A stretch of 64,000 bases of DNA from the NCBI GenBank assembly GCA_910585725.1, contig CAJUFA010000010.1:21450-85449 (forward strand), given 5' to 3'. The notes under the pieces were generated by a model. It was not told where the DNA came from. It searched no databases and was given only the letters and a program-made list of their open reading frames with translations. The position numbers were made by a program, and so were the translations under genes. Every line of letters starts with the position of its first letter. Within the stretch, counting starts at the first letter, position 1. This stretch comes from an uncultured Dorea sp. Lineage in GTDB: Bacteria > Bacillota > Clostridia > Lachnospirales > Lachnospiraceae. Of the stretch, positions 1 to 64,000 are shown in pieces.

Positions 1-323
1 ATCCGACTGCCGGCAGAGCAATCCGGAATGCTGCCAGGAAGGACCAGAGGGGACGGACCGAGAAATCCCGCCGTCTCACATACAGGCTGGAAGAGATCCG
101 GGAATTCCGAACATATACAAATCGGCATCCGTGATACTGAAATGATACTAAAAATATGTGTAAAACAAATAAAACGAAGAAATGAAAACATATTATTAAG
201 GAATTTGAATCATAAATATTGAATTTATTGTAAAAAAAGTGTAATCTGATTGGACAAGGATATTAATATTTGTTATACTAAAAATGATGTTTGAATACGG
301 ATTATGGCATTTTGAGGTGATTT

Positions 324-719
324 ATGTTAGATCAAAGAAAAATAGAACTTATGACTCGTCTTGCTTTTTATGAGCAGACAGATGGTAAGAAGGATTTTAA
401 GGTCAGTGAGTTTTACCGCAAAGATTATACCAGCCTGCATACCATATGCTCTGTTTTGTGGGTCACGGTCGGATATTTGTGTGTTATAGGGATTATAATA
501 TTAATAGTACTAGAAGATCTTTTGGAAAATCTGTCCAATGGAGTGATTATGATGTTAGGAGGGATGGTTCTTTTAGGCTATATTTCTTTGGTTATTGTAT
601 ATGCGATTATTACGAATCATATTTATGATGAGAAGCATAGAGATGCGAGACAGAGAGTGAAGAAGTATAATCATAATCTGACGAGACTGTTGAGGATGTA
701 TGAAAAGGAGAACAGATAG
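324..719 (+). CDS. small integral membrane protein, unknown function
   Basis: 131-aa ORF with two long hydrophobic segments (VLWVTVGYLCVIGIIILIVL and MMLGGMVLLGYISLVIVYAII). Its TAG stop abuts the ATG of the next ORF (719/720). Confidence 0.55.
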   Translation: MLDQRKIELMTRLAFYEQTDGKKDFKVSEFYRKDYTSLHTICSVLWVTVGYLCVIGIIILIVLEDLLENLSNGVIMMLGGMVLLGYISLVIVYAIITNHIYDEKHRDARQRVKKYNHNLTRLLRMYEKENR

Positions 720-1832
720 ATGGATAGTATATATGTACTTCGTGAACGGGTAGAAGAATTATATGGCAGGAATTCAAAGATATGCGATAAAGTCTTACAG
801 TTTGTTTTGGCGTTGACCACATTTATAGTTATAAATAATCATGTAGGCTTTATGAAAGCAATGGCTACGCCGGTAGTGTCGTTTGGACTCGCGGTTGTCT
901 GCGCGTTTCTCCCTTTGTCAATGACTGTAGTAATAGCGACGGCGTTGATCCTTCTTCATATGTATTCTGTTTCTTTGGGGATATTTGTGATGACAACGGC
1001 GCTGTTTTTAATCATGTATATATTCTATCTTAGGCTTGCGCCGAAGATGGCTGTGATTGTATTAATAACGCCCATTGCGTATTTTTTGAAAATACCGTAT
1101 GTGATTCCGGTGGCGTGCGGGTTGATGGCATCGCCCGGAAGTCTTGTAGCTGTTATATGTGGTGTGATAGTATGCTACATGATGGATTATGTGAAGAAAG
1201 CGGCTGCAAGTATAGAGGGAGCCGATATTAAGAGTATGCTGTCACAGTCAACGGATTATGTAAGCAAGGTATTTCAGAATAAAGAGCTATGGGTCATGAT
1301 TATAGCTTTTGTGATCTGCTTTTTTATCGTATTTACACTTCGGCGGGCTTCCGTGGATCATGCATGGAAGATAGCCGTTTTAGTTGGGATAGTTGTTAAC
1401 GTTGTAGTGATCGTTGCCGGAGATATCGCGTTGGGGGTACATACCTCTTATGGAGCGCTTATTGGTGGAAGTATTGTAAGTCTTTTGGCGGGATTGATAT
1501 TGGAAATGTTCTTTTTCTCAGTGGATTATTCCAGGGGAGAGAGATTGCAATTTGAGGACGATGAATATTATTATTATGTGAAAGCCATTCCTAAGGTGTC
1601 TGTTGCGAAGCCGGAAAAGACTGTTAAGCGGATTAATGCGAGACAGGAGACGGAGATTATGGATGCAGATGCGGTGAGGAAAAAGTCGGGTGCATCGTCG
1701 GGCAGATCTTCCGTAAATAATAGAAGACCGGTTCCAAGGAGAGGACAGTCTGTCAAGAAGCATGACATGAAGGAAGTAGATAAGATGCTTCTTACACAGA
1801 GCCTTAGGAAAGATTTGAATCTAAGAGATTAG
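720..1832 (+). CDS. polytopic membrane protein with basic Arg/Ser-rich C-terminal tail, unknown function
   Basis: 370-aa ORF with many hydrophobic helices, then a hydrophilic tail (RKKSGASSGRSSVNNRRPVPRRGQSVKK). It directly follows the previous ORF and ends 30 nt before cdaA. Confidence 0.6.
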   Translation: MDSIYVLRERVEELYGRNSKICDKVLQFVLALTTFIVINNHVGFMKAMATPVVSFGLAVVCAFLPLSMTVVIATALILLHMYSVSLGIFVMTTALFLIMYIFYLRLAPKMAVIVLITPIAYFLKIPYVIPVACGLMASPGSLVAVICGVIVCYMMDYVKKAAASIEGADIKSMLSQSTDYVSKVFQNKELWVMIIAFVICFFIVFTLRRASVDHAWKIAVLVGIVVNVVVIVAGDIALGVHTSYGALIGGSIVSLLAGLILEMFFFSVDYSRGERLQFEDDEYYYYVKAIPKVSVAKPEKTVKRINARQETEIMDADAVRKKSGASSGRSSVNNRRPVPRRGQSVKKHDMKEVDKMLLTQSLRKDLNLRD

Positions 1833-1862
1833 CGTATGTAGAGTAAAAAAGGAGGTGAAAGG

Positions 1863-2747
1863 ATGGAACAGCAGATCAGCAGACATATAGAGAAATATAT
1901 TCCGGACTGGTATTTTCCGGTGGTTACTTTGACAGATATTATAGAAGTATTGATCCTAACTTTTTTGATCTACCAGGTTATGATATGGATTAAGAATACA
2001 AAAGCATGGATGCTTTTGAAGGGAATTATCGTGCTGGCTGTATTCATTCTGATAGCCGCTGTTTTTAAGATGCATACGATTTTGTACATTGCAAGAAATT
2101 CTGTTACGGTTATGGCGACAGTGGCAATTGTGGTATTCCAGCCGGAACTGCGCAGAGCGTTGGAGAAATTGGGCGAGAAGCAATTCCTTACTTCTATGGT
2201 GCCTTTCGAGTCAGGAAGGGAGAGATCTCGCTTTTGTGAAGAGACAAGAGAGAGCATGATTGAAGCAGCCTATGCAATGGGAAGAGTAAAGACGGGAGCG
2301 CTGATCGTCGTAGAACAGGCAATCCGTCTTACAGAATATGAGAGTACCGGGATTCAGATGGATTGTCTCGTTTCCAGTCAGGTTTTGATTAATATATTTG
2401 AACACAATACTCCTTTGCATGACGGAGCAATTATTGTACGTGGAGACAGGATTGTTTCAGCAACATGTTATCTTCCGTTATCGGATAATATGAGAATAAG
2501 TAAAGCATTGGGGACCAGGCATCGTGCGGCTCTTGGTATGAGTGAAGTGAGTGATGCGCTGATTATTGTAGTGTCCGAAGAGACAGGCGCGGTGTCTGTT
2601 GCACAGGGAGGATATCTTCAGCGTAATATAAATGAACAGGAACTTAGAGAGAGGCTTCAGGGTATACAAGAGCGTCGGGTAGAGATGAGCGGGTTAGCTG
2701 CATTGTGGAAAGGAAGGCGTAAGAATGAGAAAAAGGCTGACAGGTAA
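1863..2747 (+). CDS. cdaA: diadenylate cyclase CdaA (DisA_N/DAC domain, membrane-anchored)
   Basis: N-terminal TM helices followed by DAC motifs TPLHDGAIIV and GTRHRAALGMSE. AGGAGG SD lies upstream. Confidence 0.9.
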   Translation: MEQQISRHIEKYIPDWYFPVVTLTDIIEVLILTFLIYQVMIWIKNTKAWMLLKGIIVLAVFILIAAVFKMHTILYIARNSVTVMATVAIVVFQPELRRALEKLGEKQFLTSMVPFESGRERSRFCEETRESMIEAAYAMGRVKTGALIVVEQAIRLTEYESTGIQMDCLVSSQVLINIFEHNTPLHDGAIIVRGDRIVSATCYLPLSDNMRISKALGTRHRAALGMSEVSDALIIVVSEETGAVSVAQGGYLQRNINEQELRERLQGIQERRVEMSGLAALWKGRRKNEKKADR

Positions 2748-3996
2748 TCTGGGTCTTAAGGTATTAGCTTTCTTTATTGCAGTTTTTATGTGGCTGATCG
2801 TGGTTAATATCGATGATCCGGTAATTGAGAAGACATATGCCGGAGTACCGGTAAGTGTTATAAATGAAGAGATTGTAACAACAACAAACAGGACGTATCA
2901 GATTGTAGACGATACTCAGGAAGTCAGTGTAACAGTCAGCGCGCGGCGTTCCGTAATGGAGAAGATTAAGACGGAAGATATCACGGCGGTTGCAGACATG
3001 AAAGAGCTGAGTTTGGGAACCCAGATACCTATTGAAGTATCTATACAAAAATATCGGTATGAAAAAGCGTATACGACGCCAGGCAATCTTCAGGTTAAGA
3101 TAGAAGATGAGGCCAGAAATAATTTTCCGATAACGCCGACTACATTAGGAACGGTTCGGGAGGGTTATGTGCTTAGCGAGCTGAAAGCAGATCCGGAGAA
3201 AGTTACTTTCCGGGGACCGAAATCTGTGATTAACAGTATTAGCAGGGTTGTGGCAGAAGCGGATGTATCCGGACTTTCCGAAGATGCAGAGATCGAAGCG
3301 AGATTAATTTTGTATGATGCGAATAATAATGTCATTGATCAGACTATTCTGGCAAATAATTTGGGTAAAGAAGGAGTCAGTGTGAAAGTTACACTGTATC
3401 AAATTAAGAAAGTGCCTGTTAAGCTAAGTACGTCTAAGATATCAGCGGAAGACGGTTATAAAGTTAGTACGATTAGTGTCGAACCAAAAGAGATCAGTGT
3501 TGCGGGAGAAGAAGAGACGCTGGCAGAATTAGACGAGATTTGGATTCCGGCGGAAGAGCTTGAGATATCCGGGTTGACGGAGAGAACAGAGAAAATGATT
3601 GAGGTATCTCCACATCTTCCTGAAAATGTTATGCTGGTGGATGAGAATGCTGACAATGTAATCGTAACGATTCAGATTGAACAGCCTGGAGTAAAAAATT
3701 TTGAGGTATCAACCAGTTCCATAACGGTAAAAAATCTTTCGGAGAATTTACAGCTTAGTTACGGTGCGGTTGATTTTGAGATACAGGTCAGAGGTCCGGC
3801 AGAGAAATTGAAGGTATTCTCAACTGCAAAGAAGGTAAGCATAGATTTGAAAAATTATTCGGTTCCAGGAACTTATATCGTACCGGTATCGGTTGATTTA
3901 CCGGAGGGATGTAAGATGGTAAGCGATGTGGAGATCGAGATTATACTTGATAAAAAGGAAGAAGAACAAGATCAGGAAGATCAAGAACAAGAATAA
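2725..3996 (+). CDS. cdaR: CdaA regulatory protein CdaR (YbbR-like repeat protein)
   Basis: N-terminal TM helix (LGLKVLAFFIAVFMWLIV) followed by repeated beta-rich YbbR-like segments. The gene overlaps the cdaA 3' end, the canonical position after cdaA. Confidence 0.8.
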   Translation: MRKRLTGNLGLKVLAFFIAVFMWLIVVNIDDPVIEKTYAGVPVSVINEEIVTTTNRTYQIVDDTQEVSVTVSARRSVMEKIKTEDITAVADMKELSLGTQIPIEVSIQKYRYEKAYTTPGNLQVKIEDEARNNFPITPTTLGTVREGYVLSELKADPEKVTFRGPKSVINSISRVVAEADVSGLSEDAEIEARLILYDANNNVIDQTILANNLGKEGVSVKVTLYQIKKVPVKLSTSKISAEDGYKVSTISVEPKEISVAGEEETLAELDEIWIPAEELEISGLTERTEKMIEVSPHLPENVMLVDENADNVIVTIQIEQPGVKNFEVSTSSITVKNLSENLQLSYGAVDFEIQVRGPAEKLKVFSTAKKVSIDLKNYSVPGTYIVPVSVDLPEGCKMVSDVEIEIILDKKEEEQDQEDQEQE

Positions 3997-4040
3997 TAGG
4001 GCACTTGTTTCAGAAGTATGAAAAAAGAACGGAGGAGAAT

Positions 4041-4304
4041 ATGGTTAGACAAAAAGTTATGATTACAAATCCGACCGGGCTGCATCTGAGACCGGCAGGT
4101 ATTTTCTGCAATACGGCCAGCAATTTCAAATGTAAAGTGGCATTCGAATATGACAATACGATCGCGAATGCGAAAAGTGTTCTGAGTGTTCTTGGAGCAT
4201 GTATTAAAAAAGGGGATGAGATTGAGCTGGTCTGCGATGGAGAAGATGAGGAAGAAGCGTTAAGAGAGATGGTTGCCGCAGTTGAAGGCGGGCTTGGCGA
4301 ATAA
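4041..4304 (+). CDS. ptsH: HPr-family phosphocarrier protein
   Basis: TNPTGLHLRPAG matches the His15 context and NAKSVLSVLG matches the Ser46 context. I placed the start at the ATG preceded by GGAGGAG, not the upstream TTG of the ORF track. Confidence 0.8.
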   Translation: MVRQKVMITNPTGLHLRPAGIFCNTASNFKCKVAFEYDNTIANAKSVLSVLGACIKKGDEIELVCDGEDEEEALREMVAAVEGGLGE

Positions 4305-4322
4305 GAGTCGAATGACAAAAAT

Positions 4323-4371
4323 AAAAGGACTACCGGAAGATAAAGAGTTTCCGATGGTCCTTTTATTTTTG
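4323..4371. terminator. bidirectional stem-loop between convergent HPr gene and glgX
   Basis: AAAGGACTACCGGAA ... TTCCGATGGTCCTTT imperfect inverted repeat, flanked by an A-run upstream and TTTTATTTTTG downstream. Confidence 0.6.
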
Positions 4372-4375
4372 TGGA

Positions 4376-6511
4376 TTATTTTCCAATCAGGACGATGATA
4401 CTTCTGGGACGAACCGTAAGTTTGTCATTTTCAAATAGATAAGGATGTTGTTCACTTTTCCATGTGTCTACGGCAACTTCCCAGCACATAGAGACGGGAA
4501 GCGCGGGAAGGGTGACGTCGACGTCTTCCCAATAGGCGTTAGAAGCAATGTAGATGACCTGGGGCCCGAATTTCTCTGCCTGACCGGCAAACATAACTCC
4601 TACATAGTGTTCGTAGTCGGCGAACTTATCCTGCCAGGGGGTGACTCCATGAAAGCTGACGTCCGGGAATCCGGACGCGCCGTCGCTGATATTCGTACGC
4701 AGCAGACGGTGTTCTTTACGGAATCGGATCATATATTTGAAGAATTCGAACATATCACGGTTTTTCTCCAAAAGAGTCCAATCCAGCCAGGAGATGATAT
4801 TATCCTGGCAATAGGCGTTATTATTTCCGAACTGTGTATTGCAGAATTCGTCTCCGGCAAGAAACATAGGTATTCCCCTGCTGCACATCAGGATGGCAAA
4901 TGAATTACGAATCATGCGGTGTCGGAGCTCCAGAATTTCCGGATCATCAGTCTCGCCTTCGATTCCGCAATTCCAACTGTAATTGTCGTTGGCTCCATCT
5001 GTATTGTTCCATCCGTTTTTCTCGTTGTGCTTTATGTTATACGAGAACAGATCGTTTAAAGTAAAGCCGTCGTGGCAGGTAATAAAATTGACGGAGGCGT
5101 TCTCTCTGGACTTTATCTCATAGATGTCTCTGGAACCGACGATCCGCTGTGCGGCGGATTGAGCCATACCGTTATCACCTTTGAGATAGCGCCGTATATC
5201 GTCCCGGTATCTGCCGTTCCATTCTGCCCAGCGGTTCCAGGAAGGAAATGTACCGACCTGATAGAGCCCGTCTGCGTCCCACGCTTCTGCGATCAGTTTG
5301 ACGTCGCCGAGGATCGGGTCAAAAGCAAGCGCCTGAAGAAGAGGAGGATTACTCATTGGAGTGCCGTCTTCGTTACGTCCGAGGATTGAGGCAAGATCAA
5401 AACGGAAACCATTAATCCGGTAAGTATTTACCCAATAGCGCAGGCAGTCCAGAATCATTTGACGTACGATGGGATGGTTGCAGTTCAGAGAATTTCCACA
5501 TCCGCTGAAATTATAATAGTGTCCGTCGGGTGTCAAAAGGTAATAAATATTGTTATCAAAACCTTTAAAAGAGAAAAACGGACCGTGTTCATTTCCTTCT
5601 GCCGTATGGTTGAATACGACGTCCAGATATACTTCAATTCCGTGTTGGTTAAAGATCTGTATCAGATTCTTTAATTCATTTCCCTCTCGGTTATATTCTT
5701 CGCTCGATGTGTAGCTGGTATTTGGCGCAAAGAAACTTACTGTATTATATCCCCAGTAATTATAAAGTTTTTCCCCGTCTACCTCCCTGTAATCCTGCAT
5801 TTCATCAAATTCAAAGATTGGCATTAGCTCGACGACATTTACGCCAAGTTCTAAAAGGTGAGGAAGTTTTTCAAGGAGTCCGGCAAAAGTTCCGGGGTGC
5901 TCTACTTCGGAAGAACTGTGTTGGGTAAAACCTCGGACATGCAGCTCATATATGATTAGATCTTCCGTCGGAAGAAGCGGCGGTGCGTTTTTTTCCCAGT
6001 CGAAGTCGTCTTTTACAACACGGGCTTTATAATGCTGTCCCCGCGGCGCTCTGTTGCCCCATTGGCTTTGTCCCGTGACTGCCCTGGCATAGGGATCCAG
6101 AAGATATTTATTGCGGTTGAAGATCAATCCCTTCTTTGGTTCATACGGACCGTCCACGCGGTATGCATATTCAAATTCTTCTATGTTGAGTTTGAATACG
6201 ATCATGGAATATACGTTTCCGATTCGATAATGCTCCGGGAAAGGAAGAATCGCGTAAGGTTCATGCTCGGTTCGATGGAACAAAAGAAGTTCAATAGAAG
6301 TTGCGCCGTGAGAATAGACGGTAAAATTAACGCCTCCTGGAATGGCCGTCGCTCCGTTGATCTCATAAAAACCAGGACGGACTTCAAAGCCGCCTATCAG
6401 ATCCAGCGGAACCAGGTGAATCGTACGGGGAAGACCGAATTTTTCAACGGCGCCCTTGGTTCCTGTTGATGAAGCTACAGTTGATGTTGTGATTGGTTCT
6501 TGTGGGTTCAT
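4376..6511 (-). CDS. glgX: glycogen debranching enzyme / GH13 isoamylase-pullulanase type (GlgX-like)
   Basis: GH13 conserved regions DVVFNHT, GFRFDLASIL, AEAWD and FITCHDGFTLNDL. The N-terminus is CBM48-like (GVNFTVYSHGATSIELLLF). Confidence 0.85.
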   Translation of the reverse strand: MNPQEPITTSTVASSTGTKGAVEKFGLPRTIHLVPLDLIGGFEVRPGFYEINGATAIPGGVNFTVYSHGATSIELLLFHRTEHEPYAILPFPEHYRIGNVYSMIVFKLNIEEFEYAYRVDGPYEPKKGLIFNRNKYLLDPYARAVTGQSQWGNRAPRGQHYKARVVKDDFDWEKNAPPLLPTEDLIIYELHVRGFTQHSSSEVEHPGTFAGLLEKLPHLLELGVNVVELMPIFEFDEMQDYREVDGEKLYNYWGYNTVSFFAPNTSYTSSEEYNREGNELKNLIQIFNQHGIEVYLDVVFNHTAEGNEHGPFFSFKGFDNNIYYLLTPDGHYYNFSGCGNSLNCNHPIVRQMILDCLRYWVNTYRINGFRFDLASILGRNEDGTPMSNPPLLQALAFDPILGDVKLIAEAWDADGLYQVGTFPSWNRWAEWNGRYRDDIRRYLKGDNGMAQSAAQRIVGSRDIYEIKSRENASVNFITCHDGFTLNDLFSYNIKHNEKNGWNNTDGANDNYSWNCGIEGETDDPEILELRHRMIRNSFAILMCSRGIPMFLAGDEFCNTQFGNNNAYCQDNIISWLDWTLLEKNRDMFEFFKYMIRFRKEHRLLRTNISDGASGFPDVSFHGVTPWQDKFADYEHYVGVMFAGQAEKFGPQVIYIASNAYWEDVDVTLPALPVSMCWEVAVDTWKSEQHPYLFENDKLTVRPRSIIVLIGK

Positions 6512-6677
6512 CGTTTACCTCCTGCATATAAAAACTATAATAACAGTATATCGGTATTTTGAGGATAAATCAATAGAAAGCGTCGGAAACGCGACTATTG
6601 ACTTTCACTGCCGGCTGTTTTAAGATTGTTTTGTATCTGTATAACATCAGGTAAAATATATGGGGGACGGAAGATTG

Positions 6678-7502
6678 ATGATAATAGGGACACATATGTC
6701 GATTGCGAAAGGGTTAGTGAAGACTGCCGAAAATGTGATATGGATGGAAGCGAATACCATGCAGATATTCAGCCGGAATCCCCGCGGGTCGAATTACAAG
6801 GTATATACAAAACAGGAGATAGAGGAGTTTCAGAGAATCCGTATGGAACATGGATTCGGCGCGATACTGGCCCATGCGCCTTATACAATGAATCTCGCAA
6901 GCGGCCAGGATAGGGTGTATGAATTCGCGTGTACGGCGCTTCGGGAGGATGTGGCAAGGATGGAAGATCTGGAGATAGAGAATCTGGTCTTTCACCCGGG
7001 CAGCCATACAGGAATTGGTATAGAGAAGGGAATAGAGAACATTGTACGAGGACTGGATCAGGCAATTACAGGCAGGGAGAAGATTATGGTTCTTCTGGAA
7101 ACGATGACGGGCAAGGGGACAGAGATTGGCGCAAAGTTTGAACATTTGAAGATGATCAGAGATGCGGCGAGGCATCCGGAACGGATCGGGATCTGTTTGG
7201 ATACGTGCCATGTGTTTGCGGCGGGATATGATATAGTCCATGATTTGGACGGAGTATTAGAAGAATTTGATCGGGTGCTTGGAATAAAATTGCTCAGGGC
7301 AGTCCATCTGAATGACAGTATGATGCCCTTTGCTTCACATAAAGACAGGCATGCGGCGATTGGTGAAGGAGAGATCGGGCTGGAGGCTTTGCTTGCGGTG
7401 ATGAGGCATCCTCTGCTGAAAGGATTGCCTTTTTATCTGGAAACACCGCGGGACGATGCGGGGCACAAAGATGAGATCCGGATGTTGAAAGAAAAAATCT
7501 GA
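6678..7502 (+). CDS. nfo: deoxyribonuclease IV (endonuclease IV)
   Basis: Motifs [39 protein letters not shown] and HLNDS. The start is set at the MIIGTH methionine. Confidence 0.85.
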
Positions 7503-7538
7503 CCAGACGGGGCGCTATAGAACGGAAGTGAGTACAGA

Positions 7539-8246
7539 GTGAATATGCTGACAGAGAAATTGACTGTAGAAGTAATTGCATATATCCATACGGATTTTCC
7601 GGAGAAGTTCGGAATTCCAAGGCAGAGCGGGCTTGTGGATACGAGGGCGGAGATCGTCTTTGAACCGGCGTACCGGAATCCGGATGCGCTGAGAGGTCTG
7701 GAGGACTATTCTCATATTTGGCTTTTGTGGGGATTTTCAGGGACGGAAAGAGCGAAGTGGAGCCCCACGGTGAGACCGCCGAGGCTGGGCGGTAACCAGA
7801 GGATGGGGGTATTTGCCACCCGATCTCCTTTTCGCCCGAATCCACTGGGATTGTCTTGTGTGGAATTGGAGAGGATTGAGGAGAGGAAGGGGGCGGGATG
7901 TGTTCTGCATGTGCGGGGAGCGGATCTGATGGATAAGACGCCCATCTATGATATCAAACCTTATCTTCCCTATGTAGACAGCCATGCCGATGCAAAAGGA
8001 GGGTTTGCACAGCAGGTTAAGGAGTATGAGCTAAAGGTTGAGATTCCGGATGAATGGATGGAAATCATCCCGAAGGAGCAGAGGAAGATATTGCTTCGGA
8101 TATTGGCGCAGGATCCAAGACCTTCTTATCAGGAAGATCCTGAGAGGATATATGGAATGGAATATGCGGGGATGAATATCCGGTTTCGGGTTAAGGAAAA
8201 TATATTGATAGTGTGTGAAGTGGAAAGGATGAATTTTACACGTTAG
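7539..8246 (+). CDS. trmO: tRNA (m6t6A37) methyltransferase TrmO/TsaA family
   Basis: Motifs FGIPRQSG, YSHIWLLWGF, RSPFRPNPLGLSCVEL and IYDIKPYLPY are typical of the YaeB/TrmO family. Confidence 0.8.
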   Translation: MNMLTEKLTVEVIAYIHTDFPEKFGIPRQSGLVDTRAEIVFEPAYRNPDALRGLEDYSHIWLLWGFSGTERAKWSPTVRPPRLGGNQRMGVFATRSPFRPNPLGLSCVELERIEERKGAGCVLHVRGADLMDKTPIYDIKPYLPYVDSHADAKGGFAQQVKEYELKVEIPDEWMEIIPKEQRKILLRILAQDPRPSYQEDPERIYGMEYAGMNIRFRVKENILIVCEVERMNFTR

Positions 8247-8258
8247 CCGACGTATGTA

Positions 8259-8298
8259 GACGGAAACAGGAGATATCTCCTGTTTCCGTCTGTTGTTT
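8259..8298 (+). terminator. rho-independent terminator after trmO
   Basis: Perfect 16-bp palindrome GACGGAAACAGGAGAT/ATCTCCTGTTTCCGTC followed by TGTTGTTTC. Confidence 0.8.
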
Positions 8299-8331
8299 CA
8301 GGTCGGCGAGAGAATAAAAATAAAAAAAATC

Positions 8332-8360
8332 TTGCAATATACCCTGTGGGGGTATATAAT
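8332..8360 (+). promoter_or_regulatory. sigma-A type promoter with embedded CsoR operator for csoR-copA
   Basis: TTGCAA (8332-8337), a 17-nt spacer, then TATAAT (8355-8360). The spacer contains ATACCC-TGTGG-GGGTAT (8339-8355), a GC-rich pseudo-palindrome of the CsoR-box type. Confidence 0.75.
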
Positions 8361-8403
8361 AGGTAATGTGATAACGGAAAGTTGGAAATGAGGTGTATAT
8401 AAT

Positions 8404-8706
8404 ATGGAGGAAAAGAGGGAATGCTGCCATAAGACGAAAGAACGTTCCGAGAAAGAGTATAAGGATCTCGTCAATCGTCTGAGCCGTATCGAAGGGCAGG
8501 TAAGAGGAATTAAGAAGATGGTGGAGAATGATGTATATTGTACAGATATTCTTATACAAGTATCGGCAGTGAACGCCGCTTTAAACAGTTTTAACAAGGT
8601 TCTGCTTTCCAATCATATCCGTACCTGTGTGGCAGACGATATCCGTGCAGGAAAGGACGAGGTTGTGGACGAATTGGTTGTTACACTGCAGAAATTAATG
8701 CGGTAG
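8404..8706 (+). CDS. csoR: CsoR-family copper-sensing transcriptional repressor
   Basis: 100-aa protein with LSRIEGQVRGIKKMVENDVYCTDILIQVSAVNAALN, the CsoR/RcnR fold including the conserved Cys. It lies immediately upstream of copA. Confidence 0.85.
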   Translation: MEEKRECCHKTKERSEKEYKDLVNRLSRIEGQVRGIKKMVENDVYCTDILIQVSAVNAALNSFNKVLLSNHIRTCVADDIRAGKDEVVDELVVTLQKLMR

Positions 8707-8728
8707 GAACTAAATAGGGAGGTTAAAT

Positions 8729-11314
8729 ATGGAACAATATATCGTGACAGGAATGAGCTGCGCGGCGTGCAGCACCCGCGTAGAGAAAGCAGTTTCTAAT
8801 GTGGAAGGGGTGACGTCATGTTCGGTAAGTCTTCTGACGAATTCCATGGGTGTGGAAGGAGACGTGTCTCCGGCGGAGGTGATAGCCGCTGTGGAAGCGG
8901 CCGGATACGGCGCGGCGTCAAAGGCGGCAGAAGGCGGTCATAAGAATGAGGCTGCAAAGATGCCGGGTGAAGAGCTTTTGGAGGATAAAGAGACGCCGGT
9001 CTTAAAAAGAAGGCTGATGATATCCCTTTTCTTTCTATTCCCGTTAATGTATGTCTCTATGGGGCATATGATGTGGAACTGGCCGGTGCCGGGAGTCTTT
9101 GCCGGAAATCACGTGGCTATGGGATTGTTTCAGCTGCTGTTTACTACGGCGATTATGATCGTCAATCAGAAGTTTTTCATCGGCGGGTTTAAGAGCCTGT
9201 GGCACCGTGCGCCTAATATGGACACATTAGTTGCGCTTGGCGCCGGGGCGTCTTATGTGTACAGTACTTATGCTTTGTTTGCCATGACAGATGCACAGAT
9301 GCGTATGGACATGGATGCAGTGACGGCATATATGCATGAATTTTATTTTGAATCTGCCGCAATGATTCTGACATTGATCACAGTCGGGAAGATGTTGGAG
9401 GCGCACTCGAAGGGAAAGACGACGGACGCGTTAAAGAGTCTGATGAAATTGGCGCCGAAAACGGCGGTTGTCGTAAGAGACGGTATGGAACAGGAAGTGC
9501 CTGTGGGCCAGGTGCGAAGCGGTGATATATTTGTAGTGAAACCAGGAGAGAACATTCCCGTAGACGGCGTAGTCCGGGAAGGAAGCAGCGCGGTAAATGA
9601 ATCCGCCCTGACCGGAGAGAGCATACCGGTAGACAAGGAAGCAGGGAGTCAGGTATCCGCGGCTACTGTAAACCAGTCGGGCTATTTAAGATGTGAGGCT
9701 ACCAGAGTAGGGGAGGACACGACGCTCTCACAGATTATCCAGATGGTCAGCGACGCGGCGGCCACAAAGGCTCCGATCGCAAAGATTGCGGATAAAGTAT
9801 CCGGTGTGTTCGTACCGACAGTCATCGGTATCGCGGCGGTCACGATCGTAATCTGGCTTCTGAGCGGAAGCAGTCTGGGATTTGCTCTGGCGCGGGGGAT
9901 ATCAGTTCTGGTGATCAGTTGTCCGTGCGCTCTTGGGCTTGCGACGCCGGTGGCTATTATGGTAGGAAACGGGATGGGCGCTAAGAACGGGATCATGTTT
10001 AAGACAGCAGTGTCTTTGGAAGAGACCGGAAAGACGCAGATCGTCGCGCTGGATAAGACCGGTACGATCACCAGGGGTGAACCAAAGGTAACGGATATTA
10101 TACCGGAAGACAATATATCAGAGGAAGAGCTTCTTGAGATGGCATACGCTTTAGAACGAAAAAGCGAGCATCCGCTTGCCAGAGCAGTGACAGATCTTGC
10201 GCAGGAGAGAGGGATCACCGGAAATGAGGCGGAAGATTTCCAGGCTGTGCCTGGCAACGGCTTATGCGGGCGGCTTGGGAAGGAGAAACTGACCGGTGGA
10301 AATCGGGATTATATTAAAAAGAATGCATCCGTCTCCCTGGAGACAGAGCAAAAAGCAGTACAGCTTGCCGAAGAAGGAAAGACGCCTTTGTTTTTTGCAA
10401 AGGATGGACGACTTGTGGGCGTGATCGCGGTGGCGGACGTTATTAAAGAAGACAGTCCGGATGCGGTAAAAGAATTGCAGAATATGGGAATTCATGTGGT
10501 GATGCTGACGGGAGATAACGAGAGGACTGCCCGGGCTATCGGACGTCAGGCAGGCGTGGACGAGGTAATCGCAGGCGTCCTTCCGGACGGTAAGGAAAGT
10601 GTGATCAGGGATCTCAGGAGTAAAGGCAAGACGGCGATGGTTGGCGACGGGATTAATGATGCTCCGGCGCTTACGAGGGCTGATATCGGAATCGCGATTG
10701 GCGCCGGGACGGATATAGCCATCGATGCGGCGGACGTAGTGTTGATGAAGAGCCGTTTGAGCGACGTTCCGGCAGCGATCCGACTGAGCCGTGCGACGCT
10801 TCGCAATATTCATGAGAATCTGTTCTGGGCGTTCTTTTATAATGTGATAGGTATTCCGCTTGCGGCAGGGGTGTGGTATCCTCTTCTTGGATGGAAATTA
10901 AATCCGATGTTTGGAGCGGCTGCCATGAGTCTTTCAAGTTTCTGTGTTGTGACGAACGCGTTACGGTTAAACTGGTTTAGGATGCATGATGCATCGAAGG
11001 ATAAAAGATTGAAACGGCATATTGTCATTTCAAATAAAGAAAAAGATATGGGAAGAGAAGGGCTGCCGGACAGCGCTTCCCAGGAAAAAAAGGAGGAGTC
11101 AACTATGACAAAGACTATGAAGATCGAAGGAATGATGTGCGGGCATTGCGAAGCAAGGGTAAAGAAATGCTTAGAGGCGCTTCCGCAGGTAGACGAAGCG
11201 GCGGTAAGCCATGAGGCGGGTACCGCCGTCCTGACACTGAATGCGGAAGTAGCAGACGACGTACTGAAGAAGACGGTAGAAGATCAGGATTACCAGGTGC
11301 AGGGAATCGAATAA
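8729..11314 (+). CDS. copA: copper-translocating P1B-type ATPase with N-terminal and C-terminal HMA domains
   Basis: N-terminal HMA GMSCAACSTRVEKA, CPC motif CPCALGLATP, DKTGTIT, GDGINDAP, and a second HMA (GMMCGHCEARVKK) at the extreme C-terminus. Confidence 0.9.
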   Translation: MEQYIVTGMSCAACSTRVEKAVSNVEGVTSCSVSLLTNSMGVEGDVSPAEVIAAVEAAGYGAASKAAEGGHKNEAAKMPGEELLEDKETPVLKRRLMISLFFLFPLMYVSMGHMMWNWPVPGVFAGNHVAMGLFQLLFTTAIMIVNQKFFIGGFKSLWHRAPNMDTLVALGAGASYVYSTYALFAMTDAQMRMDMDAVTAYMHEFYFESAAMILTLITVGKMLEAHSKGKTTDALKSLMKLAPKTAVVVRDGMEQEVPVGQVRSGDIFVVKPGENIPVDGVVREGSSAVNESALTGESIPVDKEAGSQVSAATVNQSGYLRCEATRVGEDTTLSQIIQMVSDAAATKAPIAKIADKVSGVFVPTVIGIAAVTIVIWLLSGSSLGFALARGISVLVISCPCALGLATPVAIMVGNGMGAKNGIMFKTAVSLEETGKTQIVALDKTGTITRGEPKVTDIIPEDNISEEELLEMAYALERKSEHPLARAVTDLAQERGITGNEAEDFQAVPGNGLCGRLGKEKLTGGNRDYIKKNASVSLETEQKAVQLAEEGKTPLFFAKDGRLVGVIAVADVIKEDSPDAVKELQNMGIHVVMLTGDNERTARAIGRQAGVDEVIAGVLPDGKESVIRDLRSKGKTAMVGDGINDAPALTRADIGIAIGAGTDIAIDAADVVLMKSRLSDVPAAIRLSRATLRNIHENLFWAFFYNVIGIPLAAGVWYPLLGWKLNPMFGAAAMSLSSFCVVTNALRLNWFRMHDASKDKRLKRHIVISNKEKDMGREGLPDSASQEKKEESTMTKTMKIEGMMCGHCEARVKKCLEALPQVDEAAVSHEAGTAVLTLNAEVADDVLKKTVEDQDYQVQGIE

Positions 11315-11326
11315 ATCGGGAGAATG

Positions 11327-12022
11327 CTATCCGTTCAGAAGGGAGTCGATAAGTCTTGACGCCTCGCTTCGTGTAAGAGTATCAGGATTCCATGTGGGCT
11401 GTGTATTTTTTCGACGGCATAGTTTTGTTAAAAAGGCAAGCTGCTTATCGGTTGCCGGCTGTTGTTTTTTTGCTTTGTATGTAAGCTGAACCGGTTGGAA
11501 CAGCATGGGATATTCGGCTTCAAAGTAATGCGCGAGAGTCTGGTATAATTTAGCTGTGGCAAGCGCGTCGTGATAGGCTCTGTGGGCCGATTTATTCTCG
11601 ATCTGATAATATGCGCACAGGTCGGATAAGCTTTTCGAGGGAAGAGAAGCCAGTGCGGTCTGTGCGATCTTGAGGGTGTCTATCCCGGATTTTTCGAAAG
11701 AAAGTCCGCAGCGGGAGGCGCCCGTTTTCATGAAACTATAGTCAAATCCTACGTTATGCCCGATCAGCACATCGTCTTCGCAAAATTTCAGGAAATCAGA
11801 AATTACTTCTGAACCTGATCGGGCGTCTGCAACCATCTCGTTCGTAATTCCGGTTAGATTGGTGATTGTATCAGAAATAATTTCCGTTGGGCAGATAAAT
11901 TCCATAAAACGTTCGGCAACATGCCCGTCTCTTACCTTAAGAGCTCCAATCTCTATGATTTCATTTATCTGAGGATTTAGTCCCGTTGTCTCCACGTCAA
12001 AAGCGATATAAGATTTTAACAT
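11327..12022 (-). CDS. DEDDh 3'-5' exonuclease (DnaQ/epsilon-like) with a short C-terminal extension
   Basis: Exo motifs AFDVETTGL, GHNVGFDYSFM and HRAYHDALATA. The start is set at the ATG preceded by GGAGG (MLKSYIAFD...). Confidence 0.8.
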   Translation of the reverse strand: MLKSYIAFDVETTGLNPQINEIIEIGALKVRDGHVAERFMEFICPTEIISDTITNLTGITNEMVADARSGSEVISDFLKFCEDDVLIGHNVGFDYSFMKTGASRCGLSFEKSGIDTLKIAQTALASLPSKSLSDLCAYYQIENKSAHRAYHDALATAKLYQTLAHYFEAEYPMLFQPVQLTYKAKKQQPATDKQLAFLTKLCRRKNTQPTWNPDTLTRSEASRLIDSLLNG

Positions 12023-12121
12023 AAGAAACCTCCGTATATTAAAAATTGTATGCAATATTTTATACGATATATTGTATCAGATATCTCCCGGAATTGCCAA
12101 TATAATCGTCATTTTTATACG

Positions 12122-12150
12122 TTGTGCTGTCAGAGGTCTTGGTATATAAT
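12122..12150 (+). promoter_or_regulatory. putative sigma-A promoter for the 12275 gene
   Basis: TTGTGC (12122-12127), a 17-nt spacer, then TATAAT (12145-12150). This would leave a ~120-nt leader. Confidence 0.4.
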
Positions 12151-12274
12151 AATTGTAGTTTACACATCGGCCGGCGGGTAGTGTGAATTGAAAGCAGAGC
12201 AGCAGGAAAAGCAGACGGCCGGAAAAAAGCGAGTGAGAATGTAATAGCAGGATGTTTTTTAAGGAGGATATTTC

Positions 12275-14176
12275 ATGTCATTGAGTGATTATACGAAAGC
12301 ATATAAACTTGGGAAGAAGGATTACCAGTCTCGGCTGCTTCGCGGGCTTCCGCCGACTCTGGAGGTTTTGGATGATATTATTCCGAAAAAGGGAACGTAT
12401 TCGGAAGTCTCGCTTGGTCTGGTTCAGATACCCATCGATCAGATCGTTGGAACCAAGACCGGAGGAAGAAGCAATGCGTTTGCGGCGAATTTTATGCCGA
12501 TTCTAAGAGAGTCATCTGAATTCGCGCAGAAGTGGGCGAGGCTTAGTACCAGCCATGAGAATGAGGGAATCCGCGAGCCGATTACGGCTTATGAATATAT
12601 GAATAAATTTTATGTATTGGAAGGAAATAAGCGGGTCAGCGTCATGAAATACTTCGACGTAGTATCCGTTCCGGGAGTTGTGACGCGGATCGTGCCGAAG
12701 CGGACGGAGGACAAAGAGAATAAGATTTATTTTGAATTCCTGGATTTCTATGAACTGACTCAGATTAATTATATCTGGTTTTCGGAAGAGGGTAATTTTA
12801 AAAAGATGCTGGAAGCGGTGGGGAAAGACACGCAGACGGTATGGACGGACGACGAGAGACTCGAGTTCAGTTCTATTTACCGGAGATTTATGGCAGAATA
12901 TAAAGCCCAGGAAAAGGATAAACTATCCGTTACGGTAGGCGACGCTTTCCTGGCTTTCGTCCAGTTGTATGGATACGAAGATATTCTCCGAATGACGACG
13001 AAAGAACTAAAAGAACTGGTATCCAAATCCTGGGAAGAATTCTCACTTCTGGAAGAGGATGATGAAGTGGAGCTTAAGATGGATCCAAACAATGAGAAGA
13101 AATCTTTGCTTAATATACTGCTTCCGTTTGGAATATCAAGTCTGAAAGTTGCATTTATATATGAAAAGACACCGGGATCATCCGCCTGGACTTATGCTCA
13201 CGAGCTTGGACGGCTGCATCTGGAACAGACTTTCCCGGATGAGGTAAGTACCGTGTGCTATGACAATACGACGGTGGATAATGTGGAAGACTATATAGAC
13301 GAGGCGATTGCCGACGGATGTAATATTATATTTACGACGACTCCGTCTTTTGTGCAGGCGAGCGTAAAAGCGGCGATTGCCAATCCGGATGTCCGGATCT
13401 TAAACTGTTCGGTCAATACCTCCCACAGATATATACGGACCTATTATGCCCGTATGCATGAGGCAAAGTTTTTGATGGGAGCGATCGCGGGCGCTATGGC
13501 AGAGAATAGTCGTCTGGCCTATATTGCGGATTATCCGATCTATGGATCGATCGCGAATATCAATGCATTTGCACTGGGAGCGAAGATGATCAATCCCCGC
13601 ACAGAGGTATTTCTGGAATGGAAAGCCAAAAAAGAAGGCGATATCATGGAGAATATAAGGCGTAATCAGGTATCCTGTATCTCGGGAAAAGATATGATGA
13701 TTCCGGAAGAAGCTTCCAGGTTCTTTGGTATCTATCATCTGGACGGCGACTGCATCAGGAATCTGGCGATGCCCATCTGGCACTGGGGAAAATTCTATGA
13801 ACAGATGATCCGTACGATTATGGACGGTACATGGAAATACGACGACGATCCGTCATCAAAGAAGGCGATCAACTACTGGTGGGGAATGTCGGCAGGAGTA
13901 ATTGACGTTATCTGTTCCCAGAATCTTCCGATCGGCACGAAGAGACTCGTAGACCTTCTGAGGGATACGATCAGTACCGGAAAATTCAATCCGTTTTCAG
14001 GTATCCTTTATTCTCAGGAAGGAATCGTCCAGGACGATCCGGGAAAGAGTCTGTCGCCGGAAGAGATCGTGACGATGGATTGGCTGGCAGAGAATGTGAT
14101 TGGAAGTATTCCGAAAGAAGACGAACTAAAGGAACAGTCAAAGCCTGTGATCTCACAGCAGGGACTTGATAAATAA
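12275..14176 (+). CDS. cytoplasmic fusion protein: ParB/Srx-like N-terminal domain + BMP/PnrA-type (nucleoside-binding-protein fold) C-terminal domain
   Basis: N-terminus has IPIDQIVGT and EPITAYEYMNKFYVLEGNKRVSVMKY, a ParB-like GxxR box. C-terminus has KVAFIYEKTPGSSAWTYAHELGR, NIIFTTTPSF, YEAKFLMGAIAGAM, INAFALGAKMINP and YWWGMSAGVIDV, which are BMP family signatures. No signal peptide or lipobox. Confidence 0.7.
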   Translation: MSLSDYTKAYKLGKKDYQSRLLRGLPPTLEVLDDIIPKKGTYSEVSLGLVQIPIDQIVGTKTGGRSNAFAANFMPILRESSEFAQKWARLSTSHENEGIREPITAYEYMNKFYVLEGNKRVSVMKYFDVVSVPGVVTRIVPKRTEDKENKIYFEFLDFYELTQINYIWFSEEGNFKKMLEAVGKDTQTVWTDDERLEFSSIYRRFMAEYKAQEKDKLSVTVGDAFLAFVQLYGYEDILRMTTKELKELVSKSWEEFSLLEEDDEVELKMDPNNEKKSLLNILLPFGISSLKVAFIYEKTPGSSAWTYAHELGRLHLEQTFPDEVSTVCYDNTTVDNVEDYIDEAIADGCNIIFTTTPSFVQASVKAAIANPDVRILNCSVNTSHRYIRTYYARMHEAKFLMGAIAGAMAENSRLAYIADYPIYGSIANINAFALGAKMINPRTEVFLEWKAKKEGDIMENIRRNQVSCISGKDMMIPEEASRFFGIYHLDGDCIRNLAMPIWHWGKFYEQMIRTIMDGTWKYDDDPSSKKAINYWWGMSAGVIDVICSQNLPIGTKRLVDLLRDTISTGKFNPFSGILYSQEGIVQDDPGKSLSPEEIVTMDWLAENVIGSIPKEDELKEQSKPVISQQGLDK

Positions 14177-14194
14177 GAAGGGTTAGAGTTATCT

Positions 14195-14788
14195 ATGAAA
14201 ATACTTGCGATTGCGGATGAAGAATCTGCTTATCTTTGGGATTATTTTGAAAAGAGTAAGCTGGAGGGGATTGACCTGATTATTTCCTGCGGCGACCTGG
14301 ATCCAAGATACCTTTCGTTCCTGGCGACGTTTACCTCCGCGCCTGTTCTGTATGTGCATGGGAACCATGATGATAAGTATGAACGGATCCCTCCGGACGG
14401 ATGCACCTGTATCGACGATAAGATCTACGTTCACCAGGGAGTGCGGATTCTGGGGTTGGGTGGTTCTATGCGCTACAAACCAGGCGGTTATCAATATACA
14501 GAATGGCAGATGAAGAACCGGGTTAGAAAACTTTGGTTTTCTCTGCTGAGGCATGGGGGATTCGATATTCTGGTCACCCATGCCCCGGCGTATCAGCTGA
14601 ATGACGGGATGGATCTGCCGCATCAGGGATTTCAGGTGTTTCTGAATCTGATAGAGAAGTACAAGCCGAAATACTTTCTGCACGGACATGTTCACATGTC
14701 CTATGGACGGAAGCATAAAAGGTATGATACCTATCAGGATACGCAGGTGGTGAACGCGTTCGAAAGGTGCATAATTGAGTATCTGTAA
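14195..14788 (+). CDS. metallophosphoesterase family protein
   Basis: Calcineurin-like motifs CGDLD, GNHDD, THAP and HGHVH. Confidence 0.8.
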   Translation: MKILAIADEESAYLWDYFEKSKLEGIDLIISCGDLDPRYLSFLATFTSAPVLYVHGNHDDKYERIPPDGCTCIDDKIYVHQGVRILGLGGSMRYKPGGYQYTEWQMKNRVRKLWFSLLRHGGFDILVTHAPAYQLNDGMDLPHQGFQVFLNLIEKYKPKYFLHGHVHMSYGRKHKRYDTYQDTQVVNAFERCIIEYL

Positions 14789-14790
14789 AA

Positions 14791-14822
14791 AGCATGCTCA
14801 GAAAAAGCATGCTCATAAAATA
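14791..14822. terminator. stem-loop formed by two copies of the palindrome AGCATGCT; likely terminator of the minus-strand folate operon
   Basis: AAAAAGCATGCTCA occurs twice (14787-14800 and 14802-14815). AGCATGCT pairs with its second copy, and on the minus strand the stem is followed by a T-run. Confidence 0.55.
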
Positions 14823-14852
14823 TTCTGCGCCGGACTATCCAAAACTTAATTT

Positions 14853-15668
14853 TCACTGTGCCAGGGAATCCAGCATCTCCCGGACAGTCTTACGGCTGCA
14901 GGGATGACGCTTATAGGGCGTGATCTCATTAAGCGGCTTTAAGACAAAATCTCGATTCTGCATATCTATATGGGGAATGCAGAGATCTTCTTCATCAAGG
15001 ATCAGATCGTCGTAAAAAATTATATCCAGGTCTAAAGTCCGGGGACCCCAGTGAATCTTTCGTTCCCGGCCGGCGTCCTGCTCAATCTTATGGAGAGTTT
15101 CCAACAGTTCCTGGGGAGTCAGCAGGGTACGGAGTTCGAGACATCCGTTTAAAAAGTCGTCCTGGTCTGTGACGCCATAGGGTTTTGTAACGAGAAAAGA
15201 GGAGACGCGTGTTACGTCGCAGCAAGGAGTCCGGCGCAGGGAATCTACTGCCTGGTTCAGATATCGTTCCTTATCGCCGATGTTAGAACCCAGGGCGACA
15301 TAGGCAGTATGCCAGCTTCGTTCGATCTCTACAGAGACAGTCTCAAGAGGGAGTCCTACGGGCGCCCAGGGCTTCTTGATCTCTAATCTTATCTTTTCAA
15401 GCTTTGGCGTATTCAGAAGGAGCGTCTCAGCCAGACTCTCGGCTGCGCGCTCCAGTAATTTGAAGGTATGTGTGGTCAGGAATTGTTCAATCTGCCGGCT
15501 GATCTCTCCGTAATGGATGGAGGAGGTCAGCTCGTCCGTCTTTCCCGCAGTCCGCGTATCGGTATAGAGAGCGGCGGTGACTATAAACTTCTGCCCAAGG
15601 ACGTTTTCCTCCGGGAAGACGCCGTGATGGGCGAATATTTCAAGGTTCTGAATCTTAATTATATCCAT
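14853..15668 (-). CDS. folK: bifunctional dihydroneopterin aldolase / HPPK (FolB-FolK fusion)
   Basis: N-terminal FolB-like FAHHGVFPEENVLGQKF. C-terminal HPPK motifs AYVALGSNIGD and WGPRTLDLDII. Confidence 0.85.
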   Translation of the reverse strand: MDIIKIQNLEIFAHHGVFPEENVLGQKFIVTAALYTDTRTAGKTDELTSSIHYGEISRQIEQFLTTHTFKLLERAAESLAETLLLNTPKLEKIRLEIKKPWAPVGLPLETVSVEIERSWHTAYVALGSNIGDKERYLNQAVDSLRRTPCCDVTRVSSFLVTKPYGVTDQDDFLNGCLELRTLLTPQELLETLHKIEQDAGRERKIHWGPRTLDLDIIFYDDLILDEEDLCIPHIDMQNRDFVLKPLNEITPYKRHPCSRKTVREMLDSLAQ

Positions 15669-15733
15669 AGTGTTTCTCCTGTATATCCTGTAATCTATAA
15701 TGTTATACCATGTATTTGTTATGCAGATAAATG

Positions 15734-16546
15734 CTACGGTGCATGTCCCAGAATTGCCTCGGTCATCCGAATTGCCCGATGATTGGATTTTACATCGTGA
15801 ACTCTGACGAAAGAGCAGCCTTTAGTCATACCATAGACGGTGGTAGCAAGGGTTCCTTCTTCTCTCTGATCGGAAGGGAGGTTAAGCGTCAGTCCGATAA
15901 CGGATTTTCTGGAGGTTCCGAGAAGAATCGGATATCCAAGTTCCTGCAGACAGTCCAGGCGTCGGATGACGGCAAGATTCATCTCATAATCCTTGCCGAA
16001 GCCTACTCCCGGGTCCAGGATGATCTTGTCGTCGTCGATTCCGGCTTCTTTAGCGAGACAAACTGATTTTTTCAGATCATTCAGGACGTCTGGGAGAAAG
16101 TCCTGGTAGACAGGCTCTTCCCGGTTATGCATCAGGCAGCATGCGGCGTGATGTCCGGCGATGACAGACGCCATGTGTTCATCGTATTTCAAGCCCCAGA
16201 TATCATTGACCATATCGGCGCCTGCCCGCAGCGCGGCTTCTGCTACAGAGCTTTTGTAAGTATCGATTGATACAGGGATATCGAATTCCTTCTTCAGCTT
16301 TTCGATGACAGGGACGACCCGTTCGGTCTCTTCTCTGTCGGTGATTTGAGTGTGTCCGGGGCGAGTAGATTCTCCCCCCACATCCAGAATATCCGCGCCG
16401 TCCCGGATCATTTCTTCCGCATGCTTTAATGCGTCGTCCAGGCGTCGGAATCTGCCGCCGTCTGAGAAGGAGTCCGGCGTCACATTCAGAATTCCCATGA
16501 TGTAAGTATGATTTCTTGTGTCAAATTCTTTTGTTCCTATAATCAT
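15734..16546 (-). CDS. folP: dihydropteroate synthase
   Basis: Motifs GILNVTPDSFSDGG, DVGGESTRPG and VRVHDV. Confidence 0.9.
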   Translation of the reverse strand: MIIGTKEFDTRNHTYIMGILNVTPDSFSDGGRFRRLDDALKHAEEMIRDGADILDVGGESTRPGHTQITDREETERVVPVIEKLKKEFDIPVSIDTYKSSVAEAALRAGADMVNDIWGLKYDEHMASVIAGHHAACCLMHNREEPVYQDFLPDVLNDLKKSVCLAKEAGIDDDKIILDPGVGFGKDYEMNLAVIRRLDCLQELGYPILLGTSRKSVIGLTLNLPSDQREEGTLATTVYGMTKGCSFVRVHDVKSNHRAIRMTEAILGHAP

Positions 16547-17076
16547 AAACGAAGCTCCTTATTTTTCTTTTGATTGTCCCAATTACATTTTTGTTCGGAA
16601 GGGCAGGAGAAACAGGGACGTGACAACTTGTCGCCGTGATATAGAAGGTATTCCAGAGGTTCAGGATCTTCTTTGAGCCGCCGATGCCCTTTGATCGCCG
16701 TGATGATCTGTTCCTTCTCATCGGCTGTGAATGTGAGGTCGGCGGGCATATCTTCGAGAATCTGCCCGGCGATCCCGGCGCCGGCGATCTCATGGGGAAT
16801 TCCCTCTTCATATTGTCTGCACTTTCCGATATCGTGCAGAAGAGCGGCCGTATAGATAAGATCCTGACCGATACCAAGGTTCATCTTAAGGTCTAATATA
16901 TAAGCGATTCTGGCAACGTCCAGAAGATGGTTCATCTGGTGGCGGCAGAAGACACGGTCTTTCTCTAGTTCTTCCAGTCTCTGATAAAAGGAGACATAGA
17001 GAGGGTGGTTACAGATAAAAGAGAGTCTCTTGTTATCGTAAGAAGACGCCGGATGCGCAAGTAAAGGTTCGGACAT
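16543..17076 (-). CDS. HD-domain metal-dependent phosphohydrolase embedded in the folate operon
   Basis: The HD dyad context is AALLHDIGK, with further His residues upstream. C-terminal Cys cluster CFSCPSEQKC. Its TGA stop overlaps the folP ATG (ATGA). Confidence 0.7.
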   Translation of the reverse strand: MSEPLLAHPASSYDNKRLSFICNHPLYVSFYQRLEELEKDRVFCRHQMNHLLDVARIAYILDLKMNLGIGQDLIYTAALLHDIGKCRQYEEGIPHEIAGAGIAGQILEDMPADLTFTADEKEQIITAIKGHRRLKEDPEPLEYLLYHGDKLSRPCFSCPSEQKCNWDNQKKNKELRL

Positions 17077-17121
17077 AATGGTTTCCTCCCTGAATGTTCT
17101 GATGTACCTGATACAAATATA

Positions 17122-17685
17122 TCACTTAAGAAGATGAAAGAATCGTTCTTCTAATCCGGGGTCAGTCTCAAAAACTCCGCGTCGCGCCAGAGTTACGGTC
17201 TGACTGCCGGGTTTTTTGATTCCGCGCATGGTCATACACATATGCTCGGCTTCTACCATGACCAGTACGCCTTTCGGGTGAACAAAGGTCATGAGAGCGT
17301 CGGCGATCTGGCCGGTCAGTTTCTCCTGGATCTGAAGCCTTCTTGCGAATACTTCTACAGTCCGGGCGAGTTTACTGAGTCCTACGACTTCCCCGTCAGG
17401 AATATAGGCGATGTGAACTTTGCCATAGAAGGGCAGCAGGTGATGTTCGCAGGTAGAATAGAATGTGATATCCTTTTCTACGACCATCTCGCTGTTATTT
17501 ACATGAAAAGTACGGCTTAGATGCGTACCGGCATCCTCTTCCATACCGCCGTAGAGTTCTTCATACATCCTCGCAATCCGGTCGGGGGTATCCAGAAGCC
17601 CTTCCCGGGAAATGTCTTCGCCGATGCCTTCCAGCAGAAGGCGGACGGCTTGTTTAATCTTATCTTGATCAATCATATTTTTCAT
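17122..17685 (-). CDS. folE: GTP cyclohydrolase I
   Basis: Motifs [10 protein letters not shown] and [12 protein letters not shown]. Confidence 0.9.
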
Positions 17686-18982
17686 ATCCTTTATATTTTA
17701 TGATTTCCATTACCCTGCCGAGATAGGAAAGGGAGCCGAATGCCAGTATAACGTCGTCGGTATCGGCTTCTTTAAGCGCATGCGATACTGCATCTGAAAT
17801 GCTTTCTTCCGACCGGATCGAAGCGCCGGACATACAGTGTCTTTGCATCACTGCCGCCAGCTCATAGGCAGGAAGAGTACGGTCGGCGTCCGGAAGATCC
17901 ACCGTATGTATAGAAGAAGCCAGAGGCCCCAGAATATCGGCGATTTTCTCATATTCCTTATCTCGGAATACGCCCATGATATAGATGAGACGCTTCCCGG
18001 GGAAATAAGCTTCTATGGATTCCCGCAGTCTTCTGGCGGCATCTTCATTATGCGCTCCGTCGACGAAGAAGGGCGGATCCTTCCTGAGGCAGGTCAGGCG
18101 CCCGGGCCAGACGGCGGAGGATATCCCGCTTTGGATTGCTTCCATGGAGATGGAATATCCAAGGGTATTCAGAGCATACATGGCTTCTATCGCGGTGACC
18201 GCATTATCGATCTGATATCTTCCGGCGAGGGAGCAGTGTATAACCTGATCGTAAATAAAAGTCTGTCCTGTGTAGTCTTCCTTCAGAATCTCTGCTTTTA
18301 GCGGATCGGCGAGACAGAGCGGGCAGTCAAGCTTCTGAGCTTCTTCGACCAGAATTTTCATTACTTCCGGCTGCTGTCTGGCAGTTACGACGGTACATCC
18401 GGGTTTGATGATCCCCGATTTGACCGCCGCAATCTCTTCTATTGTATTTCCAAGCACGCCAAGGTGGTCACGGCTGACGGATGTAAATACGGCGAGGAGC
18501 GTATTGTCTATGATGTTGGTGGCGTCTGTCCTGCCTCCTAATCCGCATTCCAGCATGACCAGGTCGCAATGCATCTCTTTAAAATATAAAAAAGCTATTG
18601 CAGTCTCGGCTTCGAATACAGTCGGACTCGTCTCGCCGGCTGCTTCCATACGGGCAATAGCTTTCTGAACCATGCCGGTCAGTCTGGCGAATGCATCCTC
18701 CGATATCCATTGGGCGTCTACCTGGATGCGCTCCAGATAGGAAACCACTGTCGGTGAGATGTACCTTCCGATTCTGTATCCTGCTTTTTGAAGTATCGTA
18801 GAAGTGTATGCAAGTACAGAGCCTTTTCCGTTCGTCCCGGCAATATGTATGAATTTCAGGTCATCCTGGGGATTACCAAGTTCGTACAACAGCTTTCGAA
18901 CCGGACCCAAACCAAGTACACTTCCGTATTTCGACACATTGTCCAAATATACCCTTGCTTCTTTGTAGGTCACGTTCTTCAT
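17669..18982 (-). CDS. folC: bifunctional folylpolyglutamate synthase / dihydrofolate synthase
   Basis: Mur-ligase P-loop [10 protein letters not shown] and FolC-type length (437 aa). The gene overlaps the folE start. Confidence 0.85.
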
Positions 18983-19095
18983 TTCCTTTCATTTTATTAC
19001 CGGTCAATCATACCATTAAATTTCGATTACGGCAAGAGGAAGTGTTGATTTATGAATAAAAAGGGTGTGAAAAACAGCATGATATGAGTATAGGA

Positions 19096-19125
19096 AAACC
19101 GGCAGGCTAAACAGCCTGCCGGTTT
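19096..19125 (-). terminator. rho-independent terminator of the ABC-2 operon (its 5' arm overlaps the stop codon)
   Basis: CCGGCAGGCT-AAAC-AGCCTGCCGG, followed on the minus strand by TTTT. Confidence 0.7.
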
Positions 19126-20258
19126 CTGGATATGACCAGACCGACTCCTATGAATACTGCCGCGAAGAGCAGCTGCAGACCGTATCCGGTAAATAAAGAG
19201 ATCTGCTGTGAATGGCTGAATGAGGCGTTATTCGCCAGCAGGCCGTTTACAGTCTCATACCAGTATACCGGAAGGAATTGAGCCGCTGTGCGTACTCCTT
19301 TGTTTAGTATGTCAAGATCTACAAATACGCCGCAGAGGAAAGACATACCGAGGGACAGGACGTTGACGACCGCGCTGACCAGTTCTTCACGTTTTACCAG
19401 CGTACCGGACAGGAATGCCAGAGATAAGGATACCAGGGTCATCAGGAAACTGTTGAGCAGATAAAAGGGCATGTTCGGGTCGGTGATGAAAGATTTTCCG
19501 TACATCATGAACGGCAGGATCGTACATATACTCCATACGAATAGGCCAACCAGAATATATCCGAGAACTAATTGTATATTCTGGCTCTGGACCGGAACTG
19601 CCGAGCACATCATCCGTTTCTTTACATCCGGATTGAGGAAAGCAATCATAATATAAGACAGCGCGTAACAGAGAATGGAGATCAGGATATAGGGCATATA
19701 TTGAAACATGAACGCATGATCCGGCGGATCGCCTCCATATCCGTTTTTATCTAATAGTGTGACTTCGGACATATCGTCTCCGTTCTCTATGACGTCTGTG
19801 ATTGCGTCGGTCAGGGAAAATCCGCTTTCTGTCAGGATCCGCACGTCATTTAAGAAGGTATCGATCTGTTGGTCTACATAGAACCCGCTGTTGCTTCCGG
19901 GAATTTTGGTGACGGGAAGCAGTTCCCCGCCATAGAGGCATCGTTCCTCAAAAGATTCCGGAATTGTGACGACGTAGTAGATATCCCGGTAGAACATGCG
20001 GTCCTGAAGGATAGACACGTCGTCCGGAATATCAACCAGGGTATGGAATTGTTCCAGGTAAGCGGTAAGACCGCGGGCGAGTTCTCCATTGTCCCGGTCG
20101 ATCACAGTGATGTTCAGACTCTCCGGTTGAAAAGAAGAAGAGGTGTTATTCGTCGTCTTTTGTACGGCGATGGCGATGGCGAGAAAGACAACGATATACA
20201 GGAACATCAGGTGGATGTTCCGTTTGGTAATCATAAGAAATCCTCTAAATACTGTCAT
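19107..20258 (-). CDS. ABC-2 type exporter permease
   Basis: 383-aa protein with an N-terminal TM helix, a large extracytoplasmic domain and a C-terminal bundle of 5 TM helices. It overlaps the upstream permease gene. Confidence 0.75.
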   Translation of the reverse strand: MTVFRGFLMITKRNIHLMFLYIVVFLAIAIAVQKTTNNTSSSFQPESLNITVIDRDNGELARGLTAYLEQFHTLVDIPDDVSILQDRMFYRDIYYVVTIPESFEERCLYGGELLPVTKIPGSNSGFYVDQQIDTFLNDVRILTESGFSLTDAITDVIENGDDMSEVTLLDKNGYGGDPPDHAFMFQYMPYILISILCYALSYIMIAFLNPDVKKRMMCSAVPVQSQNIQLVLGYILVGLFVWSICTILPFMMYGKSFITDPNMPFYLLNSFLMTLVSLSLAFLSGTLVKREELVSAVVNVLSLGMSFLCGVFVDLDILNKGVRTAAQFLPVYWYETVNGLLANNASFSHSQQISLFTGYGLQLLFAAVFIGVGLVISRNRQAV

Positions 20259-21387
20259 AACGTTCCCTCCTTATGCTTAAAAATGCGATGCCAAGAAGCA
20301 GTACGCTCATAATGGCAAGAATTGCCAGGCACCGTGTGAAACGCTCTATGTCATAGTAGACGCTCATACAGTAGAACGCGTCGCTTAAGACGGCCGCCGG
20401 GTTAATTCGGTTGATGATCGGACAGTTCTGTTCGATAATATTCTTCATATTACCGAACATCAGACCGGCAAGGAATCCCGGTAAGAGCGTGAAGAGAACG
20501 GTGAATCCCATCTTCATACTGAAAGACAGCCGTGCGATACTGCCGATTGCGATTCCAAGGCAGATCCCGATCATACTGCCCATTAGATCCACCAGAAGAA
20601 GAGCTCCCGGATTATCCCCCAGGCTGATGCCGAGTACATGCGCGATATACAGGCAGAGAACCAGAATATTTACAAAATGAATCATGCATAGAACCAGAAA
20701 ATCGATGATGATCAGTTTCAGCTTATGCGTGGGCGTAATGCTTCGTCTGGCGCCGAGAGCGGTCAGGTTGGCCTGGCTGTCGAAGGTAGATTTGACCCCA
20801 AGGAAAGCGCCGGATAAGCAGGCGTATGCCACCAGTGCAAAGAAGTACTGAGAGTTCGGGTTCATGCTTTTACCGCCTAAAGATACTTCCGACGTGGTCT
20901 GCCGATAGTCTTCCATGGCAGCGGCGGCGTCAGGGAGTCTGTCGGGATGAATCATGGCAATTTTCCGGAACATAGCGGCGTTGCGGTTATAAGTTTCCAG
21001 CACAGAGGTCAGAATACTCTCATGGATCCCGTTTTTTGATACGGTCAGAGAGGGGGTCTCCTTTACATAGAAGATACCCAGAATCTTTTCATCGATTAAG
21101 GCGTCAAGGGCTTCTGGTTCATCGGAAATATCCTGGATATCCAGAATTTCTCCGTCCATCTGTTCCAGGAATTTTTCAAAAGCTTTGTGATTCTCCGAGG
21201 AAGAGCCGTCCTGTATTACAGCGACCTTGACCGTGTCCCAGTCGGAGTCGCCGGTACTCTCAATACCGAGACTGCCAAAGGACAGATAGAAAAGTGTGCC
21301 GAGAATCAGCGGAAATGTCAGCGCCCAGAACATAACGGAGAAATCCCGCGTAGTCTGTATAAAACGATATTTGAACAGGTGCAGCAT
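20245..21387 (-). CDS. ABC-2 type exporter permease
   Basis: 380-aa paralogous architecture, placed directly after the ATPase gene. Confidence 0.75.
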   Translation of the reverse strand: MLHLFKYRFIQTTRDFSVMFWALTFPLILGTLFYLSFGSLGIESTGDSDWDTVKVAVIQDGSSSENHKAFEKFLEQMDGEILDIQDISDEPEALDALIDEKILGIFYVKETPSLTVSKNGIHESILTSVLETYNRNAAMFRKIAMIHPDRLPDAAAAMEDYRQTTSEVSLGGKSMNPNSQYFFALVAYACLSGAFLGVKSTFDSQANLTALGARRSITPTHKLKLIIIDFLVLCMIHFVNILVLCLYIAHVLGISLGDNPGALLLVDLMGSMIGICLGIAIGSIARLSFSMKMGFTVLFTLLPGFLAGLMFGNMKNIIEQNCPIINRINPAAVLSDAFYCMSVYYDIERFTRCLAILAIMSVLLLGIAFLSIRRERYDSI

Positions 21388-21401
21388 TGTTATACGCCTC
21401 C

Positions 21402-22346
21402 TTAATCTCTTAATTCTTTGCCGGTGATTTCAAGAAAGACATCATTGAGCGTCGGCAGTTCCGATAATACCCGGCCGAAAGTAATGTCGTGTTCCTGCAG
21501 GAAATTCAGGACACGGACCAAATTATGCTTTGCCGTGCCAAGCCGGATTTTCAGAACCTGTTCTTCGTAGGTAAGGTCAAAGACATGGGGCAGTTCACGG
21601 ATGGCGGCAAGTATGTCCGGACTAAGCAGGATTCCCTCGATAGTGATACTCTCTCCGGTCTTAATCATCTGTTTCAGTTCCTCGGTAGTACCCGTCGCTA
21701 ATACCCGTCCGTGGTCTATAATGGCGATCCGGGAGCAGATCTGTTCTACTTCTTCCATATAATGAGAAGTATAGATGATAGTGGAACCCTGCCGGTTTAA
21801 TTCGAGGATACCCTCTAAGATCTTGTTGCGGCTCTGGGGATCGACGGCGACGGTAGGTTCATCCATGATAATCAGCCTTGGTTTATGGACGATACCACAG
21901 GCGATATTAAGCCTCCTAAGGAGTCCGCCGGAGAGTTTTTTGGGACGCATCTTCGTAAAATCTTCTAATCCTGTGAACGCGACGGCCTCGTCTACCAGCC
22001 GGCGTCTTGCCGCCTTATCTTTGATATACAGGCCGCAGAAATAATCAATATTTTCCCAGACGTTCATCTGCTCAAATACAGCTACATTCTGCATTACGAC
22101 GCCGATGTCTTTCTTAATATCATAACTGTCAGGACGCATTTCCTGACCGAATATGGATATGGTTCCTTTGTCATATTTCAGTAATGCCAGCAGGCAATTG
22201 ATGGCGGTTGTCTTACCGGAACCGTTAGGACCCAGAAGACCAAAGACTTCGCCTTCCTGTATACTTAAGTTTAGATGGTCGAGAGCCACCAGATCATGGT
22301 ATCTTTTTACCAGATTTTCTATACAGATAAAGTCGTTTGAAGCCAT
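21402..22346 (-). CDS. ABC transporter ATP-binding protein (ABC-2/DrrA-like)
   Basis: Walker A GPNGSGKTT, signature LSGGLLRRL, Walker B LIIMDEPT. The start is set at the ATG preceded by GAAGGAGG (MASNDF...). Confidence 0.85.
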   Translation of the reverse strand: MASNDFICIENLVKRYHDLVALDHLNLSIQEGEVFGLLGPNGSGKTTAINCLLALLKYDKGTISIFGQEMRPDSYDIKKDIGVVMQNVAVFEQMNVWENIDYFCGLYIKDKAARRRLVDEAVAFTGLEDFTKMRPKKLSGGLLRRLNIACGIVHKPRLIIMDEPTVAVDPQSRNKILEGILELNRQGSTIIYTSHYMEEVEQICSRIAIIDHGRVLATGTTEELKQMIKTGESITIEGILLSPDILAAIRELPHVFDLTYEEQVLKIRLGTAKHNLVRVLNFLQEHDITFGRVLSELPTLNDVFLEITGKELRD

Positions 22347-22489
22347 GAGAATACCTCCTTCTGATAGTTTGTGTTGGATTTTCATACTTGTAGTATAGAG
22401 AAATGACGTATATAATGGTAGTGGCAGGTGTCAGAACGAGATGTGACAAATGTAATGAAATTTCATGATATACGGCAGACTGACTGTCG

Positions 22490-23632
22490 ATGGGAGACAG
22501 AATGAAGGGTGTAATTAACCAGGCGGTACTCTGGGTATATTGTTTTGCGGCGGCGGTTTTTGTGTCGGCGGACGAATTATTCGTTGCGGCGGCGCTTGCG
22601 GCGCTTCTTTATGCGTGTGGAAATATTCTGATGAGGCAGGAATGGGGGAAGAGAGGATTAACCGTGATTTATATGATTCTTTCTTTCATATGTCCTCAGT
22701 TTCTTTTATTTACCCCTGTGGTTTTATATGGTATATTAGGGGATCGGGACTATGTGGCTGCAGCGGCGCTTGAGGTATTATGTGTCTGGCGTTATGGTCC
22801 GGTCAGTCCGGCGGTCGTCTGTCTGACCGTGGTCGGAAGCATGGTGGCCGGATTGCTTCAATCTCAGGCCGACCGTTATCTTAAGTTAGAAGAGAAATTC
22901 TGTAAGACGCGGGACGACGGGGCGGAGAAGAATCTGCTGCTGAAGGAGAAGAATCAGAGTATCCTTGAGAAACAGGATTATGAGATCTATACAGCGACAT
23001 TAAGAGAGAGAAACCGGATTGCGAGAGAGATTCATGATAATGTAGGGCATATGCTGTCCCGCGCTATCCTGATGGTGGGCGCGATGAAGGCTGTACATGG
23101 AGACGGTAGACTCTCGGCATCTATGGAACAATTAGAAGAGACGCTGAATGCGGCGATGACCAGCGTGAGAAAAAGCGTTCATGATATCCATGATGAATCT
23201 GTGAATCTGAAAGAGATACTGGAAAGCCTGGTGAAGGAATTTTCTTTCTGTCCTGCCAGGCTTGAATATGATATGGGGTATGACGTACCGCGGGAGATTA
23301 GGTACAGTTTTATCGCAATTGTAAAAGAAGCGCTTCATAATATATCAGAGCACAGCAACGCCACGCGGGCAGGGGTGATTGCCAGAGAACATCCGGCATT
23401 TTATCAATTGATTATAGAGGATAATGGTACGGCAGGATCAAAGAGTCTGAAATATACGCAAGACGGATTACCAGGGAGCGACGGATCGTCGGGGATCGGT
23501 CTTAAGAATATGAAAGACCGCGTCGATTCATTCGGCGGAAATATTGATATTCGGCGGGGGAGGGGATGGAGGATCTATATTACCGTTCCGAAAAAAACGC
23601 ACAAAGAGACGACGGGGGCGCCGAAGATGTAA
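22490..23632 (+). CDS. membrane sensor histidine kinase, HisKA_3 (NarX/LiaS/LnrJ-like)
   Basis: Multi-TM N-terminus, H-box REIHDNVGHMLS and ATPase motif GIGLKNMKDRV. Confidence 0.8.
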   Translation: MGDRMKGVINQAVLWVYCFAAAVFVSADELFVAAALAALLYACGNILMRQEWGKRGLTVIYMILSFICPQFLLFTPVVLYGILGDRDYVAAAALEVLCVWRYGPVSPAVVCLTVVGSMVAGLLQSQADRYLKLEEKFCKTRDDGAEKNLLLKEKNQSILEKQDYEIYTATLRERNRIAREIHDNVGHMLSRAILMVGAMKAVHGDGRLSASMEQLEETLNAAMTSVRKSVHDIHDESVNLKEILESLVKEFSFCPARLEYDMGYDVPREIRYSFIAIVKEALHNISEHSNATRAGVIAREHPAFYQLIIEDNGTAGSKSLKYTQDGLPGSDGSSGIGLKNMKDRVDSFGGNIDIRRGRGWRIYITVPKKTHKETTGAPKM

Positions 23633-23647
23633 GAGAGGGGTTATTGT

Positions 23648-24271
23648 ATGAAGATTGTGATTGTAGATGATGATATATTGGTTGCCAGCGCGCTTAAGAC
23701 GATACTGGAGGCAGGGGAAGATGTGACTGTCGCGGGGACGGGCCGGGACGGAAGCGACGCGCTCTCTTTGTACCGCGAGCACAGGCCGGACGTGCTGCTG
23801 ATGGATATTCGTATGCAGAAGGTCAGCGGTCTGGATGCGTCAAAACAGATTATGGAGGAATATCCAGAGGCACGGATTCTCCTTTTGACAACATTTGCAG
23901 ATGACGAGTATATTGTTAAAGCATTAAAATACGGTGTTAAGGGATATTTGCTTAAACAGGATTACCAGAGCATTCTTCCGGCGATCAGGGCGGTGTATAC
24001 CGGCCAGACAGTATTTGGGACGGAGATTATCTCTAAGATTCCGCAGCTTCTGTATGAGAAGAAGACATTTGACTGGAAAGCTTATGATATCAGCGAGAAG
24101 GAACTGCACGTTATATCTCTGGTGGCGGAAGGGTACAGCAATAAAGAGATTGCGGAGAGGCTGTTTTTGAGTGAAGGAACGGTGCGTAATTATATCAGTA
24201 ATATCCTGGATAAGGTAGGGTTAAGGGACCGCACGCAGTTGGCGGTATATTATCTGAAAGCCATGAGGTGA
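23648..24271 (+). CDS. NarL/LuxR-family response regulator
   Basis: Receiver domain (IVIVDDD, DVLLMDIRM) plus LuxR HTH (LSEGTVRNYISNILDKVG). Confidence 0.85.
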   Translation: MKIVIVDDDILVASALKTILEAGEDVTVAGTGRDGSDALSLYREHRPDVLLMDIRMQKVSGLDASKQIMEEYPEARILLLTTFADDEYIVKALKYGVKGYLLKQDYQSILPAIRAVYTGQTVFGTEIISKIPQLLYEKKTFDWKAYDISEKELHVISLVAEGYSNKEIAERLFLSEGTVRNYISNILDKVGLRDRTQLAVYYLKAMR

Positions 24272-24414
24272 TATGGAAATGACTGTTAACAGAACCTAAA
24301 AAACAGATGGCTGGCAAATAAGCAGTAACAAATTATATAGAACGAGATGTATGTTAAGCAGGAAGGGCAGATGTGAAAAACTGCGAAAGAGAAGCAGTAA
24401 TGAAGGAGGATACT

Positions 24415-25107
24415 ATGAGTCAATTTGAAGTTATATTATGGGATGTGGACGGAACTTTGCTGGATTTCCTCACAGCGGAGAGAGCAGCGATATGCTCTCT
24501 TTTCCGGGAGTTCGGTCTGGGGGAATGTACAGATGAGATGATAGGCAGGTATTCCAGGATCAATAAGAGATATTGGGAAAAATTGGAACTCGGAGAGATG
24601 ACGAAGCCCCAGATCCTGGTGGGGCGTTTTAAGGAGTTCTTTCGCGGCGAGGGGCTGGATGAATCTCTGGGGGAAAGTTTCAATGCGGCTTATCAGACAC
24701 GTCTTGGCGATACCATTGCGTTTTGTGACAACAGTAAGGAGATCGTGACCTCTTTCAGAGGAAGATACAAGCAGTATGTAGTATCAAACGGGACGATAGC
24801 GGCTCAGACGAAGAAGCTTAAAAATTCCGGTTTCGATAAGCTTATGGATGGTATTTTCCTGTCTGAACAGGTAGGATATGAGAAACCGGCAAAGGAATTT
24901 TTTGATATTGTATTGCGGGAGATCAAGGCAGCAGAACGGGATAAGGTTTTGATTGTCGGGGATTCTCTGACCGGCGATATGATGGGCGGAACCCGCGCCG
25001 GTATCAAGACCTGCTGGTATAACCCGGACGGGCTTGAGAATCATACGGAGGCAAGAGTGGATTATGAGATCCGGAATTTGAATGAGATTATATTGATCAT
25101 GCGTTAA
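24415..25107 (+). CDS. HAD-IA family hydrolase (YjjG-like nucleotidase type)
   Basis: Motif I ILWDVDGTLLDF, motif II VVSNG, motif III/IV KP...VGDSLTGDM. The start is set at the ATG after AAGGAGGA. Confidence 0.75.
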   Translation: MSQFEVILWDVDGTLLDFLTAERAAICSLFREFGLGECTDEMIGRYSRINKRYWEKLELGEMTKPQILVGRFKEFFRGEGLDESLGESFNAAYQTRLGDTIAFCDNSKEIVTSFRGRYKQYVVSNGTIAAQTKKLKNSGFDKLMDGIFLSEQVGYEKPAKEFFDIVLREIKAAERDKVLIVGDSLTGDMMGGTRAGIKTCWYNPDGLENHTEARVDYEIRNLNEIILIMR

Positions 25108-25110
25108 GCA

Positions 25111-25167
25111 GGATTTGATTTAAAGAGACTCCCGGCAATATTGGTAAAACCGAAGATGTTTACCGGC
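25111..25167 (+). repeat. left copy of a patchy direct repeat flanking the AT-rich island
   Basis: Ordered blocks GGATTT(G)ATTTAAAG, CAATAT, GGTAAAAC and GTTTACCGGC. The same order recurs at 27212-27302. Confidence 0.35.
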
Positions 25168-25415
25168 GTAGAACGGTATCGGTTCATCATGGAGAAAGTG
25201 CGGCGGGTTGGTGTATCCCAGGATGAAGGGTTCCAGAAGCAGGAGGTGTCGGCATGAAGCAGGAAAAGTGGCTAAGTCTGCGATATACCGAATACAGATA
25301 AGATATTTACCGAAATAAAGTAAATGACAGCAACTGCTAATTGCTTTTTGGCACTTTTCAAGCTCTTTATTTTTCTATATGGTCATTTTATAATAGAAAA
25401 AAGGAGGCAATTTTT

Positions 25416-25898
25416 ATGAATACAAATATCATTTCAAAATATTTGCAGTTACTGCGAAAAAAACATAACTACACGCAAGACGAATTAGCAAAAAGATTGG
25501 ATATATCCAGACAAGCTGTTTCAAAATGGGAAACAGGGGCAGCTATTCCAGATTTAGAGGTTCTGCTAAAAATATCTAAGCTTTACGGGATTACAATAAA
25601 TGATATTTTAGAGCCCAATATACCTACTAAAAAGATAACTGATTTTGAACAATTATCAAAAGTGCCAGAAAACGAATTAAAAGAAATATTGGAACAATAT
25701 GATATGGCATCTCTTGTTATAGCTTCAATGGGGTCATCTCCAGAAATTAATAATTTACTGGAAAAATTATTTCCGGATGTAGATTATAAAATGGAAAGAA
25801 ACCATATTGGCAGAATTAGAGTTGATGAAGTTGAAAGAATACAACAGGAAATAGTTTCTGTCATAAATTTAAGAGCTTTAGATAGTGAATTTTTATAA
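25416..25898 (+). CDS. XRE-family HTH protein fused to a FliG C-terminal-like domain
   Basis: N-terminal HTH_3 (YTQDELAKRLDISRQAVSKWETG). The C-terminal 85 aa align by eye to FliG_C (FEQLSKV..ELKEILEQYD..SLVIASMGSSPEINNLLEKL....IGRIRVDEVERIQQEIVSVI). The start is at the ATG after AAGGAGG. Confidence 0.65.
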   Translation: MNTNIISKYLQLLRKKHNYTQDELAKRLDISRQAVSKWETGAAIPDLEVLLKISKLYGITINDILEPNIPTKKITDFEQLSKVPENELKEILEQYDMASLVIASMGSSPEINNLLEKLFPDVDYKMERNHIGRIRVDEVERIQQEIVSVINLRALDSEFL

Positions 25899-26184
25899 AA
25901 TTATAAGTCAAGAAACGAAGTATTATTCCAAAAGGTAAATGGTCAATCTTGAAAAGCAAGAAATCTGGGCAGATGTTACAGCCTTCCAATACAGCCTGTA
26001 TCCGATTTAAAGAACCCCTTTGATTTGCTGTTTTGGCGGTCCTGCGTCCTCATCAAAATCCGATGGAAACAAAATGTAGTACACCTAAGGAGCTGAAAAT
26101 CAGTCTGTCGGTTAATTAGGGCAATTTCTATTAAGATTATTTTAGGAGGTTATGTTATATTAAGTGAGGAAAGGAGTGTCATAT

Positions 26185-26601
26185 ATGAACAATAACACAG
26201 CTGTAAAAAAGGTAGTGGATTATATAGAAACACATATTGACGAGGATCTGTCACTTGATAAAATAGCAAACGCATTAAATTATTCAAAATTCTATATAGC
26301 CAGAATTTTTACTGAAGAAACGAAATGTACGGTTTATAAATACATACAAGGACGTAGATTGACTTTGGCAGCTCAAAAACTTGTGGAAACAGAACAGCCT
26401 ATTGTTGAAATCGCTTATGAAGCACATTATGATTCACAGCAAGCTTTTACATTGGCTTTTAAACAATTTTATGGATGTACGCCTAAAATTTATCGGAAAA
26501 ATGGTGTATTCTATCCGAAACAATCAAAGATAAGTATGATGAGTTCGCTTGGTGGATATAGATTTATGTATTATTTTGCAGGAGGTAAATTAGCAGCATG
26601 A
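26185..26601 (+). CDS. stand-alone AraC/XylS-family (MarA/SoxS-like) transcriptional activator ending in ...KLAA
   Basis: Double HTH_18 ([21 protein letters not shown] and [28 protein letters not shown]) with no ligand domain. The start is at the ATG after GAAAGGAG. Confidence 0.75.
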
Positions 26602-27188
26602 GTACAATTCCCTATGTTATTGAGCAAACAAGCCGAGGAGAACGAAGTTATGATATTTTTTCAAGGTTATTGTCTGACAGAATTGTTTTTTTGGGAGAAG
26701 AAGTAAGTGATGTTTCAGCAAGTTTAATTATTGCACAAATGTTATTTTTAGAAGCACAAGACCCAGAAAAAGACATTCAGTTATATATAAATAGTCCAGG
26801 CGGTTCTGTTTCAGCGGGCTTTGCTATTTATGATACAATGCAGTATATCAAATGTGATGTTTCAACGATATGTATAGGACTTGCCGCTAGTTTTGGAGCT
26901 TTTTTATTGGCGGGAGGTGCAAAAGGAAAACGTATTGCTTTGCCCAATGCAGAAATTATGATACATCAGCCTGCTATTCATGGCAACGGAATTCAAGGGC
27001 AGGCAACTGATATAAAAATTACATCTGACCATATACAAAAAAGCAAAAAACGTCTTAATGCTATTTTAGCTGATAATATAGGTAAAAGTATTGATGAGGT
27101 CGCTATTGCTACAGAACGTGATAATTATATGACGGCAAAAGAAGCAATGAATTTTGGGTTGATTGATAAAATTATTGATATGCGTTGA
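26598..27188 (+). CDS. clpP: ATP-dependent Clp protease proteolytic subunit (additional ClpP paralogue in an AT-rich island)
   Basis: Full-length ClpP with an intact triad context: GLAASFGAF (Ser), MIHQP (His) and TERDNYM (Asp). Its ATG overlaps the upstream TGA (ATGA). Confidence 0.9.
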
Positions 27189-27211
27189 CTGTTATACAGA
27201 AATGATAATTT

Positions 27212-27312
27212 GGATTTAAAGCAAAAAATCCTAATCAATATCATTACAAAGGTGAAAATATAAAGTCGGTAAACTTGTGAAATTAAGCTGCAGTTTATCG
27301 GCTCTGTTTTTT
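27212..27312 (+). repeat. right copy of the patchy direct repeat; also a probable clpP terminator
   Basis: Blocks GGATTTAAAG, CAATAT, GGTAAAC and GTTTATCGGC, followed by CTCTGTTTTTT. GGTAAAC/GTTTATC can pair as an imperfect stem. Confidence 0.35.
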
Positions 27313-27400
27313 CATAAGAGTTTAAGGCGAACGCCTGCCATATAAAAAAACGATGTTATGGTGGGCGGTATTGCTATGCTCGAAAAGACTTAACAGACAC

Positions 27401-27437
27401 TCTCCAGACCTGTTTTAAAGTTTGGAGGGATTTTTTA
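27401..27437 (+). terminator. orphan rho-independent terminator in a 0.5-kb non-coding gap
   Basis: TCTCCAGAC-ctgttttaaa-GTTTGGAGG followed by ATTTTTT. No intact ORF ends in front of it. Confidence 0.5.
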
Positions 27438-27703
27438 TGTCCTTTTTTTGGGTAGTAATCTATCTGCTCATGCAACGCAGATTTTATCCATACATAGCAT
27501 ATCGGGGATTAGCAGGAAGCCAGTTAAAAAAGTTTCCGTCTACGTCACGCTACTTCTCACCATGAAACCAGAAGTAGAATCTCCACTTAAAAGAAGAAAA
27601 AAATTTTTTATCAACTATCTTTTTAGGGGTTTCAGTTGTTAATATATATAGGCGCGTGAAAAAGAGGAAAAAGATTGATGTACGTCAGGAAGGAGGAGAA
27701 TAA

Positions 27704-28207
27704 GTGAATCCGGACTTTTTACTGGTAGAAAAAATGAAAACGGGAAACAGCAAGGCAGGAGAAGAGTTTATCAAAAAATATTATCCTTCCATATATCAAT
27801 ATTGTATTTTGCATATCCATGACAGAAATTGCGCGGAAGATATGACGCAGGAAACGTTTCTGAGATTTTTTGAAACGATAGATACGTATACAGAAAGGGG
27901 AAAAGTGAAGAACTATTTATACTGTATTGCCGGAAACTGTATCAAGAATTATTTCAAAAAGAAAAAAGAAGTACTTCCGGGAGAGATGAAGGATATACCG
28001 GAAGAATGCGACGGGATGGAGCTTAGGCTGGATATTGAGCGGGCGGTGGACAGTTTGCCGGAGGATTTGAAGGAGATTGCGATTCTATTCTTCTTTCAGG
28101 GGTTGAAGCAGCGTGAGATTGCGGATCTGTTAAATATTAATGTACCGCTGATAAAGTACCGTATTCGGGAAGCAAGAAAGAAATTATCGGAATATTTAGG
28201 GAGGTGA
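27704..28207 (+). CDS. ECF-type RNA polymerase sigma-70 family factor
   Basis: Region 2 (DMTQETFLRFF) and region 4 (LKQREIADLLNINVPLIKYRIREARKKL). GTG start follows GGAGGAG; an internal ATG is also possible. Confidence 0.8.
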   Translation: MNPDFLLVEKMKTGNSKAGEEFIKKYYPSIYQYCILHIHDRNCAEDMTQETFLRFFETIDTYTERGKVKNYLYCIAGNCIKNYFKKKKEVLPGEMKDIPEECDGMELRLDIERAVDSLPEDLKEIAILFFFQGLKQREIADLLNINVPLIKYRIREARKKLSEYLGR

Positions 28208-28957
28208 ATGGACATGAGACAGTATCAAAAACAAATCAAAGAGTATAAGAAACTGATACAGAACGACTATATCAGGGAAGCTTCGGTTCAAGAGGTCATT
28301 GCCCGGTGTGAAACCGCGATGGCAGAGAAGGAAGACGGACGGATCTCATATTTTGAATTCTTGTATGAACAGTCACATTATATTGAGAAAAAATGGTGGG
28401 CGCTTCAGGGCGTCGTACTGCTGTTTCTCTGGTATCTGCTTAAGGATAACGGAATGAACGGAGCTATGGAACGGATGACGGGAGGACTTGCCGCGGTATT
28501 TGCGATTTTGATCATTCCGGAAATATGGAAGAACCGCAGGTATTCTTCTGTCGCCATTGAAAAGGCATCCTATTATTCGCTGCGGCAGATATGCGCCGCA
28601 AGAATCTTACTTTTTGCGGCCGTGGATACGGCTATGGTTACGGTCTTTTTCGCGACGGCGCTGCAGACTATTCAGGTTATGGCATATTGGATGGCGGTGA
28701 ATTTCCTGCTGCCGCTTCTTATGTCCTGCTGTATCTGTTTTAGGTTATTATGCAGCAGGCGGCAGGGAATGGAGTATACGGCCGCAGCTATGTGTATGGT
28801 GTGGAGCGTCGTCTGGCTGACAGTGACGGCAAACAACGCGCTCTACGACAGGATAGCCGTACCGGTATGGTGCGGAGTTATCCTGCTGTTCTTCGGATAT
28901 CTGGTTTTTTGTATTCAGAAATCGCTGTCTAGCAGCGAAATGGTTTGGGAGGCTTAG
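28208..28957 (+). CDS. polytopic membrane protein, putative anti-sigma or transporter accessory factor
   Basis: 249 aa with a soluble N-terminus of ~60 aa followed by 5-6 TM helices. Its start abuts the sigma gene stop. Confidence 0.5.
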   Translation: MDMRQYQKQIKEYKKLIQNDYIREASVQEVIARCETAMAEKEDGRISYFEFLYEQSHYIEKKWWALQGVVLLFLWYLLKDNGMNGAMERMTGGLAAVFAILIIPEIWKNRRYSSVAIEKASYYSLRQICAARILLFAAVDTAMVTVFFATALQTIQVMAYWMAVNFLLPLLMSCCICFRLLCSRRQGMEYTAAAMCMVWSVVWLTVTANNALYDRIAVPVWCGVILLFFGYLVFCIQKSLSSSEMVWEA

Positions 28958-28961
28958 GAAG

Positions 28962-29849
28962 ATGGAATTAAGTTTTAAAAATGTATCAAAAAATTACGGA
29001 GGAATATCTGCGGTTGACGATATCACTTATACTATGGAAAAGGGCGTATACGGACTTCTGGGAGTGAACGGCGCGGGAAAGACCTCGCTGATGAAGATGC
29101 TTTGTACGGTGATACGTCCCACCGCCGGAGAGATCACATGGAACGGGGAGGATATATTCAGACTGAAAGAGAGATATCGGGATCTGCTGGGGTATCTGCC
29201 GCAGGACTTCGGGTATTATCCGAATCTCTCCGTCTCGGATTATATGATGTACATCGCGTCGATCAAGGGTATTCGTCCGGGTGCGGCGAGAAAAAGAATG
29301 AAGGAACTGTTAGAAATGGTCGGGCTGTCAAGATATAAGAACCGCAAGATGAAAGCGCTGTCCGGCGGAATGGCGAGACGTGTCGGAATTGCCCAGGCGA
29401 TGTTGAATAATCCGAAGATCCTGGTGCTGGACGAACCGACGGCAGGACTTGACCCCAGCGAACGGATTCGTTTCCGTAACCTGATCAGCGAGCTTTCAGA
29501 AGATAGATTGGTACTGCTGTCCACTCATATCGTATCAGATGTGGAATTTATCGCGGAGCAGATCTTGTTAATGAAGGACGGAAAATTCTTTTATACCGGG
29601 ACTTCCGAGGATCTGATCGCTTCGATGGGAAAAGACGTCTGGACCTGTACGGTTCCAAGACAAGATGTAAATCAGTATTTGCAGAAGTATCCGGTGGGAA
29701 ATGTAAAGCATGTATCCGGCGGCGCAGAGCTTCGGATTCTCTCCGGGAATCCTCCGACGAAAAACGCAGCGCTGGAAGACGCCACTCTGGAAGACGCGTT
29801 TCTGTTATATTTTGGTGAGAAAGCGGGTGATGAGAATGTTGAGATATGA
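28962..29849 (+). CDS. ABC transporter ATP-binding protein
   Basis: Walker A GVNGAGKTS, signature LSGGMARRV, Walker B LVLDEPTAGLD. Confidence 0.85.
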   Translation: MELSFKNVSKNYGGISAVDDITYTMEKGVYGLLGVNGAGKTSLMKMLCTVIRPTAGEITWNGEDIFRLKERYRDLLGYLPQDFGYYPNLSVSDYMMYIASIKGIRPGAARKRMKELLEMVGLSRYKNRKMKALSGGMARRVGIAQAMLNNPKILVLDEPTAGLDPSERIRFRNLISELSEDRLVLLSTHIVSDVEFIAEQILLMKDGKFFYTGTSEDLIASMGKDVWTCTVPRQDVNQYLQKYPVGNVKHVSGGAELRILSGNPPTKNAALEDATLEDAFLLYFGEKAGDENVEI

Positions 29850-31041
29850 GATAAAGAAGTTCTTTTCAAAGACGGTTAATAGGGCGATACTGATCGTCGT
29901 GATTTTGATCGCGGCAGCGTATAGTTTCCTTGCGGCTGGAAGTATACGTTACACGGATGCCAACGGGGAAAATCCTGACGGAATCGGTAAAATAGCCGCC
30001 GGGCGTAAGCTTGCGGCAGATAAGAATCAATGGAAAGGGGAGTTGACGGCGGAGAGGATTGCCGATGTAGTACAAAGCTATAAGGGGCTTAGGCGGCAGT
30101 ATCAGGGAGAGGTTCCGGATAATGAATACGGGAAAACGGTACAATCTTACTGGGATATTTTAAATTTTACAGCGAATGTGTATACGATGGAACCTAATTT
30201 TTTGCCGGATGTTATAGATCAGATATCTGAAGAAGACGTGAATTATATTTATGACATCTATGGGGATAATCTGCAGAAAGCGGCGGAAGAATACGGAGAA
30301 ACGTCTGAGCAGGAAGAGTTTATAAAAGAGCAGTACGGGAAGTTAGAAATTCCGGTTGAGTATGAGGCGTACGATTCGTGGGAGACCATGCCCATGTATA
30401 TACAGACCTACGTGATCATTTTGGCAGTCGTTATTGGATTTATGGCGGCGGGAATCTTTGACGAGGAGTTCCGCAATCATGCGGAGTTGGTGTTCTTCGC
30501 TGCGAAATACGGACGGTCAAAAGCGATCAGGAATAAAATTGCGGCAGGAATAATCACTGCAACCGCGGTTTACTGGACAGGGGTAGGGATTATGACGTTG
30601 ATTTCATTTGGAATTATGGGGACGAGCGGTTTTCATATGCCATATCAGTTTGAGGATCCCGACAGTGTCTATGCGATGACTCAGGGGCAGAGGTATCTTC
30701 TGATCGTTGTGTGCGGCTACATTGCAAGTCTCCTTTCGGCGTCGGTAACGATGCTGGTAACGGCGAAGATGCGTACCGCGAAAGTGGCGGTTTGTATTCC
30801 GTTTTTCATGTTTTGCGTGATGCTTTTTATTGCACGGTCTCTTTCAGATGTTACCAGAGTCGTCTATTATACGACGGATGTGCTGACCAATGTTCTTCAG
30901 GCCGTGAAGGTTCCGACTCTTTTCCAGATAGGAGATTTTGTAATTCTCCAGATCCCGTTTGTGATGGTACTGTATTCTGCTGTTTCCATAATATTGCTGC
31001 CGTTTATATACAGAAGTTACTCGCGGTATGGATTGCATTAA
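29830..31041 (+). CDS. ABC-2 type transporter permease
   Basis: MRMLRYEIKKFF start overlaps the ATPase 3' end. One N-terminal TM helix, an extracytoplasmic domain and a C-terminal TM bundle. The ORF-track N-terminal extension lies inside the ATPase gene and is rejected. Confidence 0.7.
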   Translation: MRMLRYEIKKFFSKTVNRAILIVVILIAAAYSFLAAGSIRYTDANGENPDGIGKIAAGRKLAADKNQWKGELTAERIADVVQSYKGLRRQYQGEVPDNEYGKTVQSYWDILNFTANVYTMEPNFLPDVIDQISEEDVNYIYDIYGDNLQKAAEEYGETSEQEEFIKEQYGKLEIPVEYEAYDSWETMPMYIQTYVIILAVVIGFMAAGIFDEEFRNHAELVFFAAKYGRSKAIRNKIAAGIITATAVYWTGVGIMTLISFGIMGTSGFHMPYQFEDPDSVYAMTQGQRYLLIVVCGYIASLLSASVTMLVTAKMRTAKVAVCIPFFMFCVMLFIARSLSDVTRVVYYTTDVLTNVLQAVKVPTLFQIGDFVILQIPFVMVLYSAVSIILLPFIYRSYSRYGLH

Positions 31042-31225
31042 CAAAACTATTGATAACTTTACTGTAAATGTAGTACAATATAAAACAGTGCAATAATACA
31101 CTAAGAAACTGTAGAATTATTTCTATACAGTACACCAGTACATCAAGTGCTTATTACTCAAGAATTATATGCAATGATGTACTAGAGCAAGGATATATGA
31201 TCAAAACAGTAAAGGAGAGATTATC

Positions 31226-31603
31226 ATGAAAGTAGTAGCGACAAAGAACGCGCCGGAAGCATTAGGACCTTATTCACAGGGGTATGTGCATAATGGAATC
31301 TTCTATTCTGCAGGACAAGTTCCTATCAATCCGGCAACGGGTGAAGTTGAGGCGGATACCATCGAGGGTCAGGCAGATCAGGTATGCAAGAATTTAGCCG
31401 CCGTTTTAGAAGCGGCGGGAACATCCTTTGACAAAGTCTTAAAGACCACCTGTTTCCTGGCGGATATGGGAGATTTTGCAGCGTTTAATGAGGTGTATGC
31501 AAAGTACTTTACATCTAAGCCTGCAAGAAGCTGTGTGTCGGTAAAGACATTGCCGAAGAATGTAAAGTGTGAAGTAGAACTGATCGCAGTTGTAAATGAG
31601 TAA
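31226..31603 (+). CDS. ridA: RidA/YjgF-family reactive enamine-imine deaminase
   Basis: 125 aa with motifs APEALGPYSQG, AGQVPINPATGE and ARSCVSVKTLPKNVKCEVE. Confidence 0.85.
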   Translation: MKVVATKNAPEALGPYSQGYVHNGIFYSAGQVPINPATGEVEADTIEGQADQVCKNLAAVLEAAGTSFDKVLKTTCFLADMGDFAAFNEVYAKYFTSKPARSCVSVKTLPKNVKCEVELIAVVNE

Positions 31604-31630
31604 GGTGATAGCAGAAAAGAGGTAGGAATT

Positions 31631-32464
31631 ATGGCAGAAGAACAGCAGAACGGCTGCACTTCCTCTGATTGCGCCGGATGCGCGCATGCAGGATCATGCA
31701 GCAGCAAACCGCAGGATTTAAGAGAGCCTGCGAATCCGTTTTCCAAGATTAAGAAGGTTATCGCCGTTGTCAGCGGCAAGGGCGGAGTCGGCAAGTCCAT
31801 GGTGACGGCGTCCCTCGCGAGAATGATGCGGGAGCAGGGATTTTCCGTCGGTATTATGGACGCAGACGTGACGGGACCTTCGATTCCAAAGATGTATGGG
31901 ATTCATGAGAAAGCCCAGGGAGACGAGGCAGGTATCTTCCCATGTGAGGCGAAGGACGGTACGAAGATCATGTCCGTGAACCTGCTCCTTGAGAACGAGT
32001 CTGATCCAGTCATCTGGAGAGGTCCGGTTATCGCAGGCGTGGTTACCCAGTTCTGGACAGACGTTATGTGGGGAGAATTGGACTATCTGTTCGTGGATAT
32101 GCCGCCGGGAACCGGCGATGTACCGCTTACGGTATTCCAGTCTCTGCCAGTGGACGGCGTCGTGATTGTGACTTCTCCGCAGGATCTGGTGCAGATGATC
32201 GTGAAGAAAGCATATAATATGGCAAAGGCTATGAACATCCCGGTACTGGGAGTCGTGGAGAATTACAGTTATCTGGTATGTCCGGACTGCGGAAAGAAGA
32301 TATCCGTATTCGGTAAGAGCTGTATTGACGAAGTGGCAGGAGAGCTGGAACTTCCGATATTAGGAAAGATGCCGATTGACGCGGGGCTTGCGGAGGCAGT
32401 GGAGAACGAGAGATTCTATGAAGTCAGCAATGAGTATCTGCATGCTGCGGTAAATAAAATATAA
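31631..32464 (+). CDS. Mrp/NBP35/ApbC-family Fe-S cluster carrier ATPase
   Basis: Deviant Walker A VVSGKGGVGKS, a CPDCG motif and a Cys-rich N-terminus (CTSSDCAGCAHAGSC). Confidence 0.8.
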   Translation: MAEEQQNGCTSSDCAGCAHAGSCSSKPQDLREPANPFSKIKKVIAVVSGKGGVGKSMVTASLARMMREQGFSVGIMDADVTGPSIPKMYGIHEKAQGDEAGIFPCEAKDGTKIMSVNLLLENESDPVIWRGPVIAGVVTQFWTDVMWGELDYLFVDMPPGTGDVPLTVFQSLPVDGVVIVTSPQDLVQMIVKKAYNMAKAMNIPVLGVVENYSYLVCPDCGKKISVFGKSCIDEVAGELELPILGKMPIDAGLAEAVENERFYEVSNEYLHAAVNKI

Positions 32465-32476
32465 AGTATAATGGAC

Positions 32477-32518
32477 GGCGTAAGCGGCGGAAGAAGCCTG
32501 CTTACGCTATTTGTTTCC
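32477..32518 (+). terminator. putative terminator after mrp
   Basis: GGCGTAAGC ... GCTTACGC stem followed by TATTTGTTT. Confidence 0.5.
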
Positions 32519-32682
32519 GCCTGTAAAGCCGTTATTCCCGCGGACAACGAGCCAGGCGGGCATGTTTGCATGCACATTTGGCGACTGCAGCGGGGGCTTT
32601 GATTTTCATATGAAGATAACTCAAGAAAAGCTTGGAATCTGGGAGGATATAAGGTAAAGTGTAGGTGGAGGTGTTAGTACGC

Positions 32683-33354
32683 ATGTTTAAGATACTGATC
32701 GTAGAGGATGACAGAGTTATCGCCCGGACGCTGGCTTCACATTTGAGTAAATGGGATTATGAGACAAGATGTATAGATGATTTTAAAAATATTTTGGATG
32801 AATTTCTGAGATTCGATCCTCAGTTAGTTCTTCTGGATATTATGCTTCCGTTCTTTAACGGGTTTCACTGGTGCCAGGAGATCAGGAAGGTATCGGAAGT
32901 ACCGATCATCTTCCTGTCTTCCGCCAACGACAATATGAATATCGTCATGGCGATGAATATGGGCGGAGATGAATTCATTGAGAAACCTTTTGATTTGAAT
33001 GTGGTGACGGCGAAAGTGCAGGCAATGTTAAGACGGTCATACGCTTTCCAGGGAGCGATGAACGTGATGGAATATCACGGCGCCGTCCTGAACCTAAGTG
33101 ATGCGACGCTGACGAATGAGGGGCAGAAGCTGGAGCTTACGAAGAATGAATTCCGTATCCTGCAGATTTTGCTGGAGAATGCAGGCAGGATCGTATCCAG
33201 GGACAGTATTATCACAAGACTTTGGGAAAGCGACGAGTTTATCGATGATAATACTTTGACAGTGAATATCGCAAGATTACGGAAGAAACTGGAACAGATC
33301 GGACTTGCCCGGATGATCCGGACGAAGAAGGGAATCGGATATATGGTGGAGTAG
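32683..33354 (+). CDS. OmpR-family response regulator, BceR-like
   Basis: Receiver domain (ILIVEDD, LVLLDIMLP) plus a winged-helix C-terminus (LTKNEFRILQIL...RTKKGIGY). Paired with a BceS-type kinase. Confidence 0.8.
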   Translation: MFKILIVEDDRVIARTLASHLSKWDYETRCIDDFKNILDEFLRFDPQLVLLDIMLPFFNGFHWCQEIRKVSEVPIIFLSSANDNMNIVMAMNMGGDEFIEKPFDLNVVTAKVQAMLRRSYAFQGAMNVMEYHGAVLNLSDATLTNEGQKLELTKNEFRILQILLENAGRIVSRDSIITRLWESDEFIDDNTLTVNIARLRKKLEQIGLARMIRTKKGIGYMVE

Positions 33355-33407
33355 TAGCCGCATTATATCCGGCGGGAAGAGAATTCAGGAATGGGGATAC
33401 GGACGAG

Positions 33408-34541
33408 ATGGACACAAGAGTAACGATTGCTTTTTTGAAAGAGAGAAGGAGAGAGATTTGCTTTTCCGTCGTATTTGCGGGAATCTTTGCAGCAGTATCT
33501 TATCTCTATAATATCCGTAGGGACGCAGTAGAATATGCTTTCTTGCTGGCGGCAGTCTGGTTGCTGTTGTCTGGCGCGGCGGATTACCTGAAGTATGTAA
33601 GAAAGCATAGGAATCTTGCGGAAGCGGAGAAGAATCTTGCGGCGGGGATTGCAGGGATTCCGGAGGCGGATACCCTTCTGGAGAAGGATTACCAGAGAAT
33701 CCTGTCAAGATTATACGAGATGAAGATTGAGACGGAATCAACAGGGCGGATTGTGAGACAGGAGATGATAGACTATTATGGGATGTGGGTGCATCAGATT
33801 AAGACGCCTATTTCAGCCATGCATGTTCTGATTCAGACGCTGGAAGGGATGCAGGTTACGGCATATGATTCCGAGGAAATTGGGGATACCTCAAGCTTAA
33901 GCGGAGCCGAGCATTATATAAAGGGTATGAAGTTGGAACTATTTAAGATCGAGCAGTATGTGGAAATGGCGCTTACGTATCTGAGGATGGAGGATATGTC
34001 CTCAGATCTGTCTTTTAAGCTCCGTTCACTGGACGTTATGATCAGGCAGGCGGTGCGCAAGTATTCCCAGATGTTTATATTAAAGAAGATCAAGCTTGAG
34101 TATGCGCCTGTGGAGACAGATGTATTGACAGACGAGAAATGGCTGGTATTTGTACTGGAACAGATCTTATCAAACGCATTAAAGTATACTAAGAATAGTG
34201 GGGAGCGCGGGAGGATTTCCATCTATATGGAGGACGGCGTATACGTGGAACAGGAAAATAATCCGGAGATAAATAGTATGAATAGTTCGGAGGAGACGGA
34301 GCGCTGCCTCGTGGTAGAAGATAACGGGATCGGGATCTCGCCGGAAGACCTTCCCCGGGTATTCGAAAAAGGATTCACGGGATATAACGGACGCACGGAT
34401 AAGAAATCTACGGGAATCGGATTATATCTGTGCAAGTCTGTGATGGATAAGCTGCGTCATCAGATCTGGATTGAATCTGAAGTCGGAAAGGGTACGAAGG
34501 TGTATTTATCCCTTACGCGGAAGGCGATGCGGCATGAATAA
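33408..34541 (+). CDS. intramembrane-sensing histidine kinase, BceS-like
   Basis: Two N-terminal TM helices with a minimal loop. H-box WVHQIKTPISAM, N box LSNALKYT and G boxes DNGIGI and GIGLYL. Confidence 0.8.
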   Translation: MDTRVTIAFLKERRREICFSVVFAGIFAAVSYLYNIRRDAVEYAFLLAAVWLLLSGAADYLKYVRKHRNLAEAEKNLAAGIAGIPEADTLLEKDYQRILSRLYEMKIETESTGRIVRQEMIDYYGMWVHQIKTPISAMHVLIQTLEGMQVTAYDSEEIGDTSSLSGAEHYIKGMKLELFKIEQYVEMALTYLRMEDMSSDLSFKLRSLDVMIRQAVRKYSQMFILKKIKLEYAPVETDVLTDEKWLVFVLEQILSNALKYTKNSGERGRISIYMEDGVYVEQENNPEINSMNSSEETERCLVVEDNGIGISPEDLPRVFEKGFTGYNGRTDKKSTGIGLYLCKSVMDKLRHQIWIESEVGKGTKVYLSLTRKAMRHE

Positions 34542-34642
34542 GTTCAATTATTGATTGTTCCTGTAATAACTTCGCAATAACTGCAAGGTATGATAAACCT
34601 GCAATCTAAAACAGGGTTTTGACAGAGAAGGGAGCGAAGATT

Positions 34643-35224
34643 ATGAACAAAACATGGAAGAGATTCAGAGTGATATTGACAGCGGCGGGGATGGCAATCT
34701 GCATGACGGCGGGACTGGGAATGGGAATCTACTGGTCCAGAGGACAGGCAGAGAAGACGGCGGTAGCGGCGGCAGCAAGGGAAATGGAATTCGAGTCCGG
34801 GGAGCCGGAAGAGATTGGCAGAGTATATCAGCCGCGAGCCGGTGAAGACAGTCTCTATAAGGATATTGTTTTAGACGAAGAGGTTGCAAAAGAGGTTTGT
34901 GATAGGTATAATCTTGATTATGACACGGTGAAGAGTAAGGATGTGACCCGTGAGATGCGCAATTATGAGGAGGCTCTGTGGCTGATCAAGGATATGGGAG
35001 ACTGCCCGCTCCTGGGACAGGAGTGGGGAAAAGGAGCGTTCGCTTCGCTGCAGATGTATATCCAGGAGATTTATGCCTTTGGCGACGGGGAAGAAGTCGT
35101 AAGAGAGATGTGTAAGGAATACGGGATCGACCCGGATAAGGCGGTGATTTCAGATTTGACGACAGAGCAGTTGATAGAAGTCGGAGAGAAGGCTTTCGAG
35201 ACATCCGATCATCCAAAGGGGTAA
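34643..35224 (+). CDS. membrane-anchored or secreted hypothetical protein
   Basis: ATG follows GAAGGGAG. N-terminal hydrophobic anchor ILTAAGMAICMTAGLGMGIYW, then an acidic soluble domain. No recognisable family. Confidence 0.55.
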   Translation: MNKTWKRFRVILTAAGMAICMTAGLGMGIYWSRGQAEKTAVAAAAREMEFESGEPEEIGRVYQPRAGEDSLYKDIVLDEEVAKEVCDRYNLDYDTVKSKDVTREMRNYEEALWLIKDMGDCPLLGQEWGKGAFASLQMYIQEIYAFGDGEEVVREMCKEYGIDPDKAVISDLTTEQLIEVGEKAFETSDHPKG

Positions 35225-35230
35225 GGAATT

Positions 35231-35896
35231 GTGGCGGATATATTGATCGTAGAGGATGACAGGAGAATTAACGAACTCATCCGAAGAACTCTAACTATGA
35301 CAGGACATATAGGGCTTCCGGCTTATTCCGGCCGGGAAGCCCTGTCTGTGCTGGAAGAGAAACGGATCGATCTGATCCTGTTGGATATCGGTCTGCCGGA
35401 TATGGACGGCTTCGCATTGATGCGGCAGATTGCCAGGGAATTTAACGGGATTCCGGTGATCTGTGTGACTGCAAGAGACGAGGTTCCGGATCGGGTGAAG
35501 GGGTTAAAAGGCGGCGCGGAAGATTATATCGTGAAGCCTTTTGCCGTGGAAGAATTGCTTGCGAGAGTTCAGGTGGTGCTCAGGCGGTTTCATAAGGAAC
35601 AAAGTATCTTCCATATTCATGACGTAGAGGTGGACCTGGCGGGCGCTGACGTGAAGAAAGAAGGGAAACATGTAGACCTCACTAAGCAGGAGTACGAACT
35701 CCTTAAGGTTCTGCTTCTGAATAAGAATATCGCGCTTTCCAGGGAACGTCTTCTGGAGCTTGCCTGGGGGATGGATTTCTATGGGGATGACCGTACTGTG
35801 GATGTGCATATTAGGAGACTTCGACAGAAGCTCGGTTTAGAGAATGAGATCAAGACTATATTCCGATATGGATACCGGTTAGAGTTGGAGAGATAA
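35231..35896 (+). CDS. OmpR-family response regulator
   Basis: GTG start. Motifs ILIVEDD, LILLDIGLPDMDG and DVHIRRLRQKL. Confidence 0.8.
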   Translation: MADILIVEDDRRINELIRRTLTMTGHIGLPAYSGREALSVLEEKRIDLILLDIGLPDMDGFALMRQIAREFNGIPVICVTARDEVPDRVKGLKGGAEDYIVKPFAVEELLARVQVVLRRFHKEQSIFHIHDVEVDLAGADVKKEGKHVDLTKQEYELLKVLLLNKNIALSRERLLELAWGMDFYGDDRTVDVHIRRLRQKLGLENEIKTIFRYGYRLELER

Positions 35897-35897
35897 G

Positions 35898-37055
35898 ATG
35901 CAGTTATGGAAGAAGAATTTTCTGGTAATTTATGGCATATTCCTTGTAGTTGTCAATGCAGGACTCTTTCTTTTGGATAATTATATTTCAAGGAATGAGG
36001 CGAGTCTGTGGATCGATCAGGCACAAAAAAGCGAGAGAAGTATCTATTATCTGGCCGCCGGGCTTAAGGAGGAAGAGATTAGTCGGATGTCCATGAATCT
36101 GAACGATGCGGCCGAAAGATACGAAGAATCAGGTATACTTATCCGAGTGCGCGTCAACGAATATATTGCGGCGGACCATTTTCCCATAGAACAGACGCCG
36201 GAAGAGGTATTGGAAGGGCCGTTGATTGAGGTCCGAAGGATCAGGGGAGAACGCTGGCTGGTTATTCAGGAGGCGGGAAGAGAAGGGGAAGATTTGATTG
36301 TGGTAGAGTATGCGCAGGAGTTGGAGGGTCTGTCGCGGATTCAGACGATAAGAATGTGGATATTCTGCGGAGCGGGATTGGTATTTTCAGGAATCATGGG
36401 ATTATTCCTATATTATACCATGCGGCGGATCAACCGACCGATAAACCAGATTGCTCATGAGCTTCGGACGCCTCTCACCGGAATCCGTGGTTATGCGGAA
36501 TATATGATGATGGGGAAGCTTTCGGAAGAAGATCAGTTTTTTGCCGCCGGTCAGATCGTGGAGAGCGCGAAGCATCTGGAGGACGTTACGGAGAAGCTGT
36601 TGATCATGGGAAATGTACGGGAAGGTGCGATTCGGATTGAAAGAATGGATATTGGGCAGATGTTTCTCAAAATAGAAGAAAAATATCCGATTGTCGAGAC
36701 CGACTGTGGGTTAGAATTTCTGAACGGAGATAAAGCGTTAGTATTCTGCCTGCTTGACAACCTGACAGCCAATGCGGTCAGAGCCGGAAACAGAGTCAGA
36801 ATCACGGCAAGCGAAGAAGGAATTCGTATCTGGAATAACGGGGAACCTATGGATGAGAAAATATTAAAGGATATCAATAGGGGGCAGGATCTGTCCGCGA
36901 GCCGTATGGGGAGGCATGGATACGGCATCCAGGTATGCCGGGAGATTGCCAAAGCACATGGATGGAAGCTTCGGTTTCGGTCGTCCAAAGAAGAAGGGAC
37001 AGAAGTCTTTTGCCAGATTACCCCGGATATCAGAACCAATAATTTTAATGTATAG
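35898..37055 (+). CDS. sensor histidine kinase (two TM helices flanking a ~130-aa extracytoplasmic loop)
   Basis: H-box IAHELRTPLTGIRGY, N box LTANAVRA and G-box region HGYGIQVCREIA. The last ~15 codons switch to AT-rich sequence. Confidence 0.8.
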   Translation: MQLWKKNFLVIYGIFLVVVNAGLFLLDNYISRNEASLWIDQAQKSERSIYYLAAGLKEEEISRMSMNLNDAAERYEESGILIRVRVNEYIAADHFPIEQTPEEVLEGPLIEVRRIRGERWLVIQEAGREGEDLIVVEYAQELEGLSRIQTIRMWIFCGAGLVFSGIMGLFLYYTMRRINRPINQIAHELRTPLTGIRGYAEYMMMGKLSEEDQFFAAGQIVESAKHLEDVTEKLLIMGNVREGAIRIERMDIGQMFLKIEEKYPIVETDCGLEFLNGDKALVFCLLDNLTANAVRAGNRVRITASEEGIRIWNNGEPMDEKILKDINRGQDLSASRMGRHGYGIQVCREIAKAHGWKLRFRSSKEEGTEVFCQITPDIRTNNFNV

Positions 37056-37070
37056 CAGAGGAGAAGTTGA

Positions 37071-38324
37071 ATGTACGACCGTTTTAAAGGAAGGGTGTAT
37101 AGTGTAGGAGATGGATTTTGTTACGAAGGAATAATTAAAGAAAATACTTCCAATAGCTATCATTTTGTGATAGATTGTGGCAGTCAGGCGCCTAAAAACA
37201 GGAAGCAAAAAGTAGGAGAATTATCAAGTACAACAGAATGTAATAGTCGGTTGAAGGAAATAACAGATGAGATAGTTAGTAATGGAGATCATATTGATTT
37301 GTTTATATTAACACATCTGCATGTCGATCATTATAACGGGATTAAGATGCTTTTTCAAAGCGGGATTCCGGATATGATTATAATGCCTTATTTATATCCG
37401 GAAGAAAGATTATGCTTAATAATAAATAACGATATGGATGACGATGATTCCCTATTTTTGGCAGATCCGTATACTACTGTTTTGAATTTGGCAAAAGAAA
37501 GTAATCCCGACGCGAAATTAATTTTGTTTAGAGGAAATGTAGACAACGTTGACGATGATGATCTTGATGACAGGCAGACCGACGACTCAATCGTATGGGG
37601 AGTACCATATGAAGATTCTGAATATATATTGGAGGTGGAAGATATCAGACTGTCTGACGCGGAAGTAGTAAGCGTCACCCAAAAGAATATAGAAATTTTT
37701 GACGGTATTTGGGTATTTAAATTTTTTAATTTGGAAATAGATAAAGCTGATATTGATGTATTAAAAAAAATAGTCGGAAAATTGACGGCAAAACACTTGT
37801 ATAACAATATTGCTAGCCTAAAAAAACAGTATAAAAAGATTGCTAAAAATCTTTTTAATGATTTTAATAATACTTCAATTGTTACATATCATGCTCCGTT
37901 TCATAATTATAGTAGATGTGGGACTTTAATAACCGGAGATATTGACTTGAATCATAATATTGTTGATTCGATATTGGATTATTTTAATAACGAAATGGAT
38001 AAAATCGGACTGTTTTCTATACCGCATCATGGATCTAAGGCAAATTGGAATAAAAAATTGATTGATAGCGGGGTTTTAAAAAGTAGCATATGTTTTGCTT
38101 CTACACATAATTATTACTCAAATAGAATGATGCCTGATATGATGTCTGATCTGAGATGTCAAAATATTTGTGCGTTAGTAGTAGATGAAAATCGTTTTAG
38201 TGAAATTGAGCAGATTATTGATAATTCATATTCTCCATACATTTTAAATAAAAGTCATAAAAACTATAAAATAGAGGCTTTGTTAGGAAAAGAGCCTGTA
38301 AGAATGATTATAATACGGCCATAA
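37071..38324 (+). CDS. MBL-fold metallo-hydrolase, ComEC/Rec2-type motif set, with acidic insertions
   Basis: Motifs HFVIDCGS, THLHVDHYNG (HxHxDH), TYHAP, LITGDID and IPHHGSKANW. Poly-Asp inserts DMDDDD and DNVDDDDLDD. AT-rich. Starts 15 nt after the kinase stop. Confidence 0.7.
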   Translation: MYDRFKGRVYSVGDGFCYEGIIKENTSNSYHFVIDCGSQAPKNRKQKVGELSSTTECNSRLKEITDEIVSNGDHIDLFILTHLHVDHYNGIKMLFQSGIPDMIIMPYLYPEERLCLIINNDMDDDDSLFLADPYTTVLNLAKESNPDAKLILFRGNVDNVDDDDLDDRQTDDSIVWGVPYEDSEYILEVEDIRLSDAEVVSVTQKNIEIFDGIWVFKFFNLEIDKADIDVLKKIVGKLTAKHLYNNIASLKKQYKKIAKNLFNDFNNTSIVTYHAPFHNYSRCGTLITGDIDLNHNIVDSILDYFNNEMDKIGLFSIPHHGSKANWNKKLIDSGVLKSSICFASTHNYYSNRMMPDMMSDLRCQNICALVVDENRFSEIEQIIDNSYSPYILNKSHKNYKIEALLGKEPVRMIIIRP

Positions 38325-38518
38325 AAATTGGGCCGATGTTTGAGGTTATTCTCACAAGTCTGTCAATTCTACTTATGGAAAGCCAGATGTGCCGTGCCCA
38401 AAATGATTGTTTCCTGTGATTTGTTGTTCTGTGTTCTGGGGAATTACTTACAGAAAAATTAAAAAGAGTCGATAGTAGTCATAGATATATTTGAAATAAC
38501 TATTTGATCGGAGGATTT

Positions 38519-39724
38519 ATGATAGAGTTAAGAGGAAAATATAACGAAGCAAAAGTTTTTACCGACGTAGTAGACGAAGCGTCTATTTCGCAGGTGCTTC
38601 TTTTACTTAATCAAGAATTTGTGGTTGGAAGTAAGATTAGACTTATGCCGGATATTCACGCCGGATCTGGATGTACAATCGGTACTACTATGACTATTAC
38701 AGATAAGATCGTACCTAATCTGGTAGGGGTAGATATCGGATGCGGCATGGAAGTTATTAAGATTAAAGAAAGAAATATGGAGTTACAAAAGCTTGATAAA
38801 TTGATTTATGAAAGGATTCCGTCTGGATTTAATATTAGAGAAAAAGCTCATAGATATTTTAAGGAAATTAATCTGGACGACTTATATTGTTATAAACAGA
38901 TAGACATAAGACGGGCCGAGAAGAGCATGGGGACATTGGGCGGTGGTAATCATTTTATAGAAGCTAATAAAGATAGCGAGGGGAATATTTATATCGTAGT
39001 GCATTCAGGCAGTCGCCATTTGGGATTGGAAGTTGCCAAATATTACCAAGAGGAAGGCTATAAGAAATTGAATGGATCGACACAAAAAGATATCGATGCT
39101 TTGATTATGGATTTGAAAGCACAGGGAAGACAGAAAGAGATTCAGAAAAGTATTGCTGCGTTGAAAAATACAAAGAGAACTAATATTCCTAGACAATTGG
39201 CGTACGTATCGGATGAATTGTTCTTACAATATATACATGATATGAGAATCGTTCAAAATTATGCCGAATTGAATCGAAAAGCAATGATGGATGAAATTGT
39301 AAAAGGAATGAAATTACATATTGTAGATCAATTTACAACGATTCATAATTACATAGATACAGATTCTATGATCTTAAGAAAGGGAGCTGTATCTGCAATG
39401 GATGGAGAAAAGCTGATTATACCTATCAATATGAGGGATGGTTCCTTAATTTGTATTGGGAAAGGAAACGATGAGTGGAATCAATCTGCGCCTCATGGAG
39501 CAGGGAGATTAATGAGCAGGTCGGCAGCGAAAGAATCATTTACGGTTTCAGAATTTAAGAAACAAATGGAAGGTATTTTTACCACGTCTGTTAACCGGGA
39601 TACTCTGGACGAATGCCCGATGGCATACAAAGGGATTGATGATATTGTAAATAACATAGATGAAACGGTTGATATTAATAGAATTATAAAGCCAATATAT
39701 AATTTTAAAGCGAGTGGGGATTAA
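38519..39724 (+). CDS. rtcB: RtcB-family RNA 3'-phosphate/2',3'-cyclic-phosphate ligase
   Basis: Motifs MPDIHAGSGCTIG, GGGNHFIE, VHSGSRHLG, TIHNY and SAPHGAGR (nucleophilic His motif) are all present. The start is at the ATG after GGAGGA. Confidence 0.85.
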   Translation: MIELRGKYNEAKVFTDVVDEASISQVLLLLNQEFVVGSKIRLMPDIHAGSGCTIGTTMTITDKIVPNLVGVDIGCGMEVIKIKERNMELQKLDKLIYERIPSGFNIREKAHRYFKEINLDDLYCYKQIDIRRAEKSMGTLGGGNHFIEANKDSEGNIYIVVHSGSRHLGLEVAKYYQEEGYKKLNGSTQKDIDALIMDLKAQGRQKEIQKSIAALKNTKRTNIPRQLAYVSDELFLQYIHDMRIVQNYAELNRKAMMDEIVKGMKLHIVDQFTTIHNYIDTDSMILRKGAVSAMDGEKLIIPINMRDGSLICIGKGNDEWNQSAPHGAGRLMSRSAAKESFTVSEFKKQMEGIFTTSVNRDTLDECPMAYKGIDDIVNNIDETVDINRIIKPIYNFKASGD

Positions 39725-39801
39725 TGATTATAGAACAGGGGATAATATGATGAATAATTTCATGAATATATGATGTTGGATGTCAGAAAGGGATTTTTAC
39801 T

Positions 39802-40200
39802 GTGATAGAGATTGATTATTTTATATCATTACCACAATTGCAGAAATTATCTGATTTTAAATTACGCCAGTTAATGTTGTGTGCAGAGTGTGAGATGAAA
39901 GAAATTACCCGTGCAAAATGTACGTATTATATGTGTGTTATGGAAAGCAATAGAAGAAATTACGATAAATGGCCGTGTGAAATGGATGTTATTTCGTATG
40001 TAGATATATATGATGAAGATAATAATGTGATTTTTGGATATGGCGATCATTATACGATGTATGTTATTAAGGGGGCGGTGTTGGTATATGACAATCAATG
40101 GATTCCATACTTATTTGGCAGCAATGAGGAAGATCCCATGTGTATTTGGAAATATTTCTGTGTGTCTAGAGATGGGATTGTCAGGTATAATGACGCTTAA
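39802..40200 (+). CDS. Cys-rich hypothetical protein (132 aa)
   Basis: GTG-initiated ORF in the same AT-rich island. Contains CAECEMKEITRAKCTYYMC. No family recognised, and coding status rests on length and context only. Confidence 0.45.
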   Translation: MIEIDYFISLPQLQKLSDFKLRQLMLCAECEMKEITRAKCTYYMCVMESNRRNYDKWPCEMDVISYVDIYDEDNNVIFGYGDHYTMYVIKGAVLVYDNQWIPYLFGSNEEDPMCIWKYFCVSRDGIVRYNDA

Positions 40201-40264
40201 TGAATTGCGACAGTTACTGTATGGGACATTGGCAGATATAAACAGCTTTGTTTATTTTTACTTC

Positions 40265-40280
40265 CTTACAAAACTGTAAG
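40265..40280 (+). promoter_or_regulatory. BceR-type response-regulator operator upstream of the bceAB-like operon
   Basis: Perfect inverted repeat CTTACA-AAAC-TGTAAG, which matches the TNACA-N4-TGTAA type site described for Bce-like modules. TATAAT lies at 40334-40339, and ATG at 40396. Confidence 0.65.
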
Positions 40281-40395
40281 AATAGAAGAGGAAAATGTCA
40301 CCCAATTCGATGGAATGGCATTTCTTTTTTTATTATAATTATCCTTGTAAACAAGAAGAAATCAATAGACATAGTTGTGAAAGGACGGATATCTG

Positions 40396-41163
40396 ATGGC
40401 ATTGTTAGAAGTAAAGAATGTAAAGAAAATATACACGACCAGATTTGGCGGGAACCAGGTGGAAGCGTTGAGAGATGTGAATTTTTCTGTGGAGCCAAGG
40501 GAATATGTGGCGATTATGGGGGAATCAGGCTCCGGAAAGACGACGCTTTTAAATATTCTTGCGGCTCTTGATAAGCCGACCGGAGGCAAAGTCTATCTGA
40601 AAGGCAAGGATTTAAGTTCGGTAAGGGAGAAGGAGATCGCAGCGTTTCGCCGGCAGAATCTGGGGTTTGTGTTTCAGGACTTTAATCTTCTGGATACGTT
40701 TTCACTTAAAGATAATATCTTTCTTCCGCTGGTACTTTCCGGCAAGAAATACGAGGAAATGGCGAAGAGAATCCAACCGATTGCGCGGATGCTTGAGATC
40801 GAGGAGATCCTGGAGAAGTTCCCCTATGAAGTGTCCGGAGGGCAGAAGCAGAGAGCGGCGGTTGCAAGGGCGCTGATTACGAAGCCGCAGCTGATTCTGG
40901 CGGACGAACCAACAGGGGCGTTGGATTCCAGAGCAGCGGACGGGCTTCTGAATCTCTTCATGACGATCAATGAGGAGGGGCAGACAATCCTTATGGTGAC
41001 GCACAGTGTCAAGGCGGCGAGTACTGCGAAGAGGGTATTGTTTATCAAAGACGGAGAAGTATTTCATCAGTTGTACCGCGGCAATCTTACCAATGAACAG
41101 ATGTATCAGAAGATTTCCGATACGCTGACGGTATTGACGACAGGAGGTGACAGGGTTGAGTAG
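40396..41163 (+). CDS. BceA-like ABC transporter ATP-binding protein
   Basis: Walker A GESGSGKTT, signature VSGGQKQR, Walker B ILADEPTGALD. The length (255 aa) and partner gene fit MacB/BceA type. Confidence 0.85.
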   Translation: MALLEVKNVKKIYTTRFGGNQVEALRDVNFSVEPREYVAIMGESGSGKTTLLNILAALDKPTGGKVYLKGKDLSSVREKEIAAFRRQNLGFVFQDFNLLDTFSLKDNIFLPLVLSGKKYEEMAKRIQPIARMLEIEEILEKFPYEVSGGQKQRAAVARALITKPQLILADEPTGALDSRAADGLLNLFMTINEEGQTILMVTHSVKAASTAKRVLFIKDGEVFHQLYRGNLTNEQMYQKISDTLTVLTTGGDRVE

Positions 41164-43141
41164 CTCTATCTATGGAAAACTTGCGTTTACAAATCTTAAG
41201 AATAATCGAAAGACCTATGTCCCCTATATACTCACATCAATCCTGACGGTGATGATGTATTATATTATGGATGCATTGTCGCGAAGTTCCAGCATCGTCG
41301 ATCCAAGTCTTCAATCGGTTTTGTTGTGTGCAGTGGGGGTCATCATGATATTTGCCGTCATCTTTCTGTTCTATACGAACAGTTTCCTGATTAAGCGAAG
41401 GAAGAAGGAGATAGGCGTCTATAATATTCTTGGCATGGGGAAAAGGCATATCGCGCAGATGCTTGTAGTTGAAACCGTGGTTACGGCGGTAATCAGCATA
41501 GGCGCAGGACTGGTCTTTGGAATCATCTTCAGTAAATTCATGTATTTGGCGCTGATTAAGCTTCTGCACTATGACGTACGGATGGAATTCGAGGTATCAG
41601 GGACGAGTATTCGATATACATTGATCCTGTTTGTGGCGATATTTCTGATGACGCTGGTCTTTAATCTGTTTCAGATTCAGGTTTCTAATCCGGTGGAACT
41701 GCTTCACGGAGGAAATCAGGGGGAAAAGGAGCCAAAGACAAAACGGATTATGACGGTCTTTGGAGTGATCATGCTGGCGGTCGGATATTATATTGCGCTA
41801 ACGGTAGAGCAGCCGCTGGCGGCGATTCAGGCATTTTTCGTAGCGGTGGTCTGCGTAATTCTCGGCACCTATGCGCTGTTTACGTCCGGAAGCATCGCTA
41901 TTCTTAAGGGGCTTCGGAAGAATAAGAAGTTCTATTATCAGGCAAAGAATTTCAGCGCGGTGTCCGGGATGATCTATCGGATGAAGCAGAATGCGGTGGG
42001 ACTTGCCAATATTTGTATCTTAAGTACGATGGTGCTGGTTATGATCTCTACAACCATTTCCCTCTATGTAGGAATGGAGGATGTGTTAAGGACGAGATAT
42101 CCGAGAGAGTTCGAGGCGAAGACGAACGTCTCCTCGCCGGAGGCGGATCAGGCGATTGACAGGATCATTGAGGAAGAGATGGCGGACGCAGGAGTGGAAC
42201 CGAAGTCTGTGCTTCGGTATCATGACGGGAGTATGACGGCTGTCAGGCAGGAAGACGGGTTTCAATTGCTGCAGTTTGGAAACTATGCAGAAGAGGATAC
42301 GACGGAGATCATATTGATTCCGCTCGAGGATTATAATCGCATGGAGGGCGAAGAGGGATCTCTTGCGCCGGACGAGGTCTATGCATATAGTACAGGCGAA
42401 GACTGGGGCGGAGATTCTGTCAAGATAGGAGATAAGACATACCGTGTGACAAAGGAACTTAAGAATCTTCAGATTGATCCGAAGAACGCGCAGAATATGA
42501 TGTCCAGTTATTTTTTCATCTTCTCCGACGCAGGGCAGATACAGGAATTGCTGGAAAATGTCTATGAAGACAGCGGTATGCAGGAAGATTGGGTAGAACA
42601 GGTATCTACAATCAATTATCGGGTGGTTTTTGATCTGGAAGGAGACGAAGAGGATTGCCTGAATGTGATGCGGGCCATACAGTCCAGAGTTGAAGGTGAA
42701 GTCAACGCCGCTTTCTGCGAGAGCAGAGAGCTTAGCAGGGAAGAATTCTATTACTTATACGGCGGGCTGCTTTTTATCGGTATTTATCTTGGAGCTTTAT
42801 TTCTGATGGCGACGGTGCTGATCATGTATTACAAGCAGATTTCAGAAGGGTATGACGACAGAGAGCGGTATCAGATTATGCAGAAGGTGGGAATGAGTAA
42901 GCGCGAGGTCAAGGGAGCCATAAGAAGTCAGGTACTTCTGGTATTTTTTCTGCCTCTTGTAACGGCAGTCGTTCATATTACCGTGGCGTTTGACGTGATC
43001 ACAAAGCTTCTGGCGGTACTGAACCTGACGAATGTTTCTTTATTCCTTTCATGTACGATCGCGACGGTAATCGTGTTCGCCGTATTCTATGGCATCGTAT
43101 TCTCGCTGACGGCAAGGGAATATTATAAGATTGTGAATTGA
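41147..43141 (+). CDS. BceB-like FtsX-domain permease (10 TM helices with a large extracellular domain)
   Basis: 664 aa. Motif LAFTNLKNNRKTY, two FtsX-type 4-TM bundles and a ~200-aa soluble insert. The exact start is uncertain (GTG at 41147 or TTG at 41156). Confidence 0.8.
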   Translation: MTGLSSSIYGKLAFTNLKNNRKTYVPYILTSILTVMMYYIMDALSRSSSIVDPSLQSVLLCAVGVIMIFAVIFLFYTNSFLIKRRKKEIGVYNILGMGKRHIAQMLVVETVVTAVISIGAGLVFGIIFSKFMYLALIKLLHYDVRMEFEVSGTSIRYTLILFVAIFLMTLVFNLFQIQVSNPVELLHGGNQGEKEPKTKRIMTVFGVIMLAVGYYIALTVEQPLAAIQAFFVAVVCVILGTYALFTSGSIAILKGLRKNKKFYYQAKNFSAVSGMIYRMKQNAVGLANICILSTMVLVMISTTISLYVGMEDVLRTRYPREFEAKTNVSSPEADQAIDRIIEEEMADAGVEPKSVLRYHDGSMTAVRQEDGFQLLQFGNYAEEDTTEIILIPLEDYNRMEGEEGSLAPDEVYAYSTGEDWGGDSVKIGDKTYRVTKELKNLQIDPKNAQNMMSSYFFIFSDAGQIQELLENVYEDSGMQEDWVEQVSTINYRVVFDLEGDEEDCLNVMRAIQSRVEGEVNAAFCESRELSREEFYYLYGGLLFIGIYLGALFLMATVLIMYYKQISEGYDDRERYQIMQKVGMSKREVKGAIRSQVLLVFFLPLVTAVVHITVAFDVITKLLAVLNLTNVSLFLSCTIATVIVFAVFYGIVFSLTAREYYKIVN

Positions 43142-43153
43142 ACAAATTATATG

Positions 43154-43200
43154 ATGCGCAGAGATATGGAATAGACTTTATCTTCTGCGCATGATATAAT
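43154..43200 (+). promoter_or_regulatory. long stem-loop after bceB overlapping a possible promoter
   Basis: ATGCGCAGA (43154-62) pairs with TCTGCGCAT (43184-92), with inner GATA/TATC pairing. There is no T-run. TAGACT (43172-77), a 17-nt spacer and TATAAT (43195-200) could drive the cupin gene. Confidence 0.4.
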
Positions 43201-43225
43201 TCATACTGTAAGACAGCAGTACAGC

Positions 43226-43337
43226 GAAATATAGGAAGCAAAATATAGGAAGCGAAATATAGGAAGCAAAATATAGGAAGCAGAATATAGAAAGCAGAAT
43301 ATAGAAAGCAGAATATAGAAAGCAGAATACAAAAAGC
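43226..43337 (+). repeat. 8 x 14-bp head-to-tail tandem repeat RRAATATAGRAAGC
   Basis: Units in order: GAAATATAGGAAGC, AAAATATAGGAAGC, GAAATATAGGAAGC, AAAATATAGGAAGC, then AGAATATAGAAAGC three times, then AGAATACAAAAAGC. The array ends 13 nt before the cupin ATG. Confidence 0.95.
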
Positions 43338-43350
43338 GGAGGAGAAAACC

Positions 43351-43695
43351 ATGACAAAAGCGGGAGAAAGAGAAGTAATAAAAGCAGAACACGTAGGCGG
43401 AGGAGCCGGATTCATTATGAAGGAAGCGCTGCTTAGTGTGCAGGAGCTGGGGGATCATTGCAGAATGTTCAGCAAAGTAACTATTCCGCCCAATTGCGAG
43501 CTTGGTCATCATGAGCATCATGGCGAGACGGAGACCTATTACATCCTGAGCGGGACAGGTATGTACGATGATAATGGTAAAGTCCTCCAGGCGGAAGCAG
43601 GAGACGTTTTCTTATGTAAAGACGGCGACGGTCACGGCATGAAGAATACCGGAACAGAGGATCTGACTTTCATAGCTTTGATTTTGAAGAAGTAG
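43351..43695 (+). CDS. cupin-domain protein
   Basis: 114 aa with cupin motifs GHHEHHGETETYYILSG and GDGHGMKNTG. GGAGGAG SD. Confidence 0.8.
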   Translation: MTKAGEREVIKAEHVGGGAGFIMKEALLSVQELGDHCRMFSKVTIPPNCELGHHEHHGETETYYILSGTGMYDDNGKVLQAEAGDVFLCKDGDGHGMKNTGTEDLTFIALILKK

Positions 43696-43741
43696 AAAAT
43701 TCGCGCTGGAAGTAATTTTTTCAGTTTTTCTGCTTCTGGCA

Positions 43742-43771
43742 TTGCCATTCATAATCAAACAATGGTATAAT
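43742..43771 (+). promoter_or_regulatory. sigma-A promoter with extended -10 in front of the large unknown-function gene
   Basis: TTGCCA (43742-47), an 18-nt spacer, then TGgTATAAT (43763-71). Confidence 0.55.
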
Positions 43772-43777
43772 CAGAAG

Positions 43778-46700
43778 ATGAATGCCAGGCAAGGTATGTC
43801 TGTGAATAAGCAACGAAAGAAGCAGGTGTCAGACTTGAAAAATAAAATCCAGAAATTTTCCAAAGGAGATTTTCAGTTATCACAACCTGATGTCATATTT
43901 GATGAGACCAATCTGGTACTCATTATCGGAGAAGGGGAAGTATATCGGGGGAATTTTACAATTAAGGCAGAAGGCGGAAGGAAGGTACGAGGGCTGGTCT
44001 ACTCGTCTTCTTTTCGTGTGCATTTCAGGAATTCAGGGTTTGACGGAAATCCGGCAAAAGTAGAATTCACATATGACGGGAAAGGACTCAGACCGGGGCA
44101 TGTGGAAGACGGTATCTTCACGGTGGTGTGCAACGGAGGGGAATATGAGTTATCAGTTACCGCGATTATCGAGAAACCGTATGTTATGACTTCTTATGGT
44201 AAGGTGCAGAGTACGGATGATTTCCGTAAGCTGGCGATCAAGGATTTTTCGGAAGCAGGGAGGCTGTTCCGTTCCAGAGAGTTCTATGAGATTCTGAAGT
44301 ATGAGAACGAGCGTATCTTTTATCTGTATGATAATATGAGGAAATGGTTCCTGGGAGATCAGGCTCTGGAAGAATTTCTGGTGGGGATCAAGCAGAAGGA
44401 GTGTCTCTTCCTGACGCTTCCCGGAGAAGGAATGCTCTTTGAAGATCTGGCAGAATCGACGAAGGGGACGCTTACGATCGTGAAGAATACATGGGGATTC
44501 ATGCCGATTCATATAGAACCGGAAGGGAAGTTTTTAAAGGTTCAGCGTTCGGAGATCAGCACGGAGGATTTCATCGGGAATGCTTATGAGATCGAATATG
44601 TGGTACGGCCGGAGTTTCTTCATGGGGGACGTAACTTTGGCGCGCTCAGATTCATTACGCCCTACGAGACTCTGACGTATGAGATTGAAGTGCTGCAGAA
44701 CCAGAAGGAATACAGCGAGAACCGCAGGATGCCGGAACTCCTGGTCGCACAGATCCTGAAGGAATATATCGGATATGTGGCGGGAAGGATCGAACTGGAT
44801 AACTGGATGGAAAGCGCGGTTGAGAAGATGATATCCCTTCGGAAGCTGAATCCGCAGAGCGAGATGTATCAGTTGATGCAGGCGCACGTATATCTGGTGG
44901 GGAACAGAACGGAAGAGGCGAAATGGATCCTTGAGAATTACAATTATAACCGGTTTGCGATCGGAAAGGATCCGATGACAAACTGTTATTATCTATATCT
45001 GACGGCGTTGGTGCGGGGGAAGAAGAACCATTCGGAACGTGTGTTGGACGAAGTCGGGAAGACTTATATGAGACATCAGGATTCCTGGCTGTTATTATCC
45101 ATGCTTCTGGATCTGGATTCAAGATATAAGACGCCGTATAAAAGGATTGAATTACTGGAACAGCAGTATCAGTACGAGATGCACGGCGTGCTGTTTTACT
45201 TGGAGGCATACCAGTGTTACCAGGAGAGACCGACGCTTTTAAAAAAGTTAGGACGCTTCGAGATCCAGGTGCTGAATTTTGCGTCAAAATATCGTTTGAT
45301 GACCAAAGAACTGGCTCTGTATGTGGCGAATTTTGCCAGTCAGCAGAAACAGTACAGCGATTCTATGTTCCGGATTCTGGACCGTATTTATAAAATATAT
45401 GACGAACCTATGATATTAAATACGATCTGTACTTTGTTGATTCGGGGAAATAAAGTACAGAAACGATATTTTGTATGGTATCAGCGTGCGGTGGAGGCAG
45501 AGCTTAAGATTGCGCAGCTCTATGAATATTATATGATGACGGTGGATGAAGAAAGTGTAAAGGGACCGCTTCCAAAAGTGATCCTGCTTTATTTCATGCA
45601 TGGAAATTCGCTTAATTATAAGAAGGCGGCGTTATTATATGCGAATCTGGCAATCTATGAGGAGCAGGCGGGAGATCTCTATCTGAATTACCGCGAACAG
45701 ATGGTAGCGTTTACATGGGATCAATTGATGAAGAGGCATATCACGGAATCATTACGTGTTTTGTACAAGCGTTTCTGTAAACCGGAGGAGATGTCGGCGG
45801 ATCGTATGGAGGCCATGCGTGATATCTGCTATTCTTATATGGTCTCAACCAAGGCCGTGAATATGAAGTGTGTTCTGGTGATCGAGAAAGACGGGGAGAT
45901 CCGGCAGAGGGTTCCTTATGACGGAGAAGAAGGGACAGTAATACGGTTATATGATAAAGAGTCCAGAGTCGTATGGGAATCTGTAGAGGGAAGACATTAT
46001 ACAGATTCTATAGTGTACGAGACCCGGCGTCTTTTCTATGAGCCGCGTTTTGTGGAACTATGCCGTAAGTATGCCGCGACAACCGGCGTATGGGAGCAGG
46101 AGAATGAAAAAGAAAAGCCGACGTTCGATGGGGTGAAAGAAAAAGGGATTAACGCATTCGACGAGAAGGATGTATTTCGGCTGTGCAGCAGGAAGATTCG
46201 GGACGATAACTACGAGGAAGATGAATTCCTTAGTTATCTGAGTTTCGAACTGTTCAAGAGGCAGCAATTTGACAAGGTAACCCTGATGTATCTTGCAAAT
46301 TATTATTGCGGTCCTACAAAGAATATGAAGATGCTTTGGAAGGTTTTGAAGGAAAATGAGATTCCTGCCTACAAGATCAGCGAACGCATTATTACACAGA
46401 TGCTGTTCTCGGAGAATCTGCTCCAGGAAGAGTGTATTTTTGAGGACTACTATCGGTCGGATAATGTCTATTTCCGTCTGAAACAGGCATATCTTGCGTA
46501 CGTTTCCAGAGAATACGTGGTATGCGCAAGGGATCTGGAATCAGTTGTATTTGATATTGTTGCGAGCGAATGTGACGAGAAGGAAGACCTGCCGGATATC
46601 TGTAAGATCGCGCTTCTTAAATATTATTCGGATCATGATTATACGGCGGCGCTTGAGGTGGTGCTTCATCAGGTATTAAGAGAGATGTGCGAGAAGCAGA

Positions 46701-47131
46701 TTGTGTTCCCCTACTATCTGAAATATAAGGAAGAGTGGTTAAGGGAACTGCAGCTCTATGATAAAGTCATGGTTTCGTACCAGGCAAGACCGGGAAGCAG
46801 AGTGACGCTGTATTATAAGATGAAACACGGAATTCGCGATGAATTGGGGTATCAGAACGAGGTTATGATGCCTGTATATGAGAATCTATATGTAAGACAG
46901 TTTGTGCTGTATAATGATGAGTCTATCAATTATTATTTCATTGAGACCAGGGGAAAAGAGGATATTATAACGGAGAAAGAGATCCTGAAGAACGAAAGAG
47001 AAGTGACGGAGTCGGGCAAATACGGACGCCTGAACCGTATGGCGGATATGGCGACTATTTCACGTAAGAAAGCGATGATGGAATATAAAGAAGAGGAGAT
47101 TATGGCGAAAAGACTTTTTAAGGTCTATTAG
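43778..47131 (+). CDS. very large (~1118 aa) hypothetical protein: N-terminal beta-sandwich-like domains + long helical-repeat body
   Basis: Long uninterrupted ORF with host-like composition. The start is ambiguous. ATG 43778 lies ~7 nt after the -10 box and would be leaderless; ATG 43796 has only a weak SD; the TTG at 43742 overlaps the promoter and is rejected. Confidence 0.75.
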   Translation: MNARQGMSVNKQRKKQVSDLKNKIQKFSKGDFQLSQPDVIFDETNLVLIIGEGEVYRGNFTIKAEGGRKVRGLVYSSSFRVHFRNSGFDGNPAKVEFTYDGKGLRPGHVEDGIFTVVCNGGEYELSVTAIIEKPYVMTSYGKVQSTDDFRKLAIKDFSEAGRLFRSREFYEILKYENERIFYLYDNMRKWFLGDQALEEFLVGIKQKECLFLTLPGEGMLFEDLAESTKGTLTIVKNTWGFMPIHIEPEGKFLKVQRSEISTEDFIGNAYEIEYVVRPEFLHGGRNFGALRFITPYETLTYEIEVLQNQKEYSENRRMPELLVAQILKEYIGYVAGRIELDNWMESAVEKMISLRKLNPQSEMYQLMQAHVYLVGNRTEEAKWILENYNYNRFAIGKDPMTNCYYLYLTALVRGKKNHSERVLDEVGKTYMRHQDSWLLLSMLLDLDSRYKTPYKRIELLEQQYQYEMHGVLFYLEAYQCYQERPTLLKKLGRFEIQVLNFASKYRLMTKELALYVANFASQQKQYSDSMFRILDRIYKIYDEPMILNTICTLLIRGNKVQKRYFVWYQRAVEAELKIAQLYEYYMMTVDEESVKGPLPKVILLYFMHGNSLNYKKAALLYANLAIYEEQAGDLYLNYREQMVAFTWDQLMKRHITESLRVLYKRFCKPEEMSADRMEAMRDICYSYMVSTKAVNMKCVLVIEKDGEIRQRVPYDGEEGTVIRLYDKESRVVWESVEGRHYTDSIVYETRRLFYEPRFVELCRKYAATTGVWEQENEKEKPTFDGVKEKGINAFDEKDVFRLCSRKIRDDNYEEDEFLSYLSFELFKRQQFDKVTLMYLANYYCGPTKNMKMLWKVLKENEIPAYKISERIITQMLFSENLLQEECIFEDYYRSDNVYFRLKQAYLAYVSREYVVCARDLESVVFDIVASECDEKEDLPDICKIALLKYYSDHDYTAALEVVLHQVLREMCEKQIVFPYYLKYKEEWLRELQLYDKVMVSYQARPGSRVTLYYKMKHGIRDELGYQNEVMMPVYENLYVRQFVLYNDESINYYFIETRGKEDIITEKEILKNEREVTESGKYGRLNRMADMATISRKKAMMEYKEEEIMAKRLFKVY

Positions 47132-47151
47132 TATGAGAGGAGGGGAGGATA

Positions 47152-48435
47152 ATGAAGAAAGACGTAATTCTGGGTTATGATCTGAATGAGAAGTATTGTC
47201 AGATCAGTTTCTACGACGAGACGAAGGAAGAACCAGAGACGATGGAGACAGAGACAGATAATTATCAGATTCCCCTGATGCTGGGTTATTATAAAGAAAA
47301 ATGGGTTTACGGAAAAGAGGCAAAGAGGCTGGCCGCTCTTCAGGAAGGTATCACTGTGACGGATATTTTTGAAAAGGCTGTCCGGCAGGAGAAGGTAAAA
47401 GTCGGCGCAAGAAAACGTGACGGGGTCTGGCTGCTGGCCAAATTTATTAAATTGACGCTTGAGGAGTTTGAGGAGATAAGCTTTATTACGTTTTCCGTAC
47501 CTTATACGAATATTGATATGTCTAAGATGTTAAAAGGGATTGGCCATTATCTTGGAATACCGAAGGAGCGGGTCTGTGTCCAGGACTATAAAGAAAGCTT
47601 CTGTCAGTATATGTTCTATCAACCAAAGGAATTGTGGCAATATGAATCCGCGCTGTTTTATTGCGACGCCCAGGAGATCCGGGCTTATATGCTGAGAAGA
47701 CTGAATACGATCGGCGTGAAGGAGCGGGAATTATTCGTGACGGTGGAAGAGGTTGCAAACGCGCAGATGAGAGAATTGGCGGCGATCTATCCGATCTTGA
47801 ATAAGGATCAGGAGCAGGATGCGGACGACAGGTTCAAGACTTTTATACAGAGTGTCTTCGAGAAAAAGGTGGTTTCTTCGGTGTATCTGACCGGAGAAGG
47901 ATTTGAAAATAACTGGTATCCCAATTCATTAAAAGTGCTGTGTAACGGAAGACGGGCGTTTATCGGCAATAACCTGTACAGCAAAGGCGCGTGCTATACT
48001 TCTATAGGAAAATGTAAGGAATATCATGACAGCCCTGTTTATCTGGACGAAACGAAGATGACGGAGCAGATCTGTCTGCGTATGCGGGTCAACGGACAGG
48101 AAGGTTGGTATCCGATCGTATCATGGGGAACCCATTGGTATGAGGCGGACGGACAGTGGGAAGTTATCCTTGAGGATACTTCGGATATAGAGGTTCATGT
48201 AGAGACGCTGGCGGGAGAGGAACTCCAGGTGGAGAAGGTGTCTCTTGAAGGGCTTCCGGACAGGAGAGACTATTCCCTGCGGGTACAGATTGAAGTTCTG
48301 TTCGTGGATGAGAAAACCTGCAGGCTTTCGTTCAGGGACGTGGGATTCGGTGAGTTCTTCCCGGCGACAGGATTTCATGTGGAGAAGATAATTCATTTAG
48401 GAGGAAGCAATGGGCAGTTTAATTCTATGTCATAG
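47152..48435 (+). CDS. divergent Hsp70/actin-fold protein (NBD + beta-sandwich SBD, no helical lid) with degenerate nucleotide-binding loops
   Basis: Collinear by eye with DnaK: [62 protein letters not shown], and C-terminal [25 protein letters not shown]. Strong SD GGAGGGGAGG. Confidence 0.7.
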   Translation: [427 protein letters not shown]

Positions 48436-49192
48436 AAAAAGAGCAAGACAGCCTTATGTGATAGCCAGAATCCATATGCGAGTCTATACGATAGAAGAAT
48501 TGTGTTATTATATATGCAATAATCTCTATCTGATTGATTACACTCTGGTGAACAGGCAGTTATGCAACTGGATCGACAAAGAGTTGGAATTGTCGGAACT
48601 TGCGGAGCAGCTCAGGGAAGAACTGCGGCAGAATTGTACGATGGAACAGTTTGTACTGACGATATTGAGAGAATCCACAATCTACGCTTCGGGTGATATC
48701 AATAAGATACAGGGGATCCTGGAGCACCTGCAGAATCTGCGGGATGTGGAGCGCATGAAGTACAAGGCGGACAGTCTGCAGAGAAGCGGGGAATATGAGA
48801 CGGCGATATTGGTCTATCAGTCTATTATTAACAGTGAGTGGGACAATTCGGTGAGTAAGTTGTTCTATGGAAGAGTCTACGCGAGCCTGGGGGCGGCGTA
48901 CGGACAGCGATTTCTCTATGAAGAGGCGGCAAGGGTATATCTGGAGGCGTATCGTATCTGCGGAGATATGGAACTTCTGAGGACGTATCTGTATTGCTGT
49001 TACCGCGCGCTGCCGGAGGATCAGTATGTAAAGATGCTGTCGGGTAATTCGACGTTCCTGAATATGGATTCGGCCATGAAGGAGGATATCCGGGAGATTC
49101 AGAGGGGCATTGACGTGGACATACCGGAGGAGCAGTTTGAACAATGGAAGAAGGAATACCGTAAGATCAATAAGAGCCGTATTGCGGGGTAA
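48410..49192 (+). CDS. TPR-like helical hypothetical protein
   Basis: 260 aa. GGAGGA SD, and a 26-nt overlap with the upstream gene. Helix pairs resemble TPR (GEYETAILVYQSII and SLGAAYGQRFLYEEAARVYLEAYRI). Confidence 0.65.
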   Translation: MGSLILCHRKRARQPYVIARIHMRVYTIEELCYYICNNLYLIDYTLVNRQLCNWIDKELELSELAEQLREELRQNCTMEQFVLTILRESTIYASGDINKIQGILEHLQNLRDVERMKYKADSLQRSGEYETAILVYQSIINSEWDNSVSKLFYGRVYASLGAAYGQRFLYEEAARVYLEAYRICGDMELLRTYLYCCYRALPEDQYVKMLSGNSTFLNMDSAMKEDIREIQRGIDVDIPEEQFEQWKKEYRKINKSRIAG

Positions 49193-49204
49193 GATGAACG
49201 CCGG

Positions 49205-49233
49205 AATACCAGGATCAGACGTCTGGTATTTGC
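49205..49233 (+). terminator. weak stem-loop after the three-gene module
   Basis: AATACCAG-N10-CTGGTATT followed by TGC. The U-tract is poor. Confidence 0.35.
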
Positions 49234-49269
49234 AGAAGTCAATGAAAGAAGAAAAGGAGAGGAAGATAT

Positions 49270-50703
49270 ATGAGTTACGATAAGTATAACAGTCCGCTTT
49301 CGGAGCGGTACGCGAGCAAGGAGATGCAGTATGTATTTTCACCGGATAAGAAATTCAAGACCTGGAGAAAGTTATGGATTGCCCTCGCGGAGACAGAGAA
49401 AGAGTTAGGGCTTGGGATTACGGACGAGCAGATCGAAGAATTAAAAGCACATGCAGAGGATATTAACTACGAAACGGCGAAAGAGAGAGAGAAGATCGTA
49501 CGCCATGACGTGATGTCCCATGTGTACGCGTATGGGGAGCAGTGTCCCAAGGCCAAGGGAATTATCCATCTAGGAGCAACTTCCTGCTATGTGGGAGATA
49601 ATACGGATATGATCATCATGTCCGAGGCTCTTGAGATTGTAAGAAAGAAACTGGTGAATGTAATCTCTGAGCTTGCGAAATTTGCCGATGAATATAAGGA
49701 ACTTCCGACTCTTGCCTTTACGCACTTTCAACCGGCGCAGCCGACGACCGTGGGGAAGAGGGCGACTCTCTGGATGCAGGAATTCGCTATGGATCTGGAG
49801 GATCTGGAGTATGTGAAGGGAACTCTTAAACTTCTTGGCTCGAAGGGGACGACAGGAACCCAGGCAAGTTTCCTGGAACTTTTTGAAGGAGATCAGGAGA
49901 CGATTGATAAGATTGATCCGATGATCGCCAGGAAGATGGGATTTGAGACTTGCTATCCGGTATCCGGACAGACATATTCACGGAAAGTGGACGCCAGGGT
50001 CTTGAATGTATTGGCGGGAATTGCGGCAAGCGCCCATAAGTTCTCCAACGACATCCGTCTGCTCCAGCATCTGAAGGAGGTAGAGGAGCCGTTTGAGAAG
50101 ACCCAGATCGGTTCTTCCGCTATGGCGTATAAGAGAAATCCTATGAGAAGCGAGAGAATCGCGTCTCTTTCCAGATATGTAATGATCGACGCGCTGAATC
50201 CGGCGGTGACTTCAGCGACACAGTGGTTTGAGCGTACGCTTGATGATTCGGCGAACAAACGTTTAAGCGTGCCGGAGGGATTTCTTGCGGTTGACGGGAT
50301 TCTGGATCTGTGCCTGAATGTTGTGGACGGACTTGTAGTGTATCCGAAGGTGATTGAGAAGCGATTGATGTCAGAGCTTCCGTTCATGGCGACGGAGAAT
50401 ATCATGATGGATGCGGTAAAGGCCGGCGGAGACCGTCAGGAGCTTCATGAGAGGATTCGTGAGTTGTCTATGGAAGCGGGAAGGAATGTAAAGGAGAAAG
50501 GATTGGATAATAATCTCCTTGAGCTTATCGCCGCCGACCCGGCGTTCAATCTGACGCTGGACGAGCTAAAACAAACTATGGATCCGGCAAAATATACAGG
50601 ACGCGCGTCCATCCAGGTGGAGGCATATCTTAGAGATGTGATCCGTCCCCTTCTTGAAAAGAATGAAGACGTACTTGGGATGAAAGCGGAGATTCATGTG
50701 TAA
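49270..50703 (+). CDS. purB: adenylosuccinate lyase
   Basis: 477 aa with the fumarate-lyase signature GSSAMAYKRNP, and N-terminal SPLSERYASKEM typical of PurB. Confidence 0.9.
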   Translation: MSYDKYNSPLSERYASKEMQYVFSPDKKFKTWRKLWIALAETEKELGLGITDEQIEELKAHAEDINYETAKEREKIVRHDVMSHVYAYGEQCPKAKGIIHLGATSCYVGDNTDMIIMSEALEIVRKKLVNVISELAKFADEYKELPTLAFTHFQPAQPTTVGKRATLWMQEFAMDLEDLEYVKGTLKLLGSKGTTGTQASFLELFEGDQETIDKIDPMIARKMGFETCYPVSGQTYSRKVDARVLNVLAGIAASAHKFSNDIRLLQHLKEVEEPFEKTQIGSSAMAYKRNPMRSERIASLSRYVMIDALNPAVTSATQWFERTLDDSANKRLSVPEGFLAVDGILDLCLNVVDGLVVYPKVIEKRLMSELPFMATENIMMDAVKAGGDRQELHERIRELSMEAGRNVKEKGLDNNLLELIAADPAFNLTLDELKQTMDPAKYTGRASIQVEAYLRDVIRPLLEKNEDVLGMKAEIHV

Positions 50704-50714
50704 TAAAAGGCAAA

Positions 50715-50752
50715 AGCGATTGCGGATGATAAATGTGTCATCCGCAATCGCT
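50715..50752. terminator. bidirectional terminator between purB and azlD
   Basis: Perfect 15-bp stem AGCGATTGCGGATGA / TCATCCGCAATCGCT with an 8-nt loop and an A-run upstream. Confidence 0.8.
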
Positions 50753-50791
50753 GCATAGTCTTTGACTTCAGTTGAATATTCTTAAAGATAT

Positions 50792-51127
50792 CTATCTGAA
50801 TATAGGAAAAGAAAGAAAGTATGTAACGAACGCCTCGCAGAAGAATACGACTGCACAGCAAAGCGCGGCGATTCCAACCATATTGACTTTGCGCCATGCC
50901 GCGATTATTCCGGCAATAAACGCAAGAATTCCGGCAATCGGTATCTGAGGGGCGGTAAGGATAGCCGGGAACGTCATGACCGCAAGCGTCACATAGGGTA
51001 CGTAATATAAGAAGGAACGTATAAAGCGGTTTTTGATTTTTCCCCGGATCAGAGTGAGCGGAAGCACGCGGATCAAAAAAGATACGGCGGCAGCCGTCAA
51101 TATATAAAGATAGATATTGTGAGTCAT
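50792..51127 (-). CDS. azlD: AzlD-family branched-chain amino acid transport protein
   Basis: 111-aa hydrophobic protein overlapping the 3' end of the azlC-like gene by 4 nt. Confidence 0.7.
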   Translation of the reverse strand: MTHNIYLYILTAAAVSFLIRVLPLTLIRGKIKNRFIRSFLYYVPYVTLAVMTFPAILTAPQIPIAGILAFIAGIIAAWRKVNMVGIAALCCAVVFFCEAFVTYFLSFPIFR

Positions 51128-51876
51128 TGTGCTGCCACCTCCTGGTTTTCATTCGGCAATGAAGCGTCTTCCGGGTCTTCCTTAACCGGGAAAAAGAACG
51201 CGGCGATTCCTGAGATCAGTATGGTAAGAAAGCTGATCTTCAGACTATCCGACAAAGCGGCAAGCGACGGAATCTTTGAGACCAGGAAGCTTACCAGGAA
51301 GCTTGCGGTTACTACGCCGCCTACGATTTTATCTGTGTGCGCGGCGGGGATAATAACGGCGAGGAACATACCGTAGAGCGCGACGCTTAGGGCGCTGACT
51401 GCGGCTGTCGGCAGGATATTGCCGGCGATGATCCCCATAGCGGTGCCGGCGGCCCAGCTTGGGAGGGCGATTGCCATGGCTCCGTAATTATAGCAGGGAT
51501 TTAAGCTGCCTGCGCGGGCGATGCTGATTCCGAAGATCTCGTCTGTGATTCCAAAGCCGACGAGAAGGCGGTGGAACAGAGATGTGTCTGGCGAGAACTT
51601 TTGGCTTAAGGCGCAGCTCATCAGCAGATAGCGGATATTGGTTACGAGGATGACGAACGCCATCTCGAAATAGGGAGCATTTGCCATGATTACTGTGAAT
51701 TCAGCATATTCCCCGGCGGAAGCATGGTTAAGTATACTGGATAAAAAGCCCTGGAAAGGATTCAGGCCGGCGTTTCTCGCTACAATACCAAGAGAAAATG
51801 CGACGGCAAAATATCCCAGCGCAATAGGGAATCCGTCGTGGATTCCATTTTTTAATGCATTTCTATTACGATTCAT
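51124..51876 (-). CDS. azlC: AzlC-family branched-chain amino acid transporter subunit
   Basis: 250-aa polytopic membrane protein with AzlC-like N-terminus (GIHDGFPIALGYFAVAFSLGI), paired with azlD. Confidence 0.7.
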   Translation of the reverse strand: MNRNRNALKNGIHDGFPIALGYFAVAFSLGIVARNAGLNPFQGFLSSILNHASAGEYAEFTVIMANAPYFEMAFVILVTNIRYLLMSCALSQKFSPDTSLFHRLLVGFGITDEIFGISIARAGSLNPCYNYGAMAIALPSWAAGTAMGIIAGNILPTAAVSALSVALYGMFLAVIIPAAHTDKIVGGVVTASFLVSFLVSKIPSLAALSDSLKISFLTILISGIAAFFFPVKEDPEDASLPNENQEVAAQ

Positions 51877-52055
51877 CTATAGTCTCCGAATAATTATCTT
51901 TTGATTGATTTTCAGTATATCACTTGGTATTAAAAATCTCAACAATTCTTAGCTTAGATTAAAATTTTTTTTGTTTTTTTGTAACAAAATAGTAAAAAGG
52001 GAGTCTACTTAACAGAAAACATAAAAGAGACGGAAACGAAAAGGAGGTGGGATGC

Positions 52056-52565
52056 ATGGAGTTTGAGGATATATATAAGAGATATTACAAAGACGTATAT
52101 TATTTTCTGTTGTCTATGAGTAGTAATCCGGAACTTTCGGAAGAACTGACTCAGGAAACGTTCTACAGAGCATTTAAGAACATACACAAGTTTAAAGGAA
52201 AATGTAAACTTAATTCATGGCTTTGTCAGATCGGCAAAAACACGTATCTGTCCTGGGTAAAGAAGCAGAAGCATCTGACTGACATTTCGTCGGAAGCAGA
52301 AGATTCTGCCGGAGCAGGAGTGAAACAAGGGGATGGCAGAAACGCTCCGGAGACGCTGTGTATCCGCAAGGAAGAGGCGTTATCTGTCTACAAGGTGCTG
52401 CATCTTCTGCAGGAGCCTTATAAGGAGGTGTTTACCCTAAAGACATTAGGCGAGTTATCCTACAAAGAGATCGGCGAGATCTTCGAGAAGGGAGAAGGAT
52501 GGGCCAGGGTGACTTACCATCGGGCAAAGTTAAAGATTCAGGAAAGAATAAAGGAGGTGCCATAA
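52056..52565 (+). CDS. ECF-type sigma-70 family factor
   Basis: Region 2 (ELTQETFYRAF) and region 4 (LSYKEIGEIFEKGEGWARVTYHRAKLKI). ATG follows AAGGAGG. Confidence 0.8.
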   Translation: MEFEDIYKRYYKDVYYFLLSMSSNPELSEELTQETFYRAFKNIHKFKGKCKLNSWLCQIGKNTYLSWVKKQKHLTDISSEAEDSAGAGVKQGDGRNAPETLCIRKEEALSVYKVLHLLQEPYKEVFTLKTLGELSYKEIGEIFEKGEGWARVTYHRAKLKIQERIKEVP

Positions 52566-53476
52566 TGAAGAAAGAATGTGCAGTCGTACAGGATCTATTG
52601 GTTCTTTATGAAGACGATGTATTGAAGGAAGAGAGCAGGAGGATGGTGGAAGAGCATATACAGGGCTGTGAGGAATGTATGCAGGTATATGAAAATGCAG
52701 GGAAAGAGCTTCCGGCTATGGAGGCTGTATCCGGATCCTCCAGGGAAGAGCAGGAAACCGCGGCAAATCAGGTTATGAAAAGATTGATGAAGATGAGCAG
52801 TCAAAGGATTGTCGGGGGTCTGCTTCTGATTGTTCTGATCATTCTGATCATCATCACAGTGGGAGGAAATATCTACGACAACGTGACGGAAACAAATTGG
52901 GGCCTTTCCGCCGTCTACCTGCTGCCGACGGAAGATATTTCTGTAGAGGAACTCTATACCTTGAAAAGCGGAGATATTTATTGCAGATTGAAGTCCGATA
53001 AGAAAGTGAACGCATGGCAGTTCATGGACTGGGGAACGCCGGAAGGAAAGCTGCTTGAGAGTACTGACGACGCTGTAAAAGAATTGAGGATTCGAGAGGC
53101 GGAGCCATGGGAAAGAAAAAATTGCGACGCTTATGATTCAGTGTTCATATTTACGCTGGAGCGGCATGGAACTTCTGAAAAAGACGGATCTTCGATTGTT
53201 CAGAGATGCAGGGAAATTAATATATACGGTAAGACGAAGAAGGATAAACTGACGATCTGGGAGAAAGGACAGATAGTGAAGGAAGCCCCGGAAGAAGTTG
53301 AAAAAGAGGCAATTCAGAAGTATGTTGAAAACGGCCAGATGGCAAAAGCAGTCCGGGAATGTGAAATGATGGGATGGGATGATTATGAGGAGATATTCGA
53401 AGGATTCTATAGTTCGGTGATTCAGGGCGACGAGGGAGAAGGAGTATTTGAACTGGAGGGAGGTTCAGTAATGTAG
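52565..53476 (+). CDS. anti-sigma factor (zf-HC2 type) with one TM helix and an extracytoplasmic domain
   Basis: The start overlaps the sigma stop by 1 nt. HxxxCxxC motif (EEHIQGCEECMQVY) and TM helix GGLLLIVLIILIIITV. Confidence 0.7.
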   Translation: MKKECAVVQDLLVLYEDDVLKEESRRMVEEHIQGCEECMQVYENAGKELPAMEAVSGSSREEQETAANQVMKRLMKMSSQRIVGGLLLIVLIILIIITVGGNIYDNVTETNWGLSAVYLLPTEDISVEELYTLKSGDIYCRLKSDKKVNAWQFMDWGTPEGKLLESTDDAVKELRIREAEPWERKNCDAYDSVFIFTLERHGTSEKDGSSIVQRCREINIYGKTKKDKLTIWEKGQIVKEAPEEVEKEAIQKYVENGQMAKAVRECEMMGWDDYEEIFEGFYSSVIQGDEGEGVFELEGGSVM

Positions 53477-53589
53477 CCTTTTGTGCAAAATTATTGATTG
53501 TTGCGTATCGAGTGTATATAATAATAGAATGCGGATGTGAATAACTATGTCTGATAACCGGGCAGAGGAAGATAAGGAGTGGGGCGCAG

Positions 53590-54663
53590 ATGAAATTAAT
53601 GAAGACAGAAGATGCGGAAGGACAGGTATTATGCCACGACGTTACGCAGATTATCAGGGGAGAGACCAAAGACGCGGTATTCCGAAAAGGTCATATCATA
53701 CAGAAAGAGGACATTCCGGCGCTCTTAAGTATCGGCAAAGACCATATCTATATCTGGGAGAATCATGAGAATATGCTGCATGAGAACGAGGCGGCGCAGA
53801 TTCTCTGTGATATCTGTAAGAATGATTATATGAGGTCGACGAAGGTCAAGGAAGGAAAGATAGAGTTGATTGCAGAGTGCGACGGATTATTAAAGATCGA
53901 CCGGGAAAAATTAAATCAGATCAATTCGCTGGGTGAGATGATGATTGCCAGCCGCCATGGAAATTTTCCGGTGAAAAAGGGGGATAAGTTAGCCGGTACG
54001 AGAATTATTCCGCTGATGATCGAGAAGGAAAAGATGGAGCGGGCGAAGGAAGCCGGCGGCGGAGAGCCGATCTTTACGATTCTTCCGTTTCAGAAGAAGA
54101 AAGTTGGTATCGTCATTACAGGAAATGAAGTGTTTCACGGACGGATTCAGGATACGTTTACTCCGGTAATCCTGGAAAAGCTCTCGGAGTACGAGGCAGA
54201 CATTGTCGGGCATGAAGTCGTCGACGATGAGCAAGAGCGTATTGCCGGGTGTATCAGGAAATTAATCAGGAAGGGGGCGGATCTTATTATATGTACGGGC
54301 GGGATGAGCGTGGACCCGGATGACAGGACGCCGTCTGCCATCCGTAATTCGGGAGCCGACGTGGTTGCATACGGGGCGCCGGTACTTCCGGGCGCCATGT
54401 TTCTTCTGGCGTATTATGCGGTAAGACATGTCGTGTTGCCGGCCGAAGGGAGTAGATCCGGAGGGGAATGCAGTCATAAGATTCCTGTTATGGGACTTCC
54501 GGGATGCGTTATGTACGCGAAGCGTACGATTTTTGATCTGGTGCTGCCAAGAGTGATGGCAGGAGAGATACTTGAGAAAAAGGAGCTGGACGTCTTAGGC
54601 GAAGGAGGTCTGTGTCTGTCTTGTCCGGTTTGTACGTTTCCTGACTGCGGGTTCGGTAAATGA
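53590..54663 (+). CDS. molybdopterin-binding (MoCF_biosynth domain) protein
   Basis: ICTGGMSVDPDDRTPSAI is a MoaB/MogA-like fold motif. C-terminal Cys cluster CLSCPVCTFPDCG. Sits at the head of the Moco cluster. Confidence 0.65.
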   Translation: MKLMKTEDAEGQVLCHDVTQIIRGETKDAVFRKGHIIQKEDIPALLSIGKDHIYIWENHENMLHENEAAQILCDICKNDYMRSTKVKEGKIELIAECDGLLKIDREKLNQINSLGEMMIASRHGNFPVKKGDKLAGTRIIPLMIEKEKMERAKEAGGGEPIFTILPFQKKKVGIVITGNEVFHGRIQDTFTPVILEKLSEYEADIVGHEVVDDEQERIAGCIRKLIRKGADLIICTGGMSVDPDDRTPSAIRNSGADVVAYGAPVLPGAMFLLAYYAVRHVVLPAEGSRSGGECSHKIPVMGLPGCVMYAKRTIFDLVLPRVMAGEILEKKELDVLGEGGLCLSCPVCTFPDCGFGK

Positions 54664-54723
54664 TGGTCTTTGAGAATTGCGCGGGGATAGGACAAACCAT
54701 ATTAGATGTAATTCCGGAGGCAG

Positions 54724-55704
54724 ATGATGCGAGATCAATACCAGAGAGAAATTGATTATGTGAGAATATCGGTAACCGACCGCTGTAATTTCCGTTGTCG
54801 ATACTGTATGCCCAGGGAGGGAGTAAAGTTCGCGGACCGCAGTGAGATCATGACCTGTGAGGAGATCCTGCGATTCTGCAGGGCAGTTTCCGGGATCGGA
54901 ATACATAAGGTAAAGATAACAGGAGGAGAGCCGCTTGTACGCAGAGGAGTCTGTGATTTGATCCGTGAGATTCGGCGGATTCCGGGAATCGAGTCCGTTA
55001 CTCTTACGACGAATGGAATGCTTCTGGGCGAATATCTTCCTGCATTAGAAGATGCAGGTCTGACAGGAATAAATGTCAGCCTGGATACCCTGAATACAGT
55101 GAAATTCCGCCGGATTACAGGGACTGATGGATTCTCAGAGGTATGGAAAGGGATCTGTAAAGCGGTTAAGACATCGATACCTGTGAAGATTAACTGTATT
55201 CCTATGCGGGAATGGAATGAGGACGAACTTGCGGACATGGCATTTCTTGCAAAGCAGTTTCCCGTCATGGTGCGCTTTATTGAAATGATGCCGATGGGAA
55301 AGGGAAGGGATTATACGGGGATTCCCCAGGAAGAAGTGAAGGATATTCTGCGGAAGCGGTTTGGAAAAATGGCGGCGGCAAAGGGCAGGTTTGGAAACGG
55401 ACCGGCGGTCTACTATGAGCTTTCGGATTTTCAGGGAAAGGTAGGCTTCATCAGCGCTGTAAGCCATGAATTCTGCGGCGCTTGTAATCGTATCCGTCTG
55501 ACGGCCGACGGGATATTAAAGCCCTGCCTGAATTACGCGGGCCGGGTGAATCTCAGGCAGGAGATGAGAAGCGGGATCACGGATCAGGAGCTTCGATATC
55601 TGGTTAAAGAAGCAATCTATTGGAAACCAAGACGTCATGGATTCGGGGATGAAGCGGAGGAAGAAATTAAGGAAAAGCGCCGGATGGCGGGGATTGGAGG
55701 ATAA
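54724..55704 (+). CDS. moaA: GTP 3',8-cyclase (radical SAM)
   Basis: Radical-SAM CNFRCRYC and a C-terminal cluster CGACNRIRLTADG. Confidence 0.9.
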   Translation: MMRDQYQREIDYVRISVTDRCNFRCRYCMPREGVKFADRSEIMTCEEILRFCRAVSGIGIHKVKITGGEPLVRRGVCDLIREIRRIPGIESVTLTTNGMLLGEYLPALEDAGLTGINVSLDTLNTVKFRRITGTDGFSEVWKGICKAVKTSIPVKINCIPMREWNEDELADMAFLAKQFPVMVRFIEMMPMGKGRDYTGIPQEEVKDILRKRFGKMAAAKGRFGNGPAVYYELSDFQGKVGFISAVSHEFCGACNRIRLTADGILKPCLNYAGRVNLRQEMRSGITDQELRYLVKEAIYWKPRRHGFGDEAEEEIKEKRRMAGIGG

Positions 55705-55706
55705 GG

Positions 55707-56639
55707 ATGGGGATTGTAAGAGCGGTCTGTACCAGTGATAGGCGCGGAATTCAGAAGGTGAATGTAGGAACGGCAGAATTTCAGGAAGGGTTTGGTATCT
55801 GCGGGGATGCTCACGGCGGCGACTGGCACAGACAGGTAAGTCTTCTGTCGGCAGAGAAGATTGAGGAATTCAATCGAAGAGGGGCGGGAGCAGAGCCAGG
55901 GGCATTTGGGGAGAACCTGGTGGTAGAGGGATTTGATTTTAAGAATCTTCCAGTGGGGACCAGATTCCGGTGTAATGATGTGATCCTGGAGACGACGCAG
56001 ATAGGGAAGGAATGTCATACACATTGCCGGATTTATGATAAGATGGGGGAATGTATCATGCCGACGCAGGGAGTATTCGCACAGGTTATCCATGGAGGAA
56101 GGATATCGGCAGGAGACGAGATGGAGATTTTGGAAGAGACGGACGGCAGATATACGGCTGCGGTTGTGACGCTGAGTGATAAAGGAGCGCGGGGAGAACG
56201 GGAGGATACCAGCAATCCTTTGATCTGTGAGATGATGGAAGAGGCAGGATACCGTGTCGTCGAGAGATTATTGCTTTCTGACGAGCAGGAAAGGATTGAG
56301 AAGGAACTGATCAGGTTGTCGGACGGAAGGCAGGTTAATCTGATCCTGACAACCGGCGGAACCGGATTCTCAGAGCGCGACTGCACGCCGGAAGCTACGA
56401 TGGCGGTGGCCACGAGAAACGCGCCGGGGATTGCGGACGCAATCCGCATGCATTCCCTGACGATTACAGGGAGGGCAATGCTTGGCAGAGGCGTTTCTGT
56501 AATCCGTAATAAGACGGTGATCGTGAATCTTCCGGGAAGCAGGAAGGCAGTGAAGGAAAGTCTGGAATATGTCCTGCCTCATCTGGAGCATGGAATACGG
56601 ATATTGACGGGAGACGATTCGGATTGCGGCGGAAAGTGA
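55707..56639 (+). CDS. MOSC domain fused to MogA/MoaB-type molybdopterin adenylyltransferase domain
   Basis: N-terminus is MOSC-like (GICGDAHGGDWHRQVSLL). C-terminus has AAVVTLSDKG and LTTGGTGFSERDCTPEAT. Confidence 0.7.
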   Translation: MGIVRAVCTSDRRGIQKVNVGTAEFQEGFGICGDAHGGDWHRQVSLLSAEKIEEFNRRGAGAEPGAFGENLVVEGFDFKNLPVGTRFRCNDVILETTQIGKECHTHCRIYDKMGECIMPTQGVFAQVIHGGRISAGDEMEILEETDGRYTAAVVTLSDKGARGEREDTSNPLICEMMEEAGYRVVERLLLSDEQERIEKELIRLSDGRQVNLILTTGGTGFSERDCTPEATMAVATRNAPGIADAIRMHSLTITGRAMLGRGVSVIRNKTVIVNLPGSRKAVKESLEYVLPHLEHGIRILTGDDSDCGGK

Positions 56640-56698
56640 GAACTATACCGAGTTTTTAATTCAGACGAGGAACAGGCTGAGGAACAGATTGAGGTAGT

Positions 56699-57406
56699 AT
56701 GATGGAAGCTGTGGGAAAGATTTTAGAGGGATTAGACTGGAGTCCACTGTGGATCTCTTTGAAAACGGGAGCGGCGGCGACGGTTTTTTCTTTTTTTCTG
56801 GGGATATTTGCCGCAAGGAAGGTGATCAGGATGGCGCCGGGAAGAAAGGCGTTTATAGACGGAATTCTGACGCTTCCGATGGTGATGCCGCCTACGGCGG
56901 CGGGGTTCTTCCTCTTGCTCTTATTCAGCAGGAGAAGACCGCTGGGAATCTTCTTATATGAGAATTTTGACGTCAGAGTAGTGCAGACCTGGCTTGGATG
57001 TGTAGTCGCGGCGACAGTGATTGCGTTTCCTCTGATGTACCGGAATGCCAGGGCGGCGTTTGAGCAGATCGATGTGAATCTGGTCTATGCGGGCAGGACG
57101 CTAGGAATGTCGGAGGTGCGGATATTCTGGAAAGTAGTGGTTCCGACCGCGGGACCTGGGATTGCCTCCGGTACGATACTGACGTTTGCCAGGGCGCTCG
57201 GCGAGTATGGGGCGACGTCCATGCTTGCAGGAAATATTCCCGGCAAGACAGGGACGATTTCCCAGAAGATCGCCATGGTGATTCAGGACGGCGATTACGT
57301 GACGGCGGGAATCTGGGTTGCGGCCGTGATATTGATCGCGCTTGCGGCCGTGGTACTGATGAATCTGATTGCAGGAAAACGGATGAAGACGGTAAAGCGG
57401 TGGTAA
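56699..57406 (+). CDS. modB: molybdate ABC transporter permease
   Basis: 235-aa MetI-like permease with the EAA-type loop ARALGEYGATSMLAGNIPG and ModB-like N-terminus. Confidence 0.75.
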   Translation: MMEAVGKILEGLDWSPLWISLKTGAAATVFSFFLGIFAARKVIRMAPGRKAFIDGILTLPMVMPPTAAGFFLLLLFSRRRPLGIFLYENFDVRVVQTWLGCVVAATVIAFPLMYRNARAAFEQIDVNLVYAGRTLGMSEVRIFWKVVVPTAGPGIASGTILTFARALGEYGATSMLAGNIPGKTGTISQKIAMVIQDGDYVTAGIWVAAVILIALAAVVLMNLIAGKRMKTVKRW

Positions 57407-57436
57407 ATAGATCGTCGGACAGGAAAGGGAGATCGG

Positions 57437-58504
57437 ATGAACCTGACAGTAGATATAAAGAAAAGTATAGGGGATTTTCATATGGATGTCCGGTTCCGGA
57501 GCAAAGCTTCCCGTATCGGAATTTTAGGGGCGTCCGGATGTGGAAAGAGTATGACGCTGAAGGCTATTGCCGGGATCGAGATTCCGGACGCGGGAGAGAT
57601 TGTGATAAATGGACAGGAATTCTATCATTCCGGACACAAGGTTAATATAAGGCCTCAGAAGCGTAATATAGGATATCTCTTTCAGAATTATGCGTTATTT
57701 CCTACGATGACGGTGGAGAAAAATATTGAAGCAGGTCTGAAAGGGAGAAAGCGGGAGAGACAGAAGAGGGTGGATGAGATGATCCGAGTCTTTCGGTTGG
57801 ACGGGTTTAGAGACCGCCTGCCGGGAGAGTTGTCCGGCGGGCAGCAGCAGCGCGCGGCGCTTGCAAGGATAATGGCATATGAGCCGGATGTGATTCTGTT
57901 GGACGAACCCTTTTCGGCGTTGGATATGTCTCTCAAGGACAGATTACAGCAGGAACTGGCGGAGATGCTGTCAGATTACAGGGGGATTGTGATCCTTGTA
58001 TCCCACAGCAGGGATGAGATTTATCGCTTCAGTGAAGATCTGATTATTATGGATCGGGGATCGGCGGTTGCTTTCGGGAATACGAAAGAGATCTTCGCCA
58101 ATCCCGGTACGAAAGAGGCGGCGCGTCTGACAGGGTGCGGGAATATCTCAAAGATCCGTCGGATTGACGCCCATAGAATAGAAGCGATTGACTGGGGAGT
58201 AGAAATTACTCTTATAAGAGAGATCCCGAAAAATATTTCTTATGTAGGATACCGTCAACATGATTTCCTTCCGGTCTGGGGAGAGCGAAAAGAGAACTGC
58301 GTCAGGCTGCGGATTGCGGGATACGCCGAACTTCCCTTCGAGAAGAAATTTTATCTGACGCCGGAAAACGGGGAAAGTCCTCAGATTCCGGGGGACGGGG
58401 GACTGTGCTGGTTTCTGCTGAAGGAGCAATGGGGAATGATGAAGGAAAGAGGACTGCCGGACTATCTGCAGTTTCAGGAAGAACAGTTGTTATTGCTTTC
58501 GTGA
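57437..58504 (+). CDS. modC: molybdate/sulfate-type ABC transporter ATP-binding protein
   Basis: Walker A GASGCGKSM, signature LSGGQQQR, Walker B ILLDEPFSALD, and a C-terminal regulatory extension. Confidence 0.7.
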   Translation: MNLTVDIKKSIGDFHMDVRFRSKASRIGILGASGCGKSMTLKAIAGIEIPDAGEIVINGQEFYHSGHKVNIRPQKRNIGYLFQNYALFPTMTVEKNIEAGLKGRKRERQKRVDEMIRVFRLDGFRDRLPGELSGGQQQRAALARIMAYEPDVILLDEPFSALDMSLKDRLQQELAEMLSDYRGIVILVSHSRDEIYRFSEDLIIMDRGSAVAFGNTKEIFANPGTKEAARLTGCGNISKIRRIDAHRIEAIDWGVEITLIREIPKNISYVGYRQHDFLPVWGERKENCVRLRIAGYAELPFEKKFYLTPENGESPQIPGDGGLCWFLLKEQWGMMKERGLPDYLQFQEEQLLLLS

Positions 58505-58594
58505 AATTATGCTTGACTTTATGGCGGTGACATGGGTTATAATTGGTTTCGGAAAGTTATGCGGATAAAATATAGCGGCAGGTGTAGAAAAGTT

Positions 58595-59926
58595 ATGGAG
58601 AAAGATTTAACAACCGGAAGTGTGTTTAAAAATATTGTTTCTTTTTCGTTACCGTACCTCTTTTCCTATTTTTTGCAGACATTGTATGGAATGGCGGATT
58701 TGTTTATCATTGGTCAATTTAATGGTGTGGACAGCATTACAGCGGTTTCGGTGGGAAGTCAGGTTATGCATATGCTGACTGTTATGATTGTCGGACTGGC
58801 GATGGGTTCCACTGTGACTATAGGTAAGGCAGTCGGGGCAAAGCAGTTTAAAAAGGCGTCTCTCACCGTGGGAAATACGATAACTTTATTTATGGGCGTG
58901 GCCGTAGCAGTGATGACAGCGCTTCTTGTTATGGTAGAGCCGATCGTGGGATTGATGTCTACTCCTGCGGAGGCGGTTTCCGAAACAATTCTTTATCTGA
59001 CGATTTGTTTTATTGGTATCCCGTTTATTACGGCGTATAATATTATCAGTTCAATTTTTCGGGGACTGGGAGATTCTAAAAGCCCTATGCGTTTTATTGC
59101 GGTAGCGTGCGCCGTGAATATCCTGTTGGATTATCTTTTTATCGGCGTGTTTCATATGGGGGCGGCGGGAGCGGCGCTGGGCACCGCTTTATCCCAGACG
59201 GTCAGTGTGATCGTGGCGTTGACTGTAATATTTAAGAAAAAGACGGGAATTGAGCTGAAAAGGGATGATTTTAAGCCTCAGTCCAAAACAATGGGTCAAA
59301 TGCTGAAAATTGGCATTCCGGTTGCGCTGCAGGATGGATTTATCCAGATTGCTTTTATTGTGATTACTGTTATTGCGAACCGCAGAGGGCTGAACGATGC
59401 CGCCGCGGTGGGAATAGTGGAGAAAATCATAGGCATAGTGTTCCTGGTTCCGTCTACTATGCTTTCGACGGTTTCCGCCCTTTCCGCACAGAACATCGGC
59501 GCAGGGAAGCATGACCGGGCGGCGGGCATACTGCGTTATGCGGTTCTTATTACGGCAGGGTTCGGTCTGATTGTGTCTGTTGCCGTTCAATTTGCCGGGC
59601 CGGGTATTGTAGGAATGTTTACGGATGATGCAAAAGTTATTGTGTTGGGAGACCAATATCTGCGGGCGTATATTTGGGATTGTATGATCGCGGGCGTACA
59701 TTTTAGTTTCAGCGGGTATTTTTGCGCCTATGGTTTATCGGGAATTTCGTTTTTACATAATGTATTATCTATCGTGTGTGTCCGTGTTCCCGGCGCGTTC
59801 CTGGCGTCAAAATATTTTGCCGATACGCTTTATCCCATGGGACTGGCGGCGCCCGGAGGATCTTTACTGTCTGTGGTCGTGTGCGTAGTCGCTTTTCGAT
59901 TGCTGAGAAGAAAGGATATGCTTTAA
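58595..59926 (+). CDS. MATE-family efflux transporter
   Basis: 12-TM protein. N-terminal LTTGSVFKNIVSFSLPYLFSYFLQTLYGMADLFIIGQ is typical of MATE. The upstream 21 codons of the ORF track overlap a TTGACT...TATAAT promoter-like region and were trimmed. Confidence 0.8.
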   Translation: MEKDLTTGSVFKNIVSFSLPYLFSYFLQTLYGMADLFIIGQFNGVDSITAVSVGSQVMHMLTVMIVGLAMGSTVTIGKAVGAKQFKKASLTVGNTITLFMGVAVAVMTALLVMVEPIVGLMSTPAEAVSETILYLTICFIGIPFITAYNIISSIFRGLGDSKSPMRFIAVACAVNILLDYLFIGVFHMGAAGAALGTALSQTVSVIVALTVIFKKKTGIELKRDDFKPQSKTMGQMLKIGIPVALQDGFIQIAFIVITVIANRRGLNDAAAVGIVEKIIGIVFLVPSTMLSTVSALSAQNIGAGKHDRAAGILRYAVLITAGFGLIVSVAVQFAGPGIVGMFTDDAKVIVLGDQYLRAYIWDCMIAGVHFSFSGYFCAYGLSGISFLHNVLSIVCVRVPGAFLASKYFADTLYPMGLAAPGGSLLSVVVCVVAFRLLRRKDML

Positions 59927-59932
59927 CATTAA

Positions 59933-59963
59933 AAGAAGGGGCGCCGCGCCCCTTCTTGTTTTA
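59933..59963. terminator. bidirectional terminator between the MATE and LysR genes
   Basis: AAGAAGGGGCG-CCG-CGCCCCTTCTT followed by GTTTTA. An A-run precedes it. Confidence 0.8.
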
Positions 59964-59976
59964 GACAGATCTTCAA

Positions 59977-60867
59977 TTAAGTGTGGAGATTCGTATTTTC
60001 TATTATATATGCTTTTAGATTCTGAACTACGGGAGCCTGATACACATTCTTCAAAACAGCCATGTAGATAACTCTTTCCCAGGCCGGTTCTGTGATCTCA
60101 ATTATCTTGACAGGCATATGATCTAAGATCGACATCCGGGGAACTACTGCGATTCCCAGTCCGGCGCTTACAAGACCGGCTATGGCTTGTTCCTCTTCGA
60201 GGAAATAATCGGCTTTGGGCGCGCCGCCGCATTGTTCGAACAGTTTATCAATGACGGGCCGTAATCCGCTGTGATGTGAGAAGCATATCTGCGGATAGGG
60301 CAGAGTCTCGCGAAGATCGACGGTATCGTGAGTCGCAAGAGGATGGCTGTTCGGAACGATCAGAACCAATTCCTGGCGGTCAACCGGAACGAAGTCAATC
60401 GACGGTTCATTTTCCGTCTTGGAACAGAAAGCAATATCATATCTCCTGTCTTTTAGATCCCGGATAATATCTGCCGTAAGGTTCGTAGAAGTATGAAAGT
60501 AAAACTGGATGTTCTTTGACGAATGAATATCCATAAACCTTTTCACATACTTTGGTACGGTGTCGCCAAGGATGCGGAGCATTCCAATATCAATTCGTCC
60601 TTCTCCCAGTCCGGCAAGTCGGAGTCTTTTGACGCTTGAGTCTAATTTATCGAGAGATTGCTCGATATCAGTCAGAAATGTCTGTCCACATTTGGTCAGA
60701 ACTATGTTGCGGCCATCTTTTTCAAATAATTTTACTCCCAGTTCTTTCTCGAGAGAGGAGATAGCATGGCTTAAGCTTGGCTGAGTGATGGTCAGAATTT
60801 CTGCAGCCTTAGTATAATGTTCCAGATGGGCCAATGTTACAAAATACCTGAGATGGTATAGATTCAT
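59977..60867 (-). CDS. LysR-family transcriptional regulator
   Basis: N-terminal HTH LRYFVTLAHLEHYTKAAEILTITQPSLSHAISSLEKELG and a LysR substrate-binding body. Confidence 0.85.
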   Translation of the reverse strand: MNLYHLRYFVTLAHLEHYTKAAEILTITQPSLSHAISSLEKELGVKLFEKDGRNIVLTKCGQTFLTDIEQSLDKLDSSVKRLRLAGLGEGRIDIGMLRILGDTVPKYVKRFMDIHSSKNIQFYFHTSTNLTADIIRDLKDRRYDIAFCSKTENEPSIDFVPVDRQELVLIVPNSHPLATHDTVDLRETLPYPQICFSHHSGLRPVIDKLFEQCGGAPKADYFLEEEQAIAGLVSAGLGIAVVPRMSILDHMPVKIIEITEPAWERVIYMAVLKNVYQAPVVQNLKAYIIENTNLHT

Positions 60868-60963
60868 AAGAATTCTCCTTTCATCATTTGTTTAAATAAT
60901 ATATTAACATGAACTATAAAGAAAATCTATGAAAACCGCATATGTTAGTAATTATTTTTTTTT

Positions 60964-61000
60964 ATTATATTTTTTTATTATATTTTTTTATTATATTTTT
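60964..61000. repeat. about 3 x 13-bp AT-only tandem repeat ATTATATTTTTTT upstream of the LysR gene
   Basis: Copies at 60964-60976, 60977-60989 and 60990-61000 (the last is truncated). Confidence 0.85.
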
Positions 61001-61095
61001 AATTCTCGCAGCAACGAGCCAGGCAGGTATAGTTGTATGCGCGCTTGGCGGCCGCCGAGGGGTATTTGATTATCAGGCGACTTCGTTGTTAATGG

Positions 61096-61857
61096 TTATA
61101 AGGCGCGGTGCACGGTTTGGAGAGCATGGTATAACTCTTCCGCGTCGATCTGTCCCGGCGCGGACGCTAGGGAACCTGAGCCGAAGGTCAGACAGGAGCC
61201 GAATATCTCACAGGAAAGGCGGCTTACGCATCCAATGCCGGACATGGACATGGTGATAATAGGTCTGTCCGCGTAATCAGAAACCATCTCTTCGGTTGCT
61301 GCAAGGAGCGTGAGAACGTCCTTCTTATTCTGAGGCATCACGGCGATCTTAGGAATGTCTGCATCCATCTTCTGCATCTTGCGCAGCCGGTATATGATGT
61401 CGGATTTGGAGGGAGTCTTGTCAAAGTCATGGTTAGAGACTATGACTTTTGTATGGTTTTCATGGATAAAGGAGATCAAGTCCGCGGCAAGTTCGTCTCC
61501 GGTAAACATCTCCACATCGATAAGGTCGGCGATGCCGGCTGCGGCAGTGATTTTATTCAGGGCAATATATGATTCTGTGGACATTGGACGGACTCCGCCT
61601 TCTTTCTCTGTGCGGAAGGTAAATAAAAGCGGGGTGTCGCCGAGGCTCCGGCGTATCTCCGTCAGAACTTCCGTTACCTCGCGCGTGTCTTCAACATCTT
61701 CGAACCAATCTGCCCGCCATTCCATCAGGTCCATGTGCATGCTTTTATATTGCCGGGTAAGAGAAATAATCTCTTCTTTTGTTCTTCCCACGTTCGGGAT
61801 ACAGATGGCAGGTATGCCTGCTCCGAGTTCAAGATTTCGTATTTTTACAGTCTTCAT
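61096..61857 (-). CDS. aroD: type I 3-dehydroquinate dehydratase
   Basis: 253 aa from MKTVKIRNLELG. Type I DHQase-like motifs LMEWRADWF, VIVSNHDF and PKIAVMP contain conserved His/Lys candidates (SNHDF, KIAVMP). Confidence 0.8.
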   Translation of the reverse strand: MKTVKIRNLELGAGIPAICIPNVGRTKEEIISLTRQYKSMHMDLMEWRADWFEDVEDTREVTEVLTEIRRSLGDTPLLFTFRTEKEGGVRPMSTESYIALNKITAAAGIADLIDVEMFTGDELAADLISFIHENHTKVIVSNHDFDKTPSKSDIIYRLRKMQKMDADIPKIAVMPQNKKDVLTLLAATEEMVSDYADRPIITMSMSGIGCVSRLSCEIFGSCLTFGSGSLASAPGQIDAEELYHALQTVHRAL

Positions 61858-61983
61858 GTTTATTCTCCTGATCTTATTATTTAATAATTGAGTGAAAGAT
61901 GATCTTATTCTATCAAAAATGCGGAAGAGAATCAAATATATCTAGGTTTTAGGTATCCAGGTAGAAAAATTTATCGTGAGATA

Positions 61984-62012
61984 GTATAAACATTCAACAG
62001 GACGCATATATT
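61984..62012 (+). promoter_or_regulatory. candidate sigma-E type promoter for spoIVA
   Basis: GTATAAA (61984-90), a 14-nt spacer, then CATATATT (62005-12), about 30 nt upstream of the start codon. This resembles the ATA...CATAcanT mother-cell promoter pattern. Confidence 0.35.
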
Positions 62013-62042
62013 CTATCAGCACGAATGGAAGGGGCAGGATGT

Positions 62043-63515
62043 ATGGATCATTATCATTTATACAAGGATATACAAGCCAGGACCAACGGAGAGATATACA
62101 TAGGAGTCGTAGGACCGGTCAGGACAGGGAAATCTACATTTATCAAAAGATTCATGGATGTGCTGGTACTGCCGCATATGGAGGATGAGCATGGAAAATC
62201 AAGAACGAAGGATGAATTGCCGCAGTCGGCTTCAGGACGGACGATTATGACTACAGAGCCGAAGTTTGTGCCGAAGGAAGCGGCCGAGATTAAGTTGTCC
62301 GAGGACGTGTCGGTACGGGTGCGGCTGATTGACTGTGTAGGTTACATGGTGGAGGGAGCTTCCGGTCATGTGGAAGGGAATGGAGAACGTCAGGTGAAGA
62401 CGCCGTGGTTTGATCATGAGATTCCCTTTACAAAGGCTGCGAGCATCGGTACCCGGAAAGTTATTCACGACCATGCGACGATCGGGATTGTGGTCACGAC
62501 AGATGGGAGTATTACGGATATTCCCCGGGAGAATTACAGAGAAGGTACGGAGAAAACTATAAGAGAATTACAGAGCATCGGGAAACCTTTTGTCGTACTT
62601 GTGAATTCAAAGAAACCATACGGAGACGAAGCAAGACAGGCGGCGGAGGAATGTGAACAACAGTACGGCGTACAGGCGCTTCCGGTGAATTGCGAGCAGT
62701 TGAAAGAAGAAGATATTACACGGATCATGGAAGCGGTTCTCTATGAATTTCCTGTTTCCGAGGTACAGTTCTTTATTCCGAAATGGGTGGAGATGCTGCC
62801 GAGAGACCATAAGATCAAGCAGGAGATGCTGGTACATATCAAAGAAATCATGGATCGGTTTGGAGAAATCCGGGATGCCGTGGCCGGGTTCGAGAATCCG
62901 GAATGCCAATACATAGAGGAAATAAAGGTAGATCATATCGAGATGGATACGGGATGTGTAAAGATACGGATTGGGGTGGCGGATAAGTTCTATTATGAGA
63001 TGTTGAGCGAGCTGACTGGGACGCATATTGCCGGACAGTATGAGCTGATAGCCGCGATGAAAAATCTGTCGGAACTTAAGGAAGAGTATGAAGGAGTTAA
63101 AGATGCATTCGCGGCTGTGCGGATGAGGGGATACGGGGTCGTAAGCCCGAAGAAAGAAGAGATTACCCTGGAGGAACCCACTATCATCAAGCAAGGAAAT
63201 AAATACGGGGTTAAGATACATTCCGAGGCGCCCTCGATTCATCTTATTCGCGCTAATATTGAGACGGAGATTGCGCCGATTGTGGGTAATGAACAACAGG
63301 CGCAGGATTTGATACGTTATATTAAAGACGCGAAAGAGAGCGAGGAAGGAATCTGGGGTACAAATATATTCGGAAAATCTATCGAAGAGCTTGTGATGGA
63401 CGGTATGCAGAATAAGATGGCGATGATTAACGACGCGAGTCAGGAAAAATTACAGGATACTATGCAGAAGATAGTGAACGACAGCAACGGCGGAATGGTA
63501 TGTATTATAATCTGA
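62043..63515 (+). CDS. spoIVA: stage IV sporulation protein A (spore coat morphogenetic ATPase)
   Basis: YKDIQARTNGEIYIGVVGPVRTGKSTFIKRFM (Walker A), and near end-to-end resemblance to SpoIVA including the C-terminal GGMVCIII. The start is at the ATG after GGAAGGGG. Confidence 0.9.
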   Translation: MDHYHLYKDIQARTNGEIYIGVVGPVRTGKSTFIKRFMDVLVLPHMEDEHGKSRTKDELPQSASGRTIMTTEPKFVPKEAAEIKLSEDVSVRVRLIDCVGYMVEGASGHVEGNGERQVKTPWFDHEIPFTKAASIGTRKVIHDHATIGIVVTTDGSITDIPRENYREGTEKTIRELQSIGKPFVVLVNSKKPYGDEARQAAEECEQQYGVQALPVNCEQLKEEDITRIMEAVLYEFPVSEVQFFIPKWVEMLPRDHKIKQEMLVHIKEIMDRFGEIRDAVAGFENPECQYIEEIKVDHIEMDTGCVKIRIGVADKFYYEMLSELTGTHIAGQYELIAAMKNLSELKEEYEGVKDAFAAVRMRGYGVVSPKKEEITLEEPTIIKQGNKYGVKIHSEAPSIHLIRANIETEIAPIVGNEQQAQDLIRYIKDAKESEEGIWGTNIFGKSIEELVMDGMQNKMAMINDASQEKLQDTMQKIVNDSNGGMVCIII

Positions 63516-63556
63516 TAAGGCTTTTACTTTTTTATTTGGGAATATATACGTTTCCG

Positions 63557-63584
63557 TTGCATTATTTCTATTTTACGATATAAT
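63557..63584 (+). promoter_or_regulatory. putative sigma-A promoter for the moaB-like gene
   Basis: TTGCAT (63557-62), a 16-nt spacer, then TATAAT (63579-84). Confidence 0.45.
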
Positions 63585-63681
63585 ATGATAAAAGCGTCAA
63601 AACATTCGAAGCAGAATGCCTAATAAGAGAAACATGCAGATATAGCAGCCGGATATGGAGAAAAAGCAGCGGAGGTACGAT

Positions 63682-64000
63682 ATGAGAGTAGCGATTATTA
63701 CGGCGAATACAGATATATATAGAGGAAATGAGGAGAATGTCAGCGGAGAAGCAATCAAGGAAATCGTAGAAGAAGTTGGCTGCGAGATTACCTTTATGAG
63801 GGCGCTTCCCCTCGACAGGGATGTATTGGCGACCGTGATGCAGCGGATGGCAGACAATCACCTGACGGATCTTCTTCTGACTACAGGAGGATCAGGTATG
63901 GGGGCGCAGGACTGTACGCCGGAGGCGACTATGGATGTGGTAGAGAGACCGGTTCCAGGAATTCCGGAAGCGATGCGGGCCTATACGATGAATATGACAA
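63682..64000 (+). CDS. MoaB/MogA-family molybdenum cofactor biosynthesis protein (5' partial, runs off the window)
   Basis: MRVAIITANTDIYRG...LLTTGGSGMGAQDCTPEAT. The ORF is open to the window edge and is absent from the ORF track because no stop is present. GGAGG SD. Confidence 0.75.
   Translation, partial: MRVAIITANTDIYRGNEENVSGEAIKEIVEEVGCEITFMRALPLDRDVLATVMQRMADNHLTDLLLTTGGSGMGAQDCTPEATMDVVERPVPGIPEAMRAYTMNMT

Follow-up and report, generated by a model that had tools for sequence, protein, structure and literature searches.

A 3.3-kb AT-rich islet in the genome of an uncultured Dorea sp. is probably a mosaic in which two accessory units, each mobile on its own, are kept under purifying selection. 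One unit is a gene for a free-standing ComEC-type MBL-fold protein (g1), and the other is a pair encoding an RtcB RNA ligase (g2) and a small orphan protein (g3). The islet was analysed within a stretch of 64,000 nucleotides, hereafter the window, in which it separates a sensor kinase gene from a BceAB-type transporter (Table 1).

Table 1. The islet, its genes and its chromosomal neighbours (positions in the window)
Feature	Position	Strand	Remarks
201-aa protein (context)	34619-35224		Same three-gene unit as kinase and regulator
Response regulator (context)	35231-35896		Same three-gene unit as kinase
HisKA/HATPase_c sensor kinase (context)	35898..37055	+	
AT-rich islet, 3.3 kb	37056..40395	.	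Between histidine kinase stop codon and bceA start codon
g1 ribosome-binding site GGAGAAG	37060..37066	+	4 nt 5' of ATG
g1, free-standing ComEC-type MBL-fold metallo-phosphodiesterase or nuclease (predicted), 417 aa	37071..38324	+	Pfam Lactamase_B, E 2.6e-7
g1-g2 spacer	38325..38518	+	No recognisable element; probable junction of two mobile units
g2, RtcB 3'-phosphate/5'-hydroxyl RNA ligase, phage type, 401 aa	38519..39724	+	Pfam RtcB, phrog_1075
g3, 132-aa orphan, GTG start	39802..40200	+	
BceAB-type ABC transporter (context)	40396..43141	+	ATPase 40396-41163, FtsX permease 41147-43141; host-like composition

The islet has sharp borders. In 300-nt windows, GC content drops from 0.47-0.50 to 0.28-0.37 at about 37050 and is back at 0.44-0.54 past about 40400. 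Likewise, GC3 is 0.27, 0.32 and 0.34 in g1, g2 and g3, respectively, against 0.53-0.59 in the genes for the response regulator, kinase, bceA and bceB. A recount agreed exactly with the preliminary description, which had placed an abrupt drop in composition at the end of the kinase gene (GC 0.583 at 36901-36960 and 0.283 at 37741-37800). The three same-strand genes it had read are all intact, and g1 starts 15 nt past the kinase stop without a terminator, as described (TAG at 37053-37055, ATG at 37071); the g1-g2 and g2-g3 gaps are 194 and 77 nt. No terminator-like site was found between the kinase and g1 or between g1, g2 and g3, the only two matches falling within coding sequence in a number not above that of shuffles. 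Given the 15-nt gap and the missing terminator, read-through from the kinase is possible by sequence. Moreover, given their close spacing, their common strand and the lack of terminator-like sites in between, g1, g2 and g3 are quite possibly co-transcribed in this genome, and co-transcription could have made a functional link peculiar to this lineage. The upstream unit of the 201-aa protein, regulator and kinase is kept in orthologues at 76-79% identity, with different genes downstream.

The islet is of foreign origin, as had been proposed. Besides the GC3 gap, the same genes occur at unrelated chromosomal sites elsewhere, and a viral contig of 131 kb, with a GC like that of the islet, has counterparts of RtcB (88% identity) and g3 (77% identity). 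A 99.5%-identical strain also carries the islet, with 16 substitutions in the three genes, 13 of them synonymous, at a density like that of the flanks; the three genes are under purifying selection. Neither flanking direct or inverted repeats of note nor a tRNA were found at the islet, and no empty or half-filled version of the junction was recovered among the relatives examined.

Sequence and structural analyses placed g1 in the ComEC-like branch of the MBL-fold superfamily, with H82, H84, D86, H87, D290, H319 and H320 invariant in 36 sequences and a confident AlphaFold2 model (pLDDT 85.6, pTM 0.90). The full MBL motif set reported earlier, PHHGS included, was recovered as D35, H82-x-H84-x-D86-H87, N266/S269 (NNTS), G289-D290 and P318-H-H-G-S322, all invariant among the 36 family members. 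The poly-Asp insertions are equally real (DMDDDD, DNVDDDDLDD), and these acidic runs coincide with the region of lowest conservation and lowest model confidence. The top Foldseek match, the ComEC beta-lactamase-like domain 9ic4 (E 7e-11), agrees with the ComEC-type assignment; it is followed by Pce/CbpE at places 2-4 (E 2e-10 to 4e-9) and then by RNase Z. By eye, no signal peptide, anchor, membrane segment or cell-wall-binding repeat is evident in g1. Profile scans gave weak matches to the defence-system MBL models LmuA, RTasMBL, PDC-M48B, Avs1a and 6A-MBL. We rejected g1 as a ComEC/Rec2 competence protein, as its 417 residues hold the MBL fold only and score 14.4 against a cut-off of 190 (TIGR00361) and 16 against 969 (PRK11539). 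It was also rejected as a known defence-system MBL effector (6A-MBL, 35 against 220; Avs1a, 17.4 against 420), and neither the window's g1 nor its homologues in seven contexts have an LmuB/LmuC, E1/E2/JAB-type, STAND NTPase or reverse transcriptase partner next to them.

In these seven different contexts (L001-3, L004, L005, L010/11, L012, L145-7 and L148), g1 homologues of 39-68% identity are solitary, never with RtcB or g3 beside them. The AT-rich patch in L001 and L004 comprises exactly one gene, the g1 homologue. DNA similarity among the homologues is confined to coding sequence between unrelated flanks, and similarity to the window's g1 stops at or before 38274. The ribosome-binding site moves with the gene: AGGAGAAG-N-ATG likewise stands 5' of the homologues in L004 and L005, the remaining upstream flank being unrelated. 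The neighbourhoods are diverse, with Fic, PDDEXK_2, SocA_Panacea and nSTAND in L148, a GmrSD fragment in L012, a Metallophos-GDPD gene directly 5' of the homologue in a teichoic-acid-type locus (L145-7), and capsule genes adjoining it in L010. A distant plasmid homologue adjoins an ABC-three-component (Lamassu-type) operon. One homologue, that of L005, lies in an AT-rich phage-like contig of 96 kb, which also encodes an integrase as well as HNH and GIY-YIG endonucleases. Searches of IMG/VR with g1 profile patterns found no relative.

The second gene, g2, matches Pfam PF01139 over the whole domain and above the curated threshold (217 bits against a cut-off of 27, E 7e-64), and phrog_1075 over residues 6-404 (E 1.2e-140). 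Its preferred start is the ATG at 38519, 3' of GGAGGA at 38510-38515, which public gene calls also use; the listed start is a TTG at 38504 (406 aa). Alignment to Pyrococcus horikoshii RtcB (PH1602) confirmed the metal-ligand and HGAGR motifs noticed before, namely D95/C98 in GVDIGCG, N202/H203 in GGGNHF, H234 in VHSGSRHLG and the guanylylated H404 in PHGAGR (P. horikoshii numbering). A TIHNY motif is also present, and the pairwise alignment is unreliable in the segment of P. horikoshii His329, the third metal-site His. The protein is 88% identical to the RtcB of IMGVR_UViG_3300006217_000006 and 59% identical to that of Bacillus phages, e.g. Deep Blue and Bcp1; matches to it were obtained in 691 phage records. 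Some 30 gut-phage loci have RtcB with an Adps-like PRPP-synthetase-fold gene on one side and a Namat/NAMPT-like gene on the other, together with isochorismatase, Macro and NAD synthase genes, a set corresponding to the NARP1 NAD+-reconstitution counter-defence pathway (10.1101/2024.02.11.579819). Phage RtcB has been described as an answer to host RNases (PMC7824862, PMC9503650). Membership of g2 in the RtcBA-RtcR or RtcB2-PrfH systems was rejected, with NCBIfam scores of 132 against 407 (PRK09588) and 99.9 against 271.8 (release_rtcB), and with the kinase, g1, g3 and bceAB as neighbours.

As previously stated, g3 belongs to no recognised family, having no match in Pfam, NCBIfam, PADLOC or PHROG and no structural match. 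It is nevertheless real and conserved, with 14 clusters that can be aligned, the only representatives among 1.84 billion proteins. The predicted layout consists of N-terminal helices and a small C-terminal beta unit (model pLDDT 55.6). Its earlier label as Cys-rich applies to the window's copy, which has 7 Cys in 132 aa, but only C51, C56, C114 and C120 are kept in close relatives and about three of these four in distant ones; the alignment holds no four-Cys zinc motif. Homologues of 60-65% identity are solitary in six Dorea, Sporofaciens and Lachnospiraceae genomes, flanked on one side by a spoIIIAH/FtsA-like pair and on the other by a HAD hydrolase gene, with neither RtcB nor MazF.

We surveyed 103 RtcB loci, of which 80 have enough upstream sequence to show g1 and 84 enough downstream sequence to show g3, the window's own sequence being excluded from both counts. 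A g1 profile search placed g1 beside RtcB in 0 of the 80; the sole case, L059, is the window's own sequence. In 2 of the 84, both related AT-rich phage contigs, g3 follows RtcB. The preliminary description had taken the MBL-RtcB-small protein triad for one conflict module and had itself named lack of co-occurrence as grounds for abandoning the idea; the three genes do not co-occur elsewhere. Furthermore, the similarity blocks end apart. A single block of 80% DNA identity (38492-40172), common to the window and L006/L013, spans RtcB, g3 and their spacer, whereas the g1 block has ended by 38274. The sequence between them is non-homologous, and the g1-g2 spacer has no Rfam match (fold z-score -0.81).

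The RtcB-g3 pair is carried by phages. In the 131-kb IMG/VR contig its local GC is 0.32, that of the islet, and an 84-aa ORF lies between both genes; L060 also has the pair (GC 0.30). Only in the closest RtcB lineage (at least 88% identity) does g3 follow RtcB, and it never stands beside RtcBs of 69-85% identity. Conversely, any g3 at least 77% identical to the window's copy comes directly after RtcB or one small ORF later. In each of the three contexts outside the window (L006/13, L026 and L060), two of which are related AT-rich phage contigs, RtcB-g3 has a PemK/MazF RNase gene no more than 1 kb away; the MazF of L006/13 shares only 28% identity with the phage MazF and is on the opposite side of the pair. 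No PemK/MazF was found in the remaining RtcB loci, and the islet has neither PemK/MazF nor another metal-independent RNase gene. The proposed link between RtcB and a nuclease is echoed in the relatives, but the nuclease there is PemK/MazF and not an MBL enzyme. We rejected a reading of the islet in which RtcB is half of a type II toxin-antitoxin or toxin-antidote pair, since there is no adjacent toxin gene for a metal-independent RNase and g1 is not co-inherited with RtcB.

These data bear on several other explanations. It is very unlikely that g1, RtcB and g3 form one conflict module in which the MBL enzyme damages, RtcB repairs and g3 regulates, perhaps driven by the upstream two-component system. 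The close same-strand packing, the intactness of all three genes with mostly synonymous change, the nuclease toxin beside RtcB-g3 in relatives, and profile scans placing g1 closer to defence-system MBL effectors than to housekeeping MBLs would fit such a module. However, the triad is confined to this lineage, the two similarity blocks end separately, and the cuts of two-metal MBL nucleases, as established for these families, have 3'-OH/5'-phosphate ends that RtcB is unable to seal. We give as little credence to the idea of a mobile "cut-and-reseal" RNA module borne by phages, in which RtcB-g3 would do the repair, g3 would gate or direct RtcB or the nuclease, and the nuclease half would be exchangeable: PemK/MazF for the phage contigs and for a second Dorea genome, but the ComEC-type MBL here. 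If so, g1 would be an MBL RNase with products that, unusually for the fold, RtcB can seal. Somewhat less remote, though still unlikely, is that RtcB and g3 are a two-protein functional unit, with g3 as a new accessory factor (an activator, specificity factor or MazF-type RNase inhibitor) and g1 as an unrelated neighbour. The two genes moved as one DNA block between a phage and two chromosomal sites, close g3 copies always follow RtcB, and PemK/MazF is nearby in 3/3 non-window contexts. Nonetheless, solitary g3 homologues exist, the RtcBs of 69-85% identity never have g3 (2/84 loci overall), the 84-aa ORF separates the genes in the phage copy, and no structural or family clue points to a role for g3.

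The suggestion of a larger degraded prophage was not borne out. That the islet is the last remnant of such an element decayed in place appears highly improbable, even with RtcB-g3 in a viral contig of the same GC and g1 in a phage-like one. Only three genes are present, all intact and under purifying selection between host-like flanks, and no integrase, att-like repeat, tRNA target, or phage structural or replication gene was found in or beside the islet. In addition, g1 and RtcB-g3 are not neighbours in phage contigs, and the g1 profile patterns gave no relative in IMG/VR; of the islet genes, only the RtcB-g3 pair has a phage counterpart. As g1 occurs in L005, which has a GIY-YIG endonuclease gene in common with the RtcB-g3 contig L060, all three genes could stem from one phage gene pool or even from one unsampled donor, which tells against two separate units. 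It is also doubtful that g1, instead of being a nuclease, acts as a phosphodiesterase on cell-envelope glycopolymers (Pce/CbpE-like) or on nucleotide second messengers (like Apyc1, a phage anti-defence enzyme). The Pce/CbpE matches, the homologues in teichoic-acid-type and capsule loci, and the position of g1 amid an envelope-stress-type kinase and BceAB would suit the former; the latter is suggested by Apyc1 as the top PDB sequence match of the family profile (E 0.078) and by a weak Anti-Pycsar_Apyc1 Pfam match in one distant homologue. On the other side, g1 has none of the secretion or wall-binding features of Pce as judged by eye, its top structural match is the ComEC nuclease domain, and Apyc1 matches are not significant and missing from the significant Foldseek matches. 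Other homologues lie in defence or toxin-antitoxin islands (L148, L012) and in the phage-like contig, and the polysaccharide loci are themselves AT-rich variable regions, which makes such context weak evidence.

Based on the two-unit reading, we propose a putative model for the islet. In a Dorea species, both units would have inserted, apparently stepwise, at a variable junction that follows a two-component system, and they would be expressed by read-through from the kinase operon or from their own promoters. The first unit, g1, is a free-standing ComEC-type MBL enzyme, presumably cytoplasmic, which most likely cuts nucleic-acid phosphodiester bonds, its presumed substrates, via a two-metal site (HxHxDH, D290 and H319/H320); it would act alone, as its relatives may do wherever they are solitary. 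The second unit is likely a cassette from an AT-rich large phage, comprising the RtcB ligase followed by g3, the latter probably just carried along. RtcB would be guanylylated on the PHGAGR His, transfer GMP to an RNA 3'-phosphate end and seal this to a 5'-OH end. In this way it might undo cuts made in tRNA, rRNA and mRNA by metal-independent RNases, presumably MazF/PemK toxins, anticodon nucleases and colicin-type ribotoxins, serving as counter-defence in a phage and as an RNA-damage antidote in a bacterial chromosome.

On our best reading, the islet is of an ordinary kind, and two of its families are small and uncharacterised. Three packed foreign genes of complementary-sounding chemistry are probably a chance juxtaposition of separately mobile genes, and the tempting call of a new defence system is removed as unsupported. 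The analysis leaves three leads. The first is a ComEC-type MBL family with about 36 clusters, so far uncharacterised, which moves as a single AT-rich gene among chromosomes of gut Firmicutes, islands of defence genes and an element resembling a phage. Another is the recurrent placement of phage RtcB beside MazF toxins and inside NAD+-reconstitution clusters, which marks it as part of counter-defence islands in gut phages. The last is the tiny orphan family of g3, hitch-hiking with one phage RtcB lineage.

Several known systems resemble parts of the islet. The ComEC C-terminal nuclease domain (PDB 9ic4; PMC12455585, PMC5031224) superimposes with a TM of 0.73 on target and has HxHxDH, NNxS-like and PHHGS in common with g1. 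However, g1 is soluble and free-standing, lacks the channel and OB-fold domains, is larger by some 150 residues, carries an acidic low-complexity loop, and scores 14-16 bits against ComEC NCBIfam cut-offs of 190-969. Anti-phage MBL effectors (Lamassu LmuA with an MBL domain, 6A-MBL, Avs1a, DRT-associated MBL and PDC-M48B) are its top PADLOC/NCBIfam matches (E 6e-13 to 8e-9), but these are mostly confined to the N-terminal HxHxDH region and far under curated cut-offs. Pce/CbpE, the Streptococcus pneumoniae teichoic-acid phosphorylcholine esterase (PDB 2bib, 1wra), is the second-best structural match (E 2e-10), and some g1 homologues occur in wall-polymer loci; yet g1 is only 14% identical to it, without a secretion signal or choline-binding repeats. 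Compared with phage RtcBs (PHROG 1075; Bacillus phages Deep Blue, Bcp1 and BCP8-2; gut phages), g2 matches over its full length with the catalytic Asp/Cys/His and His-GMP motifs, but it is part of a bacterial chromosome, the 3.3-kb islet around it contains no other phage genes, and the g3 gene after it is missing beside most phage RtcBs. The E. coli RtcBA-RtcR operon and the RtcB2-PrfH ribosome-repair pair belong to the same family with the same chemistry, joining 2',3'-cyclic-phosphate or 3'-phosphate to 5'-OH ends (PMC10630183, PMC9304027), whereas no RtcA, RtcR or PrfH lies near g2. Finally, MazF products are substrates of RtcB, which in E. coli re-ligates MazF-cut 16S rRNA (PMC5416887). 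The window differs in having no MazF and, upstream, an MBL enzyme with expected products that are not RtcB substrates; the likeness to this reversal of MazF damage lies in the PemK/MazF gene within 1 kb of the cassette in its three other contexts.

The AT-rich islet occupies 3.3 kb between the stop codon of the histidine kinase gene and the start codon of bceA (37056..40395). In 300-nt windows, the GC content drops at 37050 from 0.47-0.50 to 0.28-0.37, and at about 40400 it rises again to 0.44-0.54. The spot counts of the preliminary description were recomputed with exact agreement (0.583 at 36901-36960 and 0.283 at 37741-37800), and its three same-strand open reading frames were confirmed (Table). 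Third-position GC is 0.27 in g1, 0.32 in g2 and 0.34 in g3, against 0.53-0.59 in the regulator, kinase, bceA and bceB genes. NCBI names the product of g2 as RtcB family and those of g1 and g3 as hypothetical. There is no terminator-like site between the genes, and promoter-like matches do not exceed their frequency in shuffled sequence; judging from this layout, the islet may be co-transcribed with the kinase operon. The fold of the g1-g2 spacer is no better than those of its shuffles, no credible Rfam match was found in the islet, and neither an integrase, a tRNA nor a flanking repeat was detected at it. The islet is ordinary in kind, a small patch of accessory genes gained by horizontal transfer. 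The window has a second AT-rich patch (25000-28000, GC 0.34-0.35), which lies immediately 5' of an ECF sigma factor gene. Its products are an HTH_3 protein whose tail resembles FliG_C (25341-25898), a short HTH protein of AraC type (26164-26601) and the protease ClpP (26598-27188).

Table. Genes of the islet, surroundings of g1 homologues, and MazF neighbours of RtcB-g3
Feature	Sequence	Position	Strand	Remarks
g1, ComEC-type MBL-fold gene	window	37071-38324	+	start 15 nt past kinase stop codon, GGAGAAG in front
g2, RtcB RNA ligase gene	window	start ATG 38519 (401 aa), preferred over TTG 38504	+	GGAGGA at 38510-38515
g3, 132-aa orphan gene	window	39802-40200	+	
g1 homologue	L001-3			between acyltransferase and ychF
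g1 homologue	L004			between glycosyltransferase and pyruvate-ferredoxin oxidoreductase genes
g1 homologue	L005			AT-rich 96-kb phage-like contig (ERZ27267547:k119_76149); integrase, HNH and GIY-YIG endonucleases
g1 homologue	L010/11			adjoining capsule genes, dCTP deaminase-family (DCD) gene, transposase
g1 homologue	L012			adjoining small ORFs, GmrSD fragment, toxin-antitoxin-like genes
g1 homologue	L145-7			after Metallophos-GDPD gene, teichoic-acid-type locus
g1 homologue	L148			island with Fic, PDDEXK_2, SocA_Panacea and nSTAND genes
MazE-MazF	L006/L013, another Dorea genome	MazF L006:6038-6609, L013:4023-4702		directly upstream of RtcB-g3, after Uma2 gene
Divergent HTH (HTH_3) gene and MazF	L026, AT-rich contig	8494-9245		downstream of RtcB-g3; Pfam E 1e-23
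Divergent ribbon-helix-helix gene and MazF	L060, AT-rich contig	6957-7708		downstream of RtcB-g3; E 1e-15

All contigs carrying the exact kinase also carry the identical islet. A strain 99.5% identical also has the islet; its three genes differ by 16 substitutions (13 synonymous), at a density like that of the flanks. Thus, the islet predates the split from this strain and its genes have been maintained. Exact-protein look-ups with the kinase and its 99%, 79% and 76% orthologues recovered no empty or half-filled site and no intermediate; what follows the kinase is either the same islet or unrelated genes (rpsT; AAA_14 ATPases). An apparently truncated g1 in the fetched locus L022 proved to be merely a scaffold gap of Ns. 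At 76-79% kinase identity, regulator and kinase are still found as a unit with a 193-aa protein, but with other genes downstream. Given that L142 (kinase 76% identical) has rpsT in place of the islet, the junction downstream of the kinase is a variable spot. The same locus bears BREX genes, for a PglX-type methyltransferase and PglZ, upstream of the two-component unit (L142:1-5456). In the window, the ORF directly 5' of the regulator-kinase pair (34619-35224, 201 aa, without a Pfam family) is conserved with the pair (193-195 aa in L142 and L143) and shows the top between-strain substitution density, 13 per kb.

The preliminary description took g1, RtcB and g3 for a candidate nucleic-acid cleavage/repair module and proposed their co-occurrence elsewhere as a test. 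We clustered the ORFs of 112 RtcB loci from IMG/VR and metagenomes, in 103 of which RtcB was called. Among the 80 loci with enough upstream sequence, g1 stands by RtcB only in the window's own sequence (L059); g3 follows RtcB only in L027, L059 and L060, among 85 with enough downstream sequence. Looked up in their own contigs, g1 homologues stand alone in seven different contexts, with neither RtcB nor g3 close by. The triad is thus confined to this lineage. The best-supported reading of the islet is a mosaic of two units. The idea that g1 and RtcB-g3 came from one phage was considered and rejected: in their fetched parts, the AT-rich contigs L005, with g1, and L060, with RtcB-g3, have only a GIY-YIG endonuclease gene in common (L005:13399-13971 and L060:3147-3710; phmmer E 5e-53), which is itself mobile.

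On the g1 side of the mosaic, similarity at the DNA level is limited to the coding sequence, with only the ribosome-binding site common to the flanks, and no conserved flanks were found in six loci. The AT-rich patches of L001 and L004 each coincide exactly with a single gene, the g1 homologue. Two homologues sit in cell-envelope glycopolymer loci (L145:4742-8251 and L010:3957-9251). The former, in a group of glycosyltransferase, CTP-transferase and glycerophosphotransferase genes, starts 30 nt past a Metallophos-GDPD gene of 742 aa; the latter is preceded by CapK-like and epimerase genes. A distant homologue on the Bacillus toyonensis plasmid pDC11_1 (L149:6965-8437; 24.5% identity over 77% of g1, E 1e-14), annotated as hypothetical, is the divergent neighbour of an ABC-three-component (Lamassu-type) operon, with HNH endonuclease and nucleotide pyrophosphohydrolase genes near.

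The g1 product has an MBL fold (Pfam Lactamase_B, E 2.6e-7) and belongs to a small family comprising 36 clusters at 39-68% identity, in which D35, HxHxDH (82-87), NNTS (266-269), GD (289-290) and PHHGS (318-322) are invariant. Its AlphaFold2 model is confident (pLDDT 85.6, pTM 0.90). The top structural match in the PDB is the beta-lactamase-like nuclease domain of ComEC (9ic4; E 7e-11, TM 0.73 on target), followed by the phosphorylcholine esterase Pce/CbpE and then RNase Z. Searches of defence-oriented libraries gave MBL effectors as the top matches, namely LmuA (E 6e-13), RTasMBL, PDC-M48B, Avs1a and 6A-MBL (E 8e-9), all far under the curated cut-offs and mostly covering the N-terminal motif region. 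Given the ComEC match and these defence-type profile matches, g1 most likely encodes a nuclease, which would act alone as a two-metal phosphodiesterase; it may otherwise be a phosphodiesterase of wall polymers or nucleotides. Membership in a named defence system was rejected on absent partner genes and scores below cut-off. An assignment as Apyc1 was likewise dropped, as the precomputed PF23023 matches were weak and a fresh Pfam scan did not reproduce them. No match to g1 was found in GenBank phages or IMG/VR, and its structural matches in BFVD are unnamed proteins.

The other unit, RtcB-g3, is tied to phages. The g2 product belongs to the known RtcB family (Pfam E 7e-64) and, within it, to the phage branch (phrog_1075, E 1.2e-140); its metal-ligand and His-GMP motifs can be aligned with those of P. 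horikoshii RtcB. It matches 691 phage records, with 59% identity to RtcBs of Bacillus phages. A single DNA block of 80% identity, common to the window (38492-40172) and L006/L013, spans RtcB and g3 with their spacer, and no more. The pair also occurs in IMGVR_UViG_3300006217_000006 (131 kb, local GC 0.32), at 88% identity for RtcB and 77% for g3 with an 84-aa ORF in between, and in L060 (OFGA01000129.1, 66.5 kb, GC 0.30). The GC content of the islet agrees with that of these phage contigs. Two other loci encode a 261-aa TIR_2-domain protein (L062:1641-2426 and L061:2981-3766; E 1.5e-31) two genes upstream of an RtcB 85% identical to that of the window; in L062, no g3 follows.

Homologue clusters and their alignment indicate that g3 is a real, conserved protein, with only 14 representatives among 1.84 billion proteins in a profile search. 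It has no family in four profile libraries, no conserved four-Cys site and no usable Foldseek match, and its AlphaFold2 model is of low confidence (pLDDT 55.6). Weak matches of SH3-like type, and one to an Ig-repeat protein of 2797 aa, were set aside as noise. Homologues at 60-65% identity stand alone at one syntenic site in Sporofaciens musculi and five Dorea or Lachnospiraceae assemblies, with spoIIIAH and an FtsA-like gene on one side and a HAD hydrolase on the other; their GC content, 0.40-0.46, is just under the 0.43-0.51 of the flanks. The g3 protein is an orphan, and would be either a passenger or an accessory factor.

In all three RtcB-g3 contexts outside the window, a PemK/MazF gene lies within 1 kb, with a different partner gene in each (Table); the window has none. 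Since L026 and L060 are related AT-rich contigs that agree in local gene order and in the cluster of their MazF, the association counts as independent for two arrangements rather than three. The MazF of L006/L013 is only 28% identical to the phage MazF and lies on the opposite side of the pair. A small MazF profile found no further copies in about 100 other RtcB loci. MazF leaves 2',3'-cyclic-phosphate/5'-OH ends, and RtcB would seal RNA ends left by such metal-independent RNases; the sealing chemistry is established for the family, and in the window it is the presence of the catalytic residues that is seen. In E. coli, RtcB reverses MazF damage (PMC5416887). A functional association of RtcB-g3 with MazF, resting on few contexts, is plausible. 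The MazF neighbours lend support to the broader notion of the preliminary description, a nuclease partnering RtcB, though not to the MBL gene in that part. Altogether, the islet holds two small families that are uncharacterised, and one association, of RtcB-g3 with MazF, that is suggestive but thinly sampled.

No described MBL-RtcB system was found in the literature searched. The g1 protein belongs to the ComEC-like branch of the MBL superfamily, yet is not ComEC itself. For RtcB, about 30 large gut-phage loci (L030-L056 and L124-L138; RtcB 69-71% identical) offer a comparison, with the order isochorismatase, PRPP-synthetase-fold protein, RtcB, 74-aa ORF, NAMPT-like (NAMPT/NAPRTase-like) protein, Macro and NAD synthase (e.g. 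L034:6433-7920, L040:4202-4987, L052:7923-8372, L043:8377-9120 and L137:3645-4202). The second and fifth genes match Adps and Namat, the pair of the NAD+ reconstitution pathway NARP1 (10.1101/2024.02.11.579819). These loci look like the NARP1 counter-defence pathway with an RNA ligase inserted. The gut-phage RtcB is part of a counter-defence cluster, in line with publications that regard RNA ligases of phages as a response to host RNases (PMC7824862, PMC9503650).

Follow-up and report, generated by a model that had tools for sequence, protein, structure and literature searches.

A Lachnospiraceae operon that pairs a degenerate Hsp70 and a TPR protein with a large putative scaffold

Introduction

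In yeast, the ribosome-associated complex (RAC; PDB 6sr6, 7x3k) contains an atypical Hsp70, Ssz1, whose substrate-binding domain (SBD) is truncated and has no functional lid. The deposition of one of the two structures, 6sr6, describes a pseudo-substrate in the Ssz1 SBD. Degenerate Hsp70-like units also occur in the type III CoCoNuT systems, where CnuD and CnuCD carry an Hsp70-like NBD and SBD with degenerate ATPase motifs, beside or joined to helical repeats (PMC11090510).

Here we analyze three adjacent genes in a 64,000-nucleotide stretch of DNA from an uncultured Dorea sp. (the window), which an initial annotation had read as a beta-sandwich and helical-repeat protein, a lid-less degenerate Hsp70 and a TPR-like protein. 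A literature search returned nothing on these genes or their families. The annotation had guessed that homologues might be known only as domains of unknown function; the only catalogue entries are indeed DUF5717 for gene 1 and DUF5716 for gene 2, while gene 3, which belongs to no Pfam family, has only sub-threshold Pfam TPR matches. The overall interpretation in the annotation is partly supported: the gene identities and their co-occurrence stand, gene 1 needs a new start and is shorter than given, and the downstream hairpin is not a canonical terminator. The scaffold, client and adaptor roles that it proposed, and its suggestions of an envelope, spore, cytoskeletal or sensing function, are candidate readings.

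Results

The three ORFs lie on the + strand between 43835 and 49192 and are as tightly coupled as first described. They are preceded by a sigma-70-type promoter (43742–43771, + strand) with a −35 box TTGCCA, an 18-nt spacer and an extended −10 box TGgTATAAT; the annotated extended −10 promoter is confirmed, with a score of 11/12 and the upstream TG present in the promoter scan, and most of 18 aligned related loci keep both TTGC in the −35 box and the extended −10 pattern TGnTATAAT. Gene 1 (43835–47131, +) most likely starts at TTG 43835, which we chose because the AGGTG before it is conserved and because the resulting N-terminus, MKNKIQKFSKGDF, fits those of the family, agreeing with the family-wide form MKEKIExFAKGEF. 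This AGGTG, the Shine–Dalgarno sequence of gene 1 (43824–43828, +), sits in a leader block, GCAACGAAAGAAGCAGGTG, that is kept across relatives, as is the TTG start. The protein is then 1098 aa long rather than the approximately 1118 aa first given. Position 43742 belongs to the −35 box and is not a start codon.

Gene 2 (47152–48435, +; ATG 47152; 427 aa) follows after the 20-nt gap noted initially, in which the Shine–Dalgarno sequence GGAGGGGAGG occupies 47139–47148 (+) after the gene 1 stop codon. Gene 3 (48410–49192, +; ATG 48410; 260 aa) overlaps gene 2 by 26 nt, again as annotated, and an overlap of the same 26 nt recurs in the loci of 75 relatives. Its Shine–Dalgarno sequence, GGAGGA (48400–48405, +), falls within gene 2, near the 3′ end, an arrangement that, read from the sequence, is one of translational coupling. 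The hairpin and purB reported downstream are both real, purB starting at 49270. However, the ten-bp hairpin that separates purB from gene 3 (49204–49231, +) does not qualify as a canonical terminator: it folds modestly (−14 kcal/mol, z = −1.98), has no U-tract and was not called by the terminator scan, making it a weak or partial terminator at best. The base composition of the region is host-like, with a GC content of 0.44–0.48 compared with 0.34–0.35 in the two AT-rich islands at 26–28 kb and 38–40 kb, as the initial annotation had stated.

Co-occurrence of the genes outside this genome had been proposed as a check. All 160 related loci (80 from genomes and 80 more distant ones from metagenomes, the latter falling into 43 groups) have genes 1, 2 and 3 in this order wherever the contig permits; the arrangement persists down to about 25–30% identity and is kept beyond chance. 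At least 582 stretches in the species-representative genome collection match the module, which forms 1277 clusters at 50% identity, and every named host belongs to the Lachnospiraceae. The flanks of the related loci carry pur genes, valS and the trp operon. The module is in stable synteny with housekeeping genes, and its pattern looks vertically inherited.

This context bears directly on whether the module is an anti-phage or conflict system, with a degenerate Hsp70-like sensor and helical repeats in the manner of CnuD. CoCoNuT operons do join degenerate Hsp70 NBD/SBD units to HEAT-like repeats, and CnuD/CnuCD, like this module, are prokaryotic and come in fused and split versions (PMC11090510). 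Large repeat proteins are, moreover, common sensors in defence systems. Yet a CoCoNuT system by definition includes an McrB-like GTPase and a CnuC/McrC homologue, together with nucleases of the HEPN or another type, and neither the operon nor its flanks contain an McrB GTPase, McrC/DUF2357, HEPN, or any other nuclease or effector. PADLOC gave no significant match for any of the three proteins, and the PHROGs and plasmid searches gave none for the module. The setting, including the host-like composition, is that of housekeeping genes and not of a defence island. We therefore set the module apart from CnuD by description, and regard a defence function as highly improbable. Records labelled as phage do carry the module, but these are mislabelled bacterial contigs and provide no real phage link.

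Gene 2 is a full-length member of DUF5716 (PF18980, 2.9e-106, residues 112–416), a Pfam entry without functional or fold annotation, whose match leaves the first 111 residues, the N-terminal part of the NBD, uncovered. The Pfam Hsp70 model gives no match. The AlphaFold2 model (pLDDT 74.5, pTM 0.71) finds 362 PDB matches with Foldseek at E ≤ 1e-3, the best being DnaK at about 1e-17. Each of the best 50 is either a member of the Hsp70 superfamily or an entry that includes one (DnaK, Hsc70, BiP, Ssz1, Sse1), and these matches span both the NBD and SBD-beta; Ssz1 is matched at 3e-15. A profile of 191 family members aligned by hhalign to DnaK 1–520 gave a probability of 90.7% (E = 1.2e-6) across the NBD and SBD-beta, and the aligned region takes in the SBD-beta signature LxGLPxRP...VxDxGFGE, opposite LDGINPAPRG...AKDKNSGK in DnaK. 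Together with the motif census below, these results bear out the reading as a lid-less degenerate Hsp70: gene 2 is a true but degenerate and divergent member of the family. It keeps an actin-like NBD core of about 290 aa, a conserved hydrophobic interdomain linker (VYLDE, residues 296–300) and an eight-strand SBD-beta sandwich (residues 305–415), and the model contains no helical lid. The NBD is about 94 residues shorter than that of DnaK, and by mapping the difference falls mostly in lobe IIB, which appears to be missing. When superimposed on known structures, the model deviates by an RMSD of 11–13 Å both from 4b9q, 4jn4, 5tky and 5e84, which are labelled ATP-bound or open, and from the full-length DnaK state structures 7kru, 7krv, 7ko2 and 5nro, and by 26–28 Å from the ADP-, post-hydrolysis- or GrpE-bound 2v7y, 5obv and 4ani. 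The docked conformation to which these values point is only suggestive, because the model is of medium confidence.

The motif census compared the ATP site of the 191 family members with DnaK. Both glycine-rich phosphate loops are replaced across these sequences, mostly by charged residues: the GTT positions of the first loop hold C, G or N, then mostly D, N or E, then mostly D, E or K, and the GGG positions of the second are mostly charged or polar. The position of E171 is Q or I. The equivalent of D8 is acidic in 189/191 sequences and that of D194 in 147/191, though in the window's own gene 2 the latter is Tyr; G248, one glycine of the adenosine motif, is invariant, and the linker is a conserved hydrophobic VFL/VYL stretch. 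Judged from alignment and model, ATP binding has very probably been lost. Since the D8 equivalent is almost always acidic and G248 is invariant, gene 2 might conceivably bind a nucleotide or metal in some unusual way.

The same residues, and the often acidic D194 equivalent, speak for a working specialized chaperone, in which gene 2 would bind and hydrolyze ATP through non-canonical residues, gene 3 would be its co-chaperone and lid substitute, and gene 1 a dedicated client or client-recruiting platform, in the manner of HscA–HscB or HscC–DjlC. The clear Hsp70 lineage and the conservation of the linker, which transmits allostery in Hsp70s, fit such a machine. However, it would have to work without its phosphate loops, without a lid and apparently without lobe IIB, which holds adenosine and binds exchange factors. 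An HPD tripeptide, the J-domain motif, is found in none of the three proteins, as already noted in the initial annotation. Together with the Tyr at the D194 position, these losses make a cycling chaperone an improbable reading.

Gene 3 combines an N-terminal domain of unrecognized fold, with a conserved MGxLILC...PY...VYSIEELCYY..NN in the family alignment, a two-repeat TPR unit at about residues 113–200 and a C-terminal WKxEYR motif. In the PDB, its profile matches TPR proteins of both consensus and natural design with E values from 1e-32 to 1e-9, so that by profile comparison the annotated TPR unit is genuine. In the related loci gene 3 always stands directly after gene 2, and in many lineages the two form a single polypeptide: seven of the 150 best-ranked representatives of the 50%-identity clusters are fusions, matched by gene 3 at E values from 1e-16 to 4e-30, about 50 of the 120 listed matches of a further search are fused, and one fusion, P0495, has 1796 member sequences. 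Gene order and fusions thus mark gene 3 as an obligate partner of gene 2.

Gene 1 is a full-length member of DUF5717 (PF18984 at 1.8e-206, PF18983 at 1.8e-94), whose entries also lack functional or fold annotation. Its AlphaFold2 model (pLDDT 78.5) agrees with the beta-sandwich and helical-repeat reading. Counting residues from ATG 43796, as in the model, it shows an Ig-like beta-sandwich (33–137), helices (140–199), a second beta-sandwich (213–301), an alpha-solenoid (308–678), a beta domain (680–745), a second alpha-solenoid (750–984), a last beta domain (990–1065) and C-terminal helices (1074–1110). Both beta-sandwiches are Ig-like and the solenoids resemble TPR arrays, with the two beta domains as additional modules. 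Foldseek matched Ig-like domains of ciliary central-pair proteins, the SPD-2 domain of CEP192 and TPR-like superhelices, and nothing beyond Ig-like and TPR-like folds. Among 33 sequences less than 70% identical, nearly all conserved residues are G, F, Y, L or W and none is catalytic, in line with the earlier failure to find a catalytic motif. The N-terminal motif MKxKIxxFxKGxF is conserved yet poorly modelled.

No transmembrane segment is predicted in genes 1–3. In 34 of the 43 distant lineage groups, gene 3 is followed by a fourth gene, whose product combines a coiled coil with a transmembrane hairpin and has no Pfam family; this membrane-anchored component lay beyond the single-genome view of the initial annotation, and it is absent next to the operon in the Dorea window and in the loci of its clade. 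Its presence elsewhere, the large Ig-like and TPR interaction surfaces without enzymes, and the family-wide conservation would suit a cell-biological machine peculiar to this lineage, serving division, morphogenesis, sporulation or the assembly of the envelope, in which scaffold and Hsp70 relic organize proteins at the membrane. Such a role is doubtful but still conceivable: the conserved neighbours include no division, sporulation or envelope gene, and the Dorea clade loci lack the membrane partner. It concerns the biological role of the module and is compatible with the molecular explanation that we prefer.

Discussion

Our best reading is that genes 1–3 are a vertically inherited operon, so far seen only in Lachnospiraceae. 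We give a probability of roughly 55% to the explanation that they encode a soluble, cytoplasmic, non-enzymatic complex in which gene 1 is the scaffold and the Hsp70 relic, together with its TPR partner, serves on it as an adaptor that does not depend on ATP. Gene 2 would have stopped cycling with ATP and would stay permanently docked, as a peptide clamp or an adaptor, by analogy with Ssz1 in the ribosome-associated complex, and with gene 3 it would hold a partner or client segment on gene 1. Two candidates for the bound segment are the N-terminus of gene 3, GSLILCHRKRAR, which is conserved and both hydrophobic and basic, and the conserved motif at the N-terminus of gene 1, a pseudo-substrate idea prompted solely by the character of these sequences. 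In most lineages the fourth protein would serve as the membrane tether of the complex, but this may not apply in the Dorea clade, because the membrane partner is missing from its loci. A housekeeping role in membrane-proximal assembly is our guess.

Pairs of an Hsp70-family and a TPR protein are also found in eukaryotes (Hop/Sti1, SGTA, CHIP, Tah1), and the TPR domains of three of these, Sti1, SGTA and Tah1, are matched by the gene 3 profile at E values from 1e-5 to 1e-4. However, those domains clamp a C-terminal EEVD tail, whereas the C-terminus of gene 2 reads ...GQFNSMS, without an EEVD, and in gene 3 no more than about two repeats are joined to an unrelated N-terminal domain; the similarity, as judged from the profiles, is generic. 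With DnaK, HscA and HscC, gene 2 shares common ancestry in the NBD and SBD-beta as well as the hydrophobic linker. Unlike them, it has degenerate ATP-binding motifs and lacks the lid and apparently also lobe IIB, its operon contains no DnaJ-type or GrpE-type partner, and it is always paired with a DUF5717 and a TPR protein. Ssz1 differs in its partner, the J-protein Zuotin rather than a TPR protein without a J-domain, and in its full four-lobed, ATP-binding NBD, where gene 2 lacks the phosphate loops and apparently lobe IIB. It also serves the ribosome-associated complex, whereas the sequence and model of gene 2 show no ribosome link. What the two have in common is that both are atypical Hsp70s without a functional lid whose role, predicted in the case of gene 2, is that of a stable subunit with a structural task and not of a foldase that cycles.

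Gene layout and expression signals

Three open reading frames lie on the forward strand across positions 43742-49192 of the window: gene 1, encoding a DUF5717 protein; gene 2, encoding a degenerate Hsp70 of the DUF5716 family (427 residues, 47152-48435); and gene 3, encoding a TPR protein (260 residues, 48410-49192). Gene 1 closes with its stop codon at 47131, and 20 nt with GGAGGGGAGG separate it from the gene 2 ATG at 47152, while the gene 3 ATG at 48410 lies 26 nt within gene 2, with GGAGGA ahead of it. The initial annotation had recognized this three-gene module, which stands, but its start for gene 1 has to be moved downstream. A strong sigma-70-type promoter (TTGCCA-18-TGgTATAAT, 43742-43771, forward strand) falls within the longest possible reading frame of gene 1. 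When the upstream regions of 18 related loci are aligned, the -35/extended -10 pair, the leader block GCAACGAAAGAAGCAGGTG and a TTG start codon (ATG in one locus) are each kept in most of them, and the in-frame upstream ATGs of the window gene are not conserved among them. Homologues of gene 1 are mostly 1095-1100 residues long, and distant ones also start MKEKIExFAKGEF. Because of these lengths, the shared N-terminus and the conserved promoter, leader and TTG, gene 1 most likely starts at 43835 and runs to 47131, encoding 1098 residues.

A genuine hairpin without a U-tract lies 3' of gene 3 (-14 kcal/mol, z about -2), and a terminator scan makes no call there. An Rfam search of 43100-49400 returned no RNA family. 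The GC content of the module is like that of the host. The two AT-rich islands that had been set against it are found at 26000-28000 and 38000-40000, where GC is 0.34-0.35 compared with 0.44-0.49 around them.

Two further features of the region deserve mention. Inside the Dorea clade, gene 2 ends in 12 residues (LGGSNGQFNSMS, 48396-48435) that are invariant or nearly so. Because their nucleotides also supply gene 3 with its ribosome-binding site and opening codons, this conservation may reflect a double coding constraint. Upstream of the module, a 14-nt tandem repeat, AGCAAAATATAGGA, is present in 7.6 copies with 94% match at 43223-43329, in the leader between a promoter-like site (43172-43200) and a cupin gene (ATG at 43351). 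Every repeat unit has a GGA or GAA core, and the array could be a protein-binding or regulatory one.

Fold and nucleotide site of gene 2

Gene 2 matches PF18980 (DUF5716_C) over residues 112-416 with an E-value of 2.9e-106 (355 bits against a gathering cut-off of 34.7), and is 100% identical to a protein from a Dorea sp. MAG, by which the window matches a mouse-gut Dorea species. In a Foldseek comparison with the PDB, its AlphaFold2 model (pLDDT 74.5, pTM 0.71) matches 362 chains at E <= 1e-3, the best at 1e-17. Every one of the top 50 is an Hsp70-superfamily protein or an entry with such a protein in it, among them DnaK, Hsc70, BiP, Ssb, Ssz1 and Sse1. These alignments cover both the nucleotide-binding domain (NBD) and SBD-beta, the beta subdomain of the substrate-binding domain, and several of the top matches are constructs described as truncated or without SBD-alpha.

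The relationship is far harder to reach by sequence. A phmmer search of PDB sequences with the single gene 2 sequence gave chance matches only, a shallow profile gave a weak match to the DnaK N-terminus (E 1.7), and a shallow hhalign comparison aligned residues 4-82 only. It took a deeper alignment of 191 family members to reach DnaK: against residues 1-520 of the E. coli protein, hhalign then gives 90.7% probability and E 1.2e-6. The alignment takes in the N-terminal strand-loop (DLNEKYC versus DLGTTNS), the ITVPAYF/IINEP region and the SBD-beta signature, which aligns to DnaK 454-490. An alternative assignment of gene 2 as an actin-like filament protein of the FtsA/MreB type was rejected, since the top structural matches are all of the Hsp70 superfamily and the SBD-beta signature is present.

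A hydrophobic interdomain linker is present as VYLDE at residues 296-300 (VLLLD in DnaK), with the pattern V/L, then F/Y, then L across the family, and the SBD-beta sandwich is modelled as eight strands at 305-415. Since the chain stops 12 residues after the eighth and last of these strands, gene 2 has no alpha-helical lid (SBD-alpha). The model deviates by an RMSD of 11-13 Å from structures labelled ATP-bound or open and from other structures of full-length DnaK states, and by 26-28 Å from ADP-, post-hydrolysis- or GrpE-bound ones, which at this model confidence is only a hint, suggesting a constitutively docked arrangement.

The NBD keeps the core actin-like fold, but has about 290 residues compared with 383 in DnaK, a shortening of about 94. 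Where DnaK has its lobe IIB of roughly 78 residues, the model has only two helices (206-211 and 220-237). Judged by alignment and predicted secondary structure, about 21 of the residues lost probably correspond to lobe IB and most of the others to lobe IIB, so that gene 2 appears to depart from the four-lobe plan (IA, IB, IIA, IIB) of a canonical Hsp70 NBD. In Hsp70 proteins lobe IIB holds the adenosine and binds exchange factors. The phosphate loops are changed as well: in place of the canonical DxGTTxS and DxGGGTxD, gene 2 of the window has DLNEKYC and YCDAQEIR, with a tyrosine at the position of D194 and Q144 at the site of the catalytic E171 of DnaK. A census of the motif columns in 191 relatives extends this to the family. 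At E171 the relatives have Q or I. In the place of GTT, the first loop has C/G/N, then mostly D/N/E, then mostly D/E/K, and in the second loop mostly charged or polar residues stand in for GGG. The equivalent of D8 is acidic (D or E) in 189 of the 191.

The protein might nevertheless be a specialised chaperone that is still active. Both the motif census and the missing lobe speak against this, and we consider it improbable. No HPD tripeptide of the J-domain type is found in genes 1-3, and there is no DnaJ or GrpE gene among the conserved neighbours of the module.

TPR repeats in gene 3

Searched as single sequences, gene 3 proteins give only sub-threshold TPR matches in Pfam. Three blocks are conserved in an alignment of 31 sequences: an N-terminal domain with invariant E29 and E30 (MGxLILCxGKxAxxPY...VYSIEELCYY..NN), a central region, and a WKxEYR motif at the C-terminus. 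The profile of these 31 relatives matches designed consensus TPR proteins (per-repeat E 3e-4 to 1e-3) and natural ones, namely SPINDLY, bacterial KLC (kinesin-light-chain-like), Sti1 and SGTA at 1e-9 to 1e-5, and also Tah1. The match occupies profile positions of about 113-200, equivalent to two TPR repeats, and the profile search found no detectable relative of the N-terminal domain. The idea that gene 3 is a split-off Hsp70 lid is not supported, the detectable repeats being TPRs.

Gene 1, a predicted scaffold

Gene 1 is a full-length DUF5717 protein, with matches to PF18984 (1.8e-206, 688 bits) and PF18983 (1.8e-94, 317 bits), each against a cut-off of 25. Its structure model (pLDDT 78.5) begins with two beta-sandwiches with a helical segment between them; then come two alpha-solenoids, the first of them long, each followed by a beta domain, and finally terminal helices, close to the domain order that the initial annotation had deduced from sequence. 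The structural part of that interpretation thus holds for all three proteins, with gene 2 a lidless Hsp70, gene 1 built of sandwiches and helical repeats, and gene 3 a TPR protein. In Foldseek, the matches of the tandem sandwiches are Ig-like domains of ciliary central-pair proteins, the SPD-2 domain of CEP192 and titin Ig; the first two we take to be ASH/PapD-like domains. The helical parts match TPR-like superhelices in entries of the PAF, SKI, IFT-A, NatA/NatE and spliceosome complexes, presumably Ctr9, Ski3, an IFT-A TPR subunit, Naa15 and SYF1.

There are no enzymes among the Foldseek matches of gene 1. Compared with viral structures the model gives generic Ig-like matches only (such as BACON and PKD domains, TM about 0.08), and a search of PDB sequences gives just a marginal TPR match to BepA (E 0.029). 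Conservation among 33 sequences less than 70% identical falls almost entirely on G, F, Y, L or W, and no cluster of Cys, His, Asp or Ser is seen. Model and alignment together argue that gene 1 is probably a non-enzymatic scaffold.

Linkage, fusions and distribution

The order of genes 1-2-3 is the same, wherever the contig allows, in 80 loci from species-representative genomes with gene 2 identities of 61-98%, and the gene 2/gene 3 overlap is identical in 75 loci of this set. The whole species-representative collection has at least 582 matching stretches. A profile search of 1.84 billion representatives returned 1277 clusters (50% identity) at E <= 1e-3. Among the best 150 of these, seven are proteins of 703-737 residues with a gene 3-like C-terminal part, which gene 3 itself matches at E 1e-16 to 4e-30. 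The 80 metagenome loci retrieved with the fused proteins form 43 groups at 80% identity, and their proteins are about 25-30% identical to Dorea gene 2. In all of them where the contig reaches, DUF5717 lies directly upstream, and gene 3 is directly downstream or fused. The co-occurrence beyond this genome on which the initial annotation depended is therefore seen in both sets of loci. The fusions are real rather than frameshift errors, because about 50 of the 120 matches listed in a further search are fused and one such protein has 1796 member sequences and was seen on many contigs.

All matching proteins with a named taxon are from Lachnospiraceae, or from bins labelled no finer than Eubacteriales. 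The named genera include Dorea, Sporofaciens, Claveliimonas, [Clostridium] hylemonae, Anaerocolumna, Anaerosacchariphilus and Coprococcus, and genome record titles add others of the family such as Faecalicatena and Faecalimonas. Three loci carry the titles Bacteroidaceae bacterium (L030), Parabacteroides distasonis (L034) and Clostridium sp. CAG:343 (L035). Their modules are Dorea-like (gene 2 identity 73-74%) with purB downstream as in Dorea-clade loci, and they are probably mis-binned or mislabelled contigs.

Flanking genes and a frequent membrane protein

The flanks of the module vary by lineage and are of a housekeeping kind, with purB, purF, purC, purA, valS, the trp operon, ABC transporters and an aminotransferase among them. 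In close relatives purF or an amino-acid ABC transporter intervenes between gene 3 and purB, which excludes purB as a part of the module. The pur genes (purB, purF, purC, purA) recur beside the module even where gene 2 is only about 25-30% identical (window 49270-50703, and loci L004, L014, L102, L117, L120, L124, L130, L154 and L164). This may be inherited synteny and not a functional link; read functionally, it is a weak hint of multi-enzyme complex assembly.

In 34 of the 43 distant lineage groups a fourth gene lies after gene 3 (for example L088 4360-5700, L122 12124-13302, L086 12206-13444, L166 10210-11406 from Anaerocolumna aminovalerica, and L162 11002-12180). Its product, about 395 residues long, has coiled-coil segments on either side of a transmembrane hairpin and belongs to no Pfam family. 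Genes 1-3 themselves contain no hydrophobic segment. An HMM of the fourth gene finds no match in the window or in 80 Dorea-clade loci, and the gene is also missing 3' of one abundant fused form. Because of these absences, the core module is genes 1-3 and the membrane protein a frequent accessory. A membrane-proximal role in cell biology, compatible with the module being an adaptor, is possible, if on balance doubtful.

A link to mobile elements was rejected. The module search of plasmids gave no match. Five 'UNVERIFIED Bacteriophage sp.' records contain the module, and in the two that were examined, both human faecal records with the whole four-gene module (L162, MT835486.1; L163, MT835719.1), the flanks encode RarA, ValS, FeoB, UvrD and a chemoreceptor (MCP); with such flanks these are fragments of bacterial chromosomes and not phages. 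The distant locus L163 also has a conventional Hsp70-family gene (18354-20051, reverse strand, 562 residues, phmmer against DnaK 8.6e-86) about 15 kb from the module, which is not seen near it elsewhere.

The same surroundings bear on a role in defence, in the manner of the CnuD protein of type III CoCoNuT systems (PMC11090510). Those operons combine CnuD with a McrB-like NxD GTPase, a CnuC/DUF2357 protein and a HEPN or other nuclease, whereas Pfam detects none of these in the operon proteins or in the flanking or neighbouring genes at several related loci. Clustering of the neighbours yields housekeeping families only. Lacking both GTPase and nuclease, and in such a genomic context, the module is very improbable as a defence system. 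NCBIfam, PADLOC and PHROGs returned nothing significant for genes 1-3.

Possible role and comparison with known systems

The module is catalogued solely as DUFs and is otherwise uncharacterised; a literature search with the DUF and PF names of DUF5716/DUF5717 found nothing relevant. In the gut, Lachnospiraceae rank with the most abundant and health-relevant bacteria, and for a large fraction of their conserved genes no function has been assigned. The operon is present in hundreds of species at a cost to the cell of about 1800 codons, and because of this spread, this cost and its housekeeping setting it very probably does something important.

Gene 3 is an obligate TPR partner of gene 2, the giant Ig/TPR scaffold is invariably linked to the pair, and inheritance is vertical and housekeeping-like. 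Gene fusion, moreover, is classic evidence of physical or functional coupling. We infer that the module may encode an ATP-independent adaptor complex, because the ATP site is dismantled and the lid absent, the partner is a TPR protein, the linked scaffold is non-catalytic and inheritance is vertical. The segment bound by gene 2 could, speculatively, be the N-terminus of gene 3, GSLILCHRKRAR, with a hydrophobic core flanked by basic residues, the type of ligand that Hsp70 proteins prefer, as known from DnaK specificity; a second and equally speculative candidate is the conserved but poorly modelled N-terminus of gene 1. At its fullest, to which we give a probability of roughly 0.3, this reading describes a family-specific machine in which an Hsp70 has become an ATP-independent structural clamp, permanently joined to a TPR protein and seated with it on an Ig/TPR scaffold of 1100 residues, in most lineages with a membrane tether, and which would organise a core Lachnospiraceae process such as division, morphogenesis or the assembly of a multi-enzyme complex.

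With DUF5716 placed in the Hsp70 superfamily, this operon has its first structural foothold. For chaperone biology it is an evolutionary experiment in which a motor seems to have been turned into a scaffold; microbiome research gains from it a well-defined and testable target of three or four proteins, with clear predictions on binding, ATPase activity and localisation.

The module belongs with non-canonical Hsp70-based systems, to which DUF5716 adds a bacterial Hsp70 without lid or ATP-binding motifs, apparently without lobe IIB, and in many lineages fused to a TPR partner. Ssz1 offers the nearest working analogy: within the ribosome-associated complex this Hsp70 has become a structural subunit and carries a pseudo-substrate in its truncated SBD, and its structure (PDB 6sr6) is among the Foldseek matches of gene 2. 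Ssz1, however, is stably paired with a J-domain protein, Zuotin, whereas the operon has neither an HPD motif nor a Pfam DnaJ match. With co-chaperones of the Hop/CHIP type gene 3 has TPR repeats in common, but there the chaperone ends in an EEVD-type tail clamped by the TPRs, whereas gene 2 ends in HLGGSNGQFNSMS, which is not of the EEVD type and is conserved only within the Dorea clade. If our reading is correct, this would be a bacterial Hsp70-TPR partnership that arose independently of the eukaryotic EEVD-TPR co-chaperone system.

Follow-up and report, generated by a model that had tools for sequence, protein, structure and literature searches.

To our knowledge, the Hsp70 biology of bacteria is essentially that of three active ATPases, DnaK, HscA and HscC. 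The second gene of a three-gene operon in a Dorea-like Lachnospiraceae genome raises the question of whether a bacterial protein can keep the Hsp70 architecture after losing the machinery of the ATPase cycle, and what such a protein would do. The original prediction, made from the letters of a 64,000-nucleotide stretch of DNA (the window), described the product of this gene as an Hsp70-fold protein with degenerate phosphate-binding loops and no helical lid.

Gene 2 is an intact open reading frame at 47152-48435 of the forward strand, which carries all features described here. It starts with ATG and encodes 427 amino acids, the stop codon being counted in the coordinates. Direct reading of the sequence places a strong Shine-Dalgarno region, GAGAGGAGGGGAGG, at 47135..47148, just 5′ of the start codon. 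The product belongs to the Pfam family DUF5716_C (PF18980), whose curated gathering threshold of 34.7 bits it passes with a score of 355.2 (E 2.9e-106). The match spans residues 112-416, or profile positions 2-296 of 296; the model covers these residues only, and the library output carries no statement of function or fold. Relatives are annotated as "DUF5716 family protein" in their source records. The family is large: a representative search finds 1,127 cluster representatives at E <= 1e-3, and grouping at 50% identity gives over 1,100 clusters. A scan of genome contigs with gene 2 yields close relatives only (68-98% identity), with Dorea, Extibacter and Sporofaciens isolates among the carriers, and the diverse homologues used below were taken from the representative search. 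Literature searches on DUF5716, DUF5717, PF18980 and bacterial pseudo-, lidless or atypical Hsp70s found nothing concerning this family.

Fold and domain organization of the DUF5716 protein

The relationship to Hsp70 emerges at the level of the family. A single-sequence search of the PDB with the gene 2 product returns nothing relevant, and DnaK is found by the family profile alone. This profile was built from 87 diverse members (~30% identity) and compared with 177,635 PDB sequences; its six top matches are DnaK chains (E 1.2e-5 to 6e-4), besides which there is no match below E 0.2. A second, weaker stretch of the profile-DnaK alignments pairs the segment LegLperp...DlGFGe of the substrate-binding beta domain (SBD-beta) with LTGIPPAPRG...KDKGTGK. 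Comparison of the family with E. coli DnaK by hhalign gives a local alignment of residues 4-183 to 2-207 (E 2.3e-5) and a global collinear alignment of residues 3-427 to 1-516 (E 1.4e-4). By these alignments, the collinearity with DnaK exceeds chance. The peptide strings on which the original prediction was built (residues 6-20, 52-61, 111-153, 170-177, 244-255, 272-281 and 376-401) are all present in the translation. Their proposed DnaK counterparts are recovered by the profile alignments for the phosphate-1, ITVP.. and phosphate-2 segments, with the SBD-beta segment in the weaker second stretch, and by global hhalign for the connect-2 pairing GAC/GAA. The reading of VYLTGEGF as the adenosine motif fares less evenly: no sequence method reproduces this pairing residue by residue because global hhalign misregisters there, and the pairing is based on the position of strand 241-247 in the structural model.

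An AlphaFold2 (AF2) model of the gene 2 product reaches a pLDDT of 93.1 and a pTM of 0.91. In a Foldseek search of the PDB with this model, the top 50 matches are all Hsp70s, including DnaK, Hsc70, BiP, Ssb and Ssz1 (E 7e-19 to 1e-13), and the best of them are lid-truncated forms. The matches extend over more than 500 aligned columns and therefore cover both the nucleotide-binding domain (NBD) and SBD-beta. P0253, a natural fusion of DUF5716 to a TPR protein that is 28% identical to the gene 2 product, was modelled independently (pLDDT 92.7, pTM 0.79) and gives the same Foldseek matches. A single chain in which an actin-like NBD fold is followed by an SBD-beta sandwich, the arrangement that defines an Hsp70, is found by AF2, Foldseek and profile matches to DnaK in both domains. 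The two-domain fold put forward in the original prediction is borne out by the structure prediction and structural search that had been proposed as its check, and the outcome that would have told against it, a predicted structure other than an actin/Hsp70 fold, did not appear among the top 50 matches.

These results also bear on whether the likeness to Hsp70 is superficial and the protein belongs instead to the actin-fold (ASKHA) proteins at large, for instance as a filament former of the ParM/MreB type or as a kinase. The N-terminal half does adopt an actin-like fold common to many families, and the Pfam HSP70 model (PF00012) gives no match for the whole protein. The N-terminal 116 amino acids alone align with it (residues 6-72 to profile positions 1-65) with a score of 11.4 bits where 20.6 are required (E 0.091), so that the gene 2 product stays below the Pfam HSP70 gathering threshold. 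Against this reading, the top 50 structural matches are exclusively Hsp70s and include SBD-beta, and the PDB profile search retrieves DnaK alone, with a collinear SBD-beta stretch. Judged from profiles and the model, the generic actin-fold alternative is already largely refuted and appears very improbable.

The Hsp70-type NBD fold occupies residues 1-290 (47152..48021), as delineated by the profile and the model, and with ~290 amino acids as opposed to ~383 in DnaK it is ~90 shorter. In the AF2 model, the stretch that leads from the phosphate-2 sheet to the adenosine strand (residues 206-240) consists of just a length-variable loop (206-222) and a single helix (218-236). Lobe IIB, which in Hsp70 NBDs provides adenine and ribose contacts and the binding site of GrpE, is apparently missing, as judged from secondary structure in the model and length accounting. 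The NBD is followed by a hydrophobic segment, PVYLD, at residues 295-299 (48034..48048), which aligns with a family consensus of Y/F-V/L-Y/F-L-G and which we infer to be the equivalent of the Hsp70 interdomain linker VLLLD. Residues 300-416 (48049..48399) form an eight-stranded SBD-beta-like sandwich according to the profile, AF2 and Foldseek, and it is here that the most conserved motifs of the family lie: G326-x-N-W329-Y-E, R377 and D396-x-G-F-G-E. The chain ends 26 residues past the last of these motifs, close to the ~25 originally counted, and residues 417-427 are of low confidence in the model. The SBD-alpha helical lid and C-terminal tail of Hsp70s are absent, as had been predicted. The model combines a complete SBD-beta with the loss of the lid, the two features by which an Ssz1-type lidless Hsp70 is defined (PMC7083937).

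Phosphate-binding loops, catalytic residues and selection

Canonical Hsp70s carry a set of ATP-handling signatures: phosphate 1 (IDLGTT-S), phosphate 2 (DLGGGTFD), the adenosine motif (VGG-TR-P), and the catalytic residues Lys70 and Glu171 (DnaK numbering). In the 87-member alignment, the phosphate-1 glycine G8 is kept in 86 of 87 members and D10 is Asp or Glu in all 87, and the GTT positions that follow are variable. The glycine (GGG) loop of phosphate 2 is absent from this alignment. K70 of DnaK aligns with a variable column, E171 with a column that is Gln in 52/87 members, and D194 with one that is Asp or Glu in 57/87 and Tyr in the gene 2 product. A wider set gives the same picture: G-[ST]-[ST] follows the phosphate-1 Asp in 2 of 367 members, P0148 and P0205, as G-S-T/G-S-S, and D.GG[GSA][ST] occurs in none. 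Of the Hsp70 ATP signatures, the gene 2 product keeps two phosphate-1 residues, G8 and D10, and the adenosine-strand glycines G248/G250; the set of motifs as a whole is missing. Around the IIA cleft, the family has strongly conserved basic and aromatic residues of its own (C264, R267, R268, F270 and N274).

These residue states suggest that even ATP binding is compromised in the gene 2 product, and from them we infer a loss of ATPase activity. A different reading is that the protein still works as a chaperone or ATPase, but by rewired chemistry, and would bind a nucleotide or phosphorylated ligand through D10, E148, R267/R268 and, in most members, D/E170, with the TPR protein acting as a co-chaperone for client cycling. 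The Mg-coordinating Asp of phosphate 1 is universal and an acidic phosphate-2 residue occurs in most members (57/87), though not in gene 2, so the protein may have some residual ligand binding; the conserved residues of the IIA cleft and the retained hydrophobic linker would also fit. On the other side, the family as a whole has lost the glycine-rich loops of both phosphate sites together with the catalytic Lys and Glu and, apparently, the lobe that binds adenine (IIB), the gene 2 product itself has Tyr at the acidic phosphate-2 position, and its operon has no J-domain or GrpE-like gene. A rewired ATPase is judged unlikely.

Loss of all catalytic motifs could also mean that gene 2 is a dnaK copy in decay, on its way to becoming a pseudogene. 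The homologue alignment, which the original prediction had named as the way to tell a degenerate family from a degenerate copy, finds the ATP-binding loops degenerate in the homologues as well: loop degeneracy is conserved across the 87 members, and with 0/367 canonical phosphate-2 loops it is a property of the whole family and therefore not a sign that this copy is decaying. Hundreds of homologues, some with as little as 25% identity, share this motif state, and the new motifs are strongly conserved. The reading frame of gene 2 is unbroken in 79/80 close genomes, and its dN/dS of 0.02-0.035 against loci L001-L004 indicates strong purifying selection, which is likewise incompatible with decay. 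The decaying-dnaK explanation is refuted by dN/dS, intact reading frames and motif counts, and retains a negligible probability.

Operon organization and the TPR protein

Gene 2 lies between a giant DUF5717 gene and a gene for a TPR protein, and the order DUF5717, DUF5716, TPR gene is kept in 86/86 loci examined (80/80 close, 6/6 distant). Directly 5′ of the DUF5717 gene, a consensus scan detects a promoter-like site at 43742..43771 (TTGCCA-18 nt-TATAAT with a TG extension, 11/12 matches), which is the probable promoter of the three-gene operon. Gene 1 (43796..47131) encodes ~1,111 amino acids from the ATG at 43796, which was taken as the start; the mechanical open reading frame opens at TTG 43742. 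Its product matches DUF5717_N (PF18984, E 1.8e-206) and DUF5717 (PF18983, E 1.8e-94). Inspection by eye reveals neither a signal peptide nor a transmembrane segment, sequence and profile searches of the PDB find no relative, and segments of the protein searched against Pfam at E <= 1 match its own DUF models alone. Around the operon lie chromosomal genes of ordinary kinds (RtcB, a histidine kinase, ABC/FtsX, a cupin, purB, AzlC, an ECF sigma factor and Moco synthesis). The PADLOC (anti-phage defence) and PHROGs (phage) libraries give no meaningful match for any of the three operon proteins, and with these surroundings a defence-system or prophage reading of the operon was dropped.

Gene 3 (48410..49192) encodes a 260-amino-acid protein and overlaps gene 2 by 26 nt (48410-48435), an overlap kept in 79/80 close loci. 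Its Shine-Dalgarno sequence, AGGAGG (48399..48404), lies within the last codons (L-G-G) of gene 2. In distant relatives, the two genes are separated by gaps of 17-101 nt or overlap differently. The N-terminus of the product is a short beta-strand segment, MGSLILC..P..Y..VYTIEELCYY, with invariant C6, P14, Y25, E28 and E29, and it is followed by an all-helical, TPR-containing domain. As a single sequence, the protein scores below threshold in Pfam (TPR_14, E 8.5e-4), and the family profile, over positions ~115-190, matches TPR proteins of the PDB, both consensus and natural ones (E 2.5e-27 to 1e-5). On the strength of these profile matches, the repeats are genuine TPRs.

Several lineages encode natural DUF5716-TPR fusions of ~700 amino acids with the TPR protein at the C-terminus, and the gene 3 product matches the C-terminal part of such a fusion (E 4e-31). 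In the fusions, the TPR protein takes the position in the chain that the lid has in Hsp70, and its N-terminal beta-strands directly follow strand 8 of SBD-beta. A split-off Hsp70 lid was considered as the origin of gene 3 and rejected, since hhalign finds no homology between its helical protein and the DnaK lid (E 0.39). The statement that the protein has no lid thus holds for the gene 2 product itself and needs one addition: a helical partner, not homologous to the lid, is encoded immediately downstream and occupies the lid position in fusions. Genes 2 and 3 are split precisely where the fusions are joined, which brought programmed frameshifting between them into consideration. This idea was dropped, as gene 3 has its own strong Shine-Dalgarno sequence and ATG and distant relatives differ in spacing. 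No dnaJ or GrpE-like gene occurs in the operon, and neither DUF5717, the TPR protein nor segments of either match a DnaJ/J-domain model in Pfam even at E <= 1.

The existence of fusions makes the TPR protein the best-supported partner of the Hsp70-like protein, ahead of the giant DUF5717 protein that the original prediction had offered as an example. For DUF5717, the evidence for partnership is the invariant gene order. The same gene order is consistent with another reading, in which the gene 2 product is a dedicated holdase that grips a segment of DUF5717 during folding or assembly and then lets go, DUF5717 being a client rather than a permanent partner. The SBD-beta-like sandwich is retained, the DUF5717 gene lies immediately upstream, and peptides both bind to and leave lidless forms of Hsp70 rapidly (cited in PMC7083937). 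A holdase would have no energy source for release if its ATPase is dead, though, and the fusions indicate TPR, not DUF5717, as the physically linked partner. In addition, the most conserved SBD-beta residues (NWYEA, DxGFGE) map, as far as can be judged, to loops and not obviously to the canonical peptide cleft. Such a holdase is improbable.

A proposed scaffold role and known Hsp70-type systems

The favoured explanation, held with somewhat better than even confidence from sequence, model and analogy, is that the gene 2 product is a non-catalytic, Hsp70-derived scaffold and a permanent subunit of a three-gene cytoplasmic complex, with the TPR protein as its partner. It would be a diverged Hsp70 paralogue that kept the architecture (the actin-like NBD fold, hydrophobic linker and eight-stranded beta domain) and lost the ATPase-cycle machinery (the phosphate-1 GTT turn, catalytic Lys and Glu, phosphate-2 glycine loop, helical lid and apparently lobe IIB). 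With that machinery gone, the protein most likely does not undergo chaperone cycling. Instead, it is probably permanently assembled with the giant DUF5717 protein and the TPR protein. The TPR protein would contact the Hsp70-like protein directly, its N-terminal beta-strands probably completing or occupying the lidless beta-sandwich, a conjecture by analogy with Zuo1/Ssz1, and binding surfaces could be provided by the TPR helices and by the DUF5717 helical repeats. The nucleotide-independent pseudo-chaperone or permanent clamp of the original prediction is consistent with this evidence.

The closest active relatives for comparison are DnaK, HscA and HscC. Profile and structure relate the gene 2 product to them through the two-domain fold, the order of secondary-structure elements and the position of the hydrophobic linker; the Gly and Asp of phosphate 1 and the glycines of the adenosine and connect-2 segments are also kept. 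Unlike DnaK, it lacks the GTT turn, the GGG loop and the catalytic Lys and Glu, its NBD is ~90 amino acids shorter with lobe IIB apparently missing, it has neither SBD-alpha lid nor C-terminal tail, it scores below the Pfam HSP70 threshold, and its operon lacks dnaJ and grpE.

Another instructive case is Ssz1 of the RAC complex, a lidless Hsp70 that binds ATP but does not hydrolyse it; the N-terminus of Zuo1 supplies beta-strands and a pseudo-substrate motif that complete the SBD-beta of Ssz1 (PMC7083937). Ssz1 structures (7x3k_B and 6sr6) are among the Foldseek matches. By analogy, the gene 2 product is likewise lidless and would, like Ssz1, not hydrolyse ATP and be tied to an obligate partner, the TPR N-terminal beta-strands following SBD-beta in natural fusions. 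However, Ssz1 binds ATP and retains all four lobes of the NBD. It pairs with a ribosomal J-domain protein (Zuotin) whereas the partner of gene 2 would be a TPR protein with no J domain, and it is eukaryotic whereas the gene 2 family is bacterial (Lachnospiraceae). The obligate heterodimer with a J-domain protein that characterizes Ssz1/HSPA14 has no counterpart here, given the lack of J-domain matches in the operon neighbours, and apart from the Hsp70 fold, no sequence relationship specific to Ssz1 emerged. Hsp110/Grp170 proteins (Sse1) are likewise derived from Hsp70 and are not cycling foldases, and Hsp110-type structures (2qxl, 3d2e and 3c7n) appear lower in the Foldseek list of the fusion model. 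They differ in that they still bind ATP, carry a lid on an enlarged SBD and serve Hsp70 as nucleotide-exchange factors. The pairing of an Hsp70-type protein with a TPR protein also recalls the co-chaperones Hop/Sti1, Tah1 and CHIP, and the gene 3 family profile has weak matches to Tah1 and Sti1 (E ~1e-3). These co-chaperones bind the EEVD tail, which the gene 2 product lacks, and the likeness is generic to TPR repeats.

The non-canonical Hsp70s found in the literature searches (Hsp110/Grp170, Ssz1/HSPA14 and HSPA12/13) are all eukaryotic. If the scaffold reading is true, the conversion of an Hsp70 into a scaffold has also happened in bacteria, in a widespread family. A broader and more tentative proposal, for which the odds seem slightly unfavourable, is that Lachnospiraceae carry a conserved cytoplasmic machine built around a dead, lidless Hsp70. 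It would comprise the DUF5717 giant, the pseudo-Hsp70 and an adaptor, the TPR protein; some lineages would add a membrane anchor, the product of a fourth gene with a coiled coil and two TM helices. Such a machine would be the first case in bacteria of the Ssz1/RAC principle, the beta-sandwich of its Hsp70 being permanently filled by the N-terminus of the partner. Lachnospiraceae are dominant gut commensals, and DUF5716, DUF5717 and the TPR partner are near-universal in this abundant group of human and mouse gut bacteria. A scaffold role would give a structural handle on these three linked families of unknown function, for which the natural DUF5716-TPR fusions are a ready-made construct for structural work.

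Fold and family of the Hsp70-like protein

The Hsp70-like gene (47152-48435, + strand) is an intact open reading frame (ORF) of 427 aa preceded by a strong Shine-Dalgarno sequence. All peptides from which the original prediction drew its likeness to DnaK are present in the translation, in the order and spacing described, and the C-terminus lies 26 residues past the last of them. Genomes and MAGs of Dorea and other Lachnospiraceae, the majority of them sampled from the gut of mice and humans, encode identical or near-identical proteins. Pfam DUF5716_C covers residues 112-416 (E 2.9e-106), making the protein, as judged by sequence, a bona fide DUF5716 member; NCBIfam holds no matching model. No paper on this Hsp70-like family was found in the literature. 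One JGI record names a relative 'Molecular chaperone', so the relationship has now and then surfaced in automated annotation.

The resemblance to DnaK is real. A PDB search with the single sequence returned no match, and Pfam HSP70 aligns with the N-terminal 116 aa below threshold (E 0.091). A profile was built from 87 diverse full-length homologues sharing 26-72% identity with the query, mostly around 30%. Its six best PDB matches are DnaK chains (E 1.2e-5 to 6e-4), and apart from these there is no match with E < 0.2. These alignments reproduce the proposed pairings of phosphate 1, the LVGQPAK segment, the ITVP segment and phosphate 2, while that of the end of the beta substrate-binding domain (SBD-beta) is recovered in a weaker, collinear stretch. 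Against E. coli DnaK, hhalign gives a local E of 2.3e-5 and a global collinear alignment of residues 3-427 to 1-516.

Structure prediction leads to the same fold. The AlphaFold2 model built from the 87-sequence alignment is very confident (pLDDT 93.1, pTM 0.91), and its best 50 Foldseek matches in the PDB are all Hsp70s (DnaK, Hsc70, BiP, Ssb and Ssz1; E 7e-19 to 1e-13), headed by lid-truncated forms of DnaK. The alignments exceed 500 columns and thus cover both the nucleotide-binding domain (NBD) and SBD-beta, bearing out the predicted Hsp70 fold. A separately modelled natural fusion homologue (28% identity) likewise retrieves Hsp70s. By fold and remote homology the protein belongs to the Hsp70 superfamily, but it stands apart from the Hsp70 family proper, whose defining motifs and lid it lacks and whose HMM threshold it does not reach. 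For both models the best superposition is with DnaK in its SBD-docked 'stimulating state' (7kru/7krv) at an rmsd of 7.7-10 A, with TM-scores of 0.52 for the window model (query-normalised) and 0.47-0.48 for the fusion model (target-normalised), a weak hint from modelling that the SBD may be permanently docked.

Degenerate ATP-handling residues in a gene under purifying selection

In the 87-sequence alignment, the phosphate-1 strand retains G8 in 86 members and an acidic residue at D10 (Asp in 70, Glu in 17), followed by three variable columns in place of the DnaK GTT. In the hhalign register, K70 of DnaK falls opposite a variable column and E171 opposite Gln (52/87); the D194 column is acidic in 57/87 but Tyr in the window's protein, and the GGGTFD positions hold no glycines in the family. 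Among 367 members of at least 380 aa, G-[ST]-[ST] follows the phosphate-1 Asp in two and D.GG[GSA][ST] occurs in none. Ablation of the phosphate loops, originally proposed for this one protein, is therefore common to the family. The two exceptions, P0148 (GYDLGSTF) and P0205 (GYEIGSSY), may be basal to the family or less degenerate than the rest.

Other parts of the nucleotide-binding framework persist, including the adenosine-strand glycines (G248 invariant, G250 in 64/87) and the connect 2 glycine (G279-A280). Residues 295-299 form a hydrophobic stretch (family consensus Y/F-V/L-Y/F-L-G) at the place where Hsp70s have their interdomain linker VLLLD. Compared with the NBD of DnaK, the NBD-like part is some 90 residues short, and all that the model shows from the phosphate-2 sheet to the adenosine strand (206-240) is one helix and a length-variable, lower-confidence loop. 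Modelled secondary structure and length together suggest that lobe IIB, the GrpE-binding lobe that makes the adenine and ribose contacts in Hsp70s, has probably been lost. Lacking both phosphate loops, the lid, the catalytic Lys and Glu and probably lobe IIB, this protein would be unable to run the canonical Hsp70 cycle.

Decay of the gene is ruled out. Comparison with the four closest genomes gives a dN/dS of 0.02-0.035, 79 of 80 related species-level genomes carry the ORF intact, and a representative search finds 1,127 representatives of 50%-identity clusters (E <= 1e-3). New motifs are nearly invariant across the alignment (GxGFxxxW, G326-x-N-W-Y-E, R377 and D396-x-G-F-G-E). On this evidence, neither outcome set against the original prediction, another fold or a decaying copy among canonical homologues, is found. 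In L034, a MAG of Dorea sp. CM_BacDor188.62, the gene is broken after 173 aa (4076-4597) between whole flanking genes, through either assembly error or real disruption.

A three-gene operon and a probable TPR partner

The Hsp70-like gene is the middle one of three. Upstream lies the giant gene (43796-47131, +; DUF5717_N and DUF5717, ~1,111 aa), headed by a sigma-70-like promoter-like site (43742-43771, +; TTGCCA, 18-nt spacer, TG-TATAAT; 11/12 match). The site coincides in part with the ORF's mechanical TTG start, which suggests that the real start is the in-frame ATG 43796 or a later one. Downstream is the gene for a 260-aa TPR protein (48410-49192, +), whose AGGAGG and ATG fall within the final nine codons of the Hsp70-like ORF (48399-48435). 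The resulting 26-nt overlap has the same length in 79/80 related genomes, and these embedded start signals probably explain the conserved HLGG(S/I)NGQFNS(M/L)S tail. Gene order is the same in 80/80 close loci and in six distant ones, where the Hsp70-like proteins share 26-39% identity with that of the window. No relatives of DUF5717 were detected in the PDB or other Pfam families, PADLOC and PHROGs searches of the three proteins returned nothing, and no signal peptide or transmembrane segment is evident by eye in any of them.

The TPR protein begins with an invariant segment, MGxLILC...P..Y...VYSIEELCYY, and continues in helices that contain genuine TPR repeats. Several lineages have it joined to the Hsp70-like C-terminus in fusions of ~703-731 aa; the window's TPR protein matches residues 434-627 of one at E 4e-31. 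An AlphaFold2 model of a fusion (pLDDT 92.7, pTM 0.79) places beta-domain strand 8, a ~17-residue lower-confidence linker, three short beta-strands corresponding to the invariant segment, and 15 helices in succession. Having no homology to the DnaK lid, the helical domain was rejected as its equivalent.

The nearest precedent is Ssz1 from the ribosome-associated complex (RAC) of eukaryotes, which binds ATP without hydrolysing it, lacks a lid, and has an SBD-beta that the N-terminus of Zuo1, its obligate partner, completes with beta-strands and a pseudo-substrate motif (PMC7083937). A beta-strand segment directly after SBD-beta in the fusions fits the same principle, by analogy, and the N-terminal segment of the TPR protein may contact SBD-beta in this manner. 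Unlike RAC, which is defined by its J-protein partner, the Hsp70-like protein has none. That it most likely acts as a fixed structural subunit is suggested by its two-domain architecture, kept under strong constraint, by the unvarying operon and by the Rosetta-stone fusions. The pseudo-chaperone or clamp role originally envisaged is plausible. Fold and motif loss held up, and the giant gene is indeed adjacent, but the best-evidenced partner is the TPR protein rather than (only) the giant one. What appears new is a bacterial, lidless and putatively catalytically degenerate Hsp70 derivative within a conserved three-protein system.

Genomic surroundings

The operon is surrounded by ordinary chromosome. 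Four distant loci carry a fourth gene 3' of the TPR gene (L081 3093-3881, L082 2645-3019, L083 10081-11382, L086 10123-11319), with a product of 398-433 aa that is predicted to form long coiled coils and has two transmembrane helices in its middle part; it matches no Pfam family and has no homologue within the 64-kb window. Purine-biosynthesis genes recur downstream at variable distance: purB in the window (49270-50703) and 76/80 close loci, purC, purF and purB in distant locus L084 (6359-10001), and purC in distant locus L085 (4364-5071). This may reflect lineage synteny, not a functional link. Three loci of Lachnospiraceae type (L042, L046, L047; 73-74% identity, purB downstream) carry the GTDB titles Bacteroidaceae bacterium, Parabacteroides distasonis and Clostridium sp. 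CAG:343, and are probably mis-binned or mislabelled contigs. An intergenic tandem repeat (43223-43329; 14-nt unit AGCAAAATATAGGA, 7.6 copies, 94% matches) lies just 5' of a small cupin gene (43351-43695).
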